Assembly: GCA_963630805.1 (NCBI GenBank)
Contig: CAVGNZ010000051.1
Coordinates: 43,255 to 107,254 of the forward strand
Source: Bacteroidaceae bacterium
Lineage (GTDB): Bacteria; Actinomycetota; Coriobacteriia; Coriobacteriales; Coriobacteriaceae
DNA length: 64,000 nt
Reading direction: 5' to 3'
Shown here: positions 1 to 64,000 of the stretch, piece after piece
How the letters are laid out: each line of letters begins with the position of its first letter
Numbering within the stretch: the first letter of the stretch is position 1
Program-made: the position numbers and the translations under genes
The notes under the pieces: model-generated
Told to the model about the DNA's origin: nothing
Seen by the model: the letters and a program-made list of their open reading frames with translations, nothing else
Database searches by the model: none

Positions 1-2
1 GC

Positions 3-401
3 GTGGGCCAGCAGTCCATGGGCGCCATCATGCCCGAGCTCTGCCGCCAGGCCTCTACGCGCGAGCGCGTGGCGGACGCCGCGGCCTCGGCCACGCAGAA
101 GGTGAAGGTCGCCCAGTTCTACGCCGAGCGCATCGGCGAGCGCTTCGCGGGCACCGTGGTCTGGATTGATACCATGGGCATGTTCGTGCGCCTGGACGAG
201 ACGGGCGCCGAGGGCCTGGTGCGCATGAAGGCGCTGGGCGGTGGCGAGTGGTGGGACTTCGATGAGCCTCGCATGATGCTCATCGGCGAGGAGACGGGCC
301 GGCTCATCCGCATGGGCCAGCGCGTGATTGTGGAGCTTGCCCGTACTGATGCGGTGCGAGGGCACGTGGACTTCAAGCTCGTCCAGATACTGGGCATATA
401 G
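3..401 (+). CDS. rnr: Ribonuclease R, C-terminal fragment (S1 RNA-binding domain); 5' end lies outside the window
   Basis: The ORF runs off the left edge. It has an S1/OB-like string GTVVWIDTMGMFVRLDETGAEGLVRMKAL. smpB lies about 1 kb downstream, which is the common rnr-smpB synteny. Confidence 0.6.
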   Translation: MGQQSMGAIMPELCRQASTRERVADAAASATQKVKVAQFYAERIGERFAGTVVWIDTMGMFVRLDETGAEGLVRMKALGGGEWWDFDEPRMMLIGEETGRLIRMGQRVIVELARTDAVRGHVDFKLVQILGI

Positions 402-430
402 GCTACACTGGTAGCCTGAAAAACCGAGCA

Positions 431-1360
431 TTGGGAGGAACCGTGGAAGAGGCCCCTATCTCTCTTCAAGATATCGAGTACGCCGAGACCTATCTGGCGG
501 CGGGCGACCTGTCTGCCGCGCAGCAGATGCTCGCGCGCTATATCGAGCTTGCCGAGGAGTACATCGTCGAGAACTGCGAGTCTACGGACAAGGTGCAGTA
601 CTTTAGCTTTGCCGACCCGTTCGAGCGCCTGTGCTATCGCCGGGTGGAGCGCGACCCGCGCCAGCTTGTGCAGGTGGACGTGCCGTTTGATCGCCTGTAC
701 TCAGACATGGCCTTTGTCTATATCCGCGAGCAGGAGTACGAGTCTGCCCGCGATGCGCTCATCCAGGCCGTGCGCTGGGATCCCATGAACTGCAACTACC
801 GTCTGGACCTGGCGGAGCTCTTCCGCGCGCTGGGCGACGTGCAGGAGTGGGCGGCCCTTTCCAACTCCGTGCTCGAGCGTGCTTCAGACGCTCGCGTCGC
901 GGCTCGCGCCTACGCCAACCTGGGCCAGCTCTTTTTGGACCAGGGCAACCCGAGCGCGGCCTCGGCCTGCGCCCGCCTGGCTCAGCGCCTGGCCCCGACC
1001 GACCCGCGCACCGGCAAGCTTTTGGACCGCATGGCCAAAGAGCAGCCCGAGGCGGCGCAGGAGACCGACGACCACGTGATGGGCGAGCTCTCGCTGCAGG
1101 GAATCCCCACGAGCCCCTCTGCCGATGTGGCCGTGTGCCTGCTCATGTGCGCGACCGATGCCGCCTCTGCGGGCGACACCAACGCGGCGACCGACTACAC
1201 CGTGCGCGCCAACGGGCTGATCGGCAAGGAGGCATGCGCTGCGCTCATCAAGCTGATCCGCGAGTCCGACGAGGAGCTCGCTGCCGAGAAGGATTCCGCT
1301 GCCGGCGCCGACTCCGACTCCGCCGGGGCGGACGCTGTGGAAGTCACGGAGGGGGAGTAG
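431..1360 (+). CDS. Hypothetical protein with TPR-like helical repeats and an acidic Ala/Asp/Ser-rich tail
   Basis: It is the only long sense ORF between rnr and smpB. TPR-like strings include YANLGQLFLDQGNPSAASACARLAQRLAP. A GGGAGGA Shine-Dalgarno at 433-439 suggests GTG 443 may be the real start. Confidence 0.55.
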   Translation: MGGTVEEAPISLQDIEYAETYLAAGDLSAAQQMLARYIELAEEYIVENCESTDKVQYFSFADPFERLCYRRVERDPRQLVQVDVPFDRLYSDMAFVYIREQEYESARDALIQAVRWDPMNCNYRLDLAELFRALGDVQEWAALSNSVLERASDARVAARAYANLGQLFLDQGNPSAASACARLAQRLAPTDPRTGKLLDRMAKEQPEAAQETDDHVMGELSLQGIPTSPSADVAVCLLMCATDAASAGDTNAATDYTVRANGLIGKEACAALIKLIRESDEELAAEKDSAAGADSDSAGADAVEVTEGE

Positions 1361-1363
1361 GCC

Positions 1364-1834
1364 ATGCCCTCCAAGCGAGACTACAAGCTCATCTCCAAGA
1401 ACCGCTCGGCGCACCACGAGTACTTTATCGACGAGACCTTTGAGTGCGGCGTGGAGCTCTCCGGCGCCGAGGTGAAGAGCATCCGCGAGCGCGCGTGCCA
1501 GATCACCGACACCTTTGCGCTGATCCGCCAGGGGGAGTGCTGGCTGGTGGGCGTGCATATCCACCCGTACTCCAACGGCGGCGTGTGGAACCGCGACCCG
1601 GATCGTCGCCGCAAGCTTCTGCTCCATCGCAAGGAGATTGACTACCTGGACGGCAAGCTGCGCAACCGCGGCTATGCCCTGGTGCCGCTGGAGCTCTACT
1701 TTAACGAGCAGGGCCGCGTAAAGCTCAAGCTGGGCCTCGGCCGTGGCAAGAAGCTCTACGACAAGCGCGAGGACATGGCCAAGCGCGACGTTCAGCGCGA
1801 GATCGAGCGCGCCCTCAAGAGCCGCAGCCGTTAG
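1364..1834 (+). CDS. smpB: SsrA-binding protein SmpB
   Basis: Full-length match to the SmpB pattern: KLISKNRSAHHEYFIDETFECGVELSGAEVKSIR ... RRKLLLHRKEI ... GYALVPLELYF. Confidence 0.95.
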   Translation: MPSKRDYKLISKNRSAHHEYFIDETFECGVELSGAEVKSIRERACQITDTFALIRQGECWLVGVHIHPYSNGGVWNRDPDRRRKLLLHRKEIDYLDGKLRNRGYALVPLELYFNEQGRVKLKLGLGRGKKLYDKREDMAKRDVQREIERALKSRSR

Positions 1835-2090
1835 GGCTGCCGAGCCGGACGTGCGGACGTGTGCCCGCAAGCATTCGCTTGCCTGTTTGACGTCCGCCCG
1901 CCCGTTCGGAGCCCGCCTGGCTGCCCGCGCCTTTCCGTCCGCCCCGCATCTGCGTTATCTGTCGTGCGCGCGTTACGCGTCTGTTACGAAATCGCGGCGA
2001 AACAAAGAGCGCCCCTCCACGCCGTACCATGAAACACCCGCGCTTTATCGCGCTGGAGCTTGTGAGTACACGTTACCGGGGAGGTAAACG

Positions 2091-5000
2091 ATGCAGGAGC
2101 AGACCTTGTCCGCAGACCCTGCGCAGTGCGAGCGTGACGCCGCACCGCGAGGGCTGTATCGTCCGGAGTTCGAACACGACGCATGCGGCATCGGCGCGCT
2201 TGCGAACCTTCATGGACAAAAGAGCCATCAGATCCTGGACGACGCCCTGTCGGTCCTGGTGAACCTTGAGCACCGTGGCGGCACGGGCCTGGAGAAGAAC
2301 ACCGGCGACGGCGCCGGCATCCTGTTCCAGGTGCCGCACCACTTCTTCCGCAAAGAGGCGCAGAAGTGCGGCCAGATCCTGCCCGCCGAGGGAGACTACG
2401 GCGTGGCGATGCTGTTCTTCCCGCAGGACGAGCGCGGCGTGGCCGATGCCCGTCGTGTCTTTGAGGAGGGCTGCGCCGAGGCCGGTGTGCCCCTGCTGTT
2501 CTGGCGCCGCGTGCCGGTGGACCCGCACGACCTGGGCGAGACGGCCCGCGCATGCATGCCCACCATCCTGCAGGCGTTCCTGGGCCGCCCCGAGGGCGTT
2601 GAGTCCGGCGACGACTTTGAGCGCCGTCTGTACGTGTGCCGCCGCACCGTGGAGAAGCGTGCCGACGCCGAGCACGCGCTTGGCGGCAAGATCTTCTACG
2701 TGTGCTCGATGAGCTCGCGCACCATCGTGTACAAGGGCATGCTCGTGGCCACGCAGATGCGCCGCTTCTTTACCGACCTGAACGACGCTGCGGTCAAGAC
2801 GGCCGTCGCGCTCGTGCACTCGCGCTACTCCACCAACACCACGCCCAGCTGGGAGCGTGCACACCCCAACCGCTACATCATCCACAACGGCGAGATCAAC
2901 ACGCTCAAGGGCAACGTGAACTGGATCCGCGCCCGCGAACCGAACCTCTACTCGCCGATCCTGCAGCACGACCTCGAGCGTGTGCTGCCCATCATCAACC
3001 GCGAGGGCTCCGACTCCGCGATCCTCGACAACGTGCTCGAGTTTTTGGTCATGAACGGCCGCTCCATGACGCGCGCCGCCTCGATGCTTCTGCCCGAGCC
3101 CTGGGACCACAACGAGAACCTCTCCGAGGCCCGTCGCGCCTACGATGCCTACCAGTCCATGCTCATGGAGCCCTGGGACGGCCCGGCCGCCATCGCGTTC
3201 AGCGACGGCCGCACGCTGGGTGCCGCGCTCGACCGCAACGGCCTGCGCCCCGCCCGCTACTACGTGACGCGCGATGACCGCTTCCTGCTCTCCTCCGAGG
3301 TGGGCACCATCGAGATCGAGCCCTCCAACGTGCTCACGGCCGGCTGCCTGGGCCCGGGCGAGATGCTCGAGGTCGACTTCTCGCAGGGCCGTGTGATCTA
3401 CAACGACGAGATCCGCCGCGCCTTTGCCATGCAGAAGCCCTATCGCGACTGGATCGCCGACGAGACGCTCGACGTGGACGATCTGGACGAGGCCACCTCG
3501 CCCGCGCCCGCCGAGGACGCCGAGGTTCCCACCGTTGTGCGCATGGCCCGTCTGGGCTACCACTGGGACGACGTGGACGAGGTCGTGCGCCCCATGGCGC
3601 AGGCCGGCAAGGTGCCTTTGGCCTCTATGGGCATCGACGCGCCGCTCGCCGTGCTCTCCAAGAAGAACCGCTCGTTCTTCGACTACTTCTACCAGCTCTT
3701 CGCGCAGGTTACCAACCCGCCTATCGACGCTTTGCGCGAGAACTTCGTGACCTCCACCAAGCTCTACCTGGGCAACCACGGCAACCTTTTGGAGGACTCC
3801 CGCAACGCCTGCCAGCTCGTGCGCCTGCCGCGCCCGCTGCTGGACCGCAAGCAGTTCGAGGCCATCTGCGCCATCGACCGTGTGGGCTTCAAGACGGCGC
3901 GCTTCCGTGCCGTGTACCGCCGCGATGCGGGCGAGGGCGCCCTTGAGGCCGCGCTCGATGCGCTGGCGGCTGACGTTGAGGCTGCCGTGCGCGACGGCGC
4001 GAACATCGTGGTGCTCTCCGATCGCGCGGCGGCCGGCGAGGTGCCCATCCCGTCGCTTCTGGCCACCGGCGCCGTGCACAACCACCTGATCCGCGCGGGC
4101 GTGCGTACCTTCGCCGATCTGGTGATCGAGTGCGGCGACGCTCTGAGCGCGCACGACTTCGCGACGCTCGTGGGCTACTCCGCCAGCGGCATCTACCCCT
4201 ACATGGCGCACGACTGCATCGAGGCGCTCGCCGAGCGCGGCGACCTGGACGTCACCGCCGAGGAGGGCATCGCCAACTACAACCGCGCCGTCACGGCGGG
4301 CATCGTCTCCATCATGTCCAAGATGGGCATCTCCACGGTGCAGAGCTACCACTCCGCGCAGATCTTCGAGGCCGTGGGCTTTAACGACGAGTTCATCGAG
4401 AAGTACTTTGCGGGCACCGTCTCGCGCGTGGGCGGCATGGGTGTTGCCGACGTGCAGCGCGAGGAGAACAAGCGCTACGACGACGCGCTCGCCATCCTCA
4501 AGACGGCGGCTCCCAACCAGCTGCCTACGCTCGGCCTGACCAAGTGGCGCCCGGTTACCGGTGAGGATCACCTGATCGACCCGCAGACCATCTACCTGCT
4601 GCAGAAGGCCTGCCAGCAGGGCGACTACGACATCTTCCGCGAGTACAGCGACATGGTGCACCGTCCCGGCCGCGCCGTTCGCCTGCGCGACCTGCTCGAC
4701 TTCGACGCGAGCGGCCGCGCCCCGGTCGCGCTCGAGGAGGTGGAGAGCGCGCGCGAGATCGTGCGCCGCTTCAACACCGGCGCCATGAGCTTCGGCTCCA
4801 TCAGCCGCGAGGCCCACGAGTGCATGGCCATCGCCATGAACCGCCTGCACGGCCGCTCCAACTCGGGCGAGGGCGGCGAGGACCCCACCCGCGAGACGCC
4901 GCTTCCCAACGGCGACTCCAAGAACTCCGCCATCAAGCAGATCGCTTCGGGCCGCTTTGGCGTGACGAGCCGCTATCTGTGCTCGGCCGTCGAGCTGCAG

Positions 5001-6788
5001 ATCAAGATGGCTCAGGGCGCCAAGCCCGGCGAGGGCGGCCACCTGCCCGGCAAGAAGGTCTACCCCTGGATCGCCGAGGTGCGCCAGTCCACGCCCGGCA
5101 TCGGCCTCATCTCGCCTCCGCCTCACCACGACATCTACTCCATCGAGGACCTGGCCGAGCTGATCTTTGACCTCAAGAACGCCAATCCCGGCGCGCGCGT
5201 CTCGGTCAAGCTCTGCTCTGAGGCCGGCGTGGGCACCATCGCCACCGGCGTCGCCAAGGGCGCGGCCAACAAGATCTTGATCTCTGGCCACAACGGCGGC
5301 ACCGGCGCCGCCCCGCGCGACTCCATCTGGCACGCGGGCCTGCCGCTGGAGCTCGGCCTTGCCGAGGCCCAGCAGACACTGCTGCAAAACGGCCTGCGCT
5401 CCCGCGTGGTGCTCGAGGCCGACGGCAAGCTCATGGACGGTACCGACGTGGCCGTGGCGTGTCTTCTGGGCGCCGAGGAGTTCGGCTTTGCCACCATGCC
5501 GCTCATCACCATGGGCTGCCTGATGCAGCGCGACTGCCAACAGGACACCTGCCCGGCCGGCATCGCCACGCAGAACTGCCGCCTGCGCCGCGGCTTCAAG
5601 GGCAAGCCGGAGTACGTAGAGAACTTCATGCTGTTCGTGGCCGAGCAGATGCGCGAGGTCATGGCGCGCCTGGGCTTCCGCACCGTCGATGAGATGGTGG
5701 GTCACCCCGAGTGCCTGCGTCAGGTTGAGGTTCCGGGCAACTGGAAGGCCAACCTGCTCGATCTCTCCGCTGTGCTCGCTCCTGGCGAGTGCACCTTCGG
5801 TGCGCATATCGAGGGCGCCGACGGGCGTCACTATCTGCCCGAGATGGCTGCCGACTCCGCGCTCGAGCGCACACTCGACTCCACGCTGTTCGTACCGTTC
5901 ACGGCCGATGCCCGCGCGCATCTGCGCCCGGTGCACTTCCGCGCCGATATTGCCAACGTCAACCGCTGCGTGGGCACGATCCTGGGCAGCGAGGTCACCC
6001 GTGCGCACCCCGAGGGCCTGCCCGAGGGCTCCATCACCATCGACTGCGACGGTTCGGCCGGCCAGAGCTTCGGCGCCTTCCTGCCGGCGGGCATCACGCT
6101 GAACGTGCGCGGCGACGCGAACGACTACTTTGGCAAGGGCCTTTCCGGCGGCATCGTCTCGGTGTTCCCCAACGAGACCGCTACCTACAAGTTCGACGAG
6201 AATATCATCGTGGGCAACGTGGCTTTCTTTGGCGCCACTTCGGGCCGCGGCTTTATCAACGGCCTGGCCGCCCAGCGCTTCGCCGTGCGCAACTCCGGCG
6301 CCACGGTGGTTGTGGAGGGCTGCGGCAACCACGGCTGCGAGTACATGACGGGCGGTACCGCCCTGGTGCTCGGCGAGGTGGGCCAGAACTTCGCGGCCGG
6401 CATGACCGGCGGCGTGGCCTACGTCTTTGACGAGTACGGCACGCTGGCATCGCGCTGCAACATGGAGAGCGTCGAGCTCAAGAAGCCCACCGAGGCCGAC
6501 CTGGCGCTGATCCGCGAGCTGATCGAGGAGCACGTGCGCTACACGGCGAGCCCGCGCGGCATCAAGCTGCTCTATCGCTTTGCGCTGCTCTCGCGCCACT
6601 TTGTGAAGGTGATCCCCACCGAGTACGAGCGCGTGCTCAAGATCGTGGCCGACGCCGAGCGTGCGGGCAAGTCGCACGCCGAGGCCGAAGAGATCGCGTT
6701 CGAGACCGTTACCCGCGGGGCCGCCGCACCGGCGCCTGCCCCCGCTCCCTGCGCCGCGTGCGCTACGACCGAGAAGGAGGCCTGCTAA
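2091..6788 (+). CDS. gltB: Glutamate synthase large subunit
   Basis: 1565 aa. Ntn-amidotransferase Cys in CGIGALANL, FMN/Fe-S central domain, SGHNGGTGAAP motif and a GXGXG C-terminal domain. GGAGG lies 6 nt upstream of the ATG. Confidence 0.97.
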   Translation: MQEQTLSADPAQCERDAAPRGLYRPEFEHDACGIGALANLHGQKSHQILDDALSVLVNLEHRGGTGLEKNTGDGAGILFQVPHHFFRKEAQKCGQILPAEGDYGVAMLFFPQDERGVADARRVFEEGCAEAGVPLLFWRRVPVDPHDLGETARACMPTILQAFLGRPEGVESGDDFERRLYVCRRTVEKRADAEHALGGKIFYVCSMSSRTIVYKGMLVATQMRRFFTDLNDAAVKTAVALVHSRYSTNTTPSWERAHPNRYIIHNGEINTLKGNVNWIRAREPNLYSPILQHDLERVLPIINREGSDSAILDNVLEFLVMNGRSMTRAASMLLPEPWDHNENLSEARRAYDAYQSMLMEPWDGPAAIAFSDGRTLGAALDRNGLRPARYYVTRDDRFLLSSEVGTIEIEPSNVLTAGCLGPGEMLEVDFSQGRVIYNDEIRRAFAMQKPYRDWIADETLDVDDLDEATSPAPAEDAEVPTVVRMARLGYHWDDVDEVVRPMAQAGKVPLASMGIDAPLAVLSKKNRSFFDYFYQLFAQVTNPPIDALRENFVTSTKLYLGNHGNLLEDSRNACQLVRLPRPLLDRKQFEAICAIDRVGFKTARFRAVYRRDAGEGALEAALDALAADVEAAVRDGANIVVLSDRAAAGEVPIPSLLATGAVHNHLIRAGVRTFADLVIECGDALSAHDFATLVGYSASGIYPYMAHDCIEALAERGDLDVTAEEGIANYNRAVTAGIVSIMSKMGISTVQSYHSAQIFEAVGFNDEFIEKYFAGTVSRVGGMGVADVQREENKRYDDALAILKTAAPNQLPTLGLTKWRPVTGEDHLIDPQTIYLLQKACQQGDYDIFREYSDMVHRPGRAVRLRDLLDFDASGRAPVALEEVESAREIVRRFNTGAMSFGSISREAHECMAIAMNRLHGRSNSGEGGEDPTRETPLPNGDSKNSAIKQIASGRFGVTSRYLCSAVELQIKMAQGAKPGEGGHLPGKKVYPWIAEVRQSTPGIGLISPPPHHDIYSIEDLAELIFDLKNANPGARVSVKLCSEAGVGTIATGVAKGAANKILISGHNGGTGAAPRDSIWHAGLPLELGLAEAQQTLLQNGLRSRVVLEADGKLMDGTDVAVACLLGAEEFGFATMPLITMGCLMQRDCQQDTCPAGIATQNCRLRRGFKGKPEYVENFMLFVAEQMREVMARLGFRTVDEMVGHPECLRQVEVPGNWKANLLDLSAVLAPGECTFGAHIEGADGRHYLPEMAADSALERTLDSTLFVPFTADARAHLRPVHFRADIANVNRCVGTILGSEVTRAHPEGLPEGSITIDCDGSAGQSFGAFLPAGITLNVRGDANDYFGKGLSGGIVSVFPNETATYKFDENIIVGNVAFFGATSGRGFINGLAAQRFAVRNSGATVVVEGCGNHGCEYMTGGTALVLGEVGQNFAAGMTGGVAYVFDEYGTLASRCNMESVELKKPTEADLALIRELIEEHVRYTASPRGIKLLYRFALLSRHFVKVIPTEYERVLKIVADAERAGKSHAEAEEIAFETVTRGAAAPAPAPAPCAACATTEKEAC

Positions 6789-6790
6789 CC

Positions 6791-8269
<1,479 letters not shown>

Positions 8270-8321
8270 GCTCAGCCCTAGGAGCCCGCTTTCCGGGGCT
8301 CCAACCCTTACGCCTCCCTGA

Positions 8322-8364
8322 GCGCCCCCGCATGCGAGTCACATTGCATGCGGGGGCGCTCTTT
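8322..8364. terminator. Bidirectional intrinsic terminator between convergent gltD and the PucR-family gene
   Basis: Perfect 14-bp stem gcgcccccgcatgc / gcatgcgggggcgc (8322-8335 and 8346-8359), followed by tcttt. Confidence 0.7.
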
Positions 8365-8385
8365 ACGTTTGTGCAAACATGTCTG

Positions 8386-9951
8386 CTATGACATATCAAA
8401 CGGCAGCCGATGCTGCATGCGCAGGATGCAGAAGGTGATCTGGATATTCGTTATGGTCTGCGCGTCGTGCAGATCGCAGTCCATGATCTCGCGTATGCGC
8501 TCCAGGCGGTAGTACAGCGTGTTCTTGTGGATAAACAGCAGCGCTGCCACCTCGGCGGGTTTGTTTGGGCGGAGAAGGTGCTCGTAGAGCGTGCGTGTGA
8601 GATTCGAGCCCTCCTGCTCGTCATGGTCCAGCAGACGCATGACCGGAGGAAAGCAGCTCAGTTCGAGCACGTCGCCATCGCTTACGTTGAGCAGCAGGTC
8701 AAAGAGGCGCCAACGAGTATACGTCGCGACCTTTTCCGTTGAGCTCAGATGCGCTGCGGCTGCCAGCGCGTGCTTTGCCTGCGTGAGGTGCATGGGCGTT
8801 GAGTGCGGATCGATAAACACCTCGCTCATGCCCATGCGCGCGCTTGTCCCCTTGAGTACCTGCGCGATCGCCGCCTTGTCGCATGGGGCCTCATCGTGCG
8901 GCTCGTCGGCAGAGGCGAGATAGGTCACGCCCGTCTGGTTTACCGTGTAGATGCTGTTGGGGATATGAGCGTGTACGCGCTGCGCCAGCAGCTGCAGCTG
9001 TTCGAGCGGCAGGAACTCCTGGGAGACATCGATAAAGAGAATGTGCATGTAGGGGCGCAGACGGTAGCCGAACAGCGAAAAGTTGGCCTTGATCTGTTCA
9101 AGATCGCGCGAAAGCGTGCCCTCCTGCATCTGTTGGAACAGGTGAGCGTAATACAGCGTTTTGTTGAGCAGGAAGGAATCGCTGCGCTGCATCTGGATCG
9201 AGAGGATCTGCGCGATGGCAGGCATCATGTCCATGCGGCTCTTTTTGAGATGGCCTCCCTTGGTGAGAAAACTGATGGAGCCCACGATGGTGTCTTGGCT
9301 GTGGATGAGCGCGAAGTGGTTGGTGTAGACCTGCCCGTCGTCGCCGGTCCAGTCAAAGATAAACAGGTCAAAGGGCTTTTTGGGGTTGATGAGCCCCTTG
9401 GCCTTAAGGAGCGGCCAGGCGTCATCGGGAAGGGTCTTGGAAGCGTTTTCCTGACCATGCGCCACAAAGAAGGGAAAGTTCTCTGAGACGGCCAGAAAGC
9501 CCATGGCATTGTCCATAACCGAGGCCGGGGCGCCGATGATGCGCGCGGCGTCGTTCACCACGTGCTCCAGCGTTGCGCCGCGGTTCACGAGCTCGGTGAG
9601 CTTGAGGATCTCGACCTTGCAGCGCTCCACATGGCGAAACTGCGAGGCAAAGTGCTCGAGTACGAGCATCCATTCCTGGGGCGACTTGACGAGCGCGACG
9701 TAGGTGGGCGAGGGCACCGGCTTGAGCGGCGTATCGATCAACAGGAAGAACGCGCGGCCGCGGCACAGCTCCTCGGGCAGTTTGTTGAACAGGGTCGCCT
9801 GCGCGAAGTAGATGACGCCCGGCTCGTTCAAGGCTTCTGTAGCAGAGGCGCCAAGCACCGACACGCCGTTGAATTCTTGGGCTGCGATATTGTCTTGGAG
9901 CACACTGATTGTGTCAGGGTCCAGTTCTTCGACAAGTTCGCTTAAGAGCAT
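8386..9951 (-). CDS. PucR/CdaR-family transcriptional regulator
   Basis: C-terminal PucR-type HTH: PAEVAALLFIHKNTLYYRLERIREIMDCDL. I chose the ATG at 9951, preceded by AGAGGGAG. The longer track ORF extends into the divergent promoter region. Confidence 0.85.
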   Translation of the reverse strand: MLLSELVEELDPDTISVLQDNIAAQEFNGVSVLGASATEALNEPGVIYFAQATLFNKLPEELCRGRAFFLLIDTPLKPVPSPTYVALVKSPQEWMLVLEHFASQFRHVERCKVEILKLTELVNRGATLEHVVNDAARIIGAPASVMDNAMGFLAVSENFPFFVAHGQENASKTLPDDAWPLLKAKGLINPKKPFDLFIFDWTGDDGQVYTNHFALIHSQDTIVGSISFLTKGGHLKKSRMDMMPAIAQILSIQMQRSDSFLLNKTLYYAHLFQQMQEGTLSRDLEQIKANFSLFGYRLRPYMHILFIDVSQEFLPLEQLQLLAQRVHAHIPNSIYTVNQTGVTYLASADEPHDEAPCDKAAIAQVLKGTSARMGMSEVFIDPHSTPMHLTQAKHALAAAAHLSSTEKVATYTRWRLFDLLLNVSDGDVLELSCFPPVMRLLDHDEQEGSNLTRTLYEHLLRPNKPAEVAALLFIHKNTLYYRLERIREIMDCDLHDAQTITNIQITFCILRMQHRLPFDMS

Positions 9952-10189
9952 GAGCACTCCCTCTTTGAGCTGCGGTTTGATTAGAAGTATACAGGTTACT
10001 GCGCAAAAAGAACGTAAAACACCCCGTATGTTTGACACACCGTTCATGTCCAGATGGCTGCCGTTTGCGCGTAGGTGCACGAGGATGCTTTGTATCGCAG
10101 TCCAATGCGCATGGGGAAGAGCAGCCCGATACTTCAAGCCATGGAACAACCGGGGCGAGGCTCCGGAACAACTCACGAGAGGAGTTTTC

Positions 10190-11995
10190 ATGGCCGAAGA
10201 GGAGTACAAGGGCATCTACAAGAAGATGACCTTTGACGGCGAGGAGTTCGAGGTGCCCTTTGCCAAGGGCAACCCCGGCAAGTCCCGCGAGGAGCTTGAG
10301 GAGATCAAGCGCCGTCTGGCCGAGGATCCCGAGGCCGGCGACGGCGAGATGGTCGCCACCATGGGCTTCTGCGCCAAGTACAACCCGCACACCTACATGA
10401 CCAACATCGACGGCATCATGTGCGAGCGCGACGTGGCCTGCGTTCTGCGCGATGGCACCACCATCTACGCGGACGTCTACCGTCCCGCCAACACCACCCA
10501 GAAGGTGCCCGTCATCTGCGTCTTCGCCCCGTTTGGCAAGAACCCTTCCGAGGGCATGGACTCCTGGCAGCTCATGGGCGTGCCGCCTAAGACCGTCTCC
10601 GAGTACGCCAAGTTCGAGGCGCCCGACCCCGGCTACTGGTGCCACTACGGTTACGCGGTGGCCAACGTCGACCCGCGCGGCGTGGGCAACTCCGAGGGCG
10701 ACGTGTACCTGTGGGGCTCCCAGGACGCCCAGGACGGCTATGACTTCATCGAGTGGATCACCGCTCAGGAGTGGTGCAACGGCCACGCCACGATGATCGG
10801 CAACTCCGGCGTCTGCATGGCCCACTGGCGCATCGCGGCCCAGCGTCCGCCGCACCTGTCCTGCCTTGCCGCCTGGGAGGGTCAGGGTGACCTCTACCGC
10901 GAGTCCTACTTCTGCGGCGGTATCCCCAACCCCGACTACGAGACCCACATCATCCAGGCGCTCGCCGTCAACAACTACATCGAGGACACCCCCAAGATGG
11001 TGGCCGAGAACCCGCTGATGAACGCCTACTACAAGGACAAGATCGTCGACTGGAACAAGATTCGCATCCCGACCTACGTCACCGCCGGCTGGGTGCACCA
11101 TCACCTGCGCGGCGCCTTCGAGGGCTTCCGTCGCATCCGTTCGCCCAAGAAGTGGATGCGCGCCCACCGCGACTTCGAGTGGCCCGACACCTACACCCCG
11201 GCGAACCTCGACGACGTGCGTCGCTTCTTCGACCGCTATTGCAAAGAGATCCACAACGGCTGGGAGATGACCCCGCGTGTGCGCATCGACGTCATGGACG
11301 CCTATGACTACGACTACGCCTCCAAGCGCGCCGAGGACACCTTCCCGCTCAAGCGCACCGAGTACAAGAAGCTCTATCTCGACGCTGCCAACGGCGAGGC
11401 CGGCTTCGAGGAGTACGCCAACGAGGCCGAGGTCGTCTACGACCCCAAGACCGAGACCACCACGTTCACCTACGAGTTCACCGAGGACACCGAGATCACC
11501 GGTTTCATGAAGCTGCACCTGAACGTCGAGTGCCGCGGCTACGACAACATGGACCTGTTCCCCTGGGTCATCAAGCTCGATCACGAGGGCAACTACGTGC
11601 CCATCCGCGTCATGGGTAACCCCTTCCGCGGCGCCTGGGGCTTCCTGCGCTGCAGCCACCGCGACCTCGATCCCAAGTACGCATCCGACTTCCAGCCCGT
11701 GCACAGCCACGAGAAGGAGGAGCGCATGCAGCCCGGCGAGATCGTGCCCGTGGACGTCGAGATGTACCCGCACTCCCGCTTCTGGCACAAGGGCGAGAAG
11801 CTCCAGGTGGTCATCGCCGGCCGCTTTATCAAGACCGAGTGGTTCCATGACAACGACATGAACCACAAGACCGACAACGGCGACGGTATGCACGTCATCC
11901 ACACCGGCGGCGAGCACCAGTCCTATCTGCAGATCCCCGTTGTTCCGCCTAAGTACCAGGTGGGCGACTACATCTGGCGCGGTGACTGCTGCTAG
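10190..11995 (+). CDS. CocE/NonD-family serine hydrolase (X-Pro dipeptidyl-peptidase / alpha-amino-acid ester hydrolase fold)
   Basis: Family strings: YGYAVANVDPRGVGNSEGD, DGYDFIEWITAQEWCNGHATMIGNSGVCMAHW (nucleophile elbow GNSG) and a C-terminal jelly-roll region. ATG at 10190 follows GAGAGGAG. Confidence 0.8.
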   Translation: MAEEEYKGIYKKMTFDGEEFEVPFAKGNPGKSREELEEIKRRLAEDPEAGDGEMVATMGFCAKYNPHTYMTNIDGIMCERDVACVLRDGTTIYADVYRPANTTQKVPVICVFAPFGKNPSEGMDSWQLMGVPPKTVSEYAKFEAPDPGYWCHYGYAVANVDPRGVGNSEGDVYLWGSQDAQDGYDFIEWITAQEWCNGHATMIGNSGVCMAHWRIAAQRPPHLSCLAAWEGQGDLYRESYFCGGIPNPDYETHIIQALAVNNYIEDTPKMVAENPLMNAYYKDKIVDWNKIRIPTYVTAGWVHHHLRGAFEGFRRIRSPKKWMRAHRDFEWPDTYTPANLDDVRRFFDRYCKEIHNGWEMTPRVRIDVMDAYDYDYASKRAEDTFPLKRTEYKKLYLDAANGEAGFEEYANEAEVVYDPKTETTTFTYEFTEDTEITGFMKLHLNVECRGYDNMDLFPWVIKLDHEGNYVPIRVMGNPFRGAWGFLRCSHRDLDPKYASDFQPVHSHEKEERMQPGEIVPVDVEMYPHSRFWHKGEKLQVVIAGRFIKTEWFHDNDMNHKTDNGDGMHVIHTGGEHQSYLQIPVVPPKYQVGDYIWRGDCC

Positions 11996-12091
11996 GCAGG
12001 CACCCGTGCACCCGGGGGCGGACACGCGCCGCTCCCGGCGGGGTCGCTCCACGTGGACCCCGTACCCGCTCGAATCCGAGCGTATCCGCTA

Positions 12092-12133
12092 GGCGGGAGG
12101 TCTCTCCTCTCTCTGCGCCTCCCGCCCTCTTTT
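12092..12133 (+). terminator. Hairpin or attenuator between the hydrolase and MFS genes
   Basis: Stem ggcgggagg / cctcccgcc (12092-12100 and 12118-12126), followed by ctctttt. It overlaps the RBS region of the next gene, so it may be only a partial terminator. Confidence 0.4.
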
Positions 12134-12143
12134 GGGAGTTCAC

Positions 12144-13439
12144 ATGTCTGAACAAAAGAAATTCAACGCCTGGCTGCCCAACTTCGGCGCCAAGGGTTGG
12201 GGCATCACCATTGCCTGCTTTGTCTTCTTCTACTTCTATTCCTTCTGGAACGCGGCCACCAACACGCTGTTCGGCCTGTACACCGATATGTACGGCTGGC
12301 AGCAGACCGACATGTCCTACGTCATCACCGTGGCCGGCTGGATCAGCCTGATCGCCGTGGTGCTGTTCGGCACGCTCGGCCGCAAGATCGGCGCCAAGAT
12401 GGTTTCGGTCATCGGCCTTGCGGGATCTGCCGTGGGCTTTGCGATCCTCGCAATGGCCTCAACGTTCGAGCTGTTCGTGGCCGGTGTCGTGGTGTTCAAC
12501 TTCGCCATGGTCGCCTATGCCACCATCGGCGTGGGCCTGCTCGGTTCCAGCTGGTTCCCGCGCACCAAGGGCGCGTTCATGGGCATCGCCACCATGGGCA
12601 TGACCATCTCCTCCGCCACGCTGAACCCCATCATCTTGGGTTTTGCGGGCAGCGCCATGGGCGTCTCTGGGTTCTTCTGGGCCATGGCCGCCATCGTCGC
12701 CGTGACCGCCGTCGCGGTGTTCCTCTTCGTGAAGAACAACCCCGAGGAGGCAGGCGCCTATCCCGATAACGATCAGTCCGTTTCCCGCGAGGAGCTCGAG
12801 GCAGAGTTCCATGCCGCCATGGAGTACAAGAAGACGAGCCCGTGGACCACGGCGCGCGTCCTCAAGACTCCGCAGACCTGGCTTATCGGCCTGGGTACCG
12901 GCCTGCCCATGATGGTCGGCGCCGGCACCATCGCGCTGCTCGTCCCCACGCTGGCCGCCTACGGCCAGGACCCGATGTTCGGCGTCGTGCTGCTTTCTTC
13001 CATGTGGCCGATCGGCCTGCTTGGGCACTATCTCATCGGCGTGCTCGACCAAAAGCTCGGCACCAAGAAGACCACGCTCATCGTTATCTGCGTGCTCGGT
13101 CTGGGCGGCCTGCTCGTCAAGCTCGGCGGCACCAGCTCCGTGGTCTGCGCCGTCGCGACCGGCATGTTCATGTTCGGCCTGTCCGGCGCCGCGAACGTCT
13201 GCATGTCGCTTACGGCCTCTATCTACGGCCGCGCCGACTTCGACGTAGCCTACACGCCCATCCAGGTCATCTTCAACGTCCTGAACTTTGCCGGCGTCTC
13301 CGTCATGTCCACCGTCTCTGCAACCTTTGGCCCCGCCAACGTGATGCTCGCCGTGTTCATCATCTGCGTGGTGGCACTGGTGCCCGTGATCGCGCTGCCC
13401 TATAAGCAGATCGCGTCCAACATCAACGGGCAGAACTAG
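12144..13439 (+). CDS. MFS transporter
   Basis: About 12 predicted hydrophobic helices, with a central hydrophilic loop around NNPEEAGAYPDNDQSVSREELEAEF. ATG at 12144 follows GGGAG. Confidence 0.85.
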   Translation: MSEQKKFNAWLPNFGAKGWGITIACFVFFYFYSFWNAATNTLFGLYTDMYGWQQTDMSYVITVAGWISLIAVVLFGTLGRKIGAKMVSVIGLAGSAVGFAILAMASTFELFVAGVVVFNFAMVAYATIGVGLLGSSWFPRTKGAFMGIATMGMTISSATLNPIILGFAGSAMGVSGFFWAMAAIVAVTAVAVFLFVKNNPEEAGAYPDNDQSVSREELEAEFHAAMEYKKTSPWTTARVLKTPQTWLIGLGTGLPMMVGAGTIALLVPTLAAYGQDPMFGVVLLSSMWPIGLLGHYLIGVLDQKLGTKKTTLIVICVLGLGGLLVKLGGTSSVVCAVATGMFMFGLSGAANVCMSLTASIYGRADFDVAYTPIQVIFNVLNFAGVSVMSTVSATFGPANVMLAVFIICVVALVPVIALPYKQIASNINGQN

Positions 13440-13553
13440 CCGTCCAGCAGCTGCGCACCCATTGAGCCGGAGCGTCGCAGCCGCCAGACAGACCTTCTGT
13501 AACGTAGCCGAGCGAGCGCCCGGCAGCAACCAACCGATCGAAAGGATCACATC

Positions 13554-13805
13554 ATGAACGAATTCCAGGAAGAAGTAGTCGAGATCCTGAAGGACAAGGC
13601 CGTCGACATCTTTGGCGTCGACCGCGACAGCCTTTCTGCCGACACCCGTTTTGCCGAGGACCTGCACTGCAAGTCCGTGAACATCGTCCAGTTCGCCTCT
13701 GCACTCGAGGACGAGTACGAGGTCGAGGTGCCCTTCATGGAGCTTAACAAGAAGGCCACCTTCGCCGAGGCCGCCCAGTTCGTGGACGACGTCCTCTCTA
13801 TGTAG
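13554..13805 (+). CDS. Stand-alone acyl-carrier-protein-like protein (phosphopantetheine attachment site predicted at Ser41)
   Basis: 83 aa. FAEDLHCKSVNIVQFASALEDEYEVEVPF aligns by eye with the E. coli AcpP segment [29 protein letters not shown]. The Ser codon is at 13674-13676. RBS AAAGGA. Confidence 0.72.
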   Translation: MNEFQEEVVEILKDKAVDIFGVDRDSLSADTRFAEDLHCKSVNIVQFASALEDEYEVEVPFMELNKKATFAEAAQFVDDVLSM

Positions 13806-13877
13806 CAACCGCCGCGGGCCCGTGCGCGCCAGACGCCGCGGGCCCGCTTTCACTTCGCAGAAGAAAGGATCCAACCG

Positions 13878-14876
13878 ATGGCAACGCTCATCGAAAAGCT
13901 TATCGCCGACGCCAAGGGCACGCCCAAGCGCGTGGCGCTTCCCGAGTGCGAGGCGGCAAACACCCTGCTCGCCGCCCGCCGCGTGGCCGACGAGGGCATC
14001 GGCACCCCGGTTCTCGTGAGCCCGCGCGACGTGATCGAGGCCACGGCCAAGGAGGCCGGCGTCTCGCTCGAGGGCATGGAGATCGTCGACAGCACCGACG
14101 AGGCCGCGGCCGACGCGCTTGCCGAGCGCTACATGGCCTGCGGCACCCCGCGCCTGATCTCTGCCAAGGGTGCGCGCCGCAAGATCAAGAACCCCATGTA
14201 CTTCGCCATGATGATGGAGGAGCTGGGCGACGTTGACTGCACGTTCTGCGGCCATACCAACACCACCGGCGACGTGCTCATGTGCGCACAGACCATCATC
14301 GGCCTGGCCGAGGGCGTCGACGTGCCGAGCATCTTCGCGCTCGTGGAGACCGAGGGCTTCGAGGGCCCTGAGGGCAACGTCATCGCCTTTACCGACTGCG
14401 GTCTGAACCCCGAGCCCACCGCCGAGGAGCTGGCCTCCATCGCCATCTCCGCCGCCGACAACGTGCGCTCCATCATGGCTTGGGAGCCCCGCGTGGCGTT
14501 CCTCTCGTTCTCCACGGACGGCTCGGGCGCCGGCGTCTCCGTCGATCGCGTGAAGCAGGCCATCGAGCTTGTGCACGAGCGCCGCGCCGACCTGGCCGTC
14601 GACGGTGAGTTTCAGCTCGATACTGCCATCGACCCCAAGGTCGCCGCCAAGAAGGTCAAGCGCGAAAGCGACGTCGCCGGACGCGCCAACGTGCTGGTGT
14701 TCCCCGATCTCAACGCCGCGAACATCGCCGTCAAGCTTATCCAGTGCTTCGCTCACGGCGCGGCCTACGGCCATAACCTCTCGGGCTTCAAGTGCCCCGT
14801 GGCCGACTCGAGCCGCGGCGCCACGGTGGACGAGATCGTGGGCGACATCGCGATGCTCGTGCTCTCCGCGCGCTAG
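13878..14876 (+). CDS. PTA_PTB-family phosphotransacylase (phosphate acetyl/butyryl-transferase-like)
   Basis: 332 aa, short-form Pta architecture. C-terminal signature [22 protein letters not shown] resembles the Pta motif FPDLEAGNIGYK. Confidence 0.85.
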   Translation: [332 protein letters not shown]

Positions 14877-14885
14877 GCCCCGCAT

Positions 14886-15326
14886 ATGACTAAGTGGTCT
14901 TTGGAGGTCGTGCTGTGCGACCTGGTGCTCGCGCTCGTGATCAACACGTCGGCTATGCTCATCTCGGGTGCGGCCATCACGTTCCAGACCTGGTACCCGG
15001 GCGTGGCGAGCGCGTTTTTCACCAATGCGCTGCTGCAGCTCGTGCTGCCGGTGCCGGCCTGGGGGCAGCTACTGAGCCGCCCGCTTGCCGCCTCGCGCAT
15101 CCGCCCCGTTCTCTCGGTCTTTGTGGAGAACCTCGTCTTTGTGACCTGCATCTCCTTCACCATGGCGTGCATCCAGGCGCCGAGTGCGGCCCAGATCGTG
15201 CCCACGTGGCTTGCCACCTATGTCTACCTGGTGGGAATCGGCTACGTCACCTCGCTTGTCCTGTTTGCCGCCACGCACGGCGGTCACCTTCTGCTCGCAC
15301 CCGCGGCGGGCGCTATCGATTACTAA
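14886..15326 (+). CDS. Small integral membrane protein of unknown function (about 4 hydrophobic segments)
   Basis: It sits tightly between the phosphotransacylase stop (14876) and the kinase start (15348). Hydrophobic stretches include LVLALVINTSAMLISGAAI and VYLVGIGYVTSLVLFAA. I could not assign a family with confidence. Confidence 0.55.
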   Translation: MTKWSLEVVLCDLVLALVINTSAMLISGAAITFQTWYPGVASAFFTNALLQLVLPVPAWGQLLSRPLAASRIRPVLSVFVENLVFVTCISFTMACIQAPSAAQIVPTWLATYVYLVGIGYVTSLVLFAATHGGHLLLAPAAGAIDY

Positions 15327-15347
15327 CTGCTTTTGAAGGGATATCCC

Positions 15348-16472
15348 ATGGCATACAAGATCTTGACCCTCTCTCCGGGTTCTACCTCCACCAAGGTGGC
15401 CGTGTTCGATGGCACCGAGGCACTCTTCCGTCTGAACGTCACGCACCCGGCAGACGAGCTTGCCAGCTTTGACCAGGCGGCCGACCAGTTCGAGTACCGC
15501 AAGAAGACCATCCTCGCGGCCCTTGATGAGCAGGGTCTGAAGCTTGAGGACATCGATGCGTTCTCCGGCTACTGCGGCTCCATGGGCCCCACCGTGGGCG
15601 GCATCTTCGCTATCGACGACACCGTCTGCGAGCACGTGCTCAACGCCGGCGTGAACCACCCCGCTATTCTGGGCGCTCCGCTGCTGCACGCCTTTGCGCA
15701 GCAGACCGGTAAGCCCGCCTTTGCCGTGAACCAGCCCGACACCGACGAGCTCGAGGACGTGGCGCGCATCACCGGTTGGCCCGGCGTGTACCGCAAGAGC
15801 CATGTGCACTGCCTGAACCAGAAGGAGTGCGCGATTCGCTGCGCCGCAGAGCAGGGCAAGACCTACGAGACCGGCAACTATATCGTTGCGCATGTGGGCG
15901 GCGGCCTTTCCGTGGCCTGCCACAACCATGGCCGCATGATCGACACCAACGATGTGCTCGAGGGCGCAGGCCCCTTCGCCCCCAACCGCTGCGGCGACGT
16001 GCCCGCCAAGCCGGTGGTCAAGATGGCGTTTGCCGAGGGCGCGGACCAGAAGACCATGAACGCCGTAATCGGTAAGACCGGCGGCCTGGTGGGCCTGTGC
16101 GGTACCGACGACGCGCGCATCATCTGCGAGCGTATCGAGAACGGCGACGAGTGGGCGCGCGTGGTCTACGACGCCATGGCCTACCAGGTGGCTAAGTACA
16201 TCGCGGGCTTTGCCGCGGTGCTTAAGGGCCAAGTGGACGGCATCGTGCTTACCGGTGGCGTCTCGCACGACCCGCACTTTGTCTCCTATGTCTCCGAGCG
16301 CGTCGAGTGGATCGCGCCCGTGCACGTCTACGCCGGCGACTTCGAGATGGACGCTCTCGCTTCCGGCGCCATCCGCGCGCTCGACGGCGAGGAGGCCGTG
16401 ATGACCTACACCGGCGAGCCCTCCTGGAAGGGCTTCACGATGCCCGGCGCCTTTGCCGACGTGATGGCGTAA
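15348..16472 (+). CDS. buk: Butyrate-kinase-family acyl kinase (ASKHA fold)
   Basis: KILTLSPGSTSTKVAVFDG (phosphate-1 motif), IVAHVGGGLSVACH, GGLVGLCGTDD and LTGGVSHD. ATG at 15348 follows GAAGGGA. Confidence 0.9.
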   Translation: MAYKILTLSPGSTSTKVAVFDGTEALFRLNVTHPADELASFDQAADQFEYRKKTILAALDEQGLKLEDIDAFSGYCGSMGPTVGGIFAIDDTVCEHVLNAGVNHPAILGAPLLHAFAQQTGKPAFAVNQPDTDELEDVARITGWPGVYRKSHVHCLNQKECAIRCAAEQGKTYETGNYIVAHVGGGLSVACHNHGRMIDTNDVLEGAGPFAPNRCGDVPAKPVVKMAFAEGADQKTMNAVIGKTGGLVGLCGTDDARIICERIENGDEWARVVYDAMAYQVAKYIAGFAAVLKGQVDGIVLTGGVSHDPHFVSYVSERVEWIAPVHVYAGDFEMDALASGAIRALDGEEAVMTYTGEPSWKGFTMPGAFADVMA

Positions 16473-16487
16473 GTTGGGCTGCCGATC

Positions 16488-17423
16488 ATGAGTTTTACCG
16501 ATACCGCTCTTCAGATGGTGGTGCTCGCCATCCCCATCCTCATCGGCTACATCGCCCACAAGCTCGGCTTTATGGGTGGCGACTTTGACTCGGGTGTCTC
16601 CAAACTCGTTGTCAACGTCACCCTGCCGTGCATGATCGTGGCCTCCATCTGCGGTCGCGACCTGCCCGATGCCGGCGTGCTCGTGCGGCTGCTCGCGTTC
16701 TCATTCGTGGGCTATGTCATCGCTACCGCCATTGCGCTCGTGGTGCCGCGCCTGATGGGAACCGACCGGGCCCTGCGCGGCGCGTACAGCTTTATCGTTG
16801 CGTACGGCAACGTGGGGCTTATCGGCTTCCCCGTGCTCTCCGCAGTGCTGGGCAGCGAGGCCGTCCTTTACGCCGCCATCGCGAACATCCCCTGGAACAT
16901 CTTTGTGTTCAGCGTGGGCATGATCTTGATCTCCGGCGTGCCCGAGGGCGGTATCGGCACGGTGGCGAAGAGCTGCGGCAAGCAGCTGCTCTCGCCGGTG
17001 CTCATCGCGAGCGTGCTGGTCTTGGTGCTGGTCCTGCTTGGCGTGAACGACCTGGGTGTGCTCGGCAGCGGCCTTTCCACCTGCGGCGCGTTCACCACAC
17101 CCGCGGCGCTTTTGCTCTCCGGGTCTTCGCTGGCCAACTATTCGGCACGCGAGATGGTCAACAACTGGCGCGCCTACGTGGCCGTGGCCTTTCGCCTGGT
17201 GGGCGTGCCCTTGGTGCTGCTGCTCGTGATGCGCCTGTTCGTGAACGACCCGTTTACGCTTGCCATCATCGTACTGGGGCAGGCCATGCCCGTGGCCACC
17301 AACGGCATCCTTTACTGCCTTTTGTACGGCGTTGACGCCAAGCCCATGACGCAGGGCACCTTCATCTCGATCGTGGCCTCGATCCTTACCATCCCGCTCA
17401 TGGCCATGCTCGTGATGGCCTAA
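16488..17423 (+). CDS. AEC-family (auxin efflux carrier-like) transporter
   Basis: 311 aa with about 10 TM segments. The N-terminus MVVLAIPILIGYIAHKLGFM...SKLVVNVTLPCMIV is typical of AEC/malate-permease-type proteins. Confidence 0.8.
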   Translation: MSFTDTALQMVVLAIPILIGYIAHKLGFMGGDFDSGVSKLVVNVTLPCMIVASICGRDLPDAGVLVRLLAFSFVGYVIATAIALVVPRLMGTDRALRGAYSFIVAYGNVGLIGFPVLSAVLGSEAVLYAAIANIPWNIFVFSVGMILISGVPEGGIGTVAKSCGKQLLSPVLIASVLVLVLVLLGVNDLGVLGSGLSTCGAFTTPAALLLSGSSLANYSAREMVNNWRAYVAVAFRLVGVPLVLLLVMRLFVNDPFTLAIIVLGQAMPVATNGILYCLLYGVDAKPMTQGTFISIVASILTIPLMAMLVMA

Positions 17424-17483
17424 CAGCGCGCTTTCTATCCGGGTTCCGGCGCGTTTGTCTCCCGCGCTGCGGCCGTATACCTC

Positions 17484-17519
17484 GCCCCCTCTACCGTCTG
17501 AGCCTTTGGTAGAGGGGGC
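17484..17519 (+). terminator. Hairpin downstream of the AEC transporter gene
   Basis: 12-bp stem gccccctctacc / ggtagagggggc. The T-tract after it (ttagctgttt) is weak. Confidence 0.4.
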
Positions 17520-17546
17520 TTAGCTGTTTGCTGGTACCGTAGGCTC

Positions 17547-18593
17547 ATGAGCGATGTTTTGTGCGACATATCGGCTTTCAAGTACCACCGTGTTCCGCCT
17601 CAGGTTCTGATGCAGCTGCCCATGGTTCCTACCCCGGAGCTCGACCCCAACCGGAGCCAGTTGCTGGAGACGCCGTTGGTATCCGAGGTCCTCGGTGCGC
17701 CGGTGCACTTGCTGTCCGAGCGGGCGGGGCATTCGCGCGGCGGAAAGCGTGTGGTATGGCATGCGTGGACTGCAGGCAGGCCCGTTGATGCGATATGGGA
17801 AACGCCTTTTGGGCTAGAGACCGCCTCGCCTCTGTTTTCGCTCCTTACCATGGCGTCTTCGTGCCCTGCTGTTCAGCTTGCAATGGCGATGTATGAGCTT
17901 TGCGGTACATTTGCCGTTTTTGAACCTTCCGAGAAAATCGAGGAGCTGCTGCGGCACGAGCGTGTCGACTGTCTATTTGGTACGGGATTTGGATGGCGGC
18001 GCATGGGGCCGCGGCCGGAGCGTCCCGGCAACCTTTGGGAACGCCCGCCGCTATTCGATCTTGGCGAGCTGCGCGATTATTGCAAGCGGATAGAAGGCAT
18101 GCACGGAGCCAAGAATTTTACCAGCGCTGCACAGATGGTTACGGGTGTTACCGCCTCGCCCTTTGAGGCGCAGGCCTCTATGCTGCTGGGACTGCCAAGA
18201 CGTTTGGGCGGCGAGGGGCTTCCAATCGAGAACAACGTTCCTCTTGACCTGAACCGTGCAGCGCGCCGCTTGTCTGGTATGGGAAAGCGCGTGGGCGACA
18301 TCGTGGTTACAAGTGATGACGGTACGCGATGTGTGGTAGTTGAGTGCCAGGGTCGGGCGTTCCACGGTTCGGTCGAGTCCAAGATAGCAGATAGCGACAG
18401 GACCACCGCGTTGCAGGCCATGGGCTACGAGGTCATTCTCATGACGTACTCGCAGATTGCCGATCCGCAGAAATTCGATACCGTTGTCGAGCTTATCAAG
18501 CGCAAGCTGGGCATACGGCCGCGTGCAAAGAGCCCTGCACAAGAGCGGGCAGCCGAGCGGCTGCGCTCAGAGTTGTTTTGCGGGTGGATTTAG
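17547..18593 (+). CDS. Hypothetical protein with a C-terminal DUF559/Vsr-like endonuclease-fold domain
   Basis: The C-terminus VVVECQGRAFHGSVESKIADSDRTTALQAMGYEVILMTYSQI fits the DUF559 pattern (V-E-x-D/Q-G...H...D..R...L...G..V). The gene is AT-richer than its neighbours by eye. Confidence 0.6.
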   Translation: MSDVLCDISAFKYHRVPPQVLMQLPMVPTPELDPNRSQLLETPLVSEVLGAPVHLLSERAGHSRGGKRVVWHAWTAGRPVDAIWETPFGLETASPLFSLLTMASSCPAVQLAMAMYELCGTFAVFEPSEKIEELLRHERVDCLFGTGFGWRRMGPRPERPGNLWERPPLFDLGELRDYCKRIEGMHGAKNFTSAAQMVTGVTASPFEAQASMLLGLPRRLGGEGLPIENNVPLDLNRAARRLSGMGKRVGDIVVTSDDGTRCVVVECQGRAFHGSVESKIADSDRTTALQAMGYEVILMTYSQIADPQKFDTVVELIKRKLGIRPRAKSPAQERAAERLRSELFCGWI

Positions 18594-18612
18594 GGGTTCC
18601 GTTGGGGCGCTG

Positions 18613-18763
18613 TGCCCAAACTCGACGGAAAACGTCAGGTAAATCAAAGACGAACTGGTAGACAGTGTTTTTTTAGTGGCGTTTCCGCAGGATTCATGAC
18701 ACAAAAACTGCCCTATACTCTTCTGATCTGAATTTACCTGACGTTTTCCGTCGATTTTGGGCA
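18613..18763. repeat. 32-bp inverted repeat (31/32 match) flanking an 87-bp AT-rich spacer
   Basis: Left arm tgcccaaactcgacggaaaacgtcaggtaaat (18613-18644). The right arm at 18732-18763 reverse-complements to tgcccaaaatcgacggaaaacgtcaggtaaat. Confidence 0.9.
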
Positions 18764-18861
18764 ACGGTGGGCCCGTGTAGGGGGAGCTTCGCCATTGCGG
18801 CCGGTGCCAATTCCTGCCCGATAAGGAAACGGAAGCAGATATTCTAGCGAAGTGCGCATTA

Positions 18862-18923
18862 TGTCCTATAAGCCGCTTGTCCTACAAGCTGCCTGTCCTG
18901 TAAACCCCGCTTGTTCTATAGGC
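18862..18923 (+). repeat. Four tandem copies of a 13-mer TGTCCTATAAGCC-like motif with a 16-17 bp period
   Basis: tgtcctataagcc (18862), tgtcctacaagct (18878), tgtcctgtaaacc (18894), tgttctataggcc (18911). Confidence 0.85.
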
Positions 18924-18969
18924 CATCGTGTAGGTTTATGCGCTGGGGTTTCTGATGGCGTTTCGAACT

Positions 18970-19007
18970 AAAAAGTACGGGGTGCGGGCATTGCCCGCAC
19001 CCCGTAC
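18970..19007 (-). terminator. Intrinsic terminator of the serC-serA operon (minus strand)
   Basis: Stem gtacggggtgcgggca / tgcccgcaccccgtac (18975-18990 and 18992-19007). The minus-strand transcript continues into UUUUU (aaaaa at 18970-18974 on +). Confidence 0.8.
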
Positions 19008-19100
19008 TTCGGTGTTTGAGCAGTGAACCGCTTCTAAGTTTTAAAGAGCATGAAAACGGGCACCGACTTGCGTCGATGCCCCTGAACCGGACACACATTT

Positions 19101-19113
19101 TGTCCTATAAGCC
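19101..19113 (+). repeat. Fifth, exact copy of the TGTCCTATAAGCC motif
   Basis: Identical to the copy at 18862-18874. It lies 30 nt beyond the serA stop codon. Confidence 0.8.
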
Positions 19114-19143
19114 TTGAAGTGCTGCTGGCGCCGTGCCCACAGC

Positions 19144-20307
19144 CTACTTGATCACGCGCACGCGATAGATCGCGGGGATCTCCTTCAGTGCGGCGATGGT
19201 GGCGTCTTCCAGGTGCTCATCGGTGTCGAACATCGTGTAGGCGTTCTCGCCGGCGCTTTCGTTGACCATGCGCTGCACGTTGGCGTTGTCCTTGGCAAGG
19301 ATGGCCGTGATCTGGCCGATCATGTTGGGGACGTTGGCGTGCAGGCACGCGATGCGGCTCGCGGCGCGCGCCTTGCCCATGCTGCAGGCAGGGTAGTTAA
19401 CGGAGTGCGCGATGTTACCGTTCTCCAGGTAATCCTTGAGCTCGGAGATGGCCATGTCGGCACAGTTGGCCTCGGCCTCTCCTGTGCCCGCGCCGGAGTG
19501 CGTGGTGATAAACGTGTTGGGCATCTTGACCGTCTTGGGCGTGGCGAAGTCGGTGGAGAACCAGCTCAGCTTGCCTGCACGCAGCGCGGCGTCCACGGCG
19601 TCCTCGTCCACGATGGTCTCACGCGCGTAGTTGATAAGCACGGCGTCGGGCGCCAACAGGTCGATCTGCTCGGTCGAGATCATGCCGATGGTGTCAGCCT
19701 TGCTGGGTACGTGCACCGTCAGGTAGTCGCAGCCACGGCACAGGTCCTCAAGGGTGCCTACGCGCTGCACGCTCTGTGAGAGCGCCCATGCGTGCTCGAC
19801 GGAGATGAACGGGTCGTAGCCGTAGACGTCCATACCCAGGTCGACGCACGCGTTGGCCACCTTGGAACCCACGTTGCCCAGACCCACCACGCCGATGCGC
19901 TTGCCCTTAAGCTCGCGGCCTACAAAGGCCTTCTTGGCCTTCTCGGCGTTGACCAGGATGTTCGGGTCTTCGGCGTTCGCGCGCACCCACTGCATGGACT
20001 GCACGATGCCGCGGCTCGAGAGGATCAGCGCGGCAAGCACGATCTCTTTCACAGCGTTGGCGTTCGCGCCCGGCGAGTTGAACACCACGACGCCCTGCTT
20101 GGCGTACTCCTCGATGGGGATGTTGTTCACGCCGGCGCCGCAGCGGGCGATCGCGCGGATGCCCTCGGGCAGCTCGTAGCCGTGCAGGTCCGTGGAGCGC
20201 ATGAGGATGGCGTCGGCCTCCTCGACGGTGTCTACAAACTCGTAGCCGGCGCCGAACTCTACGCTGCCGTCTTTGGTGATGTCGTCGATGGTCTTGATCT
20301 TGCGCAT
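19144..20307 (-). CDS. serA: D-3-phosphoglycerate dehydrogenase
   Basis: CGAGVNNIP, NAD fold IGVVGLGNVGSKVA and a C-terminal ACT-like domain. ATG at 20307 is preceded by GGAAAGGA. The N-terminal extension in the track ORF is not needed. Confidence 0.9.
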   Translation of the reverse strand: MRKIKTIDDITKDGSVEFGAGYEFVDTVEEADAILMRSTDLHGYELPEGIRAIARCGAGVNNIPIEEYAKQGVVVFNSPGANANAVKEIVLAALILSSRGIVQSMQWVRANAEDPNILVNAEKAKKAFVGRELKGKRIGVVGLGNVGSKVANACVDLGMDVYGYDPFISVEHAWALSQSVQRVGTLEDLCRGCDYLTVHVPSKADTIGMISTEQIDLLAPDAVLINYARETIVDEDAVDAALRAGKLSWFSTDFATPKTVKMPNTFITTHSGAGTGEAEANCADMAISELKDYLENGNIAHSVNYPACSMGKARAASRIACLHANVPNMIGQITAILAKDNANVQRMVNESAGENAYTMFDTDEHLEDATIAALKEIPAIYRVRVIK

Positions 20308-20416
20308 GGGAATTCCTTTCCGCGCCGACCGCATTGCGCGCGGCGGCGTTGGGGCGATACGGGGAGGGGAGGAGGCGAGGAGCCGGCTCAAACGGGCCGA
20401 ACCTCATCGGCAGGCC

Positions 20417-21514
20417 CTAAGATCGATGCCCCCGCTCGAAGTCCTCCATGTAGGAGGCCAGCGCTTCGACCGATTCCATGGGCACGGCGTTGTAGACGCT
20501 CGCGCGCATACCGCCCACCAGGCGGTGGCCCTTGACGTTCTCCATATGGCGCTCACGCGTGCCGGCGATGAACTCCGCGTCCAGCTCGGGCGAGCCGGTG
20601 CGGAAGGTGACGTTGGCGATGGAGCGGCTGCCCGGCTGGGCGGTGCCGTGGAAGACCTCGCTCGCATCGAGCAGGTTGTAGAGCAAGTTGGCCTTTTTCC
20701 AGTTGCGCTCGGCCATGGCCTCAAGGCCGCCCGTCTCCTCGACCCAGCGGAACACCTTGCCGCATACGTAGATGCCAAAGGTGTTGGGCGTGTTGAGCAT
20801 GGAGCCCTTATCTGCCTCGAGCGCCAGGTCCATATACTGCGGAGTCTGGGCAAAGGCGGGGCCGTCGCCCAGCAGGTCATCACGCACGATGACCACGGTC
20901 ACGCCCGCGGCGCCAGCGTTTTTCTGCGCGCCGGCGTAGATGAGGCCGTAGCGAGAGACATCGAGTGGCTGCGACAAAAAGCAGCTCGAGACATCGGCGA
21001 ACAGCGGGGTGTTGCCGCACTCGGGCAGCTCGTGGAACATGGTGCCGAAGATGGTGTTGTTCTGGCAGATGTAGACGTAGTCCAGGTCGCCTGCGGCGGC
21101 GCGCTCGGCGACGGGGGCGAGGTCGGGAATGCGGTCGAACCCGGTCTCCTCGGAGCTTGCCAGACACACGGCGTCGCCGTACTTGGCAGCTTCCTTCCAG
21201 GCCTTCTTGGCAAAATTGCCCGACACCACGTAGCCCGCGCGGCCACGGCGCATGAAGTTCATGGGGATGCCGGCGAACTGCAGCGTGGCGCCGCCCTGCA
21301 AAAAGAGCACGCGGTAGTTATCGGGCACGCCCAGCACGCGGCGCAAGGTGGCCTCGGCGTCGTCGATGATCTGCTGGTACATGGGAGATCGGTGACTCAT
21401 CTCCAGCACGGACATGCCGCACCCGCGGTAATCGAGCATCTCGCTTGCGATCTCTGCAAGCACGCTCTCGGGTAGCGCGGCGGGGCCGGCTGAAAAGTTA
21501 TGGACACGAGCCAT
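20417..21514 (-). CDS. serC: Phosphoserine aminotransferase
   Basis: N-terminus MARVHNFSAGPAALPESVL. Class-V aminotransferase over its full length. ATG at 21514 is preceded by GGAGG. Confidence 0.93.
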   Translation of the reverse strand: MARVHNFSAGPAALPESVLAEIASEMLDYRGCGMSVLEMSHRSPMYQQIIDDAEATLRRVLGVPDNYRVLFLQGGATLQFAGIPMNFMRRGRAGYVVSGNFAKKAWKEAAKYGDAVCLASSEETGFDRIPDLAPVAERAAAGDLDYVYICQNNTIFGTMFHELPECGNTPLFADVSSCFLSQPLDVSRYGLIYAGAQKNAGAAGVTVVIVRDDLLGDGPAFAQTPQYMDLALEADKGSMLNTPNTFGIYVCGKVFRWVEETGGLEAMAERNWKKANLLYNLLDASEVFHGTAQPGSRSIANVTFRTGSPELDAEFIAGTRERHMENVKGHRLVGGMRASVYNAVPMESVEALASYMEDFERGHRS

Positions 21515-21716
21515 GTGGACCTCCAAACCCAGACTGAGGTTCCAACACTCTAGCACGTAAACCCGAGTGGTTTTCTATGTTTTACGATTCTGTTACACGC
21601 CTGTTGGGGCGTTGGGGTGCTGGGGCGGGGAGGGGCTGAATGGAAGTAGGGCACAGCCTGCTGCTTAGGGATCTTAAGTCGCTACATAAGCATGTCGATG
21701 ACAGCGAGACGGCGCG

Positions 21717-22037
21717 CTAGCTTGCGTTACGGTAACTGACGATCGCGTCGTCATCGAGAGGGCGGGATTCATGCATGAACGCGAAGATGAGAATCTGGTT
21801 CTCTTCGGGTTTGACGCGGTAGATGAGCCGATACTTGCCGATTCGCACTCGGTAGACGGTTTCGCCAACAAGTTCACTGGCAGCGTGATCGACAATTCTA
21901 AAGCGCTCTTGTGTTTTGAGTTTCTCCAGGGTGCTGCTCACGGTGTTCAGGAGAGTTGCAGCGTAGGATCCGTTATTGCAAACGTATTGAATGTAATCGA
22001 TGGTCTCGTTAAGTCGATGACGGGCATAGCCGGTCAT
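21717..22037 (-). CDS. ParE/RelE-family type II toxin (start uncertain)
   Basis: VYRVRIGKYRLIYRVKPEENQILIFAFMH is the typical ParE/RelE C-terminal core. The first ATG after the antitoxin stop is at 22037. An upstream ATG at 22091 would add the expected N-terminal strand (IVFDVRMT) but overlaps the antitoxin gene by 47 nt. Confidence 0.7.
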   Translation of the reverse strand: MTGYARHRLNETIDYIQYVCNNGSYAATLLNTVSSTLEKLKTQERFRIVDHAASELVGETVYRVRIGKYRLIYRVKPEENQILIFAFMHESRPLDDDAIVSYRNAS

Positions 22038-22044
22038 TCTGACA

Positions 22045-22197
22045 TCAAAGACTATGGGCGACTCGAATTTTCTCGATAGCAGCAAAGGCATCGATGCCCT
22101 CATCGTTAAGCGATTCGCTGTAAGCCTCGAGAATCGCTCTCTTCTGCTCGTCGGTTAGCTTCTCGGTCTTATCTTGTTCGAGGATTGCGGTTGCCAT
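22045..22197 (-). CDS. Putative antitoxin (50 aa) paired with the ParE/RelE toxin
   Basis: Small acidic ORF directly upstream, with its stop 7 nt before the toxin ATG. RBS GAGAGGAG. I could not assign a family. Confidence 0.55.
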   Translation of the reverse strand: MATAILEQDKTEKLTDEQKRAILEAYSESLNDEGIDAFAAIEKIRVAHSL

Positions 22198-22528
22198 AAC
22201 GTCTCCTCTCAAAGGGCTCAAACAAGCGCCTTGCTCAGGCGCGGTCTGCATTCGCGCGAAAATGCCGGGGGAGACACCTCGGCGGCCCTTTAGGAGTCTC
22301 TTTGCGGAATGTCTAGTCTCTTTATACCACGGTCGAGACGAGTCCAGCTAAGAGGTGATGGCACAAACATAAGTTCGATATATAGAAGATTGGATGCCTG
22401 GCCCCAGCACTACCGGCGTTTACCTGAAATGGGGGCGTGCATAGGCGGCGCGTGCCTCGCTGCTTTAGCCGTTTGACGTGGTTCTGCTACCATTGGACGG
22501 CGTCGGTTGAAGGGAAGGACGACTCATC

Positions 22529-24151
22529 ATGCGGAATGTGACCGAAATGCTTCGGGGGGGGCTTCATAGGCTTCCGCCTTTCATTCTGAAGTTCTTCGGT
22601 TTCTATATTGCAGCGACCCTTGCCTGCGTGGTATTCATCGCTCCGTTCGTTGACTATTCTTGTGGCCGGTCCGACATCGTTTCTTACGGCGTCCCGCTGT
22701 TCTTGCTATCGTTGCTGGCCTGCTCGGTTGTTGTCGTGCTGTTCTCCTGCGTGCGGAGCAAGACGTCACAGCTAAAGCACTTCGGCCTTCTCGTGTTCGG
22801 CATGGGGATCGCCCTGTTGGCGGCACAACTTTACTTTGAGAAGTCGGCAGGCTTCATTACGGGCTGGGACGTAAGTGTGCTGACGCAAGTGGGGGATCGA
22901 GCGCCGGCCGACACAGAGTTCCTCTCGCGCTATTTTTCGATTTATCCCAACCAGGTCCTTCTGTATGGCCTGTTTCACAAGTTGGCCTCCGTGGCGTCTT
23001 TGTTTGGGCTGTCGTCCTATCGAGCGCTGGTCTACGGCAGCTGCTTCTGCGTGACCATCTCAATTGTCCTTGCGACCTTTGTGTGCCGACGCCTGTTTGG
23101 GGATGTTCGTGCGCTGATCTTCCAGGTGCTCGCTTCTCTTTTTATCGGAATCAATGGATGGATTCTCGTACCGTATTCTGACACCTATGGAATGCTGTTT
23201 ACCTGCACGGCGCTCTGGTTCTATGTGATTCCTCGCCGACGCTCGGTGAGGCTGCTTGGCGTGACCGCGATCTCTCTTTTGGGCTATATGGTTAAGCCCA
23301 CTGCAGTATTCCTTCTCTTTGCGATTGTGTGCCTTGATTGGATTCCGGCGGCGGTCCGCAGCTTTTCGCGTACCACGGTGCGGAATCTACTGTTTAAGGC
23401 ATTGCCGGCTGCCGTGCCCGTCGTATTCGGCATAGTTCTCGCCTTGGGTGCTGGACAGCTCGTGAAGGGCAGCTACTTCACCATCAATGAGAACGCGTCT
23501 TACGGGATGACGCATTTTCTCGCCATGGGTATCAATCCGGAGAGAAAAGGCGTCTACTCGTTGGAGGAGAATGAGCTCTCGGGTTCCATCGCAGACCCGG
23601 ACGAGCGCCGTGCCGCTCAGCTCGCCCTCTGGAAAGAGCATCTCTCTGAACTTGGACCGGTTGGTGTAGTCAAGATCTGGTTCCAGAAGAACCTCACCAA
23701 TTACGCCGATGGAACGTTTGCATGGAAGATGGAGGGCGGCTTCATTCAGGAAATTACGGGAGACTCTCCTGCGGTCAAAAGCTGGCTGGGCATCGCGGCA
23801 GACGGTGAGACGGGAAGCTCGTCTACTGCGTATGGCTGGTACTGCCAGATTCTCTGGATCGCTGTGCTCATCGGTTGCGCCACTTCGGCAAGGCGCCGTG
23901 CGCGCTATCTTGGGCTGTCTGACCCAAGCGAGACGACGCGTTCGACGAATCACGTGTGTGCCGTCATAGCCCTTACGCTCATATTCCTCTCGGGCTTCCT
24001 GCTTATTTTTGAATGTCGCGCCCGGTACCTCTTCCTGTTCTCGCCCTTCTACGTGCCTCTTGCAATCGATGGACTTATCGGTAAGGGGTCCACGGGTGAG
24101 TTTATCGCGCGCAAGCTTGCGCTCTTACGTGAGGAGTGGAGCCGGCTTTAG
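22529..24151 (+). CDS. Large polytopic membrane protein, possibly a GT-C-fold (ArnT/PMT-like) glycosyltransferase
   Basis: 540 aa with at least 10 hydrophobic segments, followed by a soluble stretch and two further TM segments. The function call rests on architecture only. Confidence 0.5.
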   Translation: MRNVTEMLRGGLHRLPPFILKFFGFYIAATLACVVFIAPFVDYSCGRSDIVSYGVPLFLLSLLACSVVVVLFSCVRSKTSQLKHFGLLVFGMGIALLAAQLYFEKSAGFITGWDVSVLTQVGDRAPADTEFLSRYFSIYPNQVLLYGLFHKLASVASLFGLSSYRALVYGSCFCVTISIVLATFVCRRLFGDVRALIFQVLASLFIGINGWILVPYSDTYGMLFTCTALWFYVIPRRRSVRLLGVTAISLLGYMVKPTAVFLLFAIVCLDWIPAAVRSFSRTTVRNLLFKALPAAVPVVFGIVLALGAGQLVKGSYFTINENASYGMTHFLAMGINPERKGVYSLEENELSGSIADPDERRAAQLALWKEHLSELGPVGVVKIWFQKNLTNYADGTFAWKMEGGFIQEITGDSPAVKSWLGIAADGETGSSSTAYGWYCQILWIAVLIGCATSARRRARYLGLSDPSETTRSTNHVCAVIALTLIFLSGFLLIFECRARYLFLFSPFYVPLAIDGLIGKGSTGEFIARKLALLREEWSRL

Positions 24152-24250
24152 AACCCGAGCCCCGTGGAGAGTTCGAGCACGTCACTGCTATGGGTCTGCG
24201 CTTGTGATACCATCACTCCTCGTATGTTTTAATTCTCAAAGGAGTATTCC

Positions 24251-24505
24251 GTGGGTCCTCTTCAGATCGTTCTCTTTACCGTCTGGGCAATTTCTGCCGT
24301 GGCGCTCATCGCGCTTGTCCTCATGCACTCCGGTAAGGGCACCGGCGTTTCCGACATGATTGCCAGTTCGCTCTACAACTCCAGCGCCGCAACCGGCGTT
24401 ATGGAGCAAAACCTGGACAAGCTCACCGTCATCGTTGCCGTGGTCTTCGGCATCTGCGTGGTGCTTGCCATGTTCTTCTTCCCGCAGGGCATCTACGGCA
24501 TCTAA
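24251..24505 (+). CDS. secG: Preprotein translocase subunit SecG
   Basis: 84 aa with two TM segments. LMHSGKGTGVSDMIASS matches the SecG signature (GKG.G.S). GTG start follows AAAGGAG. Confidence 0.88.
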   Translation: MGPLQIVLFTVWAISAVALIALVLMHSGKGTGVSDMIASSLYNSSAATGVMEQNLDKLTVIVAVVFGICVVLAMFFFPQGIYGI

Positions 24506-24539
24506 GCCGGCGGCAAACACAGCGCGCTTAAACGCTTGA

Positions 24540-24568
24540 ACGGCCATCCGCACGGGTGGCCGTTTTTT
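24540..24568 (+). terminator. Intrinsic terminator after secG
   Basis: Stem acggccatcc / gggtggccgt with loop gcac, followed by a T-run at 24563-24568. Confidence 0.8.
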
Positions 24569-24669
24569 GTTCCGCGAGCGCCTGGCGCCCCGTGCGGGCG
24601 GTGGTAGAGTAGCAACCGCGCGGTACACTTCGCGCACCGCACCGCGCGCCCAGACCGGCAGGAGGCACC

Positions 24670-25014
24670 ATGGCAGCAGACGAGTTCACCCTCTATGACC
24701 TCAAGGTCGAGGTCGTGCCCGGAGACAAGCCCTTTGTGTGCTCGCACCATGTGGGCGACAGCTTTCTGGTCGAGGGCGAAAACCTCGTTTTCCCTGCAGA
24801 CGCGCGCTTCTCGCAGTACGCGCTGGCCGCGATCCTGCCTGTGCTTCCCGCCAAGCAGCGCCCGTGCGAGCCGGCCGACTGGATGGCTACCGACGCCCTT
24901 ATCGCCTGTCCCGATCCCAACTGCGGCGCCCGCTTCAAGATCACGCGGATAGGGGAGCGCACCTTCCGCCACGGCGACTGCACCGTCGTCCCCCTCAACA
25001 TCACCAAGGAGTAA
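24670..25014 (+). CDS. TIGR04076-family small Cys-rich protein
   Basis: 114 aa. LYDLKVEVV...CSHHVGDSF...ACPDPNCGARFKI matches my recollection of the TIGR04076 family. Confidence 0.7.
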   Translation: MAADEFTLYDLKVEVVPGDKPFVCSHHVGDSFLVEGENLVFPADARFSQYALAAILPVLPAKQRPCEPADWMATDALIACPDPNCGARFKITRIGERTFRHGDCTVVPLNITKE

Positions 25015-25019
25015 CACCC

Positions 25020-26111
25020 ATGACTATATCCAACACCGATACCACAGCCCGCGCCGAGCGCATCGAGCTCGCGTCCGGCTACAGCGTGAGCCGCGTCATC
25101 AACGGCTGCTGGCAGCTTTCCGAGGGCCACTCCATCACGAGCGCAATCGACTTCAACGATGTAACGCGCGCCTTTCTCGAGCTCACTGCGCGCGGCTTCA
25201 CCACCTTTGACTGCGGCGACATCTACACCGGCGTGGAGGAGTTCCTGGGCACCTTTGTGGATCGCCTGCGCGCGGGCGAGGGCGCCGTGGGCGCCGACGA
25301 CATCCAGATCCACACCAAGTACGTGCCCGATCTGGACATACTCGCCAACGTGGACTTTGCGCACACCGAGTCGATCATCGACCGCAGCCTCTCCCGCCTG
25401 CACCGCGACGCCCTCGACCTCGTGCAGTTCCACTGGTGGGACTACGACGTTCCCGGCTACGTGGAGACGGCGCTCGACCTGGCCGAACTGCAGCGCCGCG
25501 GCAAGATCCGTCACATCGGCGTCACCAACTTCGACGCGCCGCATCTCAAAGAGATCGTGGACGCGGGCGTAAAGGTCGTCTCGTGCCAGAGCCAGTACTC
25601 GCTGTTCGACCGTCGCCCGGAGTACCGGCTCGCCGACTACTGCGAGCAGGCGGGCATCAAGCACGTGTGCTACGGCACGCTGGCCGGCGGCCTGCTCAGC
25701 TCCAAATGGATGGGTGTTGCGCACCCCGCGCCCGAGACGCGCTCGCAGGTCAAATACATGCAGGTGCTCGAGGACTCCGTGGGCTGGGAGGGCTATCAAA
25801 AGCTGCTTGAGCTGCTGAGCCAGATCGCTGCGCACTACGGCGTGCAGCCGAGCCACGTGGCCACGCGCTATATCCTTGCGCGCAAGAGCGTCGCCTGCGC
25901 CATCGTGGGCGTGCGCAACAGCCGCCACGTGGAGGACAACTGCAAGATCTTCAGCTTTGAGCTTACGCCCGAGGACGATGCGGCCATCACGGCGTTTTTG
26001 GACGCCTATCCGCGCCTCGAGGGCGACTGCTACACGCTCGAGCGCACCAGTCCGCGCTACCGCGGCATCATCCACATGAACGTGAACGAGGAGGAGCAGG
26101 GCGGAAACTAG
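25020..26111 (+). CDS. Aldo/keto reductase
   Basis: TFDCGDIYTG, LDLVQFHWWD, IRHIGVTNF and CQSQYSLFDRR are typical AKR strings. The ATG is 3 nt after the stop of the preceding gene. Confidence 0.85.
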   Translation: MTISNTDTTARAERIELASGYSVSRVINGCWQLSEGHSITSAIDFNDVTRAFLELTARGFTTFDCGDIYTGVEEFLGTFVDRLRAGEGAVGADDIQIHTKYVPDLDILANVDFAHTESIIDRSLSRLHRDALDLVQFHWWDYDVPGYVETALDLAELQRRGKIRHIGVTNFDAPHLKEIVDAGVKVVSCQSQYSLFDRRPEYRLADYCEQAGIKHVCYGTLAGGLLSSKWMGVAHPAPETRSQVKYMQVLEDSVGWEGYQKLLELLSQIAAHYGVQPSHVATRYILARKSVACAIVGVRNSRHVEDNCKIFSFELTPEDDAAITAFLDAYPRLEGDCYTLERTSPRYRGIIHMNVNEEEQGGN

Positions 26112-26267
26112 GCCTCGCCGCAGGCCAGCGCTTCGGGGGATATCAAACGCGCCGGCCCGGCTCGTCCCGACCGCTCAACCGTTCGCCTTAAATTGTTTCA
26201 AAACCGTTTCGCCCAGCGCTATACTCATGCCCGTTGCGCGGACGGCGGATGGCATGGCTGCCCGTGC

Positions 26268-26295
26268 AAGCGCCCTTCGGGGCGCTTTGGTTTTT
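26268..26295 (+). terminator. Terminator-like UUCG hairpin in the leader of the orphan substrate-binding-protein gene
   Basis: Stem aagcgccc / gggcgctt with loop ttcg, followed by tggttttt. It lies 36 nt upstream of the ATG at 26331. Confidence 0.5.
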
Positions 26296-26330
26296 GGGCC
26301 CGCTGGGGCCCGGTTTGAAAGGAAGCTGCC

Positions 26331-27995
26331 ATGACCAAGAACCTGATGATGGGTCGCCGCGCCTTTGTGGGCGGCACGCTCGCCACGAGTGCCCTTGCCA
26401 CCCTTGCCGCCTGCGGCAAGAAGTCTGCCTCCGATGCCGGCTCCGCCTCCGGCGCCGAGGAAGGCGGCACCATCTACTTCTACATCAACAACCCTGCCTG
26501 CATCGACCCCTACGACACGCAGGAGTCCGAGGGCACGCAGGTCGAGTTCGAGCTGTTCGACGCCCTGACCCTCTATGACTTTGAGAAGAAGGAGCTCGTG
26601 GGCCTGGCCGCCGAGTCCTGGGAGCCCAACGACGACGCCACCCAGTTCACCTTCCATCTCAAGTCCGGCGCCAAGTTCCACAACGGCGAGACCGTGACCT
26701 CCGCGAGCTTCAAGTACGGCTTCGAGCGCATCTGCAACCCGGATACCAACCCCGGTTCGCCCTCCAACATCTCCTACCACCTGGCCTACGTTAAGGGCTA
26801 CGACGAGATGCTCGACGGCACGGCCACCGAGCTCTCCGGCGTCACCTGCCCCGATGACGACACCCTCGTAATCGAGCTCACCTCGGCCTTTGCAGACTTC
26901 CCCTATGTTTGCAGCCACCCGGCGCTGGCCCCCATCCCCGAGGCCGCCAAGGACGACTTCCAGACCTTCTACCTGGCGCCCATCGGCAACGGCCCGTTCA
27001 AGATGAACGGCAAGTGGGAGGACGGCCAGGAGATCATCCTCGACCGCTTTGACGATTACTATGGCGAGAAGGCCAAGCTCAGCTCCATCGTCTTCAGCAT
27101 CCAGAAGGACATGGAGACCGCCTACAAGGAGTTCCAGGCCGGTAACCTCGACGTCTGCGACGTGCCCGTGGCCCAGATCGACTCCGCTATCGAGGACCGC
27201 GGCGAGTCCGAGGACGGCTACACCATGTCCGAGGGCCATCACATGCTGCTCGGCGAGGAGATGTCGACCTACTACCTGATCATCAACAACACGGTTGAGC
27301 CGTTCAACAACCCCGAGTTCCGCCGCGCGCTCTCGCTCGCCATCAACCGCGAGGCCATCTGCGACACGCTCTTCAAGGGCACCCGCAAGCCCGCCGACGG
27401 CATCGTGCCGCCCGCCGTTGCCGGCTACGAGGAGCAGGCCTGGGCGGACTGCCGCTACGATGTGGACGCCGCCACCGAGCTGCTCGACAAGCTCTATCCG
27501 GCAGACTCCGACGGCTCTCGCGGCCTCAAGCTGACGCTCTCCTACAACCAGGACGGCGGCCACAAGGAGATCATGGAGTCCATCATCGGCGACCTGGCCA
27601 AGGTGGGCATCGAGGTTACCTCCGACACCCCCGAGTGGGCTGCCTACATCGACGAGCTGGATGCCAAGAACTACCAGTTTGGCCGCATGGGCTGGAGCGC
27701 CGATTACCCCATCCTCGACAACTTCCTGTTCCCGATGTTCAACTCCGCGAGCTCCGATAACAAGACCGGCTACAACGACCCCGAGGTCGACGCCGCCCTT
27801 ACCGCCGCCCGCGCCATCGTGGACGATGACGAGCGCATCGCCGCGCTGCAGAAGATCAACCGCACCGTGGGCGACGCCATGCCCATCATCCCGCTGATGT
27901 TCTACGCGCACCAGATCTGCGGCTCCGACAACGTGAAGACGCTCTACGTCGACCCGTCCAAGCGTGCCGACCTCTCTACCGCTGAGCTCGCCTAA
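26331..27995 (+). CDS. ABC transporter substrate-binding lipoprotein, family 5 (peptide/nickel, OppA/DppA-like)
   Basis: Tat-like plus lipobox signal GRRAFVGGTLATSALATLAACGKK. Family-5 core over its full length. Confidence 0.9.
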   Translation: MTKNLMMGRRAFVGGTLATSALATLAACGKKSASDAGSASGAEEGGTIYFYINNPACIDPYDTQESEGTQVEFELFDALTLYDFEKKELVGLAAESWEPNDDATQFTFHLKSGAKFHNGETVTSASFKYGFERICNPDTNPGSPSNISYHLAYVKGYDEMLDGTATELSGVTCPDDDTLVIELTSAFADFPYVCSHPALAPIPEAAKDDFQTFYLAPIGNGPFKMNGKWEDGQEIILDRFDDYYGEKAKLSSIVFSIQKDMETAYKEFQAGNLDVCDVPVAQIDSAIEDRGESEDGYTMSEGHHMLLGEEMSTYYLIINNTVEPFNNPEFRRALSLAINREAICDTLFKGTRKPADGIVPPAVAGYEEQAWADCRYDVDAATELLDKLYPADSDGSRGLKLTLSYNQDGGHKEIMESIIGDLAKVGIEVTSDTPEWAAYIDELDAKNYQFGRMGWSADYPILDNFLFPMFNSASSDNKTGYNDPEVDAALTAARAIVDDDERIAALQKINRTVGDAMPIIPLMFYAHQICGSDNVKTLYVDPSKRADLSTAELA

Positions 27996-28106
27996 CGCGA
28001 GGCGCCTACGGTTAGCTAGAGACAAAGTCAAAAGAGGGGACGCGACGGCTGCATACGGCCGGCGCGTCCCTTTGCGTATAAAGGTGTATGAAGGGAAGGG
28101 ACCGTT

Positions 28107-29342
28107 ATGGTCAAGATTCGCAGCGTGCGCGAGCGCTATGAGATTCAGGAGCGCTGCCTGCGCGAGCGCTTGGAGCAGATCGTGCCCGTGGCCATGGAGC
28201 GCAGCGGGGCCGATATCTGGCTGCACGTCTCGCGCGAGTACAACGAGGACCCGACCTTTCGCGCCCTCTTCCCGCCGACCTACCCCACGGCGCGCCGCCT
28301 GACCATCCTGGCCTTTGTGCGCACGGGGGAGGGCGTTCGCCGTTTCCACGTGGCCATGCCGGACGAGGACCTGGAGCGCTTCTACGAGCGCTGGTGGACC
28401 AACTGGCGCGAGGAGCCGCAGATGGCCGCGCTCACGCGCCTGTTCGAGGAGTACCGGCCGCGCACCATCGCGGTGAACCGCTCCCGGAACTTTGCCGTGG
28501 CAGACGGCCTTTCCGCCGGCTGCGATGCGCTTTTGCGCGAGGGCCTGGACGAGTGCTGGACGTCGCGCATGTACGCGGACGACACCTTGCCCTTAAAGGT
28601 GATGGAGCTGCGCACGCCCACCGAGATGGAGCTCATGCCCGAGGTAGCAGACGTCTCGTATTCCATCCTGGAGGAGATGTACACGGCCCAAAACGTGCGG
28701 CCCGGCATCACCACCACGCAGGACCTGGAGTTCTTCATGCGTCAGCGCGCCTGCGAGCTGGGCCTGGAGTACTGGTTCGAGCCCACGATGGACATCGAGC
28801 GCGCGGGTGTGGACGAGTCGCGCATCACCGGGGTGATCCAGGAGGGCGACCTGCTCCACTGCGACTTTGGCATCCGCTATATGAACATGATGACCGACAG
28901 CCAACGCCTGGCCTATGTCCCGCGGGCGGGGGAGAGCGAGCTGCCCGCCGAGCTCGTCCGCGCTATGGCGGTCAACAATCGCTTCCAGGATATCGTGCGC
29001 GAGAACATGGTGCCCGGCCGCACGGGCAACGAGGTGTTCGCCGCCTCGATCGCCGCGGCCGAGGCCGAGGGCATCGACGCGATGCTCTACTCGCACCCCT
29101 GCAACATGTACGGCCACGGCCCCGGGCCCACCATCGGCCTGTGGTCCAACCAGGGTGTCATCCCCGTGCACGGTGATGTGGTGGTGGACGAGAACACCTG
29201 CTGGGCGCTCGAGCTCAACGTGCGGGCTCCGGCGCAGGGCCGCGAGAAGTGCTTTATCTACACCGAGGAGACGGTCCTGCTCGATTCGCGCGGCGTGCAC
29301 TTTTTACACGAGGGCCGCGACAAGATCACGTTCATCTCGTAG
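28107..29342 (+). CDS. M24-family metallopeptidase (Xaa-Pro aminopeptidase/creatinase fold)
   Basis: Pita-bread metal-ligand context LLHCDFGIRY ... HPCNMYGHGPGPTIG ... WALELNV...FIYTEE. Confidence 0.8.
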   Translation: MVKIRSVRERYEIQERCLRERLEQIVPVAMERSGADIWLHVSREYNEDPTFRALFPPTYPTARRLTILAFVRTGEGVRRFHVAMPDEDLERFYERWWTNWREEPQMAALTRLFEEYRPRTIAVNRSRNFAVADGLSAGCDALLREGLDECWTSRMYADDTLPLKVMELRTPTEMELMPEVADVSYSILEEMYTAQNVRPGITTTQDLEFFMRQRACELGLEYWFEPTMDIERAGVDESRITGVIQEGDLLHCDFGIRYMNMMTDSQRLAYVPRAGESELPAELVRAMAVNNRFQDIVRENMVPGRTGNEVFAASIAAAEAEGIDAMLYSHPCNMYGHGPGPTIGLWSNQGVIPVHGDVVVDENTCWALELNVRAPAQGREKCFIYTEETVLLDSRGVHFLHEGRDKITFIS

Positions 29343-29402
29343 CCGCATGCGTGGAGCGCGCCTGCATCCGACCGTTCGCGGGTTTCACAATTGTTAACAA
29401 AC

Positions 29403-29446
29403 ATAAGCCCCCGTCTTGGCGCACCAGCGCGCAGGCGGGGGTTTAT
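29403..29446 (+). terminator. Hairpin after the M24 peptidase gene
   Basis: Stem ataagcccccg / cgggggtttat (one G-U pair) enclosing a GC-rich loop. Confidence 0.4.
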
Positions 29447-29642
29447 GCATATCTGAACAGCACTTATGCAGCGTTAACACAGTTGTAACTTTAGTATGGC
29501 GAAGAATCTCATGGCCGTTTGACAAATTCAGGCAACCGCGGCGCCCTCAAATCAAGTAAAGTGTCTCCCAATCGTTACCGTGGCCTTACAGCCAAGGCCG
29601 CAACGATATGCACTGAAGTGTTTTGCACTGAAGGAGGATGGC

Positions 29643-31352
29643 ATGGCTGACATCAATTTCCATGAGCCCGTTGTGGGTCGTCGCGCCTTTGTGGGCGGCT
29701 CCCTTGCTGCGAGCTCCCTCGCGTTCCTTGCTGCCTGCGGCAAGAAGGGCGATTCCAGCGCTGCTGGTTCCAGCTCCGATTCTGCTGCCACTGCCGGCGG
29801 CACGCTGAGCTATTACATCAACAACCCCACCTGCATCGACCCCTACAATGTCCAGGAGGACCAGGGCACGCAGGTCTGCTTCCAGCTCTTTGACGCGCTG
29901 ACCACCTATGACTACGACAAGGAGGCCATCGTCGGCCTGGCCGCCGAGAGCTTCAAGGCCAACGAGGACGCCACCGAGTTCACCTTCAAGCTGCGCGAGG
30001 GCGCTACCTTCCACAACGGCGACGCCGTTGACGCCGAGAGCTTCAAGCGCGCTTGGACCCGTGTCGTGAACGCCAAGAGCAAGGTTGCCGACGAGTACGG
30101 CCCCTCTGAGGTCTCCTATCACCTGTCCCTCGTCGAGGGCTATGACGAGCTCGCCGCTGGCGACACCGACGAGTTCTCCGGCCTTTCCTGCCCGGACGAC
30201 CTCACCCTTGTGGTCAAGCTGAGCTCCGCCTACGCCGACTTCCCCTATGTGGCCAGCCACCCCGCCCTGTCGCCGGTGCCCGCCGCCGCCGAGGACGACG
30301 CCAAGAACTTCTATCTGGCGCCCATCGGTAACGGCCCGTTCCAGATGGACGGCAAGTGGGAGGACGGCCAGGAGATCAACCTGGTCAAGTACGACGATTA
30401 CTATGGCGACAACAAGGCCAAGATCGACGGCATCCACTTCTCCATCCAGAAGGATGTCGAGACCGCGTACAAGGAGTTCCAGGCCGGCAACCTCGACATC
30501 TGCGACGTGCCCGTCGCCCAGATCGACGCCGCCGTCAAGGATCGCGGCGAGTCCGAGGACGGCTACACCATGTCTGAGGGCCACCACATGCTCCTCGGCT
30601 CCGAGCCTTCCACCTACTACCTGACCTGCAACAACACGGCCGAGCCGTTCAACAACGCCGACCTGCGCAGGGGCATCTCGCTTGCCATCAACCGCGAGGC
30701 CATCTGCACCACCCTCTTCAAGGGCACCCGCACGCCTGCCGACGGCATCATCCCGCCGGGCATCGCCGGTTACGAGGAAGGCGCTTGGGAGTTCGCCAAG
30801 TACGACGTCGACGCCGCTGCCGAGTACCTGGACAAGGCCGGCTACACCGCTGGCTCCGACGGTTCCCGTGGCCTCAAGCTGACCCTGTCCTACAACCAGG
30901 ACGGCGGCCACAAGGAGATCATGGAGTCCATCATCGGCGACCTGGAGAAGGTCGGCATCGAGGTCGAGTCCGACACCCCCGAGTGGTCCGCGCTGCTCGA
31001 CCAGTACCAGAGCTTCGACTATCAGTTCGGTCGCCTGGGCTGGATCGCCGACTATCCCATCATGGACAACTTCCTGTACCCGCTGTTCCATTCCGACTCC
31101 ATCGGTGGCGACAACCGCTCCGGCTACAGCAACACCGAGGTCGACAAGGGCATCAACGAGGCCCGCGCTACCGTTGACGACGACGAGCGTCTCGAGAAGC
31201 TGCACGCTGTGGACAAGCAGATCGCTTCTGACTGCCCGATCATCCCGATCATGTTCTACACGCATGTCACCGCCGGCGCCGATCGCGTGAAGTCCTTCTA
31301 CCTCGACCCGCAGAAGCACGCTCACATCCAGGATGCTGAGCTCTCTGCATAA
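29643..31352 (+). CDS. ABC transporter substrate-binding lipoprotein, family 5 (paralog of 26331-27995)
   Basis: Signal GRRAFVGGSLAASSLAFLAACGKK. Long stretches are shared with the first SBP, for example LAPIGNGPF.M.GKWEDGQEI and SRGLKLTLSYNQDGGHKEIMESIIGDL. ATG follows AAGGAGG. Confidence 0.9.
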   Translation: MADINFHEPVVGRRAFVGGSLAASSLAFLAACGKKGDSSAAGSSSDSAATAGGTLSYYINNPTCIDPYNVQEDQGTQVCFQLFDALTTYDYDKEAIVGLAAESFKANEDATEFTFKLREGATFHNGDAVDAESFKRAWTRVVNAKSKVADEYGPSEVSYHLSLVEGYDELAAGDTDEFSGLSCPDDLTLVVKLSSAYADFPYVASHPALSPVPAAAEDDAKNFYLAPIGNGPFQMDGKWEDGQEINLVKYDDYYGDNKAKIDGIHFSIQKDVETAYKEFQAGNLDICDVPVAQIDAAVKDRGESEDGYTMSEGHHMLLGSEPSTYYLTCNNTAEPFNNADLRRGISLAINREAICTTLFKGTRTPADGIIPPGIAGYEEGAWEFAKYDVDAAAEYLDKAGYTAGSDGSRGLKLTLSYNQDGGHKEIMESIIGDLEKVGIEVESDTPEWSALLDQYQSFDYQFGRLGWIADYPIMDNFLYPLFHSDSIGGDNRSGYSNTEVDKGINEARATVDDDERLEKLHAVDKQIASDCPIIPIMFYTHVTAGADRVKSFYLDPQKHAHIQDAELSA

Positions 31353-31436
31353 ATAGGGCGTTATTTGCTCCACTTCTGCATAATGTTACGGAGGTGGCGC
31401 AGGTCGAGATAAAAGTTTATACTTTTGCCTCATGTG

Positions 31437-31468
31437 ACGGGATGTCAATCAATTGGTTGGCATCCCGT
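31437..31468 (+). other. Intercistronic hairpin between the SBP and permease genes
   Basis: Stem acgggatg / catcccgt. This is a typical position for an mRNA-stabilising or partial-terminator hairpin in ABC operons. Confidence 0.35.
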
Positions 31469-31499
31469 TTAGGTTGTTCCCACAGTAGGGGAGTTTTGT

Positions 31500-32516
31500 A
31501 TGGGAAAGTACATCCTCAAGCGTGTGCTTCAATTCATCCCGGTGTTTCTTGGCGTGACGCTCATCCTGTTCGCGCTGCAGAACATCGTGCCGGGAGACCC
31601 GATCAAGCTGATCGGCGGCGAGAAGTCGCTCACCCCCGAGGTCGAGCTTCAGCTTCGCATCCGTTATCACTTGGTTCAGGTTGACGAAGAGGGCAACGCG
31701 ATCCTGGACGAGAACGGCGACCCCGTTCCCGAGACGCTCTGGAACCGCTACGTCTACTACATGACAGGTCTGGTTCAGGGCGACCTTGGCAGCTCGTATC
31801 AGCGCAAGCTGCCGGTGACCGAGATCTTTGCGGCAAAGTATCCGTACACGGTGAAGCTCGCCGTGTGCGCCATCGTGCTCGAGGCCATCATGGGCATCGG
31901 CGCGGGTATCATCTCGGCCGTTAAACGATATTCCTTCTGGGATATCTTGGTCACGCTCACCACCTCGGTGCTCGTGGCCGTGCCCGCTTTCTGGCTGGGC
32001 ATGCTGCTCCAGCTCTTCTTTGGCGTCTATCTGCACGTGCTCCCCATTTCGGGTGCCGGCGGCGCCTCCTCCCAGTTCCAGGACTGGGCGCACTACATTC
32101 TGCCCGCGATCACGCTGGCATCGGTCTCTACCGCCTATGCGGCGCGCATCATGCGCTCGCAGCTGCTGGATGTTATGAATCAGGACTACATCCGCACCGC
32201 CAAGGCCAAGGGCCTCTCCAACCGCGCCATCATCTGGAAGCACGCTCTTAAGAACGCGCTCATCCCGGTTGTCACCTATATCGGTGTCGACTTTGGCGCC
32301 ATGCTTTCGGGCGCCATCCTTACCGAGACGGTCTTTAACTGGCCCGGTATCGGTTACGAGATGTACCGCGCTATCAGCAGTCGTGACTGGCCGATCGTCA
32401 TGGGCGGCGTCACGCTCGTCGTCGTGGTCGTGATGGTCATCAACCTGATCGTCGACGTGAGCTACGCGTTCCTCGACCCGCGCATCCGCTTCGACTCGTC
32501 CAGCAAGAACGCCTAA
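31500..32516 (+). CDS. Peptide ABC transporter permease (OppB/DppB-like)
   Basis: N-terminus MGKYILKRVLQFIPVFLGVTLILFAL and BPD_transp_1 core with the EAA-like segment YIRTAKAKGLS. Confidence 0.9.
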   Translation: MGKYILKRVLQFIPVFLGVTLILFALQNIVPGDPIKLIGGEKSLTPEVELQLRIRYHLVQVDEEGNAILDENGDPVPETLWNRYVYYMTGLVQGDLGSSYQRKLPVTEIFAAKYPYTVKLAVCAIVLEAIMGIGAGIISAVKRYSFWDILVTLTTSVLVAVPAFWLGMLLQLFFGVYLHVLPISGAGGASSQFQDWAHYILPAITLASVSTAYAARIMRSQLLDVMNQDYIRTAKAKGLSNRAIIWKHALKNALIPVVTYIGVDFGAMLSGAILTETVFNWPGIGYEMYRAISSRDWPIVMGGVTLVVVVVMVINLIVDVSYAFLDPRIRFDSSSKNA

Positions 32517-32528
32517 GGGGAGGTAACA

Positions 32529-33473
32529 ATGGCAGAAAACAACACCCCTCAGACGAACGAGGACGCCGTGGCGGCCAAGCCGGCATCCGAGCAGGCTTCT
32601 GGCAAGTCGCGCACCCTGTGGGGCGACGCCTTCAAGCGTCTTTCCAAGAACAAGCTCGCCATCATCGCGGTGGTCTGGATCATCTTCGTCATCGCGGTCG
32701 CGCTCACGGCCGACCTTTGGGCTCAGGACTGGCTCGGTTCGCCCACGGCCTCTGACTCCACCACCATGGCTCAGAACTCCACGCTCCCGCCCTCGGCTGA
32801 GCATCCCTTCGGTACCGACTCGCTCGGTCGCGACATCCTCGTGCGCGTCATCTACGGCTCGCGCGTGTCGCTCTCCGTCGGCGTGATGGCCACGGCCATC
32901 TCCACCGTTATCGGCCTGGTGCTGGGTGCACTGGCCGGTTTCTACGGCGGCATCTGGGACACGATCATCATGCGCCTGGCCGATATCTTCCTGGCCTTCC
33001 CGTACGTGCTGTTCGTGGTCTCGCTCATCGCTGTGCTCGGCCGCTCGCTCACCAACGTGTTCGTGGCTATCGGCATCCTGGGCTGGCCCTCCATCGCCCG
33101 CGTGTTCCGCTCGGCGATCCTGACCGTCAAGGAGAACGACTACGTCGATGCCGCCCGTGCCATGGGCGCCTCTGACGGCCGTATCATCCTGCGTCACATC
33201 CTGCCCAACTCCGTGGCCTCCATCGTCGTGTACGCCACCATGAACATTGGCGGCGCCATCCTCACCGAGTCCTCCCTGTCCTTCCTGGGCATGGGCGTGG
33301 TTCCGCCCACTCCCTCGTGGGGCTCTATGATCCAGGACGGCCAGGCGTATCTGCAGTCGGCCCCGTGGATGATGATCATGCCCGGTCTGGCCATCCTTTC
33401 GACCGTACTTGCGTTCACCTTGCTGGGCGACGGTCTGCGCGATGCGCTCGACGTCAAGATGAAGGATGCGTAA
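32529..33473 (+). CDS. Peptide ABC transporter permease (OppC/DppC-like)
   Basis: HPFGTDSLGRDILVRVIYG and YVDAARAMGASDGRIILRHILPN are typical OppC strings. Confidence 0.9.
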   Translation: MAENNTPQTNEDAVAAKPASEQASGKSRTLWGDAFKRLSKNKLAIIAVVWIIFVIAVALTADLWAQDWLGSPTASDSTTMAQNSTLPPSAEHPFGTDSLGRDILVRVIYGSRVSLSVGVMATAISTVIGLVLGALAGFYGGIWDTIIMRLADIFLAFPYVLFVVSLIAVLGRSLTNVFVAIGILGWPSIARVFRSAILTVKENDYVDAARAMGASDGRIILRHILPNSVASIVVYATMNIGGAILTESSLSFLGMGVVPPTPSWGSMIQDGQAYLQSAPWMMIMPGLAILSTVLAFTLLGDGLRDALDVKMKDA

Positions 33474-33476
33474 GAG

Positions 33477-34601
33477 ATGAAGAAGAAGGATTTTAAGAAC
33501 TACGTCGATCTTAAGACGCAGCCTATCCCTGAGGGCCACCACCTGCTCGAGGTGGACGACCTCAAGATGTACTTCCATACCGAGGACGGCATCGTGCATG
33601 CCGTCGACGGCGTGAGCTACACCCTCGACCGCGGTGAGACGCTGGGCGTGGTGGGCGAGTCCGGTTCCGGCAAGTCCGTGACCGCCATGACCATCATGGG
33701 CCTCATCTCCATGCCTCCGGGCAAGATTCACGGCGGCTCGGTGACCTACCGCGGCAAGTCCCTGCTCGACATGAGCGAAGAGGAGATGCAGCACATCCGC
33801 GGCAACGACATCGCCATGATCTTCCAGGATCCTATGACCTCGCTCAACCCGGTCTACAAGATCGGTAAGCAGGTGGGCGAGGGTCTGCGCCTGCACCGCG
33901 GCTACTCCAAGGCCGAGGCGCTCAAGCGCGCCACCGAGCTGCTCGACCTCGTGGGCATTCCCGAGCCCGAGAAGCGCGTGAACGAGTACCCGCACCAGTT
34001 CTCCGGCGGCATGCGTCAGCGCGTCATGATCGCTATGGCCCTTGCCTGCGACCCCGACATCCTGATCGCCGACGAGCCCACCACGGCCCTCGACGTGACC
34101 ATCCAGGCGCAGATCATCGAGCTCATGCAGGAGATGCAGGAGAAGAACGGCAACGCCATCGTCATGATCACGCACGACCTGGGCGTCGTGGCAGACATTG
34201 CCGACAAGATCATGGTCATGTACGCCGGTCGCCCTGTCGAGTTCGGCACCGCCGACCAGATCTTCTATGAGAGCCGTCACCCCTACACCTGGGGCCTCAT
34301 CCGCTCGATTCCCGAGCAGGCGATCGACGAGAAGAAGCCGCTCACGCCGATTCAGGGCAACCCGCCCTCTCTCGTGAACCTTCCCGAGGGCTGCTCCTTT
34401 GCGCCCCGCTGCCCCTATGCGACCGAGCTCTGCCACAAGCAGCGCCCCGAGCGCGTGGAGCTCTCCGGCGGCCACTATGCGGCCTGTCACTACGCGAGCG
34501 ATGCCGAGTTCGCCCGTAAGAACGCCCCCGAGACGTCGCGCACCGCCGGCGCGCACGTGGCGACGGGCATGGACGATTCCCAGAACGGAGGCGAGGCGTA
34601 A
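33477..34601 (+). CDS. Peptide ABC transporter ATP-binding protein (OppD/DppD-like)
   Basis: Walker A GESGSGKS, signature FSGGMRQR, Walker [13 protein letters not shown] and a C-terminal oligopeptide domain with [10 protein letters not shown]. Confidence 0.92.
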
Positions 34602-34604
34602 ACC

Positions 34605-35624
34605 ATGGCAGAGCAGACACCGTTGCTCAAAGTCGAGCACCTCTCCAAGGAATTTCCCGCCAACTCCGGCGTTTTTGCCAGCCGCTTCTCTAAGCGTGTG
34701 GTCTCGGCCGTGAACGACGTTTCGTTCGAGATCATGCCCGGCGAGACGTTTGGTCTGGTAGGCGAGTCTGGCTGCGGCAAGTCCACCACGGGCCGCACCA
34801 TCATGCATCTGAACCGCCCCACCGGCGGCAAGGTGTTCTTTGAGGGCCGCGACGTCTCCGCGATGAACAAGAAGGAACTCAAGGCCATGCGCCGCGAGAT
34901 GCAGTTCATCTTCCAGGACCCGTACGCGAGCCTGAACCCGCGCATGACCATTGGCGAGATCGTCTCTGAGCCCATGACCATCCACGGCATCGGCACCAAG
35001 GCCGAGCGCATGGAGCGCGTCCGCGAGCTTCTGGACGTCGTCGGCCTGAACCCGGAGCACATCAACCGCTACCCGCACGAGTTCTCGGGCGGCCAGCGTC
35101 AGCGCGTGGGCATCGCCCGTGCGTTCATCCTGCGCCCCAAGCTCATCATCTGCGACGAGCCCGTCTCGGCACTCGACGTGTCGATCCAGGCGCAGGTGCT
35201 GAACCTGCTCAAGAAGCTGCAGGACAAGTACGGTACCGCCTACCTGTTCATCGCCCACGATCTCTCCGTCGTTCAGCACATCTCCGACCGCGTGGCCGTG
35301 ATGTACCTGGGCAAGATGGTCGAGCTCTCCGACTGGAAGAGCCTCTATGCTCAGCCGCACCACCCCTACACGCAGTCGCTGCTGTCTGCCGTGCCGGTGC
35401 CCGACCCGGATATCCAGAAGACGCGCAAGCGCATCATTCTGGCCGGCGATCCGCCCTCGCCGCTCGATCCGCCCGCGGGCTGCCGCTTCCATACGCGCTG
35501 CCCGATCGCGCAGGAGATCTGCGGCCGCGAGCAGCCCGCCTTTAACGAGGTGGAGCCGGGGCACTTCTGCGCCTGCCACTTCGCCGAGGCGTTCCCCATC
35601 AAGGAGTCGCACATCGACCTGTAG
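34605..35624 (+). CDS. Peptide ABC transporter ATP-binding protein (OppF/DppF-like)
   Basis: Walker [10 protein letters not shown], signature FSGGQRQR, Walker [13 protein letters not shown] and CRFHTRCP. Confidence 0.92.
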
Positions 35625-35632
35625 GCTCTTGG

Positions 35633-35716
35633 CGGGAGCGGTGGGGGTTTGCCCCTTCGCTGGTCCTCGCCCTTCGGGCTGCGGAATCGCTCAGGCGCAA
35701 ACCCCCGCCGCTCCCG
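35633..35716 (+). repeat. 20-bp inverted repeat forming a long stem just after the opp-like operon
   Basis: cgggagcggtgggggtttgc (35633-35652) pairs with gcaaacccccgccgctcccg (35697-35716), with one G-U pair. The loop contains a further gccc-ttcg-gggc hairpin. Confidence 0.7.
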
Positions 35717-35758
35717 GCACCTGCTTGTCGCGTGCTCAGCGAGGAAGTTACGTTGTTG

Positions 35759-35789
35759 GACCGGTACCTTCGGGTGCCGGTCTTTTTTT
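35759..35789 (+). terminator. Intrinsic terminator
   Basis: Stem gaccggtacc / ggtgccggtc with loop ttcg, followed by ttttttt. Confidence 0.85.
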
Positions 35790-35830
35790 GTTGCAAGGAG
35801 GCCTTCTTTCTTGTGACGGGGACTTGTCCC

Positions 35831-36003
35831 GGGTGGCTCGCTCCCTTCGGGAGCGTCGCCCGTTCTGGTTGAGTTGTGCTTGCTGCTGGGATGGCTCGCT
35901 CCCTGCGGGAGCGTTGCCCGTTCTGGTTGAGTTTTGTCTGTTGCTGGGGTGGCTTGCCCCTGAGGGGCATCGCGCCTTCCGGTTGTGCTGCACCTGTTGC
36001 GAG
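35831..36003 (+). repeat. Tandem repeat of about 57-58 bp, 3 copies (third diverged), each carrying a small GC hairpin
   Basis: R1 at 35831 is gggtggctcgctcccttcgggagcgtcgcccgttctggttgagttgtgcttgctgct. R2 at 35888 is gggatggctcgctccctgcgggagcgttgcccgttctggttgagttttgtctgttgct. R3 at 35946 begins ggggtggcttgcccctgaggggcatcgcgccttccggttg. Confidence 0.85.
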
Positions 36004-36187
36004 GGGCCCTGTTTGACGCGTCGCATCGCCTTCCCGTGACCTCGCGTTACTCTGTCGGGCTGTACCCGCTGCCTCGGCCGTTCGCCCCTGAGGGGTATCG
36101 CTTTCAATTTGGGGCGTTGTCTGTGCTATTTCGCTCACGGTGGGGTAACATGTAAGGCTCTATAGGATGCTTTGAAAGTGGGTCAAG

Positions 36188-37090
36188 ATGAACCAGGCAC
36201 CCTGCAATCACGTTTTCAATCGTCGTAACCTAGCCCTCGGTCTCGCTGCGCTTGGCGTGGCCTGTACGCTTGCCGTGCCCGGGCAGGCCTTTGCCGCCAA
36301 GACCGCTACGGTCTCCTACGGTGCGAGCGCGCTTCGGCAGGTGAGCACCCGAACCGTGGGCACGAGCCTCGGTAGCGTGCTTGGGATGGGCGTCGCCTCT
36401 AGTGCCGCAACCCATGCGAGCTCCTTTACGGGAGAGACCTCTGTGATCCAGGCTCCTGAAGGCTCCACGGTGGACCTCAGGGCTCGCGATTACGTCAAGT
36501 ACTCCAGGACCGTTTACGGGGCGAACATCATGTGGCGTCTTGTCTCCTGGACGCTGCAGATGCCGGACGGCACCACGCAGGTCTTAACTCCCAACAAGGG
36601 CGGCGCGGCCTCGTTTACCATGCCTGCCGGTGACGTCACGGTATGCCCGAACTATATGAGCCCGCTTGCCGGCGTCATCTTCAAGATCGGCGAGAAGACG
36701 CCGTTTGCGGACCTTGCGAGCGAGGTCGGTCAGGCCGAGGTCTTGTCCACCACGCTGGTCCGTGCCGACGACGGTCCCGAGTTCGTGCTTGACGGCGGCG
36801 GTGTCACCCTGACGGCCAAGACCGTGAAGGAAAACCGCGACGCTGCGGGCAAGGTCGAGTCCAAGGACGTCACCTATACGGTGAATATTTCCGCCGAGAC
36901 GCTGGCGGCCGCCGGCATCTATACGGACCTGGACGCGTTCTACCGCTTCAACGGCGTCGTCGTGACGCTGGACGACTACGGCACGCCGAACAGCACGCGT
37001 CCCGACACGCTGCCTGTCATGGACGATGACGGCGACGCGACGTTCACGTTCACCGTGAACTTTGCGAACCCTGGGACCGATCAGTCCTAG
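36188..37090 (+). CDS. Secreted hypothetical protein
   Basis: Signal-like N-terminus NRRNLALGLAALGVACTLAVPGQAFAAKT. The rest looks beta-rich, and I recognised no family. Confidence 0.6.
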   Translation: MNQAPCNHVFNRRNLALGLAALGVACTLAVPGQAFAAKTATVSYGASALRQVSTRTVGTSLGSVLGMGVASSAATHASSFTGETSVIQAPEGSTVDLRARDYVKYSRTVYGANIMWRLVSWTLQMPDGTTQVLTPNKGGAASFTMPAGDVTVCPNYMSPLAGVIFKIGEKTPFADLASEVGQAEVLSTTLVRADDGPEFVLDGGGVTLTAKTVKENRDAAGKVESKDVTYTVNISAETLAAAGIYTDLDAFYRFNGVVVTLDDYGTPNSTRPDTLPVMDDDGDATFTFTVNFANPGTDQS

Positions 37091-37278
37091 AGTGCGATCC
37101 AAGTTCGCAGCAGGGGTCGGGGCGATCGCCTCGACCCCTTTTTGTTGCAGCGAGCTTTTCCCAGCTAGGAGAGGGGGTAATTATTCAATTGGTGCGGGCG
37201 CGGCCGCAAGCTCCAAAACTTTTTAAAATTCTTCTTGCAATGTCCGGCGCGGCTGGGTTATAGTAACCCCTGTCGAAA

Positions 37279-37368
37279 GTCGGAGTGGCGGAATTGGCAG
37301 ACGCGCTAGCTTGAGGTGCTAGTGATCACTTTTCGATCATGCGGGTTCAAGTCCCGCCTCCGACACCA
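37279..37368 (+). tRNA. tRNA-Leu (anticodon GAG), long variable arm, CCA encoded
   Basis: Acceptor gtcggag / ctccgac, anticodon loop ttGAGgt, T-arm gcggg-ttcaagt-cccgc. Confidence 0.93.
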
Positions 37369-37455
37369 TCGCATTTACGAGCCTCCTAGTGAGGCTTTTC
37401 TTTTACCCATTGGACCTGTTTCGGCCGATGGGACGTCGCTAGGCGGGGTGTCGAC

Positions 37456-39792
37456 ATGGAAGCTCTCGAGAAAAACGAACTGACAGAGGTCGCCCGGCTG
37501 GTAGAGGTCACGAGCGATGCCGTGGCCGTGTGCGGGGCCGAGGGTACCATCCTGCATGCCAACCGCCAGATGCTCTCGCTTGCCGCCCTTGCGCGCGAGC
37601 AGCTCGTGGGCGCCGACATCAAGGATTACCTGTACAGCAAGAGCTTTGAACGCGCCGAGCACCACCAGATGCCCTTTACGCTCGATGCAAAAGACTGCGA
37701 CCTGATGTTCAAACTCGCCGACGGCTCCTTTGTGCCGGTGCGCGTGCGCGCGATCGAACTTGAGCGCGGCGTTCTGGGGCGGGAGGAAAAGGCCCGTGGC
37801 AAGATCCTCGTGGTGCTTCGCAGCCTGGAGGAGCAGTCGGCCTACGACCGGCAGACCCAGCGCCTGCTCTCGGAGCTTCAGGCGGCCAATAAGCGCCTTT
37901 CCGGTACCCTCTCGGTCATCATGTCAGCTGTGGGCTCCAAAGACCTGCCTGCGCTGCTCGACACCGTTCTCAACAAGCTGGCAGATGCCCTTTCTGCAGA
38001 CGGGGCCTCCATCTACGTTGCCGAGAACGGCGGATTCAAGCTCCGCGGCTTTTCCAAGGGTCTGGCCAACTGCTATGTCCCGGACTTTATTCCATACGGT
38101 ACGGGCGTGCCCACCTACGTTTTGCGCCGCTCGTGCGCCTGCCGTTTCCACATCGTTCCCGCTGCACCCGATGCGGCTGATGAGAGCCCGGCCGCCGGCG
38201 CCTTTTACGATATGGACGCGCGCTGCACGACGCGCTTGAGCACAGAGACCATGCCGCCATTCAGGACGATGATCGCTGTGCCCGTGTTCTTTGGCACCCA
38301 GGTGCTGGGCGTGATCGAGCTGGGTTGGATGCGCCCGAGCTTTCCGCGCGAGTACGACATGCGCGTGCTCGAGGTGGTGGGCGACTATCTCTCCATCGAG
38401 CTGGTGGGCCTGGCCAACAGCATGCGCTCGCGTCGCTCCGACGAACTCTCGCGCTCGCTCAATCGCGTGCGCGACGTCGCCTACACCAACGGCGAGCGCT
38501 GGCAGGCGACGTGGGCCCAGGCGACATCCGAGATGGTGCGCGTCTTGGGTTGTCGCCTCTGCCCGATCCTGCCCGACCGCCTGCACGGCGGCTACGTTCT
38601 CGATTACGAGGGCGGAAGCCAGGTGGCGCTTCCTGGCAGCCTGGAGGAGCTCTTCTTCGCCACGACGGCGCCTGTAGCGCGCGTGAACCCCATGGCGCAG
38701 GTGGATGCGCGCATTCGCCACGAGTCCTGGACCTACACCGCGGAGGACCTGATCGATGCCCGCGTGACGCGCATCGACGCCGCCTCGCGCGCGAGCCGCT
38801 GGCTGGCGCTGCACGGCCTGCCGAGCCAGGGCGTGTTCTTTGACGCGGGACCCGGGTTCGACTTGGACTCGTCCGCCGATTGCGAGGACGGGCCGCAGTC
38901 TGCCGAGGGCGCATCAATCGTGCGCCGCGAGGAGCCTCCTCGTCGCATGTTCCTGCTGCTTCGCGACGCCTCATCCGAGCCTATCGACGACCTTGAGTAC
39001 GACTACCTGGTGCATCTCGCGCACGATCTGGAGATGTACACCCAGGGTGTGCGCCAGAAGAGCTCCGAGCACCGCATTGCCCAGACCCTGCAGGCGGGTA
39101 TGCGCAGCGCCCTTGGCCGGGTGCCGGGCATCACGTCCGACTGCCTGTACTCGTCTGCCACCAAGCAGGCGCTCGTGGGCGGAGACTTCTACACGCTGAT
39201 CCGTCTGCCGGACGACTGCGCCGTCATGATCTTGGGCGACGTCTCGGGCAAGGGCGTGGAGGCGGCCTCGATGTCCGCACTCGTCAAGACCGCGCTTTCT
39301 GCCTATGCGTGGGAGGGTGCGAGCCCGCAGCGCATGGTGCGCGCGCTCAACAGCATGCTCATGGGCTTCTCGCGCGTGGAGACCTTCGCCACCATGTTCG
39401 TGGCCAAGCTCGATCTGCGCTGGGGCCGCGCCACGTACTGCTCGGCGGGGCACCCGCCCTCGATGCTCGTGCACCAGGGCGGGGAGGTCGAGCTGCTGAG
39501 CACGCAGTCCGGCGTGGTGGGCGCCTTTGAGTCCATGTCTTACCGCAGCGGCTCCTTTGCCTTTATGCCGGGGGACATCCTCTTCATGTACACCGACGGT
39601 GCCATCGAGGCACGCAGTCCTTCCGGCGACTTTTTTGGCGAGCAGCGCCTGCGCGACACGCTCCTGCGCGTGTCCCCGCAGGGGATCGACGGCCTGTGCG
39701 ACCGCGTACTGACCGAGCTGGACGGCTTTACCGCCTCGGCCCTGGACGATGACGTGGCCATGGTAGCCCTGCGCTTTGACGGGGATGATTAA
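37456..39792 (+). CDS. PAS-GAF-PP2C (SpoIIE/RsbU-type) protein serine phosphatase
   Basis: PAS-like N-terminus (AVAVCGAEGTILHANRQMLSL), GAF-like middle (LLDTVLNKLADALSADGASIYVAENGGFKL) and C-terminal SpoIIE motifs GGDFYTLI, ILGDVSGKGVEAA and LFMYTDGAIEA. Confidence 0.85.
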   Translation: MEALEKNELTEVARLVEVTSDAVAVCGAEGTILHANRQMLSLAALAREQLVGADIKDYLYSKSFERAEHHQMPFTLDAKDCDLMFKLADGSFVPVRVRAIELERGVLGREEKARGKILVVLRSLEEQSAYDRQTQRLLSELQAANKRLSGTLSVIMSAVGSKDLPALLDTVLNKLADALSADGASIYVAENGGFKLRGFSKGLANCYVPDFIPYGTGVPTYVLRRSCACRFHIVPAAPDAADESPAAGAFYDMDARCTTRLSTETMPPFRTMIAVPVFFGTQVLGVIELGWMRPSFPREYDMRVLEVVGDYLSIELVGLANSMRSRRSDELSRSLNRVRDVAYTNGERWQATWAQATSEMVRVLGCRLCPILPDRLHGGYVLDYEGGSQVALPGSLEELFFATTAPVARVNPMAQVDARIRHESWTYTAEDLIDARVTRIDAASRASRWLALHGLPSQGVFFDAGPGFDLDSSADCEDGPQSAEGASIVRREEPPRRMFLLLRDASSEPIDDLEYDYLVHLAHDLEMYTQGVRQKSSEHRIAQTLQAGMRSALGRVPGITSDCLYSSATKQALVGGDFYTLIRLPDDCAVMILGDVSGKGVEAASMSALVKTALSAYAWEGASPQRMVRALNSMLMGFSRVETFATMFVAKLDLRWGRATYCSAGHPPSMLVHQGGEVELLSTQSGVVGAFESMSYRSGSFAFMPGDILFMYTDGAIEARSPSGDFFGEQRLRDTLLRVSPQGIDGLCDRVLTELDGFTASALDDDVAMVALRFDGDD

Positions 39793-39821
39793 CCCGTGTG
39801 CCGCGGGGGAACCATAGGGGC

Positions 39822-40547
39822 ATGAGTGAGTGGAACGACATAGCGGTCCTGGCGCCCACGGGCGACATCGACATCTCGACGGTGCCGGCCCTGCGCAGCC
39901 GGATCGACTCGCTTCGCCGTGGCGGTGTGCGCCGTATCATCATCAACTGCGACGGTGTCTCCTTTATCGATTCCACCGGCGTGGCGTTTCTGCTCAGCTG
40001 CGCGCGCGAGCTCTTTGCCGCGCACGGGCTGCTCTCCATGGTGGACGTCTCGCCGAACGTCATGCGCTTTTTGCAGATCGCCTGCTTGGCAGACCCGCTG
40101 CATGCCACCTCTTCCGAGCGTCTTCCCGTACCCGTTCTCGCTCCCGGGGCGAGCCCCAAGTGGAGTAAGAGCTTTGCGGTGGCCGAGGGCATCGAGCACC
40201 TGGCGGGCTACCGTCATCGTGTGGCCGAGCTCCTGACCGATCTTCCCATGGAGGAGAACGACCGGTACGACTGCGCCCTTGCGGTAGGGGAGGCCCTGGG
40301 TAACGCCTACGACCACGCCGACGGTGCGCGCGGCTGCACCTGCACCCTTTCTGCCTATGAGGACCGCGTGGTGTGCGTGCTGCGCGACTGCGGAGAGGGC
40401 TACGAGCTTGCCGACGACGAGGCCCCGGAGGTCTCGGAGGCGCGCGGGCGCGGCATTCGCCTGATGCGCATGCTGGTGGACAGCGTGGAGATCAAGCGGC
40501 GGCAGGACCGTTGCGGTACCGTGGTGCGCCTGGTGAAGCTCTTCTAG
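39822..40547 (+). CDS. Fusion protein: N-terminal STAS (anti-sigma-factor antagonist) plus C-terminal HATPase_c anti-sigma-type Ser kinase (RsbV-RsbW-like in one chain)
   Basis: STAS region GVSFIDSTGVAFLLS, with the conserved phospho-acceptor Ser51 codon at 39972-39974. Kinase N-box GEALGNAYDH, G1 RDCGEGY and G2 GRGIRLM. ATG at 39822 follows AGGGG. Confidence 0.8.
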   Translation: MSEWNDIAVLAPTGDIDISTVPALRSRIDSLRRGGVRRIIINCDGVSFIDSTGVAFLLSCARELFAAHGLLSMVDVSPNVMRFLQIACLADPLHATSSERLPVPVLAPGASPKWSKSFAVAEGIEHLAGYRHRVAELLTDLPMEENDRYDCALAVGEALGNAYDHADGARGCTCTLSAYEDRVVCVLRDCGEGYELADDEAPEVSEARGRGIRLMRMLVDSVEIKRRQDRCGTVVRLVKLF

Positions 40548-40580
40548 CGCTTGTGTAGGGGCGGGCAAAAAACAATCAGG

Positions 40581-40609
40581 CCGTCTACCTGCGCAGACAT
40601 TGTTATGCT
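40581..40609 (+). promoter_or_regulatory. Candidate promoter of the tRNA cluster (ccGTCTACCTGCG motif, 17-nt spacing to TATGCT)
   Basis: ccgtct at 40581-40586, a 17-nt spacer, then tatgct at 40604-40609. An A-run lies upstream, and tRNA-Gly starts 63 nt downstream. Confidence 0.35.
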
Positions 40610-40671
40610 CCACTTTTTTAGAAAAAACGGTTGCGCGGTGCCGGCGATTCGCGTATATTACTTTCTCGCAA

Positions 40672-40747
40672 GCGGACATGGCTCAGTTGGTAGAGCACAA
40701 CCTTGCCAAGGTTGGGGTCGCGGGTTCGAGCCCCGTTGTCCGCTCCA
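40672..40747 (+). tRNA. tRNA-Gly (anticodon GCC), CCA encoded
   Basis: Acceptor gcggaca / tgtccgc, anticodon loop ttGCCaa, T-loop ttcgagc. Confidence 0.95.
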
Positions 40748-40787
40748 TTGCTTGTTAAGGGCCGGTTTTCAATCGGCCTTTTTCATC

Positions 40788-40861
40788 GGCGAAGTGGCCA
40801 AGTGGTAAGGCAGAGGCCTGCAAAGCCTTTACCCCCGGTTCGAATCCGGGCTTCGCCTCCA
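40788..40861 (+). tRNA. tRNA-Cys (anticodon GCA), CCA encoded
   Basis: Acceptor ggcgaag / cttcgcc, anticodon loop ctGCAaa, T-arm ccggg... ttcgaat. Confidence 0.92.
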
Positions 40862-40913
40862 GAACTTGAGCGGGCGCTCGCAAGGGCGCCCGATTAGAGT
40901 TCTTCTTGCATAT

Positions 40914-40989
40914 GCGGACATGGCTCAGTTGGTAGAGCACAACCTTGCCAAGGTTGGGGTCGCGGGTTCGAGCCCCGTTGTCCGCTCCA
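40914..40989 (+). tRNA. tRNA-Gly (anticodon GCC), identical second copy
   Basis: 76/76 identical to 40672-40747. Confidence 0.95.
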
Positions 40990-40998
40990 AACGCTTCA

Positions 40999-41032
40999 GG
41001 AGCACGGGAACAAAGCATCCCGTGCTCCTTTT
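40999..41032 (+). terminator. Intrinsic terminator after the tRNA cluster
   Basis: Stem ggagcacggg / cccgtgctcc with a 10-nt loop, followed by tttt. Confidence 0.8.
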
Positions 41033-41163
41033 CTGTTATGGGCCGGGGCTCGAACCCGAGAGGGCGCGAGCGTTAAGCAAACACAGAGCGTTTGCAGTGA
41101 GCGGGCGAGATCGGCGGCAGCCGATCGAAGCCGGTGCGCGTTCGTGAAGCGAAGGCGCAGACG

Positions 41164-41225
41164 CCCCGCATGTCCGCTCCAAATGCTTCAGGGGCACGGG
41201 AACAAAGCATCCCGTGCTCCTTTCT
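41164..41225 (+). repeat. Duplicated copy of the tRNA-Gly 3' end plus its downstream terminator hairpin
   Basis: 41171-41225 is tgtccgctccaaatgcttcaggggcacgggaacaaagcatcccgtgctcctttct. 40979-41034 is tgtccgctccaaacgcttcaggagcacgggaacaaagcatcccgtgctccttttct. They differ by 2 substitutions and 1 T. Confidence 0.85.
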
Positions 41226-41285
41226 ATTGCGGGCCCGGCGTACACTTGATAAAGCAAGAGAGTTGATCTGCAGAAGGGAAGGCCC

Positions 41286-41942
41286 ATGGGGGAGCGCAGG
41301 TTCGATGCCGTCATCTTCGATATGGACGGCGTGCTTATCGATTCCGAATATTTCTATCTGCAGGAGCTGCGCTGCTATGCCACCGATATGGGTTTTGATG
41401 TTCCCGAAGAGGTGCTGGTGGCGCAGGTGGGTCAGTCTGCCCAGAGCTTCGAGCGTCTCCTGCACGGCTGGTGGCGCGCGGCTGGCAAAGGGCTGTCGCC
41501 TCAGGAGGCCGTGCGCACCTATCTTGATTGGGCCGAATCGCGCCCGCGTGACTACCGGGGCATGCTCTTTGAGGGTGCTGCCGAGACGGTTCGCAAGCTT
41601 GCCGGCGCGGGGGTGCGCGTGGCCCTCGCCTCGAGCTCGCCCATGGTGAACATCCAACACGTGCTCAGCGTCTGCGACCTTGACGACGCATTCGAGATCG
41701 TCGTCTCGGGCGAGCAGTTCGCGGAGAGCAAGCCCGAGCCCGATATCTACCTGTATGCCATCGACCAGCTGGGTCTGCCCGCTGAGCGCTGCTGCTGCGT
41801 GGAGGACTCCGTTCCGGGTATCACCGCCGGCAAGCGTGCCGGCCTCTACGTGATTGCGCGCCGCGAGGAGCGCTTCGGCTTCTCTCAAGACGCCGCGGAC
41901 GCCTTTGTGGACACCCTGCCCGAGGTCCTTGAGCTTGTGTGA
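41286..41942 (+). CDS. HAD-IA family hydrolase (beta-phosphoglucomutase-like phosphatase)
   Basis: Motif I VIFDMDGVLIDSE, motif II ALASSS and motif IV CCVEDSVPGITAGKRAG. Confidence 0.85.
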   Translation: MGERRFDAVIFDMDGVLIDSEYFYLQELRCYATDMGFDVPEEVLVAQVGQSAQSFERLLHGWWRAAGKGLSPQEAVRTYLDWAESRPRDYRGMLFEGAAETVRKLAGAGVRVALASSSPMVNIQHVLSVCDLDDAFEIVVSGEQFAESKPEPDIYLYAIDQLGLPAERCCCVEDSVPGITAGKRAGLYVIARREERFGFSQDAADAFVDTLPEVLELV

Positions 41943-42055
41943 TGCTGCGATTATGGCGCCCCCGGGCCCCTGTTCTAAATTTTTCAAAATAGGGGCTTGC
42001 ATGAGCCTGCAGTCTTGGTTATATTATTCCTCGCGCTGAAAGGCGCACCCTGAAC

Positions 42056-42130
42056 GGGCGTTTAGCTCAGGGGGAGAGCGCTTCCCTGACACGGAAGAGG
42101 TCATAAGTTCAAATCTTATAACGCCCACCA
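42056..42130 (+). tRNA. tRNA-Val (anticodon GAC), CCA encoded
   Basis: Acceptor gggcgtt / aacgccc, anticodon stem cttcc/ggaag with loop ctGACac. Confidence 0.92.
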
Positions 42131-42137
42131 ACTGTTC

Positions 42138-42169
42138 ACAGGCCAGAGCATCGTCTCTGGCCTGTTTTT
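42138..42169 (+). terminator. Intrinsic terminator after tRNA-Val
   Basis: Stem acaggccagag / ctctggcctgt, followed by ttttt. Confidence 0.8.
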
Positions 42170-42264
42170 GTTTACCCCTCTTATCCGCTTATCGATGCGT
42201 GCCGCAATGCGCTCAGCGCGCCCCATACAATAGCGTGTGTGTGGAACTGTCGATGGGGGACGAT

Positions 42265-42882
42265 ATGGCGGAGTTCAAAGAAGAGGGCGCCCCGGCGAGC
42301 GTGCTCGATCGTATCGAGGACGCCGTGTTCGAGCTGATGAAGACCAAGCCGATCCCCGCTATCAAGACCGTTGAGGTCATTCGCCTGGCACGCACCTCCA
42401 AGTCGACCTTCTACCGCTATTTCAAAAGCGTCGACGATGTGGTCAAGCGTTTTGAGGACAAGCTGCTCCACAACATGCAGGGCATCAACGACGTCGCCCT
42501 CGAGGCACGCTTTGCCGACTCGCAGCTCGATCCCACGCCCACGATGATTCGTCGCATGGAGGTCCTGCGCCAGAACCGCGAGAAGGTCTTGGCGCTCAAC
42601 AGCCCTAACGGGGACCCGACCTTTTCGCACAAGGCCACGGTTTTCATGCACGACTACTTCCGTGACCGCTTGCGCGGCACGTTCTCGGACGAGACGAACT
42701 TCGACCTGTATCTCGCCTTCGCCCTGGCCGGGCACAATAACCTGATTCAGTACTGGCTTGAGGTCCGGCCCGATATCGAGCCGCGTATCCTTGCCGCGGC
42801 CCTTAACCGCCTGTTCTTCTCTCCTCTGTTTGTGGACGAGACGGCGCGCCACTGGCATCCGCATATTCCCGATTTCGAATAG
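42265..42882 (+). CDS. TetR/AcrR-family transcriptional regulator
   Basis: N-terminal HTH IKTVEVIRLARTSKSTFYRYFKSVDDVV. ATG at 42265 follows GGGGGA (alternative ATG at 42253). Confidence 0.8.
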   Translation: MAEFKEEGAPASVLDRIEDAVFELMKTKPIPAIKTVEVIRLARTSKSTFYRYFKSVDDVVKRFEDKLLHNMQGINDVALEARFADSQLDPTPTMIRRMEVLRQNREKVLALNSPNGDPTFSHKATVFMHDYFRDRLRGTFSDETNFDLYLAFALAGHNNLIQYWLEVRPDIEPRILAAALNRLFFSPLFVDETARHWHPHIPDFE

Positions 42883-43208
42883 GTTTCCAAACCCGCGTTT
42901 TGAGGCGGGCGGTTCCGTTTGCAAGGTGAACGGTGTTCGACATTGCCGCAAACGGAGGGTTTTTGCATAAAACAAGCCTCTGAGATACAGCGTTTTACCT
43001 GTGGATTGGAACGAAATCATAAAAACAGTCCCAATCGGTGGGACTCTAAACGCAAAAGCGTCCCACGGGGGCGTTTGCGCGTTTCTTAAACTGAAGTCAC
43101 GTTCAGAAGAACCACTGCAGTAGTTCAACGTATGGCAGCAATAAAAAAGCCGAGAGCGCTCTTCCACCTTCGCTCCCGGCCGCCTTTGCGCTGCCATTCC
43201 GCAAACCT

Positions 43209-43227
43209 TCACATGATTAGGATGTGA
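43209..43227. promoter_or_regulatory. Palindrome TCACAT-N7-ATGTGA upstream of the thiolase-like gene (candidate TetR operator)
   Basis: tcacatgattaggatgtga, 28 nt upstream of the ATG at 43255, at the end of an AT-rich 370-bp intergenic region. Confidence 0.3.
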
Positions 43228-43254
43228 TCATCAGTGGTTACGCTCGGAAAGAAC

Positions 43255-44520
43255 ATGCGCAGCGTCTCGATTGTAGGCGTTGGCTGCACCCCGTTCAAGG
43301 ATTTTGAGGAGCACCCTGAGACCCAGGGCATCGGCGAAGGCGAGGCCTTTGGCTACGCGGCCCTTGAGGCCATCGCGGACGCCGGCCTTGAGCCGCGCGA
43401 CGTCGATTTCTACTATCACGGCTCCGCTAACCCTTACCTCATCAACGACTGCATCACCCCGAATATGCAGGTTGCCGACTGGTTCGGCATGCGCGCCAAG
43501 GCTTCGGTGCACCACTCCGAGGCATGCTGCACGGGCTATGTGGCGCTTGAGCAGGCCGTGATGGCCGTTGCTTCCGGCACGTACGACACGGTGCTCTCCG
43601 GCGCCGTCGACCTTGCCGCCACGCTGCCGGTCGAGCACATGCCCTCCCATATTCGCCAGGACTTCCCGCTTTCCGTCATGCTGCCGTCGCTCGACAAGAT
43701 TTACGACCGCGCGTACGGTCGCCCGCTCGACGGCGCCTTTGGCATCAGCTTCGACAACTGGATCAACGAGTACTCCATGCAGTACGACCTTTCTGTCGAC
43801 CAGATCGACGACGCGCTGAACGGCCTCACCAAGAGCCTGCGCCGCGGCGCCGTGCTGAATCCGCTCGGCTGGTACGAGACCACGATCGAGGAGGACGCCA
43901 AGGCGGCCGGCTTCGATTCTGCCGACGAGTTCCTCAAGAGCATGTACAACCCCCGCGTGACCCAGTACCTGCGCGTCACCGGTTTCGAGAAGAAGTGCGA
44001 CGGCGCCGCCGCCATGGTCGTCATGGCGACCGACAAGGCGCGTGCCCTGGGCCTGCCGCACACCCCGATCGAGGTGCTCGGCACGGGTGCCTCCGCCGTC
44101 GAGGCCGGCCTTGTGCACAACGAGCACTGGGGCACGAGCATCGCGGCCAAGCAGGTCTATGAGCTCACCGGTGTCAGCCCCGACGAGATCGACCTCTTTA
44201 TGTGCAACGACTTCTTCCTGGCGTCCGAGATCGTTTCGGCCGAGGAGTGCGGCTACATCCCGCGCGGCGAGGCCTGGAAGTACGCCATCGAGGGACGTAC
44301 CGCGTTCGATGGCGACAAGCCCATCAACCCGCACGGCGGCCGCTGCAACTTCGGCCATGCCCACGGCGCTTCGGGTATCGCCGATATCGTCGAGGCCGTC
44401 AAGCAGATGCGCGGCGAGGCCGGTGCCACCCAGCTGAAGAAGGTTCCCGAGACCACCTTCCTGCGCGGCTTCGGCGGAAGCCAGAACGTGCGCTGCCAGA
44501 TCCTGCGCACCCTTGCGTAA
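43255..44520 (+). CDS. Thiolase-like protein (SCP-x/DUF35-associated thiolase type)
   Basis: VSIVGVGCTPF, nucleophile context HHSEACCTGYVALEQA and C-terminal NPHGGRCNFGHAHGASG. Confidence 0.85.
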   Translation: MRSVSIVGVGCTPFKDFEEHPETQGIGEGEAFGYAALEAIADAGLEPRDVDFYYHGSANPYLINDCITPNMQVADWFGMRAKASVHHSEACCTGYVALEQAVMAVASGTYDTVLSGAVDLAATLPVEHMPSHIRQDFPLSVMLPSLDKIYDRAYGRPLDGAFGISFDNWINEYSMQYDLSVDQIDDALNGLTKSLRRGAVLNPLGWYETTIEEDAKAAGFDSADEFLKSMYNPRVTQYLRVTGFEKKCDGAAAMVVMATDKARALGLPHTPIEVLGTGASAVEAGLVHNEHWGTSIAAKQVYELTGVSPDEIDLFMCNDFFLASEIVSAEECGYIPRGEAWKYAIEGRTAFDGDKPINPHGGRCNFGHAHGASGIADIVEAVKQMRGEAGATQLKKVPETTFLRGFGGSQNVRCQILRTLA

Positions 44521-44552
44521 CACCACGAACTCGACTTTGAAGGAGTAATCTC

Positions 44553-44972
44553 ATGCAACTCAAGGATATGGAGCCCGTGGTCAAGAAGTTCTACGCGGGT
44601 CTTGAAGAAGGCATCTACTGGGGCCGCAAGTGCCCGGAGTGCGGAACCGTGGAGTTCCCGCCGCACCTGGCCTGCAACGCCTGTGGCTACCACGCAACCG
44701 AGTGGGTCAAGGTTTCCGGTCACGGTCACCTGCTCGACTTCACCATCCCTGGTCCCCAGAACGACAAGCCCTATCTCAAGGAGCACGGCAAGTACGGCTA
44801 CGGCTCCGTCGAGATCGACGAGGGCGCACAGTACACCTACGTGGTCTACGGCGTCTCCAAGAAGAACGCCCCCGAGATCCGCGCCAAGCTCATGGCGGGC
44901 GAGACCGTCGGCGTCCATGCCAAGGTCATCGATAGGCCGGGGTATAAAGAGCTCACCTTCGAGCTCGACTAG
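44553..44972 (+). CDS. DUF35-family Zn-ribbon/OB-fold protein (thiolase partner)
   Basis: Rubredoxin-like CPECGTVEFPPHLACNACG followed by an OB-fold region. RBS GAAGGAG. Confidence 0.85.
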   Translation: MQLKDMEPVVKKFYAGLEEGIYWGRKCPECGTVEFPPHLACNACGYHATEWVKVSGHGHLLDFTIPGPQNDKPYLKEHGKYGYGSVEIDEGAQYTYVVYGVSKKNAPEIRAKLMAGETVGVHAKVIDRPGYKELTFELD

Positions 44973-45257
44973 CGGCGGCTTTCCCAAGCACCGCATCTTG
45001 GCGCTCAAGCCGTCGCTTGCGCACCTTCGTACGCGGCGCTCCTCTTTCGCACCAACCTGCGGCACTTGGAAAACCCGCGGGGTGACGGAACGTTCGGGCT
45101 TCGGGCTTATCGCTCAAGAGTCTCGAGAGCCTGCGGGCGATGCCACCTCAAATCGTTTTCGATCAACCGATCCTCTTTCTGCTGCGGCGGGCTTTGTCTC
45201 CTGCCCGCCGCGGCCTCATCTCTCTTACCTATTTGAACAACCAGAAAGGAACCAACC

Positions 45258-45494
45258 ATGTCTAACGAAGAGCTCTCTGCGCAGATCTGCGAGTTCGCCA
45301 AGTCCGCTTACGGCTACGAGGGCGAGGTCACGCCCGAGACCACCTTTGAGACTCTCGGCAAGGGCTCGATGAAGATGATCGCGCTCACCTCCATGATCGA
45401 GAACGAGCTCGACGCCGAGGTGCCCGTGCGCGAGGTCATGGTCATGAAGACCGTGAGCGAGCTCATCGAGCGCGCCGCCGAAGAGCTGGAGTAA
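45258..45494 (+). CDS. Stand-alone acyl-carrier-protein-like protein (predicted attachment Ser37)
   Basis: 78 aa. TFETLGKGSMKMIALTSMIENELDAEVPV aligns by eye with the AcpP segment [29 protein letters not shown]. The Ser codon is at 45366-45368. RBS GAAAGGA. Confidence 0.68.
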   Translation: MSNEELSAQICEFAKSAYGYEGEVTPETTFETLGKGSMKMIALTSMIENELDAEVPVREVMVMKTVSELIERAAEELE

Positions 45495-45498
45495 GGCC

Positions 45499-46506
45499 AT
45501 GGACCTCATGCAGACCCTGCGCGAGCGCGCTGCCGCCTCGCCGGTGCGCGTGGCGTTTCCCGAGGGCGATAACGAGACCATGATGCAGGCGGTGGCCAAG
45601 CTCACCGCTGAGGGCCTGGCCAAGTGCGTGTTGGTGGGCGAGGGCGCCCAGCTGCACGATCTGGCTGCCGAGCGCGGCATCTCGCTCGAGGGCGTCGAGA
45701 TCGTCGACGTTGCCGACGAAGAGGCCAACGCCGCCTGCTGCGAGCGCTACCTGGCGCATCCCGACTGCCAGTTCAAGCCCAAGGGCGCTGCGCGCCGCAT
45801 GACCCGCCCGCTCGAGCGTTCGCTCATCATGCAGGTGCTGGGCGACGTGGACGTCACCTTCGCCGGTATCGATTACGCCACGGGCGACATCATCCTGGCC
45901 GGCCAGACGATCGTCGGCCTGGCCGACGGCGTGGACACCATCAGCTCGGTGGGCATCGCCGACGTTCCCGGTTGGGACGGCGGCGAGGGCGGTCTGATCG
46001 GCTTTGGCGATTCTGCCGTGTGCGTCGACCCCACAAGCGAGGAGCTCGCCTCTATCGCCATCAGCGGTTGCGAGACCGTCGCGGCCCTGACCGGCTGGGA
46101 CGTGCGCTGTGCCATGCTCTCGCACTCCACCGACGGCTCTATGGACAACGCGCTTGTCGACAAGGTGCGCGCTGCCCGTGACATCGCGAACGAACGCCGC
46201 CCGGACCTCAAGATCGACGGTGAGTTCCAGTTCGACTCCGCCATCAACCCTAAGGTCGCGGCCAAGAAGGTCCACCGCGAGTCCGAGGTCGCCGGTCGCG
46301 CCAACCTGCTTATCTGGCCCGATATCAACGTGGGCAACATCGGCGTCAAGATCATCCAGAACCTCACGGGCGCCAACGCCTACGGCCCCATGATCCAGGG
46401 CTTCAAGAAGATCGTTTGCGACTGCTCGCGCTCCGCGCCTGTCGACGAGATCGTCGGCAACGTGGTCATGAGCTGCGTGCGCGCTCAGGCGCTGAAGGAG
46501 GCTTAA
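45499..46506 (+). CDS. PTA_PTB-family phosphotransacylase (paralog of 13878-14876)
   Basis: [47 protein letters not shown] here, against [47 protein letters not shown] in locus A. It starts 4 nt after the carrier-protein stop. Confidence 0.85.
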   Translation: [335 protein letters not shown]

Positions 46507-46510
46507 AGGC

Positions 46511-47659
46511 ATGTCTACTGAGAGGAAACCCTGGCGCGTACTCGTTATCAACCCCGGCTCGACCTCTACCAAGGTGGGCCTCTTTGAGGGCGAGACCGCC
46601 GTATTCCAGAAGAACGTGGCACACGACGCGAGCGATCTTGCCAAGTTCGCCGGCGTCTCCGCGCAGATGCCGTACCGCTGCAAGCTGATTTTGGAGGCGC
46701 TCGACGAGGCGAACGTGGAGCTTGCCGACATCGATGCCTTTGTGGGGCGCGGCGGCGGCCTGATCGCCATGCCCGGCGGCACCTATACGATCGGCGAGAA
46801 GCTGCTTGAGGATGCGACCGCGGGCGCGAACGGCGTCCAGCACCCGGCGCAGCTTGGTCCCCAGATCGCCCACGAGTTTGCCTCCCGCTTTGGCAAGCCC
46901 GCCTTTGTGGTGAACCCGCCCGACACCGACGAACTGTGCGACCTTGCGCGCATGACCGGTATCGACGGCGTGTACCGCACCGTGCACCTGCATGCCCTGA
47001 ACCTCAAGGAGACGGCCATCCGCCATGCGGCCTCGATGGGACGCGCCTACAACGAGTGCAACTTCATCGTCTGCCATATCGGCGGCGGTATCTCCATCTC
47101 CGCGCACGAGCACGGCAAGATGGTCGACGGCAACGACATCGTCGGCGGCGAGGGCCCCATGGCGCCCACGCGCTGCGGTTCGGTGCCCGCCATCGAGGTC
47201 GCCAAGTACACGGCCGAGAACGGCCTGCGCGCCGCCCGCTCGCTGTGCATGAAGACCGGCGGCTTTGTGGACCTGCTCGGCACCTCGGACGCCATCGAGG
47301 TCTGCGAGCGCGCCGCTGCCGGCGACACCCGTGCCGCCCGCACCTGGGACGCCATGGTCTACCAGATCTGCAAGTGGATCGGCGAGATGTCCTGCGTGCT
47401 CAAGGGGCATGTCGACGGCATCCTGCTCGGTGGCGGCATGGTTCACAACAAGGACCTCGTGGCCGCGATCGAGGCGTCCTGCGGATGGATTGCGCCCGTT
47501 ACGGCGTACCCCGGAGAGTTCGAGCTCGAGGCCATGGCGGCAGGCGCCACCCGCGTGCTCGATGGCACCGAGGAGCCCCTTGTCTACACCGGCGAGCCGG
47601 TGTTCGCGGGCTTCGACGACGCCTCGCCGACCGACTCCGGCGCCGCCAGGGCCGCCTAG
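46511..47659 (+). CDS. buk: Butyrate-kinase-family acyl kinase (paralog of 15348-16472)
   Basis: VLVINPGSTSTKVGLFEG, IVCHIGGGISISAH and GKPAFVVNPPDTDELCDLARMTGIDGVYR, against GKPAFAVNQPDTDELEDVARITGWPGVYR in locus A. Confidence 0.9.
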   Translation: MSTERKPWRVLVINPGSTSTKVGLFEGETAVFQKNVAHDASDLAKFAGVSAQMPYRCKLILEALDEANVELADIDAFVGRGGGLIAMPGGTYTIGEKLLEDATAGANGVQHPAQLGPQIAHEFASRFGKPAFVVNPPDTDELCDLARMTGIDGVYRTVHLHALNLKETAIRHAASMGRAYNECNFIVCHIGGGISISAHEHGKMVDGNDIVGGEGPMAPTRCGSVPAIEVAKYTAENGLRAARSLCMKTGGFVDLLGTSDAIEVCERAAAGDTRAARTWDAMVYQICKWIGEMSCVLKGHVDGILLGGGMVHNKDLVAAIEASCGWIAPVTAYPGEFELEAMAAGATRVLDGTEEPLVYTGEPVFAGFDDASPTDSGAARAA

Positions 47660-47746
47660 CTTTCACCCTCTCTCAGGGCGGCGTGACGGGCTGCCTCCAC
47701 ATGGCCCCGCCGCGCCGCACGCTCGGATTAGAAACGAGAAACCACC

Positions 47747-48946
47747 ATGGATAAAACCAAGATCAAGTACCTGGTCGGCATTTACGCCGCCGCCATGTGC
47801 ATCATGGGCATGCTCGTGCCCGTGCCCATCGTCGCCTCCGTCGCGGCCGCCTTCCCGGGCGAGAACATCGCCGCCGTGCAGATGATCATCGGCATCATCC
47901 CGCTCATGATGGCCATCTCCGCCATGCTCGTGTCCTCGCAGCTCGCGAGCCGTGTCTCCAAGAAGACGACGACCCTTGTGGGACATGTCATCGTCATGCT
48001 CGCCGGTGCCTCGGTGCTGCTGTTCCACAGCGCCCTGTGGCAGGTGCTCGCCGCCTCGGCCATCATGGGCCTGGGCCTCGGCGCCGTGCAGAACTCCACC
48101 GATGCCCTTATCGCCGACTACTTTGGCGGCAAGCAGCGCTCCTTTGTCATGGGCATCTACTCCACGTTCGTCGCGCTCGGCGGCATCATCTGGACGATGG
48201 TCTCGGGCATCCTCGGTGCCGACGCCTGGTTCCACTCCTATGCGGCCTACTTCATCATGGTGATCTTCATCATCATCGAGGCCATCTGCCTGCCCGAGGG
48301 CCATCTGGAGCCCAAGCGCCACGTGAACGTGTTCTCCAACATGCCCAAAGAGGTCAAGATCATCACCCTCATGAGCTTCATCTTTGTGCTGTGCTTCCAG
48401 CTCTTCAGCTCCAACGTGTCGCTCATCGTGGTCGGCCGCGGCTTTGGCGGCACGGTCGAGTCCGGTCTTGCCTCCACGGTCATGACCATCGCCGGCATCG
48501 CCGCCGGCCTGCTGGTGGGACCGCTGTTCGCCAAGTTCAAGAACCTCTCTATGCCCATCGCCTGGGCGGTAACCCTTGTCGGCCTGGGCGTCGCCCTTGT
48601 GGCCCCGTCGTTTGCGATGCTCTGCATCGGAGGCTTCGTCATCTCGCTCGGTAAGGAGACCTACGTGCCGCTCGAGGGTAACTTCGCGGCCGGTAACTCC
48701 GCACCCGAGGGCCGTGCCTTCAACCTGGCTATCGGCATGGCGGGCATCAACTTTGGCATGGCGCTCTCGCCGCTCGTGTTCGAGGCCGTGACCAGCCCGT
48801 TCGGTGCCACGATCGACCAGAAGTTCATCGCCGGCATGATCGTGTGCCTGGCCTGCGTGATCTTTGGCGCCGTCAAGTACCGCAAGCTCACCCCGGCTCA
48901 GATCGCCGAGGCCGAGAAGATGGCCGCCGAGGGCGAGGCGGAGTAG
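47747..48946 (+). CDS. MFS transporter
   Basis: 399 aa with about 12 hydrophobic helices. It is on the same strand and directly follows the kinase gene. Confidence 0.85.
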   Translation: MDKTKIKYLVGIYAAAMCIMGMLVPVPIVASVAAAFPGENIAAVQMIIGIIPLMMAISAMLVSSQLASRVSKKTTTLVGHVIVMLAGASVLLFHSALWQVLAASAIMGLGLGAVQNSTDALIADYFGGKQRSFVMGIYSTFVALGGIIWTMVSGILGADAWFHSYAAYFIMVIFIIIEAICLPEGHLEPKRHVNVFSNMPKEVKIITLMSFIFVLCFQLFSSNVSLIVVGRGFGGTVESGLASTVMTIAGIAAGLLVGPLFAKFKNLSMPIAWAVTLVGLGVALVAPSFAMLCIGGFVISLGKETYVPLEGNFAAGNSAPEGRAFNLAIGMAGINFGMALSPLVFEAVTSPFGATIDQKFIAGMIVCLACVIFGAVKYRKLTPAQIAEAEKMAAEGEAE

Positions 48947-48986
48947 GGAAGACCTATCGTCCCCGTGCCCCCACAGGCAAATGTAC

Positions 48987-49019
48987 AAGGTCGCCGGCTT
49001 CGCGTCGGCGGCCTTTTTT
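48987..49019 (+). terminator. Intrinsic terminator after the MFS gene
   Basis: Stem aaggtcgccg / cggcggcctt (one mismatch), followed by tttttt. Confidence 0.7.
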
Positions 49020-49021
49020 AC

Positions 49022-49093
49022 AACGTCCGCCCGCGGCGGGTCGGTTGGGGTTTTCCGAGTGGCCTCAACCGCCCCGCCGCGGGCGGACGTTTT
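49022..49093 (+). repeat. 29-bp GC-rich inverted repeat (27/29) with a 12-nt loop, immediately after the terminator
   Basis: aacgtccgcccgcggcgggtcggttgggg (49022-49050) pairs with cctcaaccgccccgccgcgggcggacgtt (49063-49091), followed by tt. Confidence 0.8.
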
Positions 49094-49324
49094 GCTGCTC
49101 CGCTTGGCGATCAGTGCGCTGCGGGTCGCTGTCGTCGCAAAAAGCCCAGCTCAGGCGCGTGGTCGAGCTGCAATGTTTCAAGGCCGTGTCGTTTCATCGC
49201 TGTTAAAGGTCGGCGTCACGGCAGTTTCGAAAAACCGCGTTAACACAAGTGAATCGTTTGGCTCTGATAATCCCTCAGCAACAAGCGCGCATACCGGCGC
49301 GTCGTTTGCGAGAGGGGTTTCTTC

Positions 49325-49675
49325 ATGAAAGAGCTGGTACTCATCATTCGTCCCGAGAACCTGGAAAGCCTTAAGAGCATTCTGGACGAGGTGCACTGCG
49401 GCGGCATGACCGTGATGTCCGTCATGGGCTGCGGCACGCAGAAGGGCGTGACCGGTGACGGGGTCAACGAGATCCGCGGCTTTAAGGTCAACATCAACCT
49501 GCTCCCCAAGATCCAGTGCTCCGTCGTCGTGCGCGACGAGGACGTCGAGACCATCATCTCCTCGGTGCGCGAGCGCATGGCGGACGGTCGCGTGGGCGAT
49601 GGCAAGATCTTTATCAAAGAGGTCGCCGACGCCGTTCGCATCCGTACCGGCGAGCGCGGCAACACGGCGCTTTAA
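49325..49675 (+). CDS. P-II family nitrogen regulatory protein (GlnB/GlnK-like)
   Basis: Full-length similarity to GlnB: MKELVLIIRPENLESLKSIL...GMTVMSVMGCGTQKG...GDGKIFIKEVADAVRIRTGERG. The T-loop lacks the canonical Tyr. Confidence 0.85.
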   Translation: MKELVLIIRPENLESLKSILDEVHCGGMTVMSVMGCGTQKGVTGDGVNEIRGFKVNINLLPKIQCSVVVRDEDVETIISSVRERMADGRVGDGKIFIKEVADAVRIRTGERGNTAL

Positions 49676-49702
49676 CGCGGCGTACCTGGGGAGGCGATCG
49701 AT

Positions 49703-50815
49703 ATGCCTGGAAAGAAAGCGCTCGTTCAGATCAAGAACATCAACAAGTTCTACGGCGACAACCATGTGGTGAAGGACCTGTCGCTCGATGTGTACGAGGG
49801 CGAATTCCTCACCGTTTTGGGTTCTTCGGGTTCGGGCAAGACCACCACGCTGCGCATGGTGGCCGGCTTTGAGCAGCCCACCACCGGAGAGATCTTGCTG
49901 GACGGCACCAACGTGGCCGACAAGGAGCCCTTTGAACGCGACGTCAACACCGTGTTTCAGAGCTATGCCCTGTTCCCGCACATGACTATCTTCGACAACG
50001 TGGCCTACGGTCTGAAGATGAAGAAGGTCCCCAAGGACGAGATCTACGACCGCGTCATGGAGATGCTCAACCTGGTGCAGCTCGGCGGCTTTGAGGGCCG
50101 CAAGCCCAGCCAGCTCTCCGGCGGCCAGAAGCAGCGCGTCGCCATCGCCCGTGCACTGGTCAACCGGCCCAAGATCTTGCTGCTCGACGAGCCGCTGGGC
50201 GCGCTCGACCTCAAGCTGCGCAAGCAGATGCAACTTGAGCTCAAGCGCCTCCAGCGCAAGCTCAACATCACCTTCCTCTACGTGACGCACGACCAGGAGG
50301 AAGCCCTCACCATGAGCGACCGCATCGCCATCATGCACGACGGTGTGCTCGAGCAGGTGGGCACGCCCAAAGAGATCTACGAGGAGCCGGCGAGCAAGTT
50401 CGTGGCCACGTTTATCGGCGAGACCAACCTGTTCGAGGGCATGGTCCTGGACACTACAGACACCGACATGGGCGTTACGCTGGAGAGCGGCACCATCCGC
50501 AGCGCCGGTACGGGGTTCCACCCCGGCGAGCTGGTGGCCGTCTCGGTGCGCCCGGAGCGCATGCAGTTCTCCCTGACCCCGCAGCCCGGCTTTACCGTCC
50601 AGGGCGTGGTGCGTGACCAGGTGTACGTGGGCTCCATGATCAAGGCGATCGTGATGCTGCCCAACGGCAACGAGGTGCGCCTGGAGCGCCTTGCGGGCGA
50701 TGCCCTTCCCGAGAACGGCACCGTCTTCCTGTACTGGAAGCCCGAGGACGCGCGTACCATCAAGACGCTCGACCAGGTCTTTATCTCGGCGCTCGACAAC
50801 GCCTCCATGGCATAG
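49703..50815 (+). CDS. potA: Spermidine/putrescine-type ABC transporter ATP-binding protein
   Basis: Walker [10 protein letters not shown], signature [10 protein letters not shown], Walker [12 protein letters not shown] and a C-terminal TOBE-like domain. Confidence 0.9.
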
Positions 50816-50827
50816 GGGGTGGCGCGT

Positions 50828-51766
50828 ATGTCTGCATCTGCAAAGAGCGCCCGGCTTTTCGGTCGCACTGCCAACTCCGAGCCCGACGCCGCCGCCATCG
50901 AGCGCCGTCGCAACTTCCGCGCCAACACGCTGCCCGCGCTCGTCACCGTGGGGCCGGTCACGCTGTGGCTGCTTGCGTTTGTGGCCGTGCCGCTGCTGTA
51001 TATCCTCATCATGGGGTTTTGCACCACCGATGAGTTCTACAACGTGGTCTACAGCTTCACGCTCGACAACTTCCAGGCCATGCTCGATCCCGATTATCTC
51101 AAGATCTACGGCCAGTCCATCGTCATCGCGCTCATGACGACCATCGTGTGCCTGTGCTTGGCCTATCCCTTCTCCTATCTCATCTCGCGTACGTTCAAGT
51201 CCAAAAAGACGCTGCTGTACATGCTGATCATCATCCCGTTTTGGACCAACTCGCTCATCCGCATCTACGGATGGCGCACGTTCCTTTCGGCCTCGGGCCA
51301 GCTCAACAGCTTCCTGATGGCTGCAGGCCTCGCATCTGAGCCCGTCCAGTTCCTGTACAACCAGGCCTGCACGATCTTCGGCATGGTCTACGAGATGTTC
51401 CCGTTCATGGTGCTGCCGCTCTATGCGGCCATCGAGAAGCTCGATGAGTCGCAGGTGGAGGCCTCGCACGACCTGGGCGCCAACATGGTCACCACGCTCT
51501 TCAAGGTGGTGGTGCCGCAGACCATGAGCGGCATCTTCTCGGGCTGCATCATGGTGTTCATCCCGAGTCTGGGAGCCTTCTATATCTCGGATATCCTGGG
51601 CGGCGGCAACGCCGACGTCATCGGCAACCTTATCCAGCGTCAGTTCCAAAGCGCCAACGACTGGCCCTTGGGCGCCGCGCTCTCGATCCTGCTCATCTTC
51701 ATCACGCTCGCGCTGGTGAAGATCTACCAGAAGGCCGGCGGCGATATGGAAAGCTTGGGGGTGTAG
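50828..51766 (+). CDS. potB: Spermidine/putrescine-type ABC transporter permease
   Basis: PotB-like membrane domain with ASHDLGANMVTTLFKVVVPQ. ATG at 50828 follows AGGGGG (the track ORF starts at GTG 50819). Confidence 0.85.
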   Translation: MSASAKSARLFGRTANSEPDAAAIERRRNFRANTLPALVTVGPVTLWLLAFVAVPLLYILIMGFCTTDEFYNVVYSFTLDNFQAMLDPDYLKIYGQSIVIALMTTIVCLCLAYPFSYLISRTFKSKKTLLYMLIIIPFWTNSLIRIYGWRTFLSASGQLNSFLMAAGLASEPVQFLYNQACTIFGMVYEMFPFMVLPLYAAIEKLDESQVEASHDLGANMVTTLFKVVVPQTMSGIFSGCIMVFIPSLGAFYISDILGGGNADVIGNLIQRQFQSANDWPLGAALSILLIFITLALVKIYQKAGGDMESLGV

Positions 51767-51769
51767 ACC

Positions 51770-52615
51770 ATGGCCATGAATCGTCAGACCAAGCAGAAGC
51801 TGAGCCGTGGCGGCGGCATCGCGTTCTGCGCGCTCATCTATGCCGTTCTGTTCCTGCCCATCGTGATCGTGGTGACCAACTCCTTTAACGCCAACACGCA
51901 AAAGCCCTACCTCAGCTGGGGCGGCTTTACCCTGTACTGGTACGGCAAGCTCTTTACCAACAGCTCGCTTTTGGAATCGTTTGCCAACACGATGGTGCTC
52001 GCCGTCACCACCACGGTGCTCGCCACCGCGCTGGGCACGCTGGGCGCGGTCGGTCTGTACCGCTACCGTTTCCGCGGCCGCAACCTCATCGACGGCCTGC
52101 TCTATATCCCGGTCGTCATCCCCGAGATTGTCATGGGCATCTCGCTTTTGCTGGTGTACGTGAAGTTCAACATCCCGCGCGGCATGATAGGCATGATCAT
52201 CGCGCATGTGACCTTCTGCGTGAGCTTCGTGATCTTCAACGTGCGTGCGCGCCTGGACGGCTACGACTCCTCGCTGGAGGAGGCCTCCATGGACCTGGGC
52301 GCGGGCCGTCTGGTCACGTTCTTCAAGGTGACGCTGCCCATGCTCGCGCCGGGTATCGCCGGCGGCGCGCTGCTCTCATTCACGCTCTCCATCGACGACG
52401 TGGTCGTCTCGTACTTTGTGTACGGCCAGGACCTCACGTTCCCCATCAAGGTCATGCAGTCCATCAAGGGCGGCGTGGCGCCGGACGTGAACGCGCTTTC
52501 GACCCTGATGCTCGTGGGCACGGTCGTGCTCGTGTTCCTTACGCAGAGCGGTGCCGTCTCCAAGCTTCGTGAGCGCCGTGCGGCCAAGAAGCTTACGGCA
52601 AGGAAGGGGGCATAA
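51770..52615 (+). CDS. potC: Spermidine/putrescine-type ABC transporter permease
   Basis: PotC-like, with EASMDLGAGRLVTFFKVTLPML. Confidence 0.88.
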   Translation: MAMNRQTKQKLSRGGGIAFCALIYAVLFLPIVIVVTNSFNANTQKPYLSWGGFTLYWYGKLFTNSSLLESFANTMVLAVTTTVLATALGTLGAVGLYRYRFRGRNLIDGLLYIPVVIPEIVMGISLLLVYVKFNIPRGMIGMIIAHVTFCVSFVIFNVRARLDGYDSSLEEASMDLGAGRLVTFFKVTLPMLAPGIAGGALLSFTLSIDDVVVSYFVYGQDLTFPIKVMQSIKGGVAPDVNALSTLMLVGTVVLVFLTQSGAVSKLRERRAAKKLTARKGA

Positions 52616-52618
52616 GGT

Positions 52619-53746
52619 ATGGCGGCCATGATGAAAAAGACGACCGATGCCGCGCAGAACGGCAGCTTGCTGGACGCGTGCCTTTCGCATTCGCTTACGC
52701 GTCGCGACCTGGTGCGCGGGGCCTTTGGCCTTGTTGCCGGCATGAGCCTGGCGGGCCTTTCCGGATGCGGCGGCAGCAGCCCTGACGAGCTGAACATCTT
52801 TATCTGGACCGAGTACGTGCCCGACTCCGTGCTCGAGCAGTTCGAGGACGAGTTCGGCATCAAGATCAACCAGTACCTGTTCAGCTCCAACGAGGACATG
52901 CTCGCCAAGGTGCGCACCGAGAACCAGGGCACCTACGACATCCTGCAGCCCACCGACTACATGGTGAAGAGCCTCATCAAACAGAACCTGCTGCAGGAGC
53001 TCGACCAGTCCGTGCTCAAGAACAAGGGCAACCTGGGCTCGCAGTACCTGGACCAGAGCTTCGATCCGGGCAACAAGTACAGCTACCCCTACATGGGAGC
53101 CTGCACCACCATCGCCTACAACCAGTCCAAGGTGAGCAAGGCGCCCGAGAGCTTCTCCGACCTGCTCTCCGACGAGTATGAGAACGGCCTGGTGACCCTC
53201 AACGATATGCGCGAGATCCTCGGCATCGCGGGCTCTACCGTGGGGCTTACCGGCAACGAGACCGACGACGAGTCCATCAGCAAGATCTCCGAGCAGGCGC
53301 AAAAGCTCAAGAAGCAGATCAGGGTGTACGACTCGGACAGCCCGCGCAACTCGCTGGTCTCGGGCGACTGCATTGCCGGCATCATCTGGACGGCAGAGAT
53401 CGCGCTCGCCCAGCGCGAGAACCCCGATATCCAGGTCTCGTACGCAACCGAGGGCGCGAGCGTGGGCACCGACAACTGGTGCATCCCGGTGGGCGCCAAG
53501 CACTACGACAACGCCATGCAGTTCATCAACTACATGATGCGCCCCGAGGTCGCCAAGGTGGTGAGCGAGGACTACCCGTACGTGCAGCCCAACACCGCGG
53601 CCATCGAGCTTTTGGACGACGACTTCAAGAGCAACCCGGTCGAGAACGTGCCGGCCGAGGCGTTCGAGAACGGCCATCGCGTTCAGTCCCTGCCGCCCAA
53701 GATCCTGCGCAAGTACGACAAGATCTGGACGAGTATGAAGGGCTGA
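52619..53746 (+). CDS. potD: Polyamine-type ABC substrate-binding lipoprotein (PotD/PotF-like)
   Basis: Tat-like plus lipobox signal TRRDLVRGAFGLVAGMSLAGLSGCGGS. PotD-like strings LNIFIWTEYVP and TDNWCIPVGAKH. Confidence 0.85.
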   Translation: MAAMMKKTTDAAQNGSLLDACLSHSLTRRDLVRGAFGLVAGMSLAGLSGCGGSSPDELNIFIWTEYVPDSVLEQFEDEFGIKINQYLFSSNEDMLAKVRTENQGTYDILQPTDYMVKSLIKQNLLQELDQSVLKNKGNLGSQYLDQSFDPGNKYSYPYMGACTTIAYNQSKVSKAPESFSDLLSDEYENGLVTLNDMREILGIAGSTVGLTGNETDDESISKISEQAQKLKKQIRVYDSDSPRNSLVSGDCIAGIIWTAEIALAQRENPDIQVSYATEGASVGTDNWCIPVGAKHYDNAMQFINYMMRPEVAKVVSEDYPYVQPNTAAIELLDDDFKSNPVENVPAEAFENGHRVQSLPPKILRKYDKIWTSMKG

Positions 53747-53869
53747 CGCACCAGTGAGCTTTCCCGGATACCTGGTCTCGCCCCTCAAACTGTTTCCTGC
53801 GTACCCCGTGCGCGGCGCTCCGCTTTGGGTGCGATCGACGTTTTGAACCATCTGCAAGGGAGTAATCAA

Positions 53870-55003
53870 ATGAGTGAATCTACCAGGGTCGATTTTCGTT
53901 TTCTGTCCGAGCCTGACATCATCGAGGCGGGCGCCCTCGACATGGCGCACTGCATCGATGTCATGGAGGACCAGTTCAAGCTGCTGAGCATGGGCGACTA
54001 TCGCATGAGCGGCAAGAACAAGAACAGCCACGGTGCGTGGATGGACTTTCCGGAGACCTCTCCGTTTCCCAACATGCCCGTAAACGGTCCTGACCGCCGC
54101 TATATGGCCATGTGCAGCTACCTGGGCGGCGACTACAACATGTGCGGCATCAAGTGGTACGGCTCCAACGTCGAGAACCGTAAGCGCGGCCTGCCCCGCT
54201 CCATTCTCACGCTCATGCTCAACGAGCCCGTCACCGGCGCACCCGTGGCCCTTATGTCGGCGAACCTCATCAGCAGCTACCGCACCGCCGCCGTGCCCGC
54301 CGTGGGCGTGCGCCATCTGGCGCGCAAGGACGTGCACACGGTCGGCATCATCGGGCCGGGCGTCATGAACAAGACCACCCTGCGCTCGTTTTTGATGGAG
54401 CGCCCCGACATCGAGACCGTCAAGGTCAAGGGCCGCGGCATGAAGTCGCTGCAGTCCTACGTGGACTACGTGCACGAGAACTTCCCGAGCGTCAAGAACG
54501 TGCAGATCGTCGAGACCGAGGAGGAGGCCGTTCGCGACTGCGACCTCGTGAGCATCGCCACCAACGAGAACGGCGGTATCGAGACCTATCCGCGCGTCAA
54601 GCGCGAGTGGGTCAAGCCCGGTGCGCTCATCTGCGCCCCGAGCGACCTGTACGCCGATCGCGAGCCGTTCATCGACGGCGAGTGGAAGTGCGTGACCGAC
54701 CTCTACCCGATGTACGAGGACTGGCGCGACGAGATCGGCCGCTTCAACGTGTGCGGCACGCTCGGCAACGAGTGGGTCGACATGGTGGATTACGGCATGC
54801 TGCCGCGTGAGCGCATCGTGGACCTGGGCGACATCGTCACGGGTGCCGACCCGGGCCGTCAGTCCGAGGACGACATCTACTTCTTCTCCATCGGCGGCAT
54901 CAACACCGAGGACGTGAGCTGGGGCACCGTCATCTACCGCCAGGCCAAGGAGATGGGGCTGGGCACGGTTCTGACCCTGTGGGACACCCCCGCCCTGGCA
55001 TAG
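53870..55003 (+). CDS. Ornithine cyclodeaminase/mu-crystallin-family NAD(P)-dependent enzyme (substrate unknown)
   Basis: Rossmann motif VGIIGPGVMNKT in the expected central position and SYRTAAVPAVG upstream of it. ATG at 53870 follows AAGGGAG. Confidence 0.65.
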   Translation: MSESTRVDFRFLSEPDIIEAGALDMAHCIDVMEDQFKLLSMGDYRMSGKNKNSHGAWMDFPETSPFPNMPVNGPDRRYMAMCSYLGGDYNMCGIKWYGSNVENRKRGLPRSILTLMLNEPVTGAPVALMSANLISSYRTAAVPAVGVRHLARKDVHTVGIIGPGVMNKTTLRSFLMERPDIETVKVKGRGMKSLQSYVDYVHENFPSVKNVQIVETEEEAVRDCDLVSIATNENGGIETYPRVKREWVKPGALICAPSDLYADREPFIDGEWKCVTDLYPMYEDWRDEIGRFNVCGTLGNEWVDMVDYGMLPRERIVDLGDIVTGADPGRQSEDDIYFFSIGGINTEDVSWGTVIYRQAKEMGLGTVLTLWDTPALA

Positions 55004-55041
55004 GCCAAAACGCGGCGCCCGGGCGCCCACTTGCAAAAGAG

Positions 55042-55089
55042 AACGGAGTTCATCGCGCTTCCGGTGCGATGGGCTCCGTTGTGCTTTTT
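55042..55089 (+). terminator. Intrinsic terminator after the OCD-like gene
   Basis: Composite stem aacggag..catcgc / gcgatg..ctccgtt, followed by gtgcttttt. Confidence 0.7.
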
Positions 55090-55092
55090 AGA

Positions 55093-55121
55093 CCGTCTAC
55101 CTGCGATTATTTCCCTATTGT
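55093..55121 (+). promoter_or_regulatory. Candidate promoter of the flavoenzyme operon (ccGTCTACCTGCG motif, 17-nt spacing to TATTGT)
   Basis: ccgtct at 55093-55098, a 17-nt spacer, then tattgt at 55116-55121. It has the same architecture as the site at 40581-40609. Confidence 0.35.
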
Positions 55122-55225
55122 TTCTGCTTGAATGGTAACCGGTCTGAAACGGTGCTGAAACACCCCGGCTCGTAGCATGGTGCTCGCAGGTCACCCACAG
55201 ATAACGAGAGGGGTTAGGTGGTGCC

Positions 55226-55609
55226 ATGTCCAGGATCGCAGAACATCCCATTTTGGGCGTGCCCGATAAGGGGCGCCTCGTCACATTTATGTATGACGGC
55301 GTACCGGTTCAGGGCCACGAGGGGGAGCCTATCGCCATGGCTCTGAAGGCCGCGGGCATCGAAGTGCACCGCTTCACCGCCAAGCGTCATGAACCTCGTG
55401 GCATCTTTTGCGCTATCGGCCGCTGCACCGACTGCGTGATGGTCGTCGACGGCCAGCCCAACGTGCGCACTTGTATGACCCCGCTTGCCGAGGGCATGGA
55501 CGTTCGCACGCAGGACGGCGTGGAGCCGCTCGATATGGACGACCCGCGCGCCGTGAAGCTTGCCGCCGAGGCCAAGGCCTCCGAAGCGTACGCAGAGGAG
55601 GCGATCTAG
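55226..55609 (+). CDS. (2Fe-2S)-binding small subunit (HcnA / sarcosine-oxidase-alpha N-terminal-like)
   Basis: FMYDGVPVQGHEGEPIAMAL ... GIFCAIGRCTDCVMVVDGQPNVRTCMT. Confidence 0.8.
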   Translation: MSRIAEHPILGVPDKGRLVTFMYDGVPVQGHEGEPIAMALKAAGIEVHRFTAKRHEPRGIFCAIGRCTDCVMVVDGQPNVRTCMTPLAEGMDVRTQDGVEPLDMDDPRAVKLAAEAKASEAYAEEAI

Positions 55610-57208
55610 ATGGAGCGTCATGATGTTGTGATCGTGGGTGCAGGCCCCAGCGGCCTTTCTGCCGCTATCGAGGCCGCCAAGCGCGGGCTCGACGTGGTCG
55701 TCTTTGACGAGAACGCCCGTCCCGGCGGCCAGCTGTTCAAGCAGATCCACAAGTTCTTCGGTTCAAAGGAACATCGCGCAAAGGTGCGCGGCTTCCGCAT
55801 CGGCGACGAGCTGCTCGCCGAGGCCGACGCCGCGGGCGTCTCGGTCGTGCTCAACGCCACCGTCATCGGTCTGTACGAGGACCGCGAGGTTGTGGTGCGC
55901 GTGGGCGATACCGTGAAGCACGTGAAGGGCGATGCCGTCCTCGTCGCCACGGGCGCCGCCGAGAACGCCCTCAACTTCCCCGGTTGGACCCTGCCCGGCG
56001 TTATCGGCGCCGGCGCCGCCCAGACCATGCTTAACCTGCACGGCGTGAAGCCGGGCGAGCGCATCCTTATGGTCGGCTCGGGCAACGTCGGACTGGTCGT
56101 GTCGTTCCAGCTCATGCAGTGCGGCTGCGAGGTCGTGGCACTTGTGGACGCCGCACCCCGCGTGGGCGGCTACGGCGTGCATGCGGCCAAGGTGGCGCGC
56201 TGCGGCGTGCCGTTCTATCTCTCGCACACCGTGGTGCGCGCCGAGGGCACCGATCGCGTGGAGGGCGTGACCATCGGTGAGGTCGATGCGCACTGGCAGG
56301 TCATTCCCGGCACCGAGAAGCACTTCGACGTCGATACCGTCTGCGTGGCCGTGGGCCTGTCTCCCATGAGCCAGCTGCTCTCCATGGCCGGCTGCGAGAT
56401 GGTGGACGATCCCAAGCGCGGCGGCTACGTGCCCGTCTGCGACGAGACCGGCGCCACTTCCGTGCCCGGTGTCTTTGTCTCGGGCGACGTCTCCGGCATC
56501 GAGGAGGCCTCCTCGGCCATGATCGAGGGCCGTATCTCGGGCGTCGCCATCTCCGAGTACCTGGGATACGTGGACGCCGGCGAGGCCGCTTCCAGCAAGG
56601 AGACCCTCGAGGCGTCGCTCGACACCCTGCGCCAGGGCATGTTTGCGCCCAAGAACCGCGGTAAGAAGATCGAGGTCACCGAGGAGGGCTGCCCCGTCTC
56701 GCAGCACCTGCTGCGCCATGGCTACCTGGCCGATGAGGAACTCGATTCCTATCCGGGTGTCACCCACACGCCCGGCGTGCACCCGGTAATCGAGTGCACG
56801 CAGAACATCCCGTGCAACCCGTGCCAGGATGCCTGCAAGAAGGGCTGCATCTCCATCGGCGAGCACATCACGTCGCTGCCGATCGTGCTGCCCGAGTCCA
56901 CCTGCATCAACTGCGGCATGTGCGTGGCGAGCTGCCCGGGCCAGTCCATCTTCCTGGTCAACGAGGACTGCGGCGACGGTACGGCCACGGTCACGCTGCC
57001 CTATGAGTTCTACCCGCTGCCCGAGAAGGGCACGGTCGGCCACGCCCTCAGCCGCTCCGGCAAGCCCGTGTGCGAGGCGACCGTCGTCGGCGTGCGCAGC
57101 GTGAAGGCGTTTGACAAGACGGCGCTGCTCACCATGAGCGTGCCCAAGGAGTTCGCCATGACCGCGCGTATGTTCAAGCCCGAAGGTGAGGTGGCCGTCC
57201 ATGAGTGA
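55610..57208 (+). CDS. FAD/NAD(P)-binding oxidoreductase subunit with a C-terminal 4Fe-4S region (HcnB/OoxA/PDH1-alpha-like)
   Basis: Two dinucleotide folds, VVIVGAGPSGLSAA and ILMVGSGNVGLVV. Ferredoxin motif CINCGMCVASCPG. Confidence 0.8.
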   Translation: MERHDVVIVGAGPSGLSAAIEAAKRGLDVVVFDENARPGGQLFKQIHKFFGSKEHRAKVRGFRIGDELLAEADAAGVSVVLNATVIGLYEDREVVVRVGDTVKHVKGDAVLVATGAAENALNFPGWTLPGVIGAGAAQTMLNLHGVKPGERILMVGSGNVGLVVSFQLMQCGCEVVALVDAAPRVGGYGVHAAKVARCGVPFYLSHTVVRAEGTDRVEGVTIGEVDAHWQVIPGTEKHFDVDTVCVAVGLSPMSQLLSMAGCEMVDDPKRGGYVPVCDETGATSVPGVFVSGDVSGIEEASSAMIEGRISGVAISEYLGYVDAGEAASSKETLEASLDTLRQGMFAPKNRGKKIEVTEEGCPVSQHLLRHGYLADEELDSYPGVTHTPGVHPVIECTQNIPCNPCQDACKKGCISIGEHITSLPIVLPESTCINCGMCVASCPGQSIFLVNEDCGDGTATVTLPYEFYPLPEKGTVGHALSRSGKPVCEATVVGVRSVKAFDKTALLTMSVPKEFAMTARMFKPEGEVAVHE

Positions 57209-57569
57209 GGCCGTGAGCATCTATAAGAAGACGGGTGCGCCGCTCGATCGCTCCCAGATCGACCTGGGCCCGTATGTGCCCGCGCCCGATGACGACATGC
57301 TGGTGTGCCGCTGCGAAGAGGTGACCAAGGGCGATATCCGCCGCGCCATCCACGAGGGCATGTACACCATGACCGAGGTGCGCCGTTTCCTGCGCCAGGG
57401 CATGGGCCTTTGCCAGGGCCAGACCTGCACCAAGCTCGTGCGCCGCATCATGGCCGCCGAGCTTGCCGGAACGCCCGCCATGGCGCTACTGGATCCCGAG
57501 ACCTCGCGCGCACCCATGCGCCCCATCGAGATGAGCGTGCTCGGCAACGGCGAGGAGAGGGGAGAGTAG
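57201..57569 (+). CDS. BFD-like (2Fe-2S)-binding small subunit
   Basis: VCRCEEVTKGDIRRAI...GLCQGQTC is the BFD-like [2Fe-2S] pattern. Its ATG overlaps the upstream stop (ATGAGTGA). Confidence 0.75.
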   Translation: MSEAVSIYKKTGAPLDRSQIDLGPYVPAPDDDMLVCRCEEVTKGDIRRAIHEGMYTMTEVRRFLRQGMGLCQGQTCTKLVRRIMAAELAGTPAMALLDPETSRAPMRPIEMSVLGNGEERGE

Positions 57570-57570
57570 C

Positions 57571-58722
57571 ATGGCAGGAACCACTGCAGATATCCAGGAC
57601 ACCGCCTGCGACGTCGTTATCATCGGCGGTGGCGTAATCGGTTGCGCCACGGCCTACAACCTGGCCAAGAAGGGCCGTTCCGTCACGGTGCTCGACCGCG
57701 AGGCCAATATCGGCGAGGGCGCAAGCTCCCGCAACGGCGGCGGCGTGCGCCAAAGCGGCCGCGACGCTCGCGAGCTCCCGCTTGCCATGTACGCCGTCGA
57801 GCACCTGTGGCCGGGGCTTTCCGATGAACTCGGCGCCGACGTCGAGTACGTCAAGAAGGGCAACCTGCGCCTGGGCAAGACCGAGGCGCATCTGGAGACG
57901 CTCCGCGGCCTGGCGTCCATGTCGCAAAAGCTGGGTCTCGACATGAAGATGATCGGGCCCGAAGAGGTGCGCGAGATCAACCCGTATCTCTCCGACCAGG
58001 TGATCGGCGCCTCGTGGTGCCCGACCGACGGCCATGCCAACCCCATGCGAACCACGCTTGCCTACTATCGTGCGGCCCTTAAGCTGGGCGTGCGCTTCAT
58101 CACGGGCGTTGAGGTCAAGTCCCTGCGCAAGGTGCGCGGCAAGCTCGGCGCCGTCGTGACCAACGTGGGCGAATTTACCGCCAACAACGTGGTACTCGCC
58201 GCGGGTCTTGGCAGCCGCGGCATCGCGGCCAGCGTGGGCATCGACATCCCCATGACCGGTGAGCTCATCGAGTGCCTGGTCACCGAGATGCAGCCCGAGA
58301 TGTTCCCGCAGATGCTGGGCGTCGCCACGGGCGACTTCTACGGTCACCAGTCGGCCCACGGCTCGTTCGTGTTCGGCGGCAGCTCGGGCCTCGAGGCCTC
58401 CAACGGCGCCTTTGGCGGCCGCCCGACCTCGAGCATCACCGCGCCCGCGGAGTGCCGCGCCATCATGGGCTACATTCCGCGCCTGGCCGACGCCAAGATC
58501 GTGCGCACCTGGGCCGGCTGGGAAGACGTCTGCGTCGACGGCGTTCCCGTGATCTCCAACATCGATGAGGTACCCGGCCTCACCATCGCCTGCGCCTTCA
58601 CCGGTCACGGCTTTGGCATCTCGCCCATTGTGGGCCTGCTGCTGGCCGAGATGGTCTGCGGCGAGAAGACCACGCTCGACGTGTCGGCCTTCCGCTACGA
58701 CCGCTTCAAGGCCTGGCTGTAG
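57571..58722 (+). CDS. FAD-dependent amine/amino-acid oxidoreductase (DAO family; HcnC/SoxB/PDH1-beta-like)
   Basis: N-terminal VVIIGGGVIGCATAYNLAKKG. DAO-family over its full length. It starts 2 nt after the previous stop. Confidence 0.85.
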   Translation: MAGTTADIQDTACDVVIIGGGVIGCATAYNLAKKGRSVTVLDREANIGEGASSRNGGGVRQSGRDARELPLAMYAVEHLWPGLSDELGADVEYVKKGNLRLGKTEAHLETLRGLASMSQKLGLDMKMIGPEEVREINPYLSDQVIGASWCPTDGHANPMRTTLAYYRAALKLGVRFITGVEVKSLRKVRGKLGAVVTNVGEFTANNVVLAAGLGSRGIAASVGIDIPMTGELIECLVTEMQPEMFPQMLGVATGDFYGHQSAHGSFVFGGSSGLEASNGAFGGRPTSSITAPAECRAIMGYIPRLADAKIVRTWAGWEDVCVDGVPVISNIDEVPGLTIACAFTGHGFGISPIVGLLLAEMVCGEKTTLDVSAFRYDRFKAWL

Positions 58723-58767
58723 GGTTCAAGGCCTAAAAATCCTATTGTCTACCTGCGAGGTTCTCTC

Positions 58768-59940
58768 ATGGATAACTTCTCCTTCAACATGCCCACGCGC
58801 ATTGTGTTCGGCCGCGATACCGAGTCCGAGGTTGGCCGTCTGGTCGCCCGCTACGGCGGCACCCGCGTGCTGGTGCTGTTCGGCGGCGGCTCGGTGGTAC
58901 GCTCGGGCCTGCTCAAGCGCGTGTTCGCCTCGCTCGACCGTGCGCTGCTCGACCATGTGGAGCTGGGCGGAGTGCAGCCCAACCCGCGCGCGAGCATGGT
59001 CTATGAGGGAATCTCGCTCGTCAGGGACGAGAAGATCGACTTTATCCTGGCGGTCGGCGGTGGCAGCGTGATCGATACCGCGAAGGCCGTCGCTGCGGGC
59101 GCCTGCTACAGCGGTGACTTCTGGGACTTCTTTGACGGCACGCGCGTGCCCGATGAGGCCCTGCCCGTCGGCTGCATTCTCACCATCGCGGCATCGGGCT
59201 CCGAGGCGTCGGTCGATTCCGTGATCACGCAGGACGAGACGATGCTCAAGCGCGATGCGAGCTCTGAGGTCTTGCGCCCGGTGTTCAGCATCATGAACCC
59301 CGAGCTCACCGAGACCCTCCCGGCGTATCAAACGGCCTGCGGTATCACCGACATGTACTCGCACCTGCTGGAGCGCTATCTCACCAACACGCAGGACGTA
59401 GAGACCACCGACCGCATGATCGAGGGCGTCATGCTCGCGATCATCGACCAGGCCCCGCGCGTGATGGCCGATCCCGCCGATTACGAGGCCCGCGCGAACA
59501 TCATGTGGGCGGCCTGCATGGCGCACAACAACGTGTGCGGCGTGGGGCGCACCCACGATTGGGCGAGCCACGAGATCGAGTACGCGCTTTCATCCAAGTA
59601 CGGCACTGCCCACGGTGCGGGTCTGGCCGTAACCATGCCCGCCGTGATGACCTACTGCCTGGACCATGACGTCGCGCGTTTCGCGCGCCTGGCCCGCAAC
59701 GTGTGGGGCGTCGATGAGGCGGACGATCGCGCGGCCGCGCTTGCGGGCATCGCCGCGCAAAAGGCCTTCACGACCTCGATCGGCATGCCGGCGACGCTCG
59801 GCGAGGTGGGCGGCTGCGAGGCCGATATCCCCGAGCTCGTGCACGAGACCTGTTGGGGCGCCGGCCGTACCGGCCACGTGGGCGGTTTCTCTCCGTTCGA
59901 TGAGCAGGACGTCGAGAAGATTTTCCGCCTGATGCTGTAG
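58768..59940 (+). CDS. Iron-containing (group III) alcohol dehydrogenase, YqhD/BdhA-like
   Basis: MDNFSFNMPTRIVFG, GGGSVIDTAKA and His-rich metal-site strings HLLERY...WASHEIEYALS..YGTAHGAG. Confidence 0.88.
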   Translation: MDNFSFNMPTRIVFGRDTESEVGRLVARYGGTRVLVLFGGGSVVRSGLLKRVFASLDRALLDHVELGGVQPNPRASMVYEGISLVRDEKIDFILAVGGGSVIDTAKAVAAGACYSGDFWDFFDGTRVPDEALPVGCILTIAASGSEASVDSVITQDETMLKRDASSEVLRPVFSIMNPELTETLPAYQTACGITDMYSHLLERYLTNTQDVETTDRMIEGVMLAIIDQAPRVMADPADYEARANIMWAACMAHNNVCGVGRTHDWASHEIEYALSSKYGTAHGAGLAVTMPAVMTYCLDHDVARFARLARNVWGVDEADDRAAALAGIAAQKAFTTSIGMPATLGEVGGCEADIPELVHETCWGAGRTGHVGGFSPFDEQDVEKIFRLML

Positions 59941-60160
59941 GCGCTTCGCGTCGCTTCCGCCCACCCAACATGTAGGTCAAGGGTGAACTTTTGGAATCTT
60001 TGGGCGCCTTTTGGGCGCCCTTGCGCGTTCTTGCAACGGATGGTTGAGATGGGTCGTAAATCTCCGCCGCAGGTCATCGCGCTGCTCTTTTTTGAGACCG
60101 ATCCGGTTGTGATCGTCCGCTAACACGCGCTGCGTCAATTTGATTGCTCTGACCTGCTAA

Positions 60161-60209
60161 AACACTATATGTAGTGTTGGGCTTTTGAAAATTCCACGGC
60201 ATATAGTTT
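60161..60209. promoter_or_regulatory. Tandem NrdR boxes upstream of nrdD
   Basis: Box 1 is aacactatatgtagtgtt (60161-60178), a near-perfect palindrome matching the acaCwAtATaTwGtgt consensus. Box 2 is ccacggcatatagttt (60194-60209) and is weaker. Their centres are about 32 bp apart. Confidence 0.6.
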
Positions 60210-60409
60210 CATCCTTGCTCTATGATTGACGAGCTAGGAGAGATCATCGCCCTGTCGCTTGCGTCGGGATATGTGTCCAGACGATGCGATAGGGTTCTTT
60301 TTGCACATATTCGCACGGGCCGGTGCGGCAGGACGGACATGGGGCCGCCAGGTTGCTTTCGGCGCCACGCGTCTGGCATACGAGAAGTTTTTTAGAGGAA
60401 GGCAGCGCA

Positions 60410-62632
60410 GTGAAGATCATCAAGCGAAGTGGCACTGAGGTCACTTTTGACATCGAGAAGATCGTGAACGCTATCCGCGCTGCCAACCGTGAGGTCAAGG
60501 AGAGCGCCCGCCTCACCGAGCGCCAGGTGGTCTATGCGTCCCAGAACGTTGCCGAGGCCTGCGAGAACGCCGGGCACACCGTCTCGGTCGAAGAGGTCCA
60601 GGACATGGTGGAAGACGAGATCATGCGTCTCGACTGCTACGAGGTTGCTCGCCGCTACATCATCTACCGCTACGTGCAGGGCCTCAAGCGCACCAAGAAC
60701 ACTACCGACGACAAGATTCTCTCGCTCATCGAGTGCAACAACGAGGAAGTCAAGCAGGAGAACTCCAACAAGAACCCGACCGTCAACTCGGTGCAGCGCG
60801 ACTACATGGCCGGCGAGGTCTCCAAGGACCTGGCGCAGCGCGTGCTGCTGCCGGCAGACGTGGTGGCCGCTCACAACGAGGGCCTCATCCACTTCCACGA
60901 CTCCGATTACTTCGCGCAGCACATGCACAACTGCGACCTCGTGAACCTCGAGGACATGCTGCAAAACGGCACCGTCATCTCCGGCACGCTGATCGAGAAG
61001 CCGCACAGCTTTTCCACCGCGTGCAACATCGCCACGCAGATCATCGCCCAGGTGGCCTCGAGCCAGTACGGCGGCCAGTCCATCTCGCTTACGCACCTGG
61101 CGCCCTTTGTCGAGGTGAGCCGTCAGAAGATCCGCCGCGAGGTTGCCCGCGAGCTCGCCGAGCTGGGCGTAGACGCGCCCGAGGAGAAGATCTCCGGCGT
61201 GGTGGAAGACCGGCTGCGCGACGAGATCCGCCGCGGCGTGCAGACCATCCAGTACCAGGTCGTGACCCTTATGACTACCAACGGCCAGGCGCCGTTCGTG
61301 ACCGTGTTCATGTATCTTAACGAGGCCCGCTCGGAAGCCGAGAAGCACGACCTCGCCATGATCATCGAGGAGACCCTGCGCCAGCGCTACGAGGGCGTGA
61401 AGAACGAGGCGGGCGTGTGGATCACCCCGGCGTTCCCCAAGCTCATCTACGTGCTCGAGGAGGACAACGTCTACGAGGACACCCCGTACTTCTATCTCAC
61501 GCAGCTTGCGGCCAAGTGCACCGCCAAGCGCATGGTGCCCGACTACATCTCCGAGAAGAAGATGCGCGAGCTCAAGCTTTCCCGTGGCGAGACCGTGGGC
61601 AACGGCGACTGCTTCACCTGCATGGGCTGCCGCAGCTTCTTGACGCCCGACCGCTCGGGTAACGGCTTTGACAACGTGGCGAACGCCAAGAACTGGGAGC
61701 CGGGCAAGCCTAAGTACTACGGCCGCTTCAACCAGGGAGTCGTGACCATCAACCTGCCCGACGTCGCCCTCTCTTCGCATCAGGACATGGACCGCTTCTG
61801 GGAGATCTTCGACGAGCGCCTGGATCTGTGCTACAAGGCCCTTATGTGCCGTCATAACCGCCTGAAGGGCACGCTTTCCGATGCCGCGCCGATCCTGTGG
61901 CAGTACGGTGCCCTGGCGCGCCTCAAGAAGGGCGAGACGATCGACCGTCTGCTCTACGGCGGCTACTCTACCATCAGCCTTGGGTACGCCGGCCTGTACG
62001 AGTGCGTCAAGTACATGACGGGCCACAGTCATACCGACGAGCAGGGCACGCCCTTCGCCACTGCCGTGATGCAGCACATGAACGACAAATGCGAGGAGTG
62101 GAAGGCCAAGACCGATATCGACTTCTCCCTTTACGGTACGCCGCTCGAGTCCACCACCTACAAGTTCGCCAAGGCGCTCCAGCGCCGCTTTGGCGTCATT
62201 CCCGGCGTGACGGACAAGGGCTACATCACCAACAGCTACCACGTGCACGTGAGCGAGAAGATCGATGCCTTTGACAAACTGAAGTTCGAGAGCAAGTTCC
62301 AACAGCTCTCGCCCGGTGGCGCCATCTCCTACGTCGAGGTGCCCAACATGCAGGACAACCTCAAGGCCGTGGTGCGCGTGATGCAGTACATCTACGAGAA
62401 CATCATGTACGCCGAGCTCAACACCAAGAGCGACTTCTGCCAGGTGTGCGGCTACGACGGCGAGATCCAGATCGTGGAGGACGACGGCAAGCTGGTCTGG
62501 GAGTGCCCCAGCTGCGGCAACCGCGACCAGGAGAAGATGAACGTCGCCCGCCGCACCTGCGGCTACATCGGGACGCAGTTCTGGAACCAGGGCCGCACCG
62601 AGGAGATTCGCGACCGCGTCCTGCATCTGTAA
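60410..62632 (+). CDS. nrdD: Anaerobic ribonucleoside-triphosphate reductase (class III)
   Basis: N-terminal ATP-cone VKIIKRSGTEVTFDIEKIVNAI, Zn-ribbon CQVCGY...CPSCGN and glycyl-radical motif RRTCGYIG. GTG at 60410 follows GAGGAAGG. Confidence 0.95.
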   Translation: MKIIKRSGTEVTFDIEKIVNAIRAANREVKESARLTERQVVYASQNVAEACENAGHTVSVEEVQDMVEDEIMRLDCYEVARRYIIYRYVQGLKRTKNTTDDKILSLIECNNEEVKQENSNKNPTVNSVQRDYMAGEVSKDLAQRVLLPADVVAAHNEGLIHFHDSDYFAQHMHNCDLVNLEDMLQNGTVISGTLIEKPHSFSTACNIATQIIAQVASSQYGGQSISLTHLAPFVEVSRQKIRREVARELAELGVDAPEEKISGVVEDRLRDEIRRGVQTIQYQVVTLMTTNGQAPFVTVFMYLNEARSEAEKHDLAMIIEETLRQRYEGVKNEAGVWITPAFPKLIYVLEEDNVYEDTPYFYLTQLAAKCTAKRMVPDYISEKKMRELKLSRGETVGNGDCFTCMGCRSFLTPDRSGNGFDNVANAKNWEPGKPKYYGRFNQGVVTINLPDVALSSHQDMDRFWEIFDERLDLCYKALMCRHNRLKGTLSDAAPILWQYGALARLKKGETIDRLLYGGYSTISLGYAGLYECVKYMTGHSHTDEQGTPFATAVMQHMNDKCEEWKAKTDIDFSLYGTPLESTTYKFAKALQRRFGVIPGVTDKGYITNSYHVHVSEKIDAFDKLKFESKFQQLSPGGAISYVEVPNMQDNLKAVVRVMQYIYENIMYAELNTKSDFCQVCGYDGEIQIVEDDGKLVWECPSCGNRDQEKMNVARRTCGYIGTQFWNQGRTEEIRDRVLHL

Positions 62633-62639
62633 TTCCCGA

Positions 62640-62725
62640 CGGCCGGTGCGGCTGCGTTTGCATTCGCTTCGGTCTGGTTGCGCTCATGCGGAACCTAGCG
62701 AATCCAAACGCAGCCGCACCGGCCG
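62640..62725 (+). repeat. Long inverted repeat (about 29-bp arms) between nrdD and nrdG
   Basis: cggccggtgcggctgcgtttgcattcgct (62640-62668) pairs with agcgaatccaaacgcagccgcaccggccg (62697-62725), with one mismatch. Confidence 0.85.
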
Positions 62726-62762
62726 ACATCTCAGTTGCCACTAGTCTTGCTGGGGGGACTTC

Positions 62763-63347
62763 TTGAATTTCGCGACCGTTAAATATTTCGATATCGCAAA
62801 CGGCGAGGGCGTGCGCACCTCGCTGTTCGTGAGCGGCTGTCGTCGCGGGTGCAAGAACTGCTTTAACTCTGTGGCCTGGGATTTCGCTGCAGGCGAGCCG
62901 TTTGATGCGAGCGTTGAGGAAGAGATCCTCAAGAGCTTGGACCACCCGTTTTGCGACGGTCTCTCGATTCTGGGCGGCGAGCCCATGGAGCCCGAGAACC
63001 AGACGGGGCTGGTTGGGTTCGTCGAGCGCGTGCGCCGCGCGTATCCGCGGGGTGCCGGCAAGACCATCTGGTGCTACACGGGCGACACGCTGGAGGAGCT
63101 CATGTTGGGTGGGCGCCATCATACCGAGGTCACCGACCGTCTGCTTGCGGCGCTGGACATTCTGGTCGACGGGCCGTTCGTGCAGGAGCTCTACGACATC
63201 TCCCTGCGCTTTCGCGGCTCTTCCAACCAGCGCGTGATCGATATGGACGCCACGCGTGCGGCCGCGGCAAAGGCCGGCGTGCCGCTTTCGCAAGCCGTGG
63301 TGCTGTGGCAAGATGAGACGGTCTACAGCACGCATTCGATGGAATAG
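62763..63347 (+). CDS. nrdG: Anaerobic ribonucleotide reductase activating protein (radical SAM)
   Basis: FDIANGEGVRTSLFVSGCRRGCKNCFN (CxxxCxxC). TTG start. Confidence 0.88.
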   Translation: MNFATVKYFDIANGEGVRTSLFVSGCRRGCKNCFNSVAWDFAAGEPFDASVEEEILKSLDHPFCDGLSILGGEPMEPENQTGLVGFVERVRRAYPRGAGKTIWCYTGDTLEELMLGGRHHTEVTDRLLAALDILVDGPFVQELYDISLRFRGSSNQRVIDMDATRAAAAKAGVPLSQAVVLWQDETVYSTHSME

Positions 63348-63359
63348 GGATTTAGGCTC

Positions 63360-63920
63360 ATGGTCGATCAGCAAAAGGTTGAGCAGGCGGTTCGTCTGCT
63401 TCTTGAGGGCATCGGCGAGGACCCGACGCGCGAGGGGCTCATCGAGACGCCGGCGCGTGTGGCCCGCATGTACACCGAGCTGGCCGGCGGCATGGACCAA
63501 GACGCGCAAGAGCATCTCTCTCGCACGTTCTCGGTCGTCTCGAACGACCTGGTGATCGAGCGCGACATCACGTTCTACTCTATGTGCGAGCATCACATGC
63601 TGCCTTTTTACGGGCGCGCGACCATCGGCTATATCCCCAACGGCCGCGTGGCGGGCCTCTCCAAGCTGGCGCGTACCGTGGAGGTGTTCGCACGCCGCCT
63701 GCAGCTGCAGGAGCAGCTGACCGCTCAGATCGCCGACGCGCTGATGGAGCACCTGGCACCGCAGGGCGCGATCGTGATGCTCGAGGCCGAGCACATGTGC
63801 ATGACCATGCGTGGAGTGCAAAAGCCGGGTACCCAGACGGTCACGCTTGCGCGCCGCGGCGTGTTCGAGACTGACCCGGCTCTGGAAGAGCGCTTCTTCA
63901 ACATGCTTTCCCGCGGCTAG
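63360..63920 (+). CDS. folE: GTP cyclohydrolase I
   Basis: [28 protein letters not shown] and the HMCMTMRGV motif. Confidence 0.93.
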
Positions 63921-64000
63921 GGGAGTGCCGTGGCCGACCTGACCTTGACCCACGTTATGCCGCGTGTCGACGCCGTCTGGCGCGCCGCCGCCTTTCAGGC

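Follow-up and report, generated by a model that had tools for sequence, protein, structure and literature searches.

Locus A, which lies in the 64-kb stretch of DNA analysed here (the window), comprises a PucR-family transcriptional regulator gene (pucR; 8386-9951, minus strand; PF13556 HTH_30, E 2e-14, with GGDEF_2) and seven plus-strand genes divergent from it, as read from family profiles and ORF coordinates. The eight genes, with the coordinates and families first assigned to them in a sequence-only reading, were confirmed by profile searches (Pfam, NCBIfam). The pucR ORF is over-extended to 10215; its likely start is at 9951, where the ribosome binding site AAGAGGGAG precedes an ATG, and the resulting product of 522 aa is close in length to its homologues (519-529 aa). 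This start keeps pucR clear of cocE, with a divergent intergenic region of 238 bp between them (9952-10189), presumed from the sequence to contain the operator and the promoters for pucR and the operon. The only sigma-70-like site, a weak one (minus strand, 9917-9889), is not above chance, and no Rfam element was found in the pucR-cocE intergenic region.

Gaps of 6-136 nt separate the seven same-strand genes, and good ribosome binding sites (AAAGGA or GAGAGGAG) stand ahead of cocE, acp and pta. Conservation was assessed at 60 GTDB-representative loci whose acyl carrier protein (ACP) is at least 45% identical to that of locus A (ACP-A), within a 10-kb radius; at 27 of them pucR is divergent from cocE. 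The MFS transporter, of the monocarboxylate/oxalate-formate type (12132-13439, plus strand; PF07690, E 7e-26), weakly matches bile-salt, lactate and OFA MFS models, probably starts at 12144 (431 aa) according to the gene calls of near-identical contigs, and is found at 34/60 related loci. The AEC-family (auxin efflux carrier/Mem_trans) transporter (16488-17423, plus strand; PF03547, E 6e-29) is an accessory gene, present at only 8/60. Every ORF of the locus was accounted for, and the reported absence of an acyl-CoA synthetase, CoA-transferase, ketosynthase or acyltransferase from locus A held; nor did locus A and the annotated rest of the window yield butyryl-CoA-forming genes (thl, hbd, crt, bcd/etf) or another source of acyl-CoA. 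The acp gene had been described as sitting immediately upstream of a pta-buk pair. It does directly precede pta, but a membrane-protein gene splits pta from buk, hence the trio is not strictly contiguous.

The intervening gene (14886-15326, plus strand) encodes a cluster-type-specific membrane protein of 146 aa, predicted to have four long helices, and lies between pta and buk at 24/60 related loci. It has no Pfam or NCBIfam match even at E ≤ 10, and Foldseek returned no significant match to its AlphaFold2 model (pLDDT 86.5). Few of its 107 homologues are named, and then only as "hypothetical protein" or "ABC transporter ATPase", names that are uninformative or likely spurious.

ACP-A (13554-13805, plus strand; PF00550, E 9e-8) has 83 residues. 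Lys40-Ser41 is invariant across 15 diverse homologues, in a K-S-V/T motif in place of the canonical D-S-L, and Ser41 is the predicted phosphopantetheine site. The AlphaFold2 model (pLDDT 93) is a four-helix bundle with Ser41 opening helix 2, and scores Foldseek TM values of 0.7-0.84 against type II ACPs (E. coli, T. thermophilus, mycobacterial); model and alignment show ACP-A to have a genuine ACP fold and an invariant Ser. No fab genes were found near ACPs of this family at the 60 loci, and FASII/PKS ketosynthases, acyltransferases and reductases were absent beside the ACP both there and at locus A. FASII operons (FabH-AcpP-FabK-FabD-FabG-FabF) were recovered only with ACPs 30-39% identical. 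By identity and gene context, ACP-A is thus distinct from the FASII AcpP of fab operons.

Within 10 kb of the ACP gene, cocE is found at 55, pta at 58 and buk at 52 of the 60 loci, most missing partners being due to contig ends. The order of the genes varies (cocE-mfs-acp-pta-buk; acp-cocE-pta; buk-acp-cocE; pta-buk divergent from pucR-acpS-mfs-cocE-acp), and the hosts range over Coriobacteriia, Erysipelotrichaceae, Oscillospiraceae, Lachnospiraceae, an alphaproteobacterial Bauldia MAG and sediment Actinomycetota. The neighbourhood check proposed for the grouping thus found that the ACP stays with cocE, pta and buk in different phyla and whatever the gene order; judged from genome comparison, the linkage is far beyond chance. 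The window contains no 4'-phosphopantetheinyl transferase (PPTase), as had been noted for the locus and as tblastn of the whole 64 kb showed, and we counted this against a CoA-independent reading. At 36/60 related loci, however, a gene for an AcpS-type PPTase is found no more than 10 kb from the ACP gene. In one cluster (L072) acpS overlaps pta by 4 nt inside a cocE-acpS-pta-mfs operon, and a natural ACPS-PTA_PTB fusion protein exists (P0257; 45% identity to PTA-A). The comparative evidence shows, at the level of gene neighbourhoods, that the 83-aa ACP, the CocE/NonD enzyme, the Pta-like enzyme and the Buk kinase form one conserved functional unit, and that a dedicated PPTase probably serves it.

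The Pta-like phosphotransacylase, PTA-A (13878-14876, plus strand; PF01515, E 4e-89), is nearest to Pta but scores below the cutoffs of the equivalog model TIGR00651 (264.2 bits; cutoff 311.2) and of the subfamily model PRK09653 (263.7 bits; cutoff 310). The catalytic residues Ser309 and Arg310 (M. thermophila numbering) are kept in PTA-A, in its paralogue PTA-B (see below) and in essentially all of 70 ACP-linked PTAs, one of which has Lys for Arg. At the positions of MtPta Arg87 and Arg133, PTA-A has Gly and Met and PTA-B has Pro and Leu; in the 70 ACP-linked homologues, Arg was found at neither position. In the structure of P. gingivalis Pta with acetyl-CoA the equivalent arginines touch the 3'-phosphate and the β-phosphate of CoA, and in M. 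thermophila Pta Arg87 and Arg133 govern Km; mutation of the P. gingivalis residues, however, cuts activity only moderately (PMC6461089). The clade of PTA-A and PTA-B comprises 15 representative clusters, none of which has either arginine, while typical Ptas show R-K-R-Y-S-R-D at the compared positions. Arg133 is also missing in 59 of 130 other Pta-like representatives, its loss not being exclusive to the ACP-linked clade, and E. coli EutD lacks Arg87 though it uses CoA. On this residue comparison, the ACP-linked Pta-like enzymes have lost the arginines that bind the CoA nucleotide and kept the catalytic residues. PlsX had been brought in as a member of the same structural superfamily as PTA/PTB; this kinship does not show in PTA-A itself, since PTA-A and PTA-B match PF01515 only and neither matches PF02504 even at E ≤ 10 (a single distant Pta has a weak PF02504 match, E 4e-4). 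We propose that PTA-A and PTA-B may work like PlsX rather than be PlsX.

The CocE/NonD-family serine α/β-hydrolase (10190-11995, plus strand) scores 187.3 bits against TIGR00976 (cutoff 66.3) and contains both PF02129 and PF08530. Its nearest structure is that of an S. aureus protein with no known function (3IB3/3III, E 1e-93), while cocaine esterase matches only at E 1e-11, in the N-terminal part. Ser206 (in G-N-S-G) and His326 are near-invariant among 55 homologues, and, as read from the alignment, the position equivalent to Asp259 of CocE, the acid of the Ser-Asp-His triad, is not Asp in the locus A subfamily or in 3IB3, a point counted against the CoA-independent reading. The butyrate-kinase-family acyl kinase, Buk-A (15333-16472, plus strand; probable start 15348 according to the gene calls of near-identical contigs), scores 373.5 bits against TIGR02707 (cutoff 289.1) and matches T. 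maritima Buk2 (1SAZ) at E 2e-92.

A second, paralogous module, locus B (42199-48946, plus strand), which the sequence-only reading had missed, was recognised by Pfam assignments and identity to locus A. It consists of genes for a TetR regulator (42199-42882), an SCP-x-type thiolase (43234-44520), a DUF35/zf-ChsH2 protein (44553-44972), ACP-B (45258-45494), PTA-B (45499-46506; 46% identical to PTA-A), Buk-B (46511-47659; 49% identical to Buk-A) and an MFS transporter (47747-48946), all on the plus strand, the thiolase/DUF35 pair standing in place of the locus A hydrolase. In the ACP-B family Gly36-Ser37 is invariant (motif G-S-M). PhlC, BbsB and archaeal ACAT are among the nearest structures to the thiolase, and the thiolase/DUF35 front end suggests chemistry in which C-C bonds are cleaved. 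Collinsella tanakaei and many contigs from gut metagenomes keep the order TetR-thiolase-DUF35-ACP-PTA-Buk and have an Sfp-like PPTase upstream of it, and modules of the locus A and locus B types are adjacent in Collinsella phocaeensis, in Dielma fastidiosa and in many metagenome contigs.

We lean towards interpreting locus A, from its genes and their conservation, as a CoA-independent module (acyl-S-ACP ⇌ acyl-phosphate ⇌ ATP) with a carrier protein of its own at the centre. In place of CoA, this small, dedicated protein probably holds the acyl group between the serine hydrolase and the Pta-kinase pair. In the route we propose, PucR would switch the operon on when substrate is present, and Ser206 of the CocE/NonD enzyme would attack a substrate imported by the MFS carrier; the acyl group of the resulting acyl-enzyme would pass to the phosphopantetheine thiol of holo-ACP and not to water. 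The acyl-S-ACP would be phosphorolysed by the Pta-like enzyme, the kinase would use the acyl-phosphate and ADP to form ATP and a free short-chain acid, and the acid would leave through the AEC or MFS carrier or possibly through the small membrane protein. Locus B would follow the same scheme with the thiolase/DUF35 pair as the acyl-capturing enzyme. That a carrier thiol fed by a CocE/NonD hydrolase serves a Pta/kinase pair had been suggested from the gene set, and this suggestion withstood each of the computational checks put forward with it; the ACP/PPTase linkage and the loss of the arginines now speak for it, and the rest we infer. The suggested substrate, an ester or amide, was too broad, for by textbook values ordinary O-esters and amides have a group-transfer potential below that of a thioester and acyl transfer from them to a thiol is uphill, so that few kinds of substrate come into question. 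As a thioester must form, the acyl donor would need to be energy-rich; more likely donors are therefore a β-dicarbonyl compound (cleaved in a retro-Claisen reaction) and an ester or lactone of an activated type (aryl, enol or 1-O-acyl).

The module is most likely catabolic. In related clusters it is accompanied by PucR or TetR regulators, several MFS carriers, further hydrolases (Abhydrolase_3, MBL) and OYE/FMN reductases, and no biosynthetic genes were found there; it is this company that lends the module its catabolic flavour. Pta and Buk reactions are, however, both reversible, and the module might instead run backwards: Buk would phosphorylate an imported short-chain acid with ATP, the Pta-like enzyme would load holo-ACP, and the CocE/NonD enzyme would acylate an alcohol or amine, the product leaving by MFS or AEC, while the locus B thiolase would perform Claisen or Friedel-Crafts C-acylation. 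Such a pathway would be the short-chain counterpart of the FakA/B-PlsX route to acyl-ACP, in which a kinase and a phosphotransacylase reportedly feed ACP. It would suit the α-amino-acid ester hydrolases of the CocE/NonD family, which are good acyl-transfer catalysts, the fact that PhlC, which is related to the locus B thiolase, belongs to a CoA-independent C-acyltransferase, the ACP gene that abuts buk in several Firmicutes, and the two exporter-like carriers of locus A. However, the cluster has no conserved companion gene that would form an acceptor or otherwise serve biosynthesis, the PucR and TetR regulators and the accessory hydrolases and reductases look catabolic, and the hosts are small-genome fermenters; we consider the reverse direction unlikely, at about one chance in five.

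Less probable again is an energy-neutral loop, similar to those that run on CoA in caffeate or bile-acid metabolism, in which Buk and Pta would load an acid onto ACP at the cost of ATP, the tethered acid would be changed (by FadH/OYE-type reduction or by cleavage), and its release would regain the ATP. Several related clusters have two buk genes, some of them also two pta genes, and OYE+Pyr_redox_2 (FadH/BaiCD-like), FMN_red proteins of about 320 aa and NADH-Fe-S modules recur beside the module; one cluster (L075) has ACP, Buk, PTA, AcpS and reductases but no cocE. Locus A itself, however, has no reductase and a single pta and buk, and such a loop would leave unexplained cocE, ranked here as the most constant partner.

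An ordinary CoA-dependent Pta-Buk pair for acid fermentation, lying beside an unrelated carrier and hydrolase, is disfavoured as very improbable. PTA-A and Buk-A do keep all catalytic residues and score strongly against Pta and Buk models, and Arg133 is lost in other Pta-like groups too; yet the linkage of ACP, cocE and PPTase holds across phyla and gene orders, an ACPS-PTA fusion exists, an acyl-CoA-forming enzyme was found in none of the clusters, and each copy of the duplicated module has a separate ACP. Still more remote is a housekeeping FASII ACP for which Buk and Pta would supply short or branched primers, as Ptb-Buk do from exogenous acids in Listeria and Staphylococcus, given that fab neighbours occur at 0/60 loci and FASII ACPs are 30-39% identical and sit in fab operons, that one genome holds two different dedicated ACPs, and that the phosphopantetheine motif is KS or GS, not DS.

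The preferred reading, of a catabolic carrier-protein module, can be set against several known systems. With Pta-AckA and Ptb-Buk, locus A shares the enzyme families (PF01515; TIGR02707), the Ser-Arg of Pta, adjacent genes and fermentative anaerobe hosts; unlike those pairs, loci of its type have no acyl-CoA-forming enzyme, a dedicated ACP and PPTase being conserved instead, and PTA-A lacks the arginines for the 3'-phosphate and diphosphate of CoA and stays below the Pta cutoff (264 against 311 bits). PlsX with FakA/FakB interconverts acyl-ACP and acyl-phosphate and acts as a fatty acid kinase in long-chain phospholipid synthesis with the FASII ACP. The proposal resembles it in joining a phosphotransacylase that acts on acyl-S-ACP to a kinase that acts on the acyl-phosphate/acid pair; PlsX, however, is PF02504, a family that PTA-A does not match, and Fak is a DegV/Dak pair, while locus A would be an inducible-type operon with its own ACP, hydrolase and transporters. 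In glycine reductase, proteins A and C work with acetate kinase: a carrier passes a C2 unit to a thiolase-fold/PlsX-like pair, and an enzyme thioester gives acetyl-phosphate and ATP with no free CoA. This logic is close to locus B in particular, but the carrier there is a selenoprotein and not a phosphopantetheinyl ACP, the chemistry is reductive, and the homologous gene set is absent here.

The CocE/NonD hydrolases (cocaine esterase, α-amino-acid ester hydrolase, S. aureus SACOL2612/PDB 3IB3) have in common with the locus A enzyme an S15 α/β domain, a PepX_C jelly-roll, a nucleophilic Ser and a His; we know of no member of this family that acylates a carrier protein. PhlABC and the archaeal thiolase/HMGCS/DUF35 complexes, like locus B, pair an SCP-x-type thiolase with DUF35. 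They have no ACP, Pta or kinase, unlike locus B, which in turn lacks a KAS III-like PhlA and an HMG-CoA synthase as partners. Acyl transfer by PhlABC is CoA-independent and uses β-triketone-type donors (PMC6392133).

In textbooks, substrate-level phosphorylation through acyl-phosphates always starts from CoA thioesters, and no published description of an ACP-based Pta-Buk module was found in the literature searched. As a wider idea, which we hold tentatively and rate somewhat below an even chance, ACP-Pta-Buk would be an exchangeable "energy-harvesting cassette" with varied front ends in gut Coriobacteriia and Firmicutes: in a widespread CoA-independent substrate-level phosphorylation, the ACP would capture acyl groups from non-activated substrates by way of CocE/NonD or thiolase/DUF35 enzymes, and the Pta-like and Buk enzymes would then yield one ATP per cleavage. 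The system is experimentally tractable: it has few proteins, of which only the transporters and the small membrane protein are not soluble, and cultured hosts include Olsenella uli DSM 7084, Eggerthella sp. YY7918, Collinsella tanakaei and Dielma fastidiosa. A sequence marker for ACP-dependent phosphotransacylases could come from the Pta-like clade without CoA-binding arginines.

If the proposal is true, a serine hydrolase or a thiolase can save bond energy that would otherwise be lost to hydrolysis, and the carrier-protein route would be a new way of energy conservation for anaerobes; the making (or spending) of ATP by such an operon would be undescribed. A function would thereby be assigned to a gene set that occurs in many Coriobacteriia from the guts of humans and animals (Olsenella, Collinsella, Slackia, Eggerthellaceae) and in some Firmicutes.

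Locus A, in a window with a G+C content of approximately 63%, consists of eight genes, the first (8386-10215) on the minus strand and the other seven (10190-17423) on the plus strand, as judged by the ORF listing and the codon-position G+C. The minus-strand gene encodes a PucR regulator (PF13556, profile search), the ORF of which is too long by 88 codons and apparently overlaps cocE; the true start is probably the ATG at 9951, which has the ribosome-binding site AAGAGGGAG and yields a protein of 522 AAs, matching the homologs and leaving a divergent intergenic region of 238 bp. Profile searches agreed with the sequence-only reading on every family it had named, including the CocE/NonD hydrolase (TIGR00976, 187 bits, cutoff 66), the MFS transporter, the 83-AA PP-binding protein (PF00550, E 9e-8), the PTA_PTB enzyme (E 4e-89), the butyrate kinase (TIGR02707, 373 bits, cutoff 289) and the AEC/Mem_trans carrier. 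The PTA_PTB enzyme is nearest to Pta, with 264 bits being below the 311-bit equivalog cutoff, and far from Ptb (75 bits). Genes cocE, acp and pta are each preceded by a good ribosome-binding site. The locus holds no acyl-CoA synthetase, CoA-transferase, ketosynthase or acyltransferase, and no PPTase was detected in the 64 kb when four PPTases from related loci were used as tblastn queries; the original observation stands.

The 146-AA membrane protein of the operon belongs to no family in Pfam or NCBIfam, and the few source names among its homologs are uninformative or likely spurious. Its AlphaFold2 model is confident, yet gave no significant match in the PDB (best E 1.5); neither sequence nor structure searches detected relatives of known function or fold. 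Locus A is flanked by glutamate synthase on one side and by a DUF559-like gene, then serA/serC-like genes, on the other. The DUF559-like gene (17547-18593), directly 3' of the operon, encodes 348 AAs, the C-terminal part of which weakly matches the DUF559 and REase_MTES_1575 endonuclease-like domains, and recurs in near-identical contigs. A scan for promoters and terminators gave two and seven look-alike sites, respectively, none exceeding the shuffled expectation. Around the locus, Rfam and tRNA searches yielded neither a riboswitch nor any other RNA element.

Several MAG and metagenome contigs carry the exact sequence of ACP-A, the carrier protein of Locus A, in an identical gene order, and family members are found in Olsenella uli DSM 7084 (86% identity), Eggerthella sp. 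YY7918 (81%) and Collinsella sp. zg1085 (78%). The order in Eggerthella sp. YY7918 is acpS-pucR / cocE-mfs-acp-pta-abhydrolase_3-(143-AA membrane protein)-buk, while a JGI contig has abhydrolase-buk-pta divergent from pucR-acpS-mfs-cocE-acp. Scanning one genome per GTDB species with the ACP-family alignment gave 80 loci, the flanks of which were searched by tblastn. Among the 60 loci with an ACP at least 45% identical, pta was present within 10 kb of the ACP gene in 58, cocE in 55 and buk in 52, the missing partners being mostly at contig ends; conservation of the carrier protein with these three genes in relatives is thereby borne out. An AcpS-type PPTase (36/60), mfs (34/60), pucR (27/60), abhydrolase_3 (25/60) and the small membrane protein (24/60) are also recurrent within the same distance, and the AEC carrier is found in 8 loci. 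Of the 20 loci with more distant ACPs (30-44% identity), nearly all lack these partners, and the three of them that were annotated are FabH-AcpP-FabK-…-FabF fatty-acid operons, which serve as a negative control for the census. Coriobacteriia predominate among the taxa (Olsenella, Collinsella, Slackia, Eggerthellaceae, Atopobiaceae); the others include Dielma fastidiosa and further Erysipelotrichaceae, sediment Actinomycetota, Brotonthovivens, an Oscillospiraceae MAG and a Bauldia MAG. Several "cleanbin" MAG records with a Coriobacteriia-type locus (among L019-L069) are titled Bacteroidaceae, Prevotella, Akkermansia, Alloprevotella, etc.; these titles are probably mis-binned or mislabelled and do not represent taxonomic breadth.

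Four lines of evidence favor the carrier protein as the putative thiol partner: the nature of ACP-A, the PPTase link, the altered CoA site of the Pta-like enzymes and the lack of a conserved acyl-CoA-making enzyme. ACP-A is a genuine ACP. Its AlphaFold2 model (pLDDT 93) has four helices and resembles type II ACPs in Foldseek (TM-scores of 0.7-0.84), with an invariant Ser41 at the start of helix 2 in a K-S, not a D-S motif. In an Oscillospiraceae MAG, a cocE-acpS-pta-mfs operon (L072, 1204-5755, minus strand) has the acpS stop overlapping the pta start by 4 nt, with the ACP and a second buk gene divergent, beyond a pucR gene. In P0257, a representative Pta-like protein of 492 AAs with 45% identity to the Locus A enzyme PTA-A, an ACPS domain and a PTA_PTB domain are naturally fused. 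The census, the L072 overlap and the P0257 fusion together indicate that the PPTase travels with the cluster. The comparative evidence establishes a conserved functional unit and its link to a PPTase.

A second module lies in the same window. Tblastn of the Locus A proteins against the window revealed a PTA paralogue (46% identity) and a Buk paralogue (49% identity) at 45.5-47.7 kb, within Locus B (42199-48946), which encodes TetR, an SCP-x-type thiolase (Thiolase_C_1), a DUF35/zf-ChsH2 protein, a 78-AA PP-binding protein (ACP-B), PTA, Buk and MFS. ACP-B has an invariant G-S and shares only 28% identity with ACP-A. As the paralogues at Locus B have their own ACP, the genome harbors two ACP-Pta-Buk cassettes with different front-end enzymes, a connection absent from the sequence-only reading. 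Locus B is as widely conserved as Locus A: Collinsella tanakaei and dozens of gut metagenome contigs share the order TetR-thiolase-DUF35-ACP-PTA-Buk, preceded by an Sfp-like PPTase; no acyl-CoA-making enzyme is conserved with either module. The nucleophilic Cys of the thiolase is kept, and its nearest relatives are the archaeal ACAT of the thiolase/HMGCS/DUF35 complex, BbsB and PhlC. Locus B is adjoined by a tRNA cluster (37279-42130; Leu-GAG, two Gly-GCC, Cys-GCA, Val-GAC), on the other side of which is a SpoIIE-type phosphatase/anti-sigma pair. Elsewhere, the stretch 21717-24151 has the lowest G+C of the window (0.55) and a strong AT skew, and could be a small foreign insert; its 540-AA ORF is probably the PMT_2/CHIM_prot-type protein found at the matching place in the related contig L002, and the neighboring 128-AA ORF is probably the ParE-toxin gene of near-identical contigs.

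Locus A and Locus B types stand side by side in Collinsella phocaeensis, Dielma fastidiosa and many contigs. Super-clusters (L165-L176, L146, L154, L029, L070, L071) have two ACPs, two PTAs and two Buks in adjoining cocE- and thiolase-type modules, often with a ~320-AA FMN_red, MBL-fold or α/β hydrolases, FadH/OYE-type flavoenzymes and extra MFS, and often also with DUF1097 or SpoVAC-like small membrane proteins. This arrangement hints at one multi-step catabolic pathway. A locus without cocE from Brotonthovivens ammoniilytica (L075, 8127-20108), in the order pucR-acp-buk-mfs-FMN_red-OYE/FadH-like-NADH:Fe-S oxidoreductase-MFS, then acpS and pta, suggests that the ACP-Pta-Buk unit can serve reductases too.

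The Pta-like enzymes differ from canonical Pta at the residues that contact CoA. Holo-ACP carries phosphopantetheine only, without the 3'- and β-phosphate groups of CoA. Alignment of PTA-A and PTA-B to five solved Ptas (Methanosarcina thermophila numbering) showed that both retain Ser309/Arg310. Gly/Pro stand in place of Arg87, Met/Leu in place of Arg133 and Val in place of Tyr282, and Lys90 is missing or substituted. In the acetyl-CoA-bound structure of the P. gingivalis Pta, the equivalent arginines contact CoA phosphates, Arg89 together with Lys92 binding the 3'-phosphate and Arg135 the β-phosphate, and in the M. thermophila enzyme Arg87 and Arg133 act mainly on Km (PMC6461089). Arg is absent from positions 87 and 133 in all 70 ACP-linked PTAs of the loci, and in a search of 1.84 billion representative proteins the canonical R-K-R-Y-S-R-D signature was present only in more distant matches. 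A neighbor-joining tree places PTA-A and PTA-B in a clade of 15 clusters, which includes no solved structure and in which both sites are devoid of Arg. Arg133 is also missing in 59 of the 130 Pta-like representatives that fall outside this clade, and EutD of E. coli has no Arg87; the absence of these residues is therefore supportive, and was rejected as a strict diagnostic. Of the other Locus A enzymes, CocE-A has the functionally uncharacterized S. aureus SACOL2612 (3IB3/3III) as its nearest structure (E 1e-93), cocaine esterase matching only in the N-terminal α/β part (E 1e-11). In the alignment, Ser206 of CocE-A (in G-N-S-G) occupies the position of the CocE nucleophile, Ser206 and His326 are near-invariant, and no residue was assignable as the acidic member of the triad. 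Buk-A matches T. maritima Buk2 (E 2e-92).

We propose, as the best-supported reading, that an acyl group would first be held on a Ser or Cys of the front-end enzyme and passed to the ACP thiol, both acyl transfers being putative, after which the Pta-family enzyme would convert acyl-S-ACP to acyl-phosphate by PlsX-like chemistry and Buk would generate ATP and the free acid. The group-transfer energy of thioesters is approximately -32 to -36 kJ/mol, that of ordinary O-esters approximately -20 kJ/mol, and that of amides lower still, which limits the donor to an activated acyl compound or a β-dicarbonyl undergoing retro-Claisen cleavage; of the ester or amide proposed in the sequence-only reading, ordinary esters and amides are thus disfavored. 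The hydrolysis of acetoacetate to two acetates yields approximately -48 kJ/mol (calculated from standard formation energies), and C-C cleavage suits both the Locus B front end, a thiolase/DUF35 pair, and the related PhlABC, which transfers acyl groups independently of CoA. Flavonoid/phloroglucinol products, lactones (dihydrocoumarin), 1-O-acyl sugars, β-keto acids and bile acids were considered as substrates from the accessory reductases and hydrolases, none being specifically supported.

The catabolic direction is favored by the inducible-type regulators, the many uptake carriers, the accessory hydrolases and reductases, the lack of biosynthetic genes and the fermenter hosts. The reverse, an ATP-driven loading of ACP like that of Fak-PlsX, is kept as an alternative, as is an energy-neutral activation loop, which is suggested by the clusters having two buk genes and FadH/OYE reductases. 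The synteny census and the FASII control led to the rejection of chance adjacency, of a housekeeping ACP and of an ordinary CoA-dependent Pta-Buk pathway.

The module would work like Pta-Buk substrate-level phosphorylation and like PlsX, but PTA-A has no PF02504 match, the relationship between PlsX and PTA named in the sequence-only reading finding no HMM support for this protein. From canonical Pta it differs in the sub-cutoff score and the absent CoA-binding arginines of PTA-A, and it is neither a FASII/PKS cluster nor a butyrate-fermentation operon. The full-text literature searched, mostly without subscription journals, yielded no description of an ACP-Pta-Buk gene set with cocE or thiolase/DUF35, and an earlier publication is possible. 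The nearest conceptual precedent is glycine reductase, in which a carrier protein leads through an enzyme thioester to acetyl-phosphate and ATP. As a conserved system the module is well supported by genomic comparison, and for it we propose the chemistry of a carrier-protein thioester that would be converted, through acyl-phosphate, to ATP.

Follow-up and report, generated by a model that had tools for sequence, protein, structure and literature searches.

A Collinsella operon placing a thiolase-like/DUF35 pair beside its own acyl carrier protein, a Pta-like enzyme and an acyl kinase: a proposed carrier-protein-dependent cleavage pathway

In PhlACB (PpATase) and MucABC (SmaATase), which carry out Friedel-Crafts C-acylation in the biosynthesis of 2,4-diacetylphloroglucinol and reutericyclin, a thiolase-like subunit is combined with a DUF35 zinc-ribbon/OB protein. 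Both enzymes C-acylate well with thioesters and acetyl-CoA as donors (PMC12960953), and Cys88 of PhlC was acetylated directly from monoacetylphloroglucinol (PMC6392133). The two-subunit benzoylsuccinyl-CoA thiolase BbsAB and the archaeal thiolase/HMGCS/DUF35 complex use CoA thioesters. PlsX interconverts acyl-ACP and acyl-phosphate, and the Fak kinase handles acyl-phosphate; with exogenous fatty acids, FakA and PlsX form an established kinase-plus-transacylase route to acyl-ACP. To our knowledge, no acyl-ACP/phosphate chemistry other than that of PlsX has been established. In glycine reductase, a protein-bound thioester is phosphorolysed to acetyl-phosphate, from which ATP is made. We analyzed a window of 64,000 nucleotides of Collinsella DNA in which an operon, locus B, combines parts resembling these systems. 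We propose that it encodes a self-contained pathway of carrier-protein-dependent bond cleavage and substrate-level phosphorylation, a reading to which we give a probability of roughly 0.5, since its chemistry, direction and substrate are inferred. No description of such a carrier-protein-linked, ATP-yielding cleavage system was found in the searchable literature. If the reading is true, an operon found in many gut anaerobes holds an acyl group on a small carrier protein, not on coenzyme A, on its way to ATP.

Locus B (about 42265-48946, plus strand) contains seven genes in the order TetR, thiolase-like, DUF35, ACP, Pta-like, butyrate kinase and MFS, and all seven ORFs showed coding-type codon bias with a GC3 of 0.80-0.91. 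The initial annotation had described these seven same-strand genes, gaps of 4 nt between the ACP and pta genes and between pta and buk, a 285-bp spacer between the DUF35 and ACP genes, and the lack of hydratase, dehydrogenase and CoA-transferase genes. All of this held, and the latter genes were found neither in locus B nor in any relative examined. However, the thiolase start had been placed at ATG 43255, and GTG 43234 is most likely, since the homologues have 428 residues and begin MVKLGK. The TetR start was assigned to ATG 42265, 5' of which lies an RBS-like GGGGGA; a longer ORF from GTG 42199 is less likely. The hairpin after the tRNA was taken as the upstream boundary of the locus, and the hairpin downstream of the MFS gene is the likely operon end. 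The TetR gene has the same position in Collinsella and in loci L086, L091, L092 and L093, and the position of the MFS gene is kept in Collinsella. The MFS protein showed a weak likeness to aromatic acid/H+ symporters (TIGR00895, E 1.5e-5, below the cut-off).

Table 1. Positions of genes and non-coding elements of loci A and B in the window
Feature	Position	Strand	Remarks
Locus A	8386..17423	+	sister arm of the locus B system (inferred)
PucR regulator, locus A	8386-10215	-	
CocE/NonD S15 hydrolase, locus A	9812-11995		ORF
MFS, locus A	12132-13439		
ACP, locus A	13554-13805		
Pta, locus A	13878-14876		47% identity to locus B Pta
Small membrane protein, locus A	14886-15326		
Buk, locus A	15333-16472		49% identity to locus B Buk
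Mem_trans transporter, locus A	16488-17423		
tRNA	42056-42127		upstream of locus B
Intrinsic-terminator-like hairpin with T-run	42138..42165	+	11-bp stem, TTTTTGTTT tail
TetR-family regulator	42265..42882	+	205 aa; Pfam TetR_C_8 33.3 bits (cut-off 26.1), TetR_N 22.2 bits
Palindrome AGTCCCAATCGGTGGGACT	43027..43045	.	TetR-thiolase intergenic region; candidate operator
Palindrome GAACCACTGCAGTAGTTC	43109..43126	.	near-invariant in aligned Collinsella loci, one substitution in L006
Leader hairpin GCCGAGAGCG...CGCTCCCGGC	43149..43180	+	conserved; upstream of thiolase gene
Thiolase-like protein	43234..44520	+	428 aa; DUF35-associated/SCP-x clade; Pfam Thiolase_C_1, E 5e-29
DUF35 protein	44553..44972	+	Cys4 zinc ribbon and OB fold; Pfam zf-ChsH2
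DUF35-ACP spacer	44973..45257	+	285 nt; 103-116 nt in most relatives
Intercistronic stem-loop	45181..45214	+	conserved; 12 bp; no T-tract in window
Stand-alone acyl carrier protein	45258..45494	+	78 aa, pI 4.25; Pfam PP-binding 33.9 bits
Pta-like phosphotransacylase	45499..46506	+	Pfam PTA_PTB, E 2e-80
Butyrate-kinase-family acyl kinase	46511..47659	+	382 aa; Pfam Acetate_kinase; NCBIfam TIGR02707 365 bits (cut-off 289)
MFS transporter	47747..48946	+	399 aa; Pfam MFS_1, E 3e-27
Terminator-like hairpin	49069..49086	+	downstream of MFS gene

The thiolase-like protein was far under every NCBIfam cut-off (163 vs 420 bits), and its BbsB equivalog score was 96 against a cut-off of 750. In PDB and Foldseek comparisons it was roughly equidistant from the thiolases of Pyrococcus and Methanothermococcus, SCP2 thiolases, PhlC, MucB, BbsB and Ltp2. 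Cys98 (HHSEACCTG; numbered from the GTG start), which is equivalent to Cys88 of PhlC, and His375 (GHAHGASG) are the putative acyl-enzyme catalysts, and the Cys-Cys, His and N-D positions were invariant among 150 homologues with 46-100% identity. The DUF35 protein matched 9myr_B, 3irb, 6esq_E and 6ok1_B in the PDB; its gene followed the thiolase gene in all loci examined, and we regard it as the partner subunit of the thiolase. The pair has a two-subunit thiolase-plus-DUF35 architecture like that of BbsAB, and it shares with BbsAB and the archaeal complex the Cys and His catalytic residues, with TM-scores of 0.76-0.79. However, no HMGCS gene is present at locus B, the HDxF motif reads NDFF, with the motif His replaced, and residues ~120-230, where thiolases carry the substrate-binding loop domain, aligned to nothing solved. 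With PhlACB and MucABC the pair shares the subunit types and the loss of the canonical HDxF motif, and we list as further likenesses the direct acylation of the catalytic cysteine from an acyl-phloroglucinol C-C bond and a reversible C-acyl transfer. Identity to these enzymes was just 19-20%, no closer than to CoA thiolases, and locus B has no third, HMGS-like subunit (PhlA/MucA). In place of a PKS/NRPS biosynthetic cluster, the pair is accompanied by an ACP, a Pta and a Buk of its own, and its proposed net direction is cleavage.

Ser37 of the locus B ACP aligned with the phosphopantetheine-bearing Ser36 of E. coli AcpP, and this serine is conserved. The carrier proteins linked to these loci are acidic and PKS-type-like; they form a small family, beyond which PKS/NRPS carrier domains are the nearest relatives. 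A housekeeping AcpP identity was ruled out (NCBIfam 23 vs 66 bits). A DUF35::ACP fusion was matched by 74 protein clusters, nearly all with both domains, and the L173 protein is a DUF35::ACP::ACP fusion. Most relatives (62 Collinsella loci, L001, L084 and L091) have a dedicated phosphopantetheinyl transferase (PPTase) gene next to the operon, but none adjoins locus B in the window. These PPTases have ~200-250 residues and are larger than AcpS; judging by size, we take them to be of the Sfp type. The ACP is likely the thiol partner of both halves of the system, the thiolase/DUF35 pair and the Pta/Buk pair.

The Pta-like protein has the PTA_PTB fold with all catalytic residues, the kinase passed the NCBIfam butyrate kinase equivalog model, and their genes are adjacent, as in Pta-AckA and Ptb-Buk. 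However, the Pta-like protein was under the pta equivalog cut-off (228 vs 311 bits). In the Pta of M. thermophila (MtPta), Arg87 and Arg133 govern the Km for CoA, and Ser309 and Arg310 govern kcat (PMC6461089). Locus B keeps D307, S309 and R310 with an acidic residue (Glu) at position 316, whereas Arg87 is replaced by His and Arg133 by Leu. The same pattern was seen across the ACP-linked Ptas, which retain D307, S309, R310 and the Glu at 316 and lack Arg87 in 166 of 166 cases and Arg133 in 165 of 166, while both arginines were present in all five solved CoA-type Ptas compared. These arginines lie in CoA site 2, where mutation lowers activity only moderately (PMC6461089), so their loss is suggestive and not decisive. 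Members of the subfamily nearly always have an ACP gene and a front end for acyl transfer as neighbours, and the thiol donor proposed for them is the carrier protein rather than CoA. In the absence of biochemical data, we infer that the protein may be an acyl-ACP:phosphate acyltransferase. PlsX and Fak would offer a parallel in acyl-ACP/acyl-phosphate interconversion with a kinase acting on acyl-phosphate. However, PlsX belongs to Pfam FA_synthesis, while the locus B protein matched only PTA_PTB, and PlsX serves lipid synthesis with housekeeping AcpP and long-chain acyl groups, without coupling to ATP formation.

About 80 Collinsella species representatives share the colinear order TetR-thiolase-DUF35-ACP-Pta-Buk-MFS. 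The thiolase-DUF35-ACP-Pta-Buk core recurred in Atopobiaceae, other Coriobacteriia and Firmicutes including Clostridia, with thiolase identities of 46-73% and a locus GC of 35-68% outside Collinsella. In 80 metagenome loci selected solely by Pta similarity, the front end was thiolase/DUF35 in 60 and a locus-A-type S15 hydrolase in 13; only two loci with enough flanking DNA had neither. Buk was present in 65 of these loci, and an ACP was retained beside the thiolase/DUF35 pair or the Pta in 69. The initial annotation had proposed such a co-occurrence check, and had held that its idea would fail if the two halves were independently regulated and not syntenic in relatives, or if orthologous loci always carried CoA-dependent partners and lacked an intact carrier ORF. 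Neither was observed: the halves were syntenic well beyond Collinsella, and no CoA-transferase, CoA-ligase or beta-oxidation gene was found in any locus context examined. Its core idea, that the carrier replaces CoA between thiolase/DUF35 and Pta/Buk, is supported by four independent comparative lines, namely synteny, the DUF35::ACP fusions, the adjacent PPTase and the loss of the CoA arginines in the Ptas.

The window carries a second arm, by inference, of the same system, locus A. The same ACP, Pta, Buk and MFS back end had been claimed for it; this held for the first three genes, but its MFS gene precedes the ACP gene, and a Mem_trans transporter gene follows the kinase gene. Its S15 ORF overlaps the PucR ORF, so the true start of the hydrolase is probably later than 9812. 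Elsewhere the two arms meet: S15+ACP and thiolase/DUF35+ACP are direct neighbours in L120-L124 and L129, and in L175-L177 a thiolase-DUF35::ACP-MFS-Pta-Buk array adjoins ACP-S15, one Pta-Buk pair being common to both.

The gene content, synteny, fusions, residue patterns and neighbourhoods described here are shown, while each chemical step below is inferred. In the proposed pathway, the invariant cysteine of the thiolase-like/DUF35 complex would attack a carbonyl of a beta-dicarbonyl or acyl-phenol, the C-C bond would break, and an acyl-enzyme would form. The dedicated ACP, docked on the DUF35 subunit, would receive the acyl group on its phosphopantetheine thiol. The Pta-like enzyme, without the arginines that bind the CoA nucleotide, would phosphorolyse acyl-ACP to acyl-phosphate and holo-ACP, and the butyrate-kinase homologue would then yield ATP and the free acid. 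TetR would keep the operon off in the absence of the substrate or a related compound, and the MFS protein may import the substrate or export the acid. In locus A, the S15 serine hydrolase would feed its own ACP. Glycine reductase protein C and the ACPs of citrate lyase and malonate decarboxylase also carry a catabolic protein-bound thioester, but they belong to unrelated protein families, use a different prosthetic group or selenoprotein chemistry, and lack a separate phosphopantetheinyl ACP that moves between two enzymes. Both cleavage and acid activation had been left possible at first; we lean modestly towards the catabolic, ATP-yielding direction, without excluding the biosynthetic one, and direction, substrate and biochemistry remain unproven.

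The neighbours of relatives' loci suggested flavonoid-derived acyl-phenols or beta-diketones. An FLR-like reductase gene lay near 25 loci, its only PDB match being flavone reductase (7D38); a PhlG/phloretin-hydrolase-family gene was within the operons of L132 and L133; and C-glycoside deglycosidase, GFO_IDH_MocA and AP_endonuc_2 genes occurred near Lachnospiraceae loci, the gene of the deglycosidase beta subunit adjoining the L001 cluster. Genes for OYE-type reductases, PucR regulators and glycosidases were also found near relatives, and a trio around an FAD_binding_2 ene-reductase-type flavoprotein lay near 11 loci. The likeliest, unproven, substrates are acyl-phloroglucinols, dihydrochalcones or beta-diketones derived from plant polyphenols, such as phloretin-type products of flavonoid breakdown, although we hold a flavonoid origin to be rather less probable than its absence. 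No flavonoid genes lie beside the Collinsella operon, which speaks against such a substrate; no Phy/PhlG homologue is encoded in the window, and dihydrochalcone cleavage is not known from Collinsella. The net conversion may match that of phloretin hydrolase (Phy) and the DAPG hydrolase PhlG, namely aryl-C(=O) cleavage of an acyl-phloroglucinol. However, those enzymes have an unrelated fold and are, by their names and a review, hydrolytic, a mode of cleavage that by inference conserves no energy. Since thioesters are good C-acylation donors (PMC12960953), acyl-phloroglucinol thiolysis may be near equilibrium or uphill and need product removal. Other observations stand against the main reading: PhlC is not a nearer relative of the thiolase-like protein than CoA-dependent thiolases are, there is no obvious need for a PhlG/Phy-family hydrolase in the operon of L132 if cleavage falls to the thiolase, the window lacks the adjacent PPTase gene, and Lachnospiraceae variants exist with ACP-thiolase-DUF35 but no Pta-Buk nearby (L001, L093) or without the ACP (L088, L090).

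The same parts could instead activate an acid. Buk would phosphorylate a short-chain or aromatic acid, the Pta-like enzyme would load it on the ACP, the thiolase/DUF35 pair would use the acyl-ACP for Claisen or Friedel-Crafts C-acylation, and the MFS protein would export the small molecule. The kinship of the ACP with PKS/NRPS carrier domains, the size of the adjacent PPTase, the TetR and MFS genes common in biosynthetic clusters, and the Fak/PlsX precedent favour this view, as do the biosynthetic C-acylases PhlACB and MucABC, which accept thioester donors, and the Lachnospiraceae form (ACP-thiolase-DUF35-MFS-hydrolase-PPTase), which resembles a minimal biosynthetic cluster. However, no PKS, NRPS, malonyl-transferase, reductase or tailoring gene was found in any context, the relatives' neighbours (PucR, FLR-like, OYE-type, glycosidases, C-glycoside lyases, PhlG/Phy-family hydrolase) are of catabolic type, and the second front end, S15, is a hydrolase-family enzyme. 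By inference, Pta-Buk pairs of fermenters normally make ATP, and spending ATP to acylate a xenobiotic looks wasteful given acetyl-CoA. We consider this reading as a whole unlikely. An ordinary CoA-dependent thiolase with a ptb-buk short-chain-acid pathway, as in butyrate-type fermentation, with the ACP as an unrelated passenger, would agree with the butyrate kinase model match, with homologues annotated as acetyl-CoA acetyltransferase and phosphate acetyltransferase, and with the reading of the buk and ptb genes of a Collinsella strain as butyrate-synthesis markers (PMC6463082). Against it, hbd, crt, bcd, etf and CoA-transferase genes were found in no locus examined, 69 of 80 independent loci keep the ACP, which is joined to DUF35 in 74 clusters, both CoA-binding arginines are missing from the Pta, and the thiolase, with its NDFF motif, is far under every acetyl-CoA acetyltransferase model; this explanation is very unlikely.

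It is also conceivable, but in our judgement improbable, that thiolysis onto the ACP yields ATP as in the main reading and the substrate is a non-aromatic beta-diketone or beta-keto compound not derived from flavonoids, such as a reduced phloroglucinol ring, a triacetate-type intermediate, a reduced curcuminoid, a sugar- or cyclitol-derived diketone or a steroid fragment. In Collinsella the operon is self-contained, without flavonoid genes nearby, and thiolysis of a true beta-diketone, unlike that of an acyl-phenol, would be strongly exergonic, as inferred from acetoacetyl-CoA thiolysis. The Lachnospiraceae relatives are set among AP_endonuc_2, GFO_IDH_MocA, ThuA, aldo-keto reductase and glyoxalase genes, as is typical for the metabolism of keto-sugars or cyclitols, and the FAD_binding_2 neighbours are similar to fumarate reductase, urocanate reductase and ketosteroid dehydrogenases. 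However, the 25 loci with the FLR-like gene, the hydrolase gene in the L132 and L133 operons and the deglycosidase subunit gene beside L001 count against it.

The non-coding elements of locus B were also compared. The GTCCCA-N5-TGGGAC palindrome between the TetR and thiolase genes is kept across Collinsella, with a degenerate form in Atopobiaceae loci L007/L074, and is possibly an operator; the second palindrome may be a TetR operator or a promoter element, both functions being inferred. The 10-bp stem of the leader hairpin is fully paired in most Collinsella loci; in the window it contains one mismatch. A GC hairpin without a T-tract, annotated earlier at 45183-45210, was confirmed as a somewhat longer stem-loop (-35.8 kcal/mol over a 98-nt stretch, z = -6). 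Within Collinsella this stem-loop is preserved, including a compensatory change from G-C to A-T, and Atopobiaceae have a different hairpin at the equivalent place; a role in mRNA processing, stability or attenuation is possible by inference. The DUF35-ACP spacer exceeds that of most relatives because of an extra repeat-like insert of ~145 nt. L004 has the same spacer without the insert, and L005 and L006 have more copies of the GGCACCTGGAAAACCC-containing unit. A motif related to this repeat unit also occurs at 49048-49063 on the minus strand.

All seven open reading frames that the initial annotation had listed for locus B were found, all on the + strand, and their GC3 of 0.80-0.91 showed a strong coding codon bias. 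The two 4-nt gaps and the 285-nt DUF35-ACP spacer that it had reported were exact, and the GC hairpin in this spacer was also confirmed, with a 12-bp stem (z = -6). The GTG at 43234 is likely to be the start of the thiolase-like gene, because its homologues are 428 aa long and begin with MVKLGK. The DUF35 gene lay 32 nt 3' of the thiolase gene, and this pair was constant in relatives. Terminator-like hairpins were present on both sides, so locus B is cleanly bounded. The remaining genes of the window were ordinary housekeeping genes (gltBD, peptide ABC transporters, a SpoIIE-type phosphatase, P-II, a pot-type ABC system and nrdDG). The lack of hydratase, dehydrogenase and CoA-transferase genes, regarded earlier as atypical of a butyrate locus, held for hbd, crt, bcd-etf and butyryl-CoA transferase, none of which was found in the window or in any related locus. 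The Rfam scan detected only tRNAs, with no riboswitch in the locus B leader or the DUF35-ACP spacer. Sigma-70 promoter scanning was uninformative, and the TetR regulator had no informative solved relative.

Positions of locus B genes and of other features in the window
Feature	Position	Strand	Evidence or remark
TetR regulator	42265-42882	+	Pfam TetR_C_8 above cut-off
Thiolase-like protein	43234/43255-44520	+	Pfam Thiolase_C_1 (PF22691), E 5e-29
DUF35 protein	44553-44972	+	zf-ChsH2; Cys4 ribbon in CPECG...CNACG
Carrier protein (ACP), 78 aa	45258-45494	+	PP-binding, Pfam 33.9 bits vs cut-off 20.8
Pta-like protein	45499-46506	+	PTA_PTB, E 2e-80; sole Pfam match
Kinase (Buk)	46511-47659	+	butyrate kinase equivalog TIGR02707, 365 bits vs cut-off 289
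MFS transporter	47747-48946	+	MFS_1
Four tRNA genes	40672-40986 and 42056-42127		directly upstream of operon
Terminator-like hairpin	42138-42165		3' of tRNA 42056-42127
Spacer repeat	44973-45160		contains GGCACYTGGAAAACCC
Spacer hairpin	45181-45214		12-bp stem
Degenerate copy of spacer repeat	49048-49063	-	just 3' of MFS gene
Second terminator-like hairpin	49069-49086		3' of MFS gene
PucR ORF, locus A	8386-10215		
S15 hydrolase ORF, locus A	9812-11995		overlaps PucR ORF by ~400 nt
Small hydrophobic protein	14886-15326		no Pfam match
SpoIIE phosphatase and 249-aa ORF	37456-40547		
nrdDG	60323-63347		

The thiolase-like protein was assigned to the DUF35-associated/SCP-x clade by its sequence, predicted fold and DUF35 partner gene; this is shown for the family, and the function is inferred. 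The AF2 model (pLDDT 78, pTM 0.86) gave TM scores of 0.74-0.80 to clade members. The protein was about equally far (19-27% identity, TM 0.74-0.80) from all solved relatives compared, namely the Pyrococcus and Methanothermococcus thiolases, SCP2 thiolases, PhlC/CsATase, MucB, BbsB, and the Ltp2 and Sal aldolases, and it fell far under every NCBIfam cut-off. Residues ~120-230, the substrate-binding loop domain in thiolases, did not align to any solved structure. The Cys of HHSEACCTG aligned with the AACASG Cys of 7yvy, and both this nucleophilic Cys and the GHx His were invariant in 150 homologues. Equally invariant was NDFF, which takes the place of the HDxF motif defined for archaeal thiolases (PMC12960953).

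Closer assignments were rejected. An archaeal-type acetoacetyl-CoA thiolase was ruled out by NDFF, by the lack of an HMGCS partner (no HMGCS-like gene was found in any locus) and by a score of 132 against the AcCoTHIOL_METTL cut-off of 600. The BbsAB benzoylsuccinyl-CoA thiolase was excluded in the same way (BbsB model NF053628, 95.6 bits vs cut-off 750). A PhlC-type assignment by homology was also rejected, because sequence and fold searches placed the protein no nearer PhlC than CoA thiolases, and only the analogy was kept. Like the locus B thiolase, PhlC and MucB keep CxS and GHx and lack HDxF (PMC12960953). However, PhlACB and MucABC have three subunits including the HMGS-like PhlA or MucA, and no third thiolase-fold or HMGS-like ORF was found in the window or in relatives. 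Cys88 of PhlC, the equivalent Cys, was acetylated in crystals soaked with monoacetylphloroglucinol (PMC6392133); a thiolase-like enzyme with a DUF35 partner is therefore able to draw its acyl group directly from the C-C bond of an aryl ketone. For the locus B thiolase, acyl transfer between the carbon of an acyl-(poly)phenol and Cys is inferred by this analogy, of which only the Cys and the DUF35 pairing were checked.

The carrier protein was then compared with known carriers. Its serine aligned with Ser36 of E. coli AcpP in all seven ACPs compared, which were acidic (pI 4.1-4.8). Identity with the housekeeping AcpP of fatty acid synthesis was rejected, as the ACP scored 23 bits against the AcpP subfamily cut-off of 66. 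The ACP family was small, and its nearest outside relatives were PKS/NRPS carrier domains, not housekeeping AcpP. In the related locus L173 the DUF35 protein was fused to two PP-binding domains, and a database search with this fusion returned 74 clusters from Oscillospiraceae, Lachnospiraceae and other groups, nearly all of which had both types of domain. In L175-L177, loci of a spore-former, the order was MerR, thiolase, DUF35::ACP, MFS, Pta, Buk, MFS, ACP, S15 and PucR, with one Pta-Buk pair common to the thiolase and S15 front ends.

The Pta-like protein scored 228 bits with TIGR00651, under the pta equivalog cut-off of 311. PlsX (FA_synthesis) membership was ruled out by the Pfam scan; the protein may work similarly to PlsX but is not a member of that family. 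According to published mutagenesis, Ser309 and Arg310 of the M. thermophila enzyme have catalytic roles, and its Km for CoA depends on Arg87 and Arg133 (PMC6461089). When the window Pta was aligned to this enzyme (1QZT), Asp307, Ser309 and Arg310 were kept and position 316 was acidic, whereas Arg87 was replaced by His and Arg133 by Leu. Both arginines were present in five of five solved Ptas aligned. Among 166 ACP-linked Ptas, a set that takes in locus A and both types from other taxa, Arg87 was absent in all 166 and Arg133 in 165, while Asp307, Ser309, Arg310 and Glu316 were each kept in 164-165. This residue pattern suggests that the subfamily has lost its grip on the CoA nucleotide and retained its chemistry, as would fit a protein-borne phosphopantetheine substrate. 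It is not proof, because in the P. gingivalis enzyme mutating site 2 causes only a moderate loss of activity. The locus A kinase (373 bits) passed the TIGR02707 cut-off, as did that of locus B; acyl specificity is inferred from the family only.

We examined synteny within Collinsella, the source of the best thiolase homologues. The genome contig scan was filled by Collinsella at ≥90% identity, so it gave within-genus synteny only and no diversity. The order TetR-thiolase-DUF35-ACP-Pta-Buk-MFS was colinear in ~80 GTDB species representatives wherever the contig permitted. An ACPS-family phosphopantetheinyl transferase (PPTase) gene lay directly upstream of TetR in 62 of these loci; it was absent there in the window, in the related locus L006 and in two Atopobiaceae loci. 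As no PPTase gene was found in the 64-kb window, any cognate enzyme would have to be encoded elsewhere in the genome. The DUF35-ACP spacer was 103-116 nt in most species, compared with 285 nt in the window. The extra length was a repeat-like insert, lacking in the closest relative (L004) and present in more copies in L005 and L006. The spacer as a divider between independently regulated halves was rejected, because it is ~104 nt in most relatives and the window excess is this insert. A stem-loop just 5' of the ACP gene was kept in Collinsella with a compensatory change, and Atopobiaceae had a different hairpin at the same position. Between the TetR and thiolase genes, conservation was high in the 3' half of the intergenic region, which contained a leader hairpin and two palindromes, at 43027-43045 and 43109-43126.

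Diversity beyond Collinsella was drawn from single look-ups and a metagenome scan seeded only with an alignment of ACP-linked Ptas; the Pta homologue list itself contained Coriobacteriia only. The 80 metagenome loci returned and classified ranged from 87% to 53% in Pta identity and from 35% to 68% in GC. Thiolase/DUF35 was present in 60 and the S15 hydrolase in 13 of them. Only two loci with enough DNA had neither front end, and 10 of the 80 were too short upstream to judge. The ACP gene was found in 69/80 and Buk in 65/80. Besides the Collinsella loci, an ACPS-family gene was also adjacent in L001, L084 and L091. The initial annotation would have been refuted if the two halves were not syntenic in relatives or if orthologous loci carried CoA-dependent partners; given the synteny in the 80-locus scan and the look-ups, this refutation failed. 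Its core idea, that the carrier replaces CoA between thiolase/DUF35 and Pta/Buk, thus held on comparative evidence, with the chemistry inferred only.

Gene order in related loci beyond Collinsella
Locus	Thiolase identity	Gene content
L084	71%	PPTase, FLR-like FMN reductase, PucR, thiolase, DUF35, ACP, Pta, Buk, flavoprotein trio
L086	61%	order of L084, but two thiolase-DUF35 pairs
L091	54%	AcpS, TetR, thiolase, DUF35, ACP, Pta, Buk
L092	72%	FLR-like, PucR, TetR, core, then locus-A-like Pta-Buk-MFS set
L001-L003, L093/L094 (Lachnospiraceae)	56%	ACP-thiolase-DUF35 with MFS, alpha/beta hydrolase and PPTase, or with TetR; no Pta-Buk nearby
L088, L090	56-57%	thiolase-DUF35 without ACP, among AP_endonuc_2, GFO_IDH_MocA, ThuA and aldo-keto reductase genes

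Locus A, reported earlier as a cluster and spanning 8386-17423, was also real. It contained PucR, a CocE/NonD S15 hydrolase, MFS, ACP, Pta, a small membrane protein (146 aa), Buk and a Mem_trans transporter, and its Pta and Buk were 47% and 49% identical to those of locus B. The S15 hydrolase matched only an uncharacterised CocE/NonD structure and cocaine esterase. In L120-L124 and L129 both front ends stood side by side (PPTase-ACP-S15-FLR-like-PucR-TetR-thiolase-DUF35-ACP-Pta-Buk). As S15 and its ACP lie beside the thiolase/DUF35 cluster or share its Pta-Buk (L120-L124, L129, L175-L177), loci A and B appear to form two arms of a single system. The locus A hydrolase has an extra N-terminal region of ~200 aa, and since its ORF overlaps that of PucR, one start was called too early. 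Small proteins of ~135-200 aa, highly hydrophobic and without a Pfam match, recurred in or beside the clusters (L084 15120-15638, L092 8660-9169, L120 16038-16646 and the window). They formed two unrelated families, one of which was present in 13 loci. BLASTP between the two families (window and L084 proteins) detected no homology. Both may be uptake or export components.

Gene content, synteny, fusions, PPTase adjacency and residue patterns are shown, and every chemical step of the following reading is inferred; we put its probability at roughly 0.5. The thiolase/DUF35 complex would cleave a C-C bond beside a carbonyl to give acyl-Cys, and the acyl group would pass to holo-ACP docked on DUF35, a docking suggested by the DUF35::ACP fusions. 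The Pta-like enzyme would then form acyl-phosphate and Buk ATP, with the TetR and MFS proteins serving control and transport. Locus A would be a second entry, from the S15 serine hydrolase to its own ACP. All parts belong to known families. What appears new is their combination, for which no described counterpart was found in the literature searched: a dedicated carrier protein that would stand in CoA's place and link a C-C-cleaving enzyme to substrate-level phosphorylation, together with a Pta subfamily that matches it and is putatively CoA-blind.

The operon of Collinsella is self-contained, and the compound that is imported must therefore be open to cleavage with no redox step beforehand. 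Acyl-phloroglucinols, dihydrochalcones or a flavone-derived 1,3-diketone are the leading candidates, since neighbours in relatives repeatedly point to plant polyphenols, but we would not quite back them over all other compounds. An FMN_red protein whose sole PDB match was the flavone reductase FLR (7D38) occurred in 25 loci. In L132 and L133 a DAPG_hydrolase-domain gene (E 1.7e-58) lay between the ACP and Pta genes, and its product matched only PhlG and phloretin hydrolase in the PDB. This protein (L132 5934-7370, L133 4463-5884; locus GC 47%) has 478 aa, with an extra C-terminal region of ~200 aa. OYE-type Oxidored_FMN+Pyr_redox_2 reductases were found in L090, L120 and L170; the flavanone-cleaving reductase Fcr belongs to this family. 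Genes for a C-glycoside deglycosidase subunit, GFO_IDH_MocA and AP_endonuc_2 lay beside L001. An FAD_binding_2 flavoprotein with NuoG/GltD-like and NuoF-like partners was present in 11 loci. The trio occurred next to thiolase clusters in distant taxa (L001 16561-21290; L084 16623-21290; L086 1-4110; L139/L140/L157 ~3800-7300) and consisted of a fumarate/urocanate-reductase-like flavoprotein, a ~710-aa fusion of NuoG-like Fe-S and GltD-like parts, and a NuoF-like 4Fe-4S protein. The trio resembles an ene-reductase coupled to NADH or ferredoxin, with its substrate unassigned.

Against a flavonoid substrate, none of these neighbours is at the Collinsella operon, Collinsella is not known as a flavonoid cleaver, and the PhlG/Phy-family hydrolase inside the L132 operon has no explained role. 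Moreover, thioesters serve PpATase and SmaATase well as donors in C-acylation (PMC12960953), and for this reason the reverse reaction may have little thermodynamic margin. Non-aromatic beta-diketones are a possible alternative substrate, to be taken seriously. Inositol-to-propionate metabolism, as the sense of the Lachnospiraceae thiolase context, had no support in the literature searched, and a phloroglucinol-degradation paper described an ordinary CoA thiolase only.

The operon could also run in the acid-activating, biosynthetic direction, from kinase through transacylase to acyl-ACP and C-acylation. This is sound chemistry, with Fak/PlsX as a precedent. However, the neighbours and regulators are catabolic in character and no biosynthetic enzymes are present, and we disfavour it while still holding it possible. 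The missing butyrate genes, the DUF35::ACP fusions and the arginine loss in Pta make a conventional, CoA-dependent thiolase/ptb-buk route very unlikely.

The thiolytic reading admits a bolder and more tentative form, in which a two-armed acyl-ACP-to-ATP system of gut anaerobes, possibly Coriobacteriia, Lachnospiraceae, Oscillospiraceae and other Clostridia, draws directly on the activated acyl bonds of polyphenols in the diet to make ATP. The thiolase/DUF35 arm would cut C-acyl bonds (dihydrochalcones, acyl-phloroglucinols, flavone-derived beta-diketones) and the S15 serine hydrolase O-acyl bonds (aryl esters; lactones such as reduced coumarins, depsides). Each would load its own carrier protein with the acyl group, from which a CoA-blind Pta and Buk would form ATP. 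If so, supposed simple hydrolyses, such as the phloretin hydrolase step, conserve energy in these organisms, and carrier proteins gain a role in catabolic substrate-level phosphorylation.

If true, the thiolytic reading itself means a new form of energy conservation, with substrate-level phosphorylation via a dedicated ACP instead of CoA; the bond-cleaving enzyme would feed the ACP directly, with a CoA ester nowhere in the pathway. It offers a testable function for a widespread thiolase/DUF35 clade without assigned function, for a Pta subfamily that annotation pipelines label phosphate acetyltransferase, and for the 'butyrate kinase' genes of Collinsella, which can be misread as butyrate-synthesis markers (cf. 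PMC6463082). The system may fill open steps in gut flavonoid catabolism. Phloretin hydrolase homologues are known mainly from Eubacterium ramulus and Flavonifractor plautii (PMC8398226); by contrast, the locus B system is carried by a genus that is highly abundant in the human gut. A CoA-independent enzyme cleaving or forming C-C bonds on a carrier protein would be of biocatalysis interest alongside PhlACB-type Friedel-Crafts acylases. In the full-text literature searched, neither the combination of thiolase/DUF35 with ACP and Pta/Buk nor a part for DUF35 proteins in gut flavonoid metabolism was described.

Several minor observations concerned the surroundings of the operon. Neither the window Pta nor the thiolase of Collinsella sp. 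zg1085 had a record in exact-sequence look-ups. The spacer repeat was present in 2-3 copies in L005 (1851-2730) and L006 (3652-4470), and might be a small Collinsella intergenic mobile repeat. Upstream in the window, a PAS/GAF-SpoIIE phosphatase (778 aa) was followed by a 249-aa ORF, whose translation suggests an anti-sigma-antagonist and kinase-type partner-switching protein, with no obvious tie to the operon. The operon had other flanks in C. aerofaciens (L071), with alpha-amylase and PPTase genes upstream, the latter at 8260-9012, and nrdD/nrdG directly downstream. Compared with L071, the window had ~11 kb inserted before nrdDG, carrying P-II, the pot-type ABC system, an ornithine cyclodeaminase homologue, flavoproteins and Fe-ADH. 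Finally, the Collinsella-type operon was found at 90-97% identity in MAGs titled Faecalibacterium prausnitzii, Roseburia sp. CAG:303 and Ruminococcus sp. (L004, L005 and L081), titles that probably reflect a binning error.
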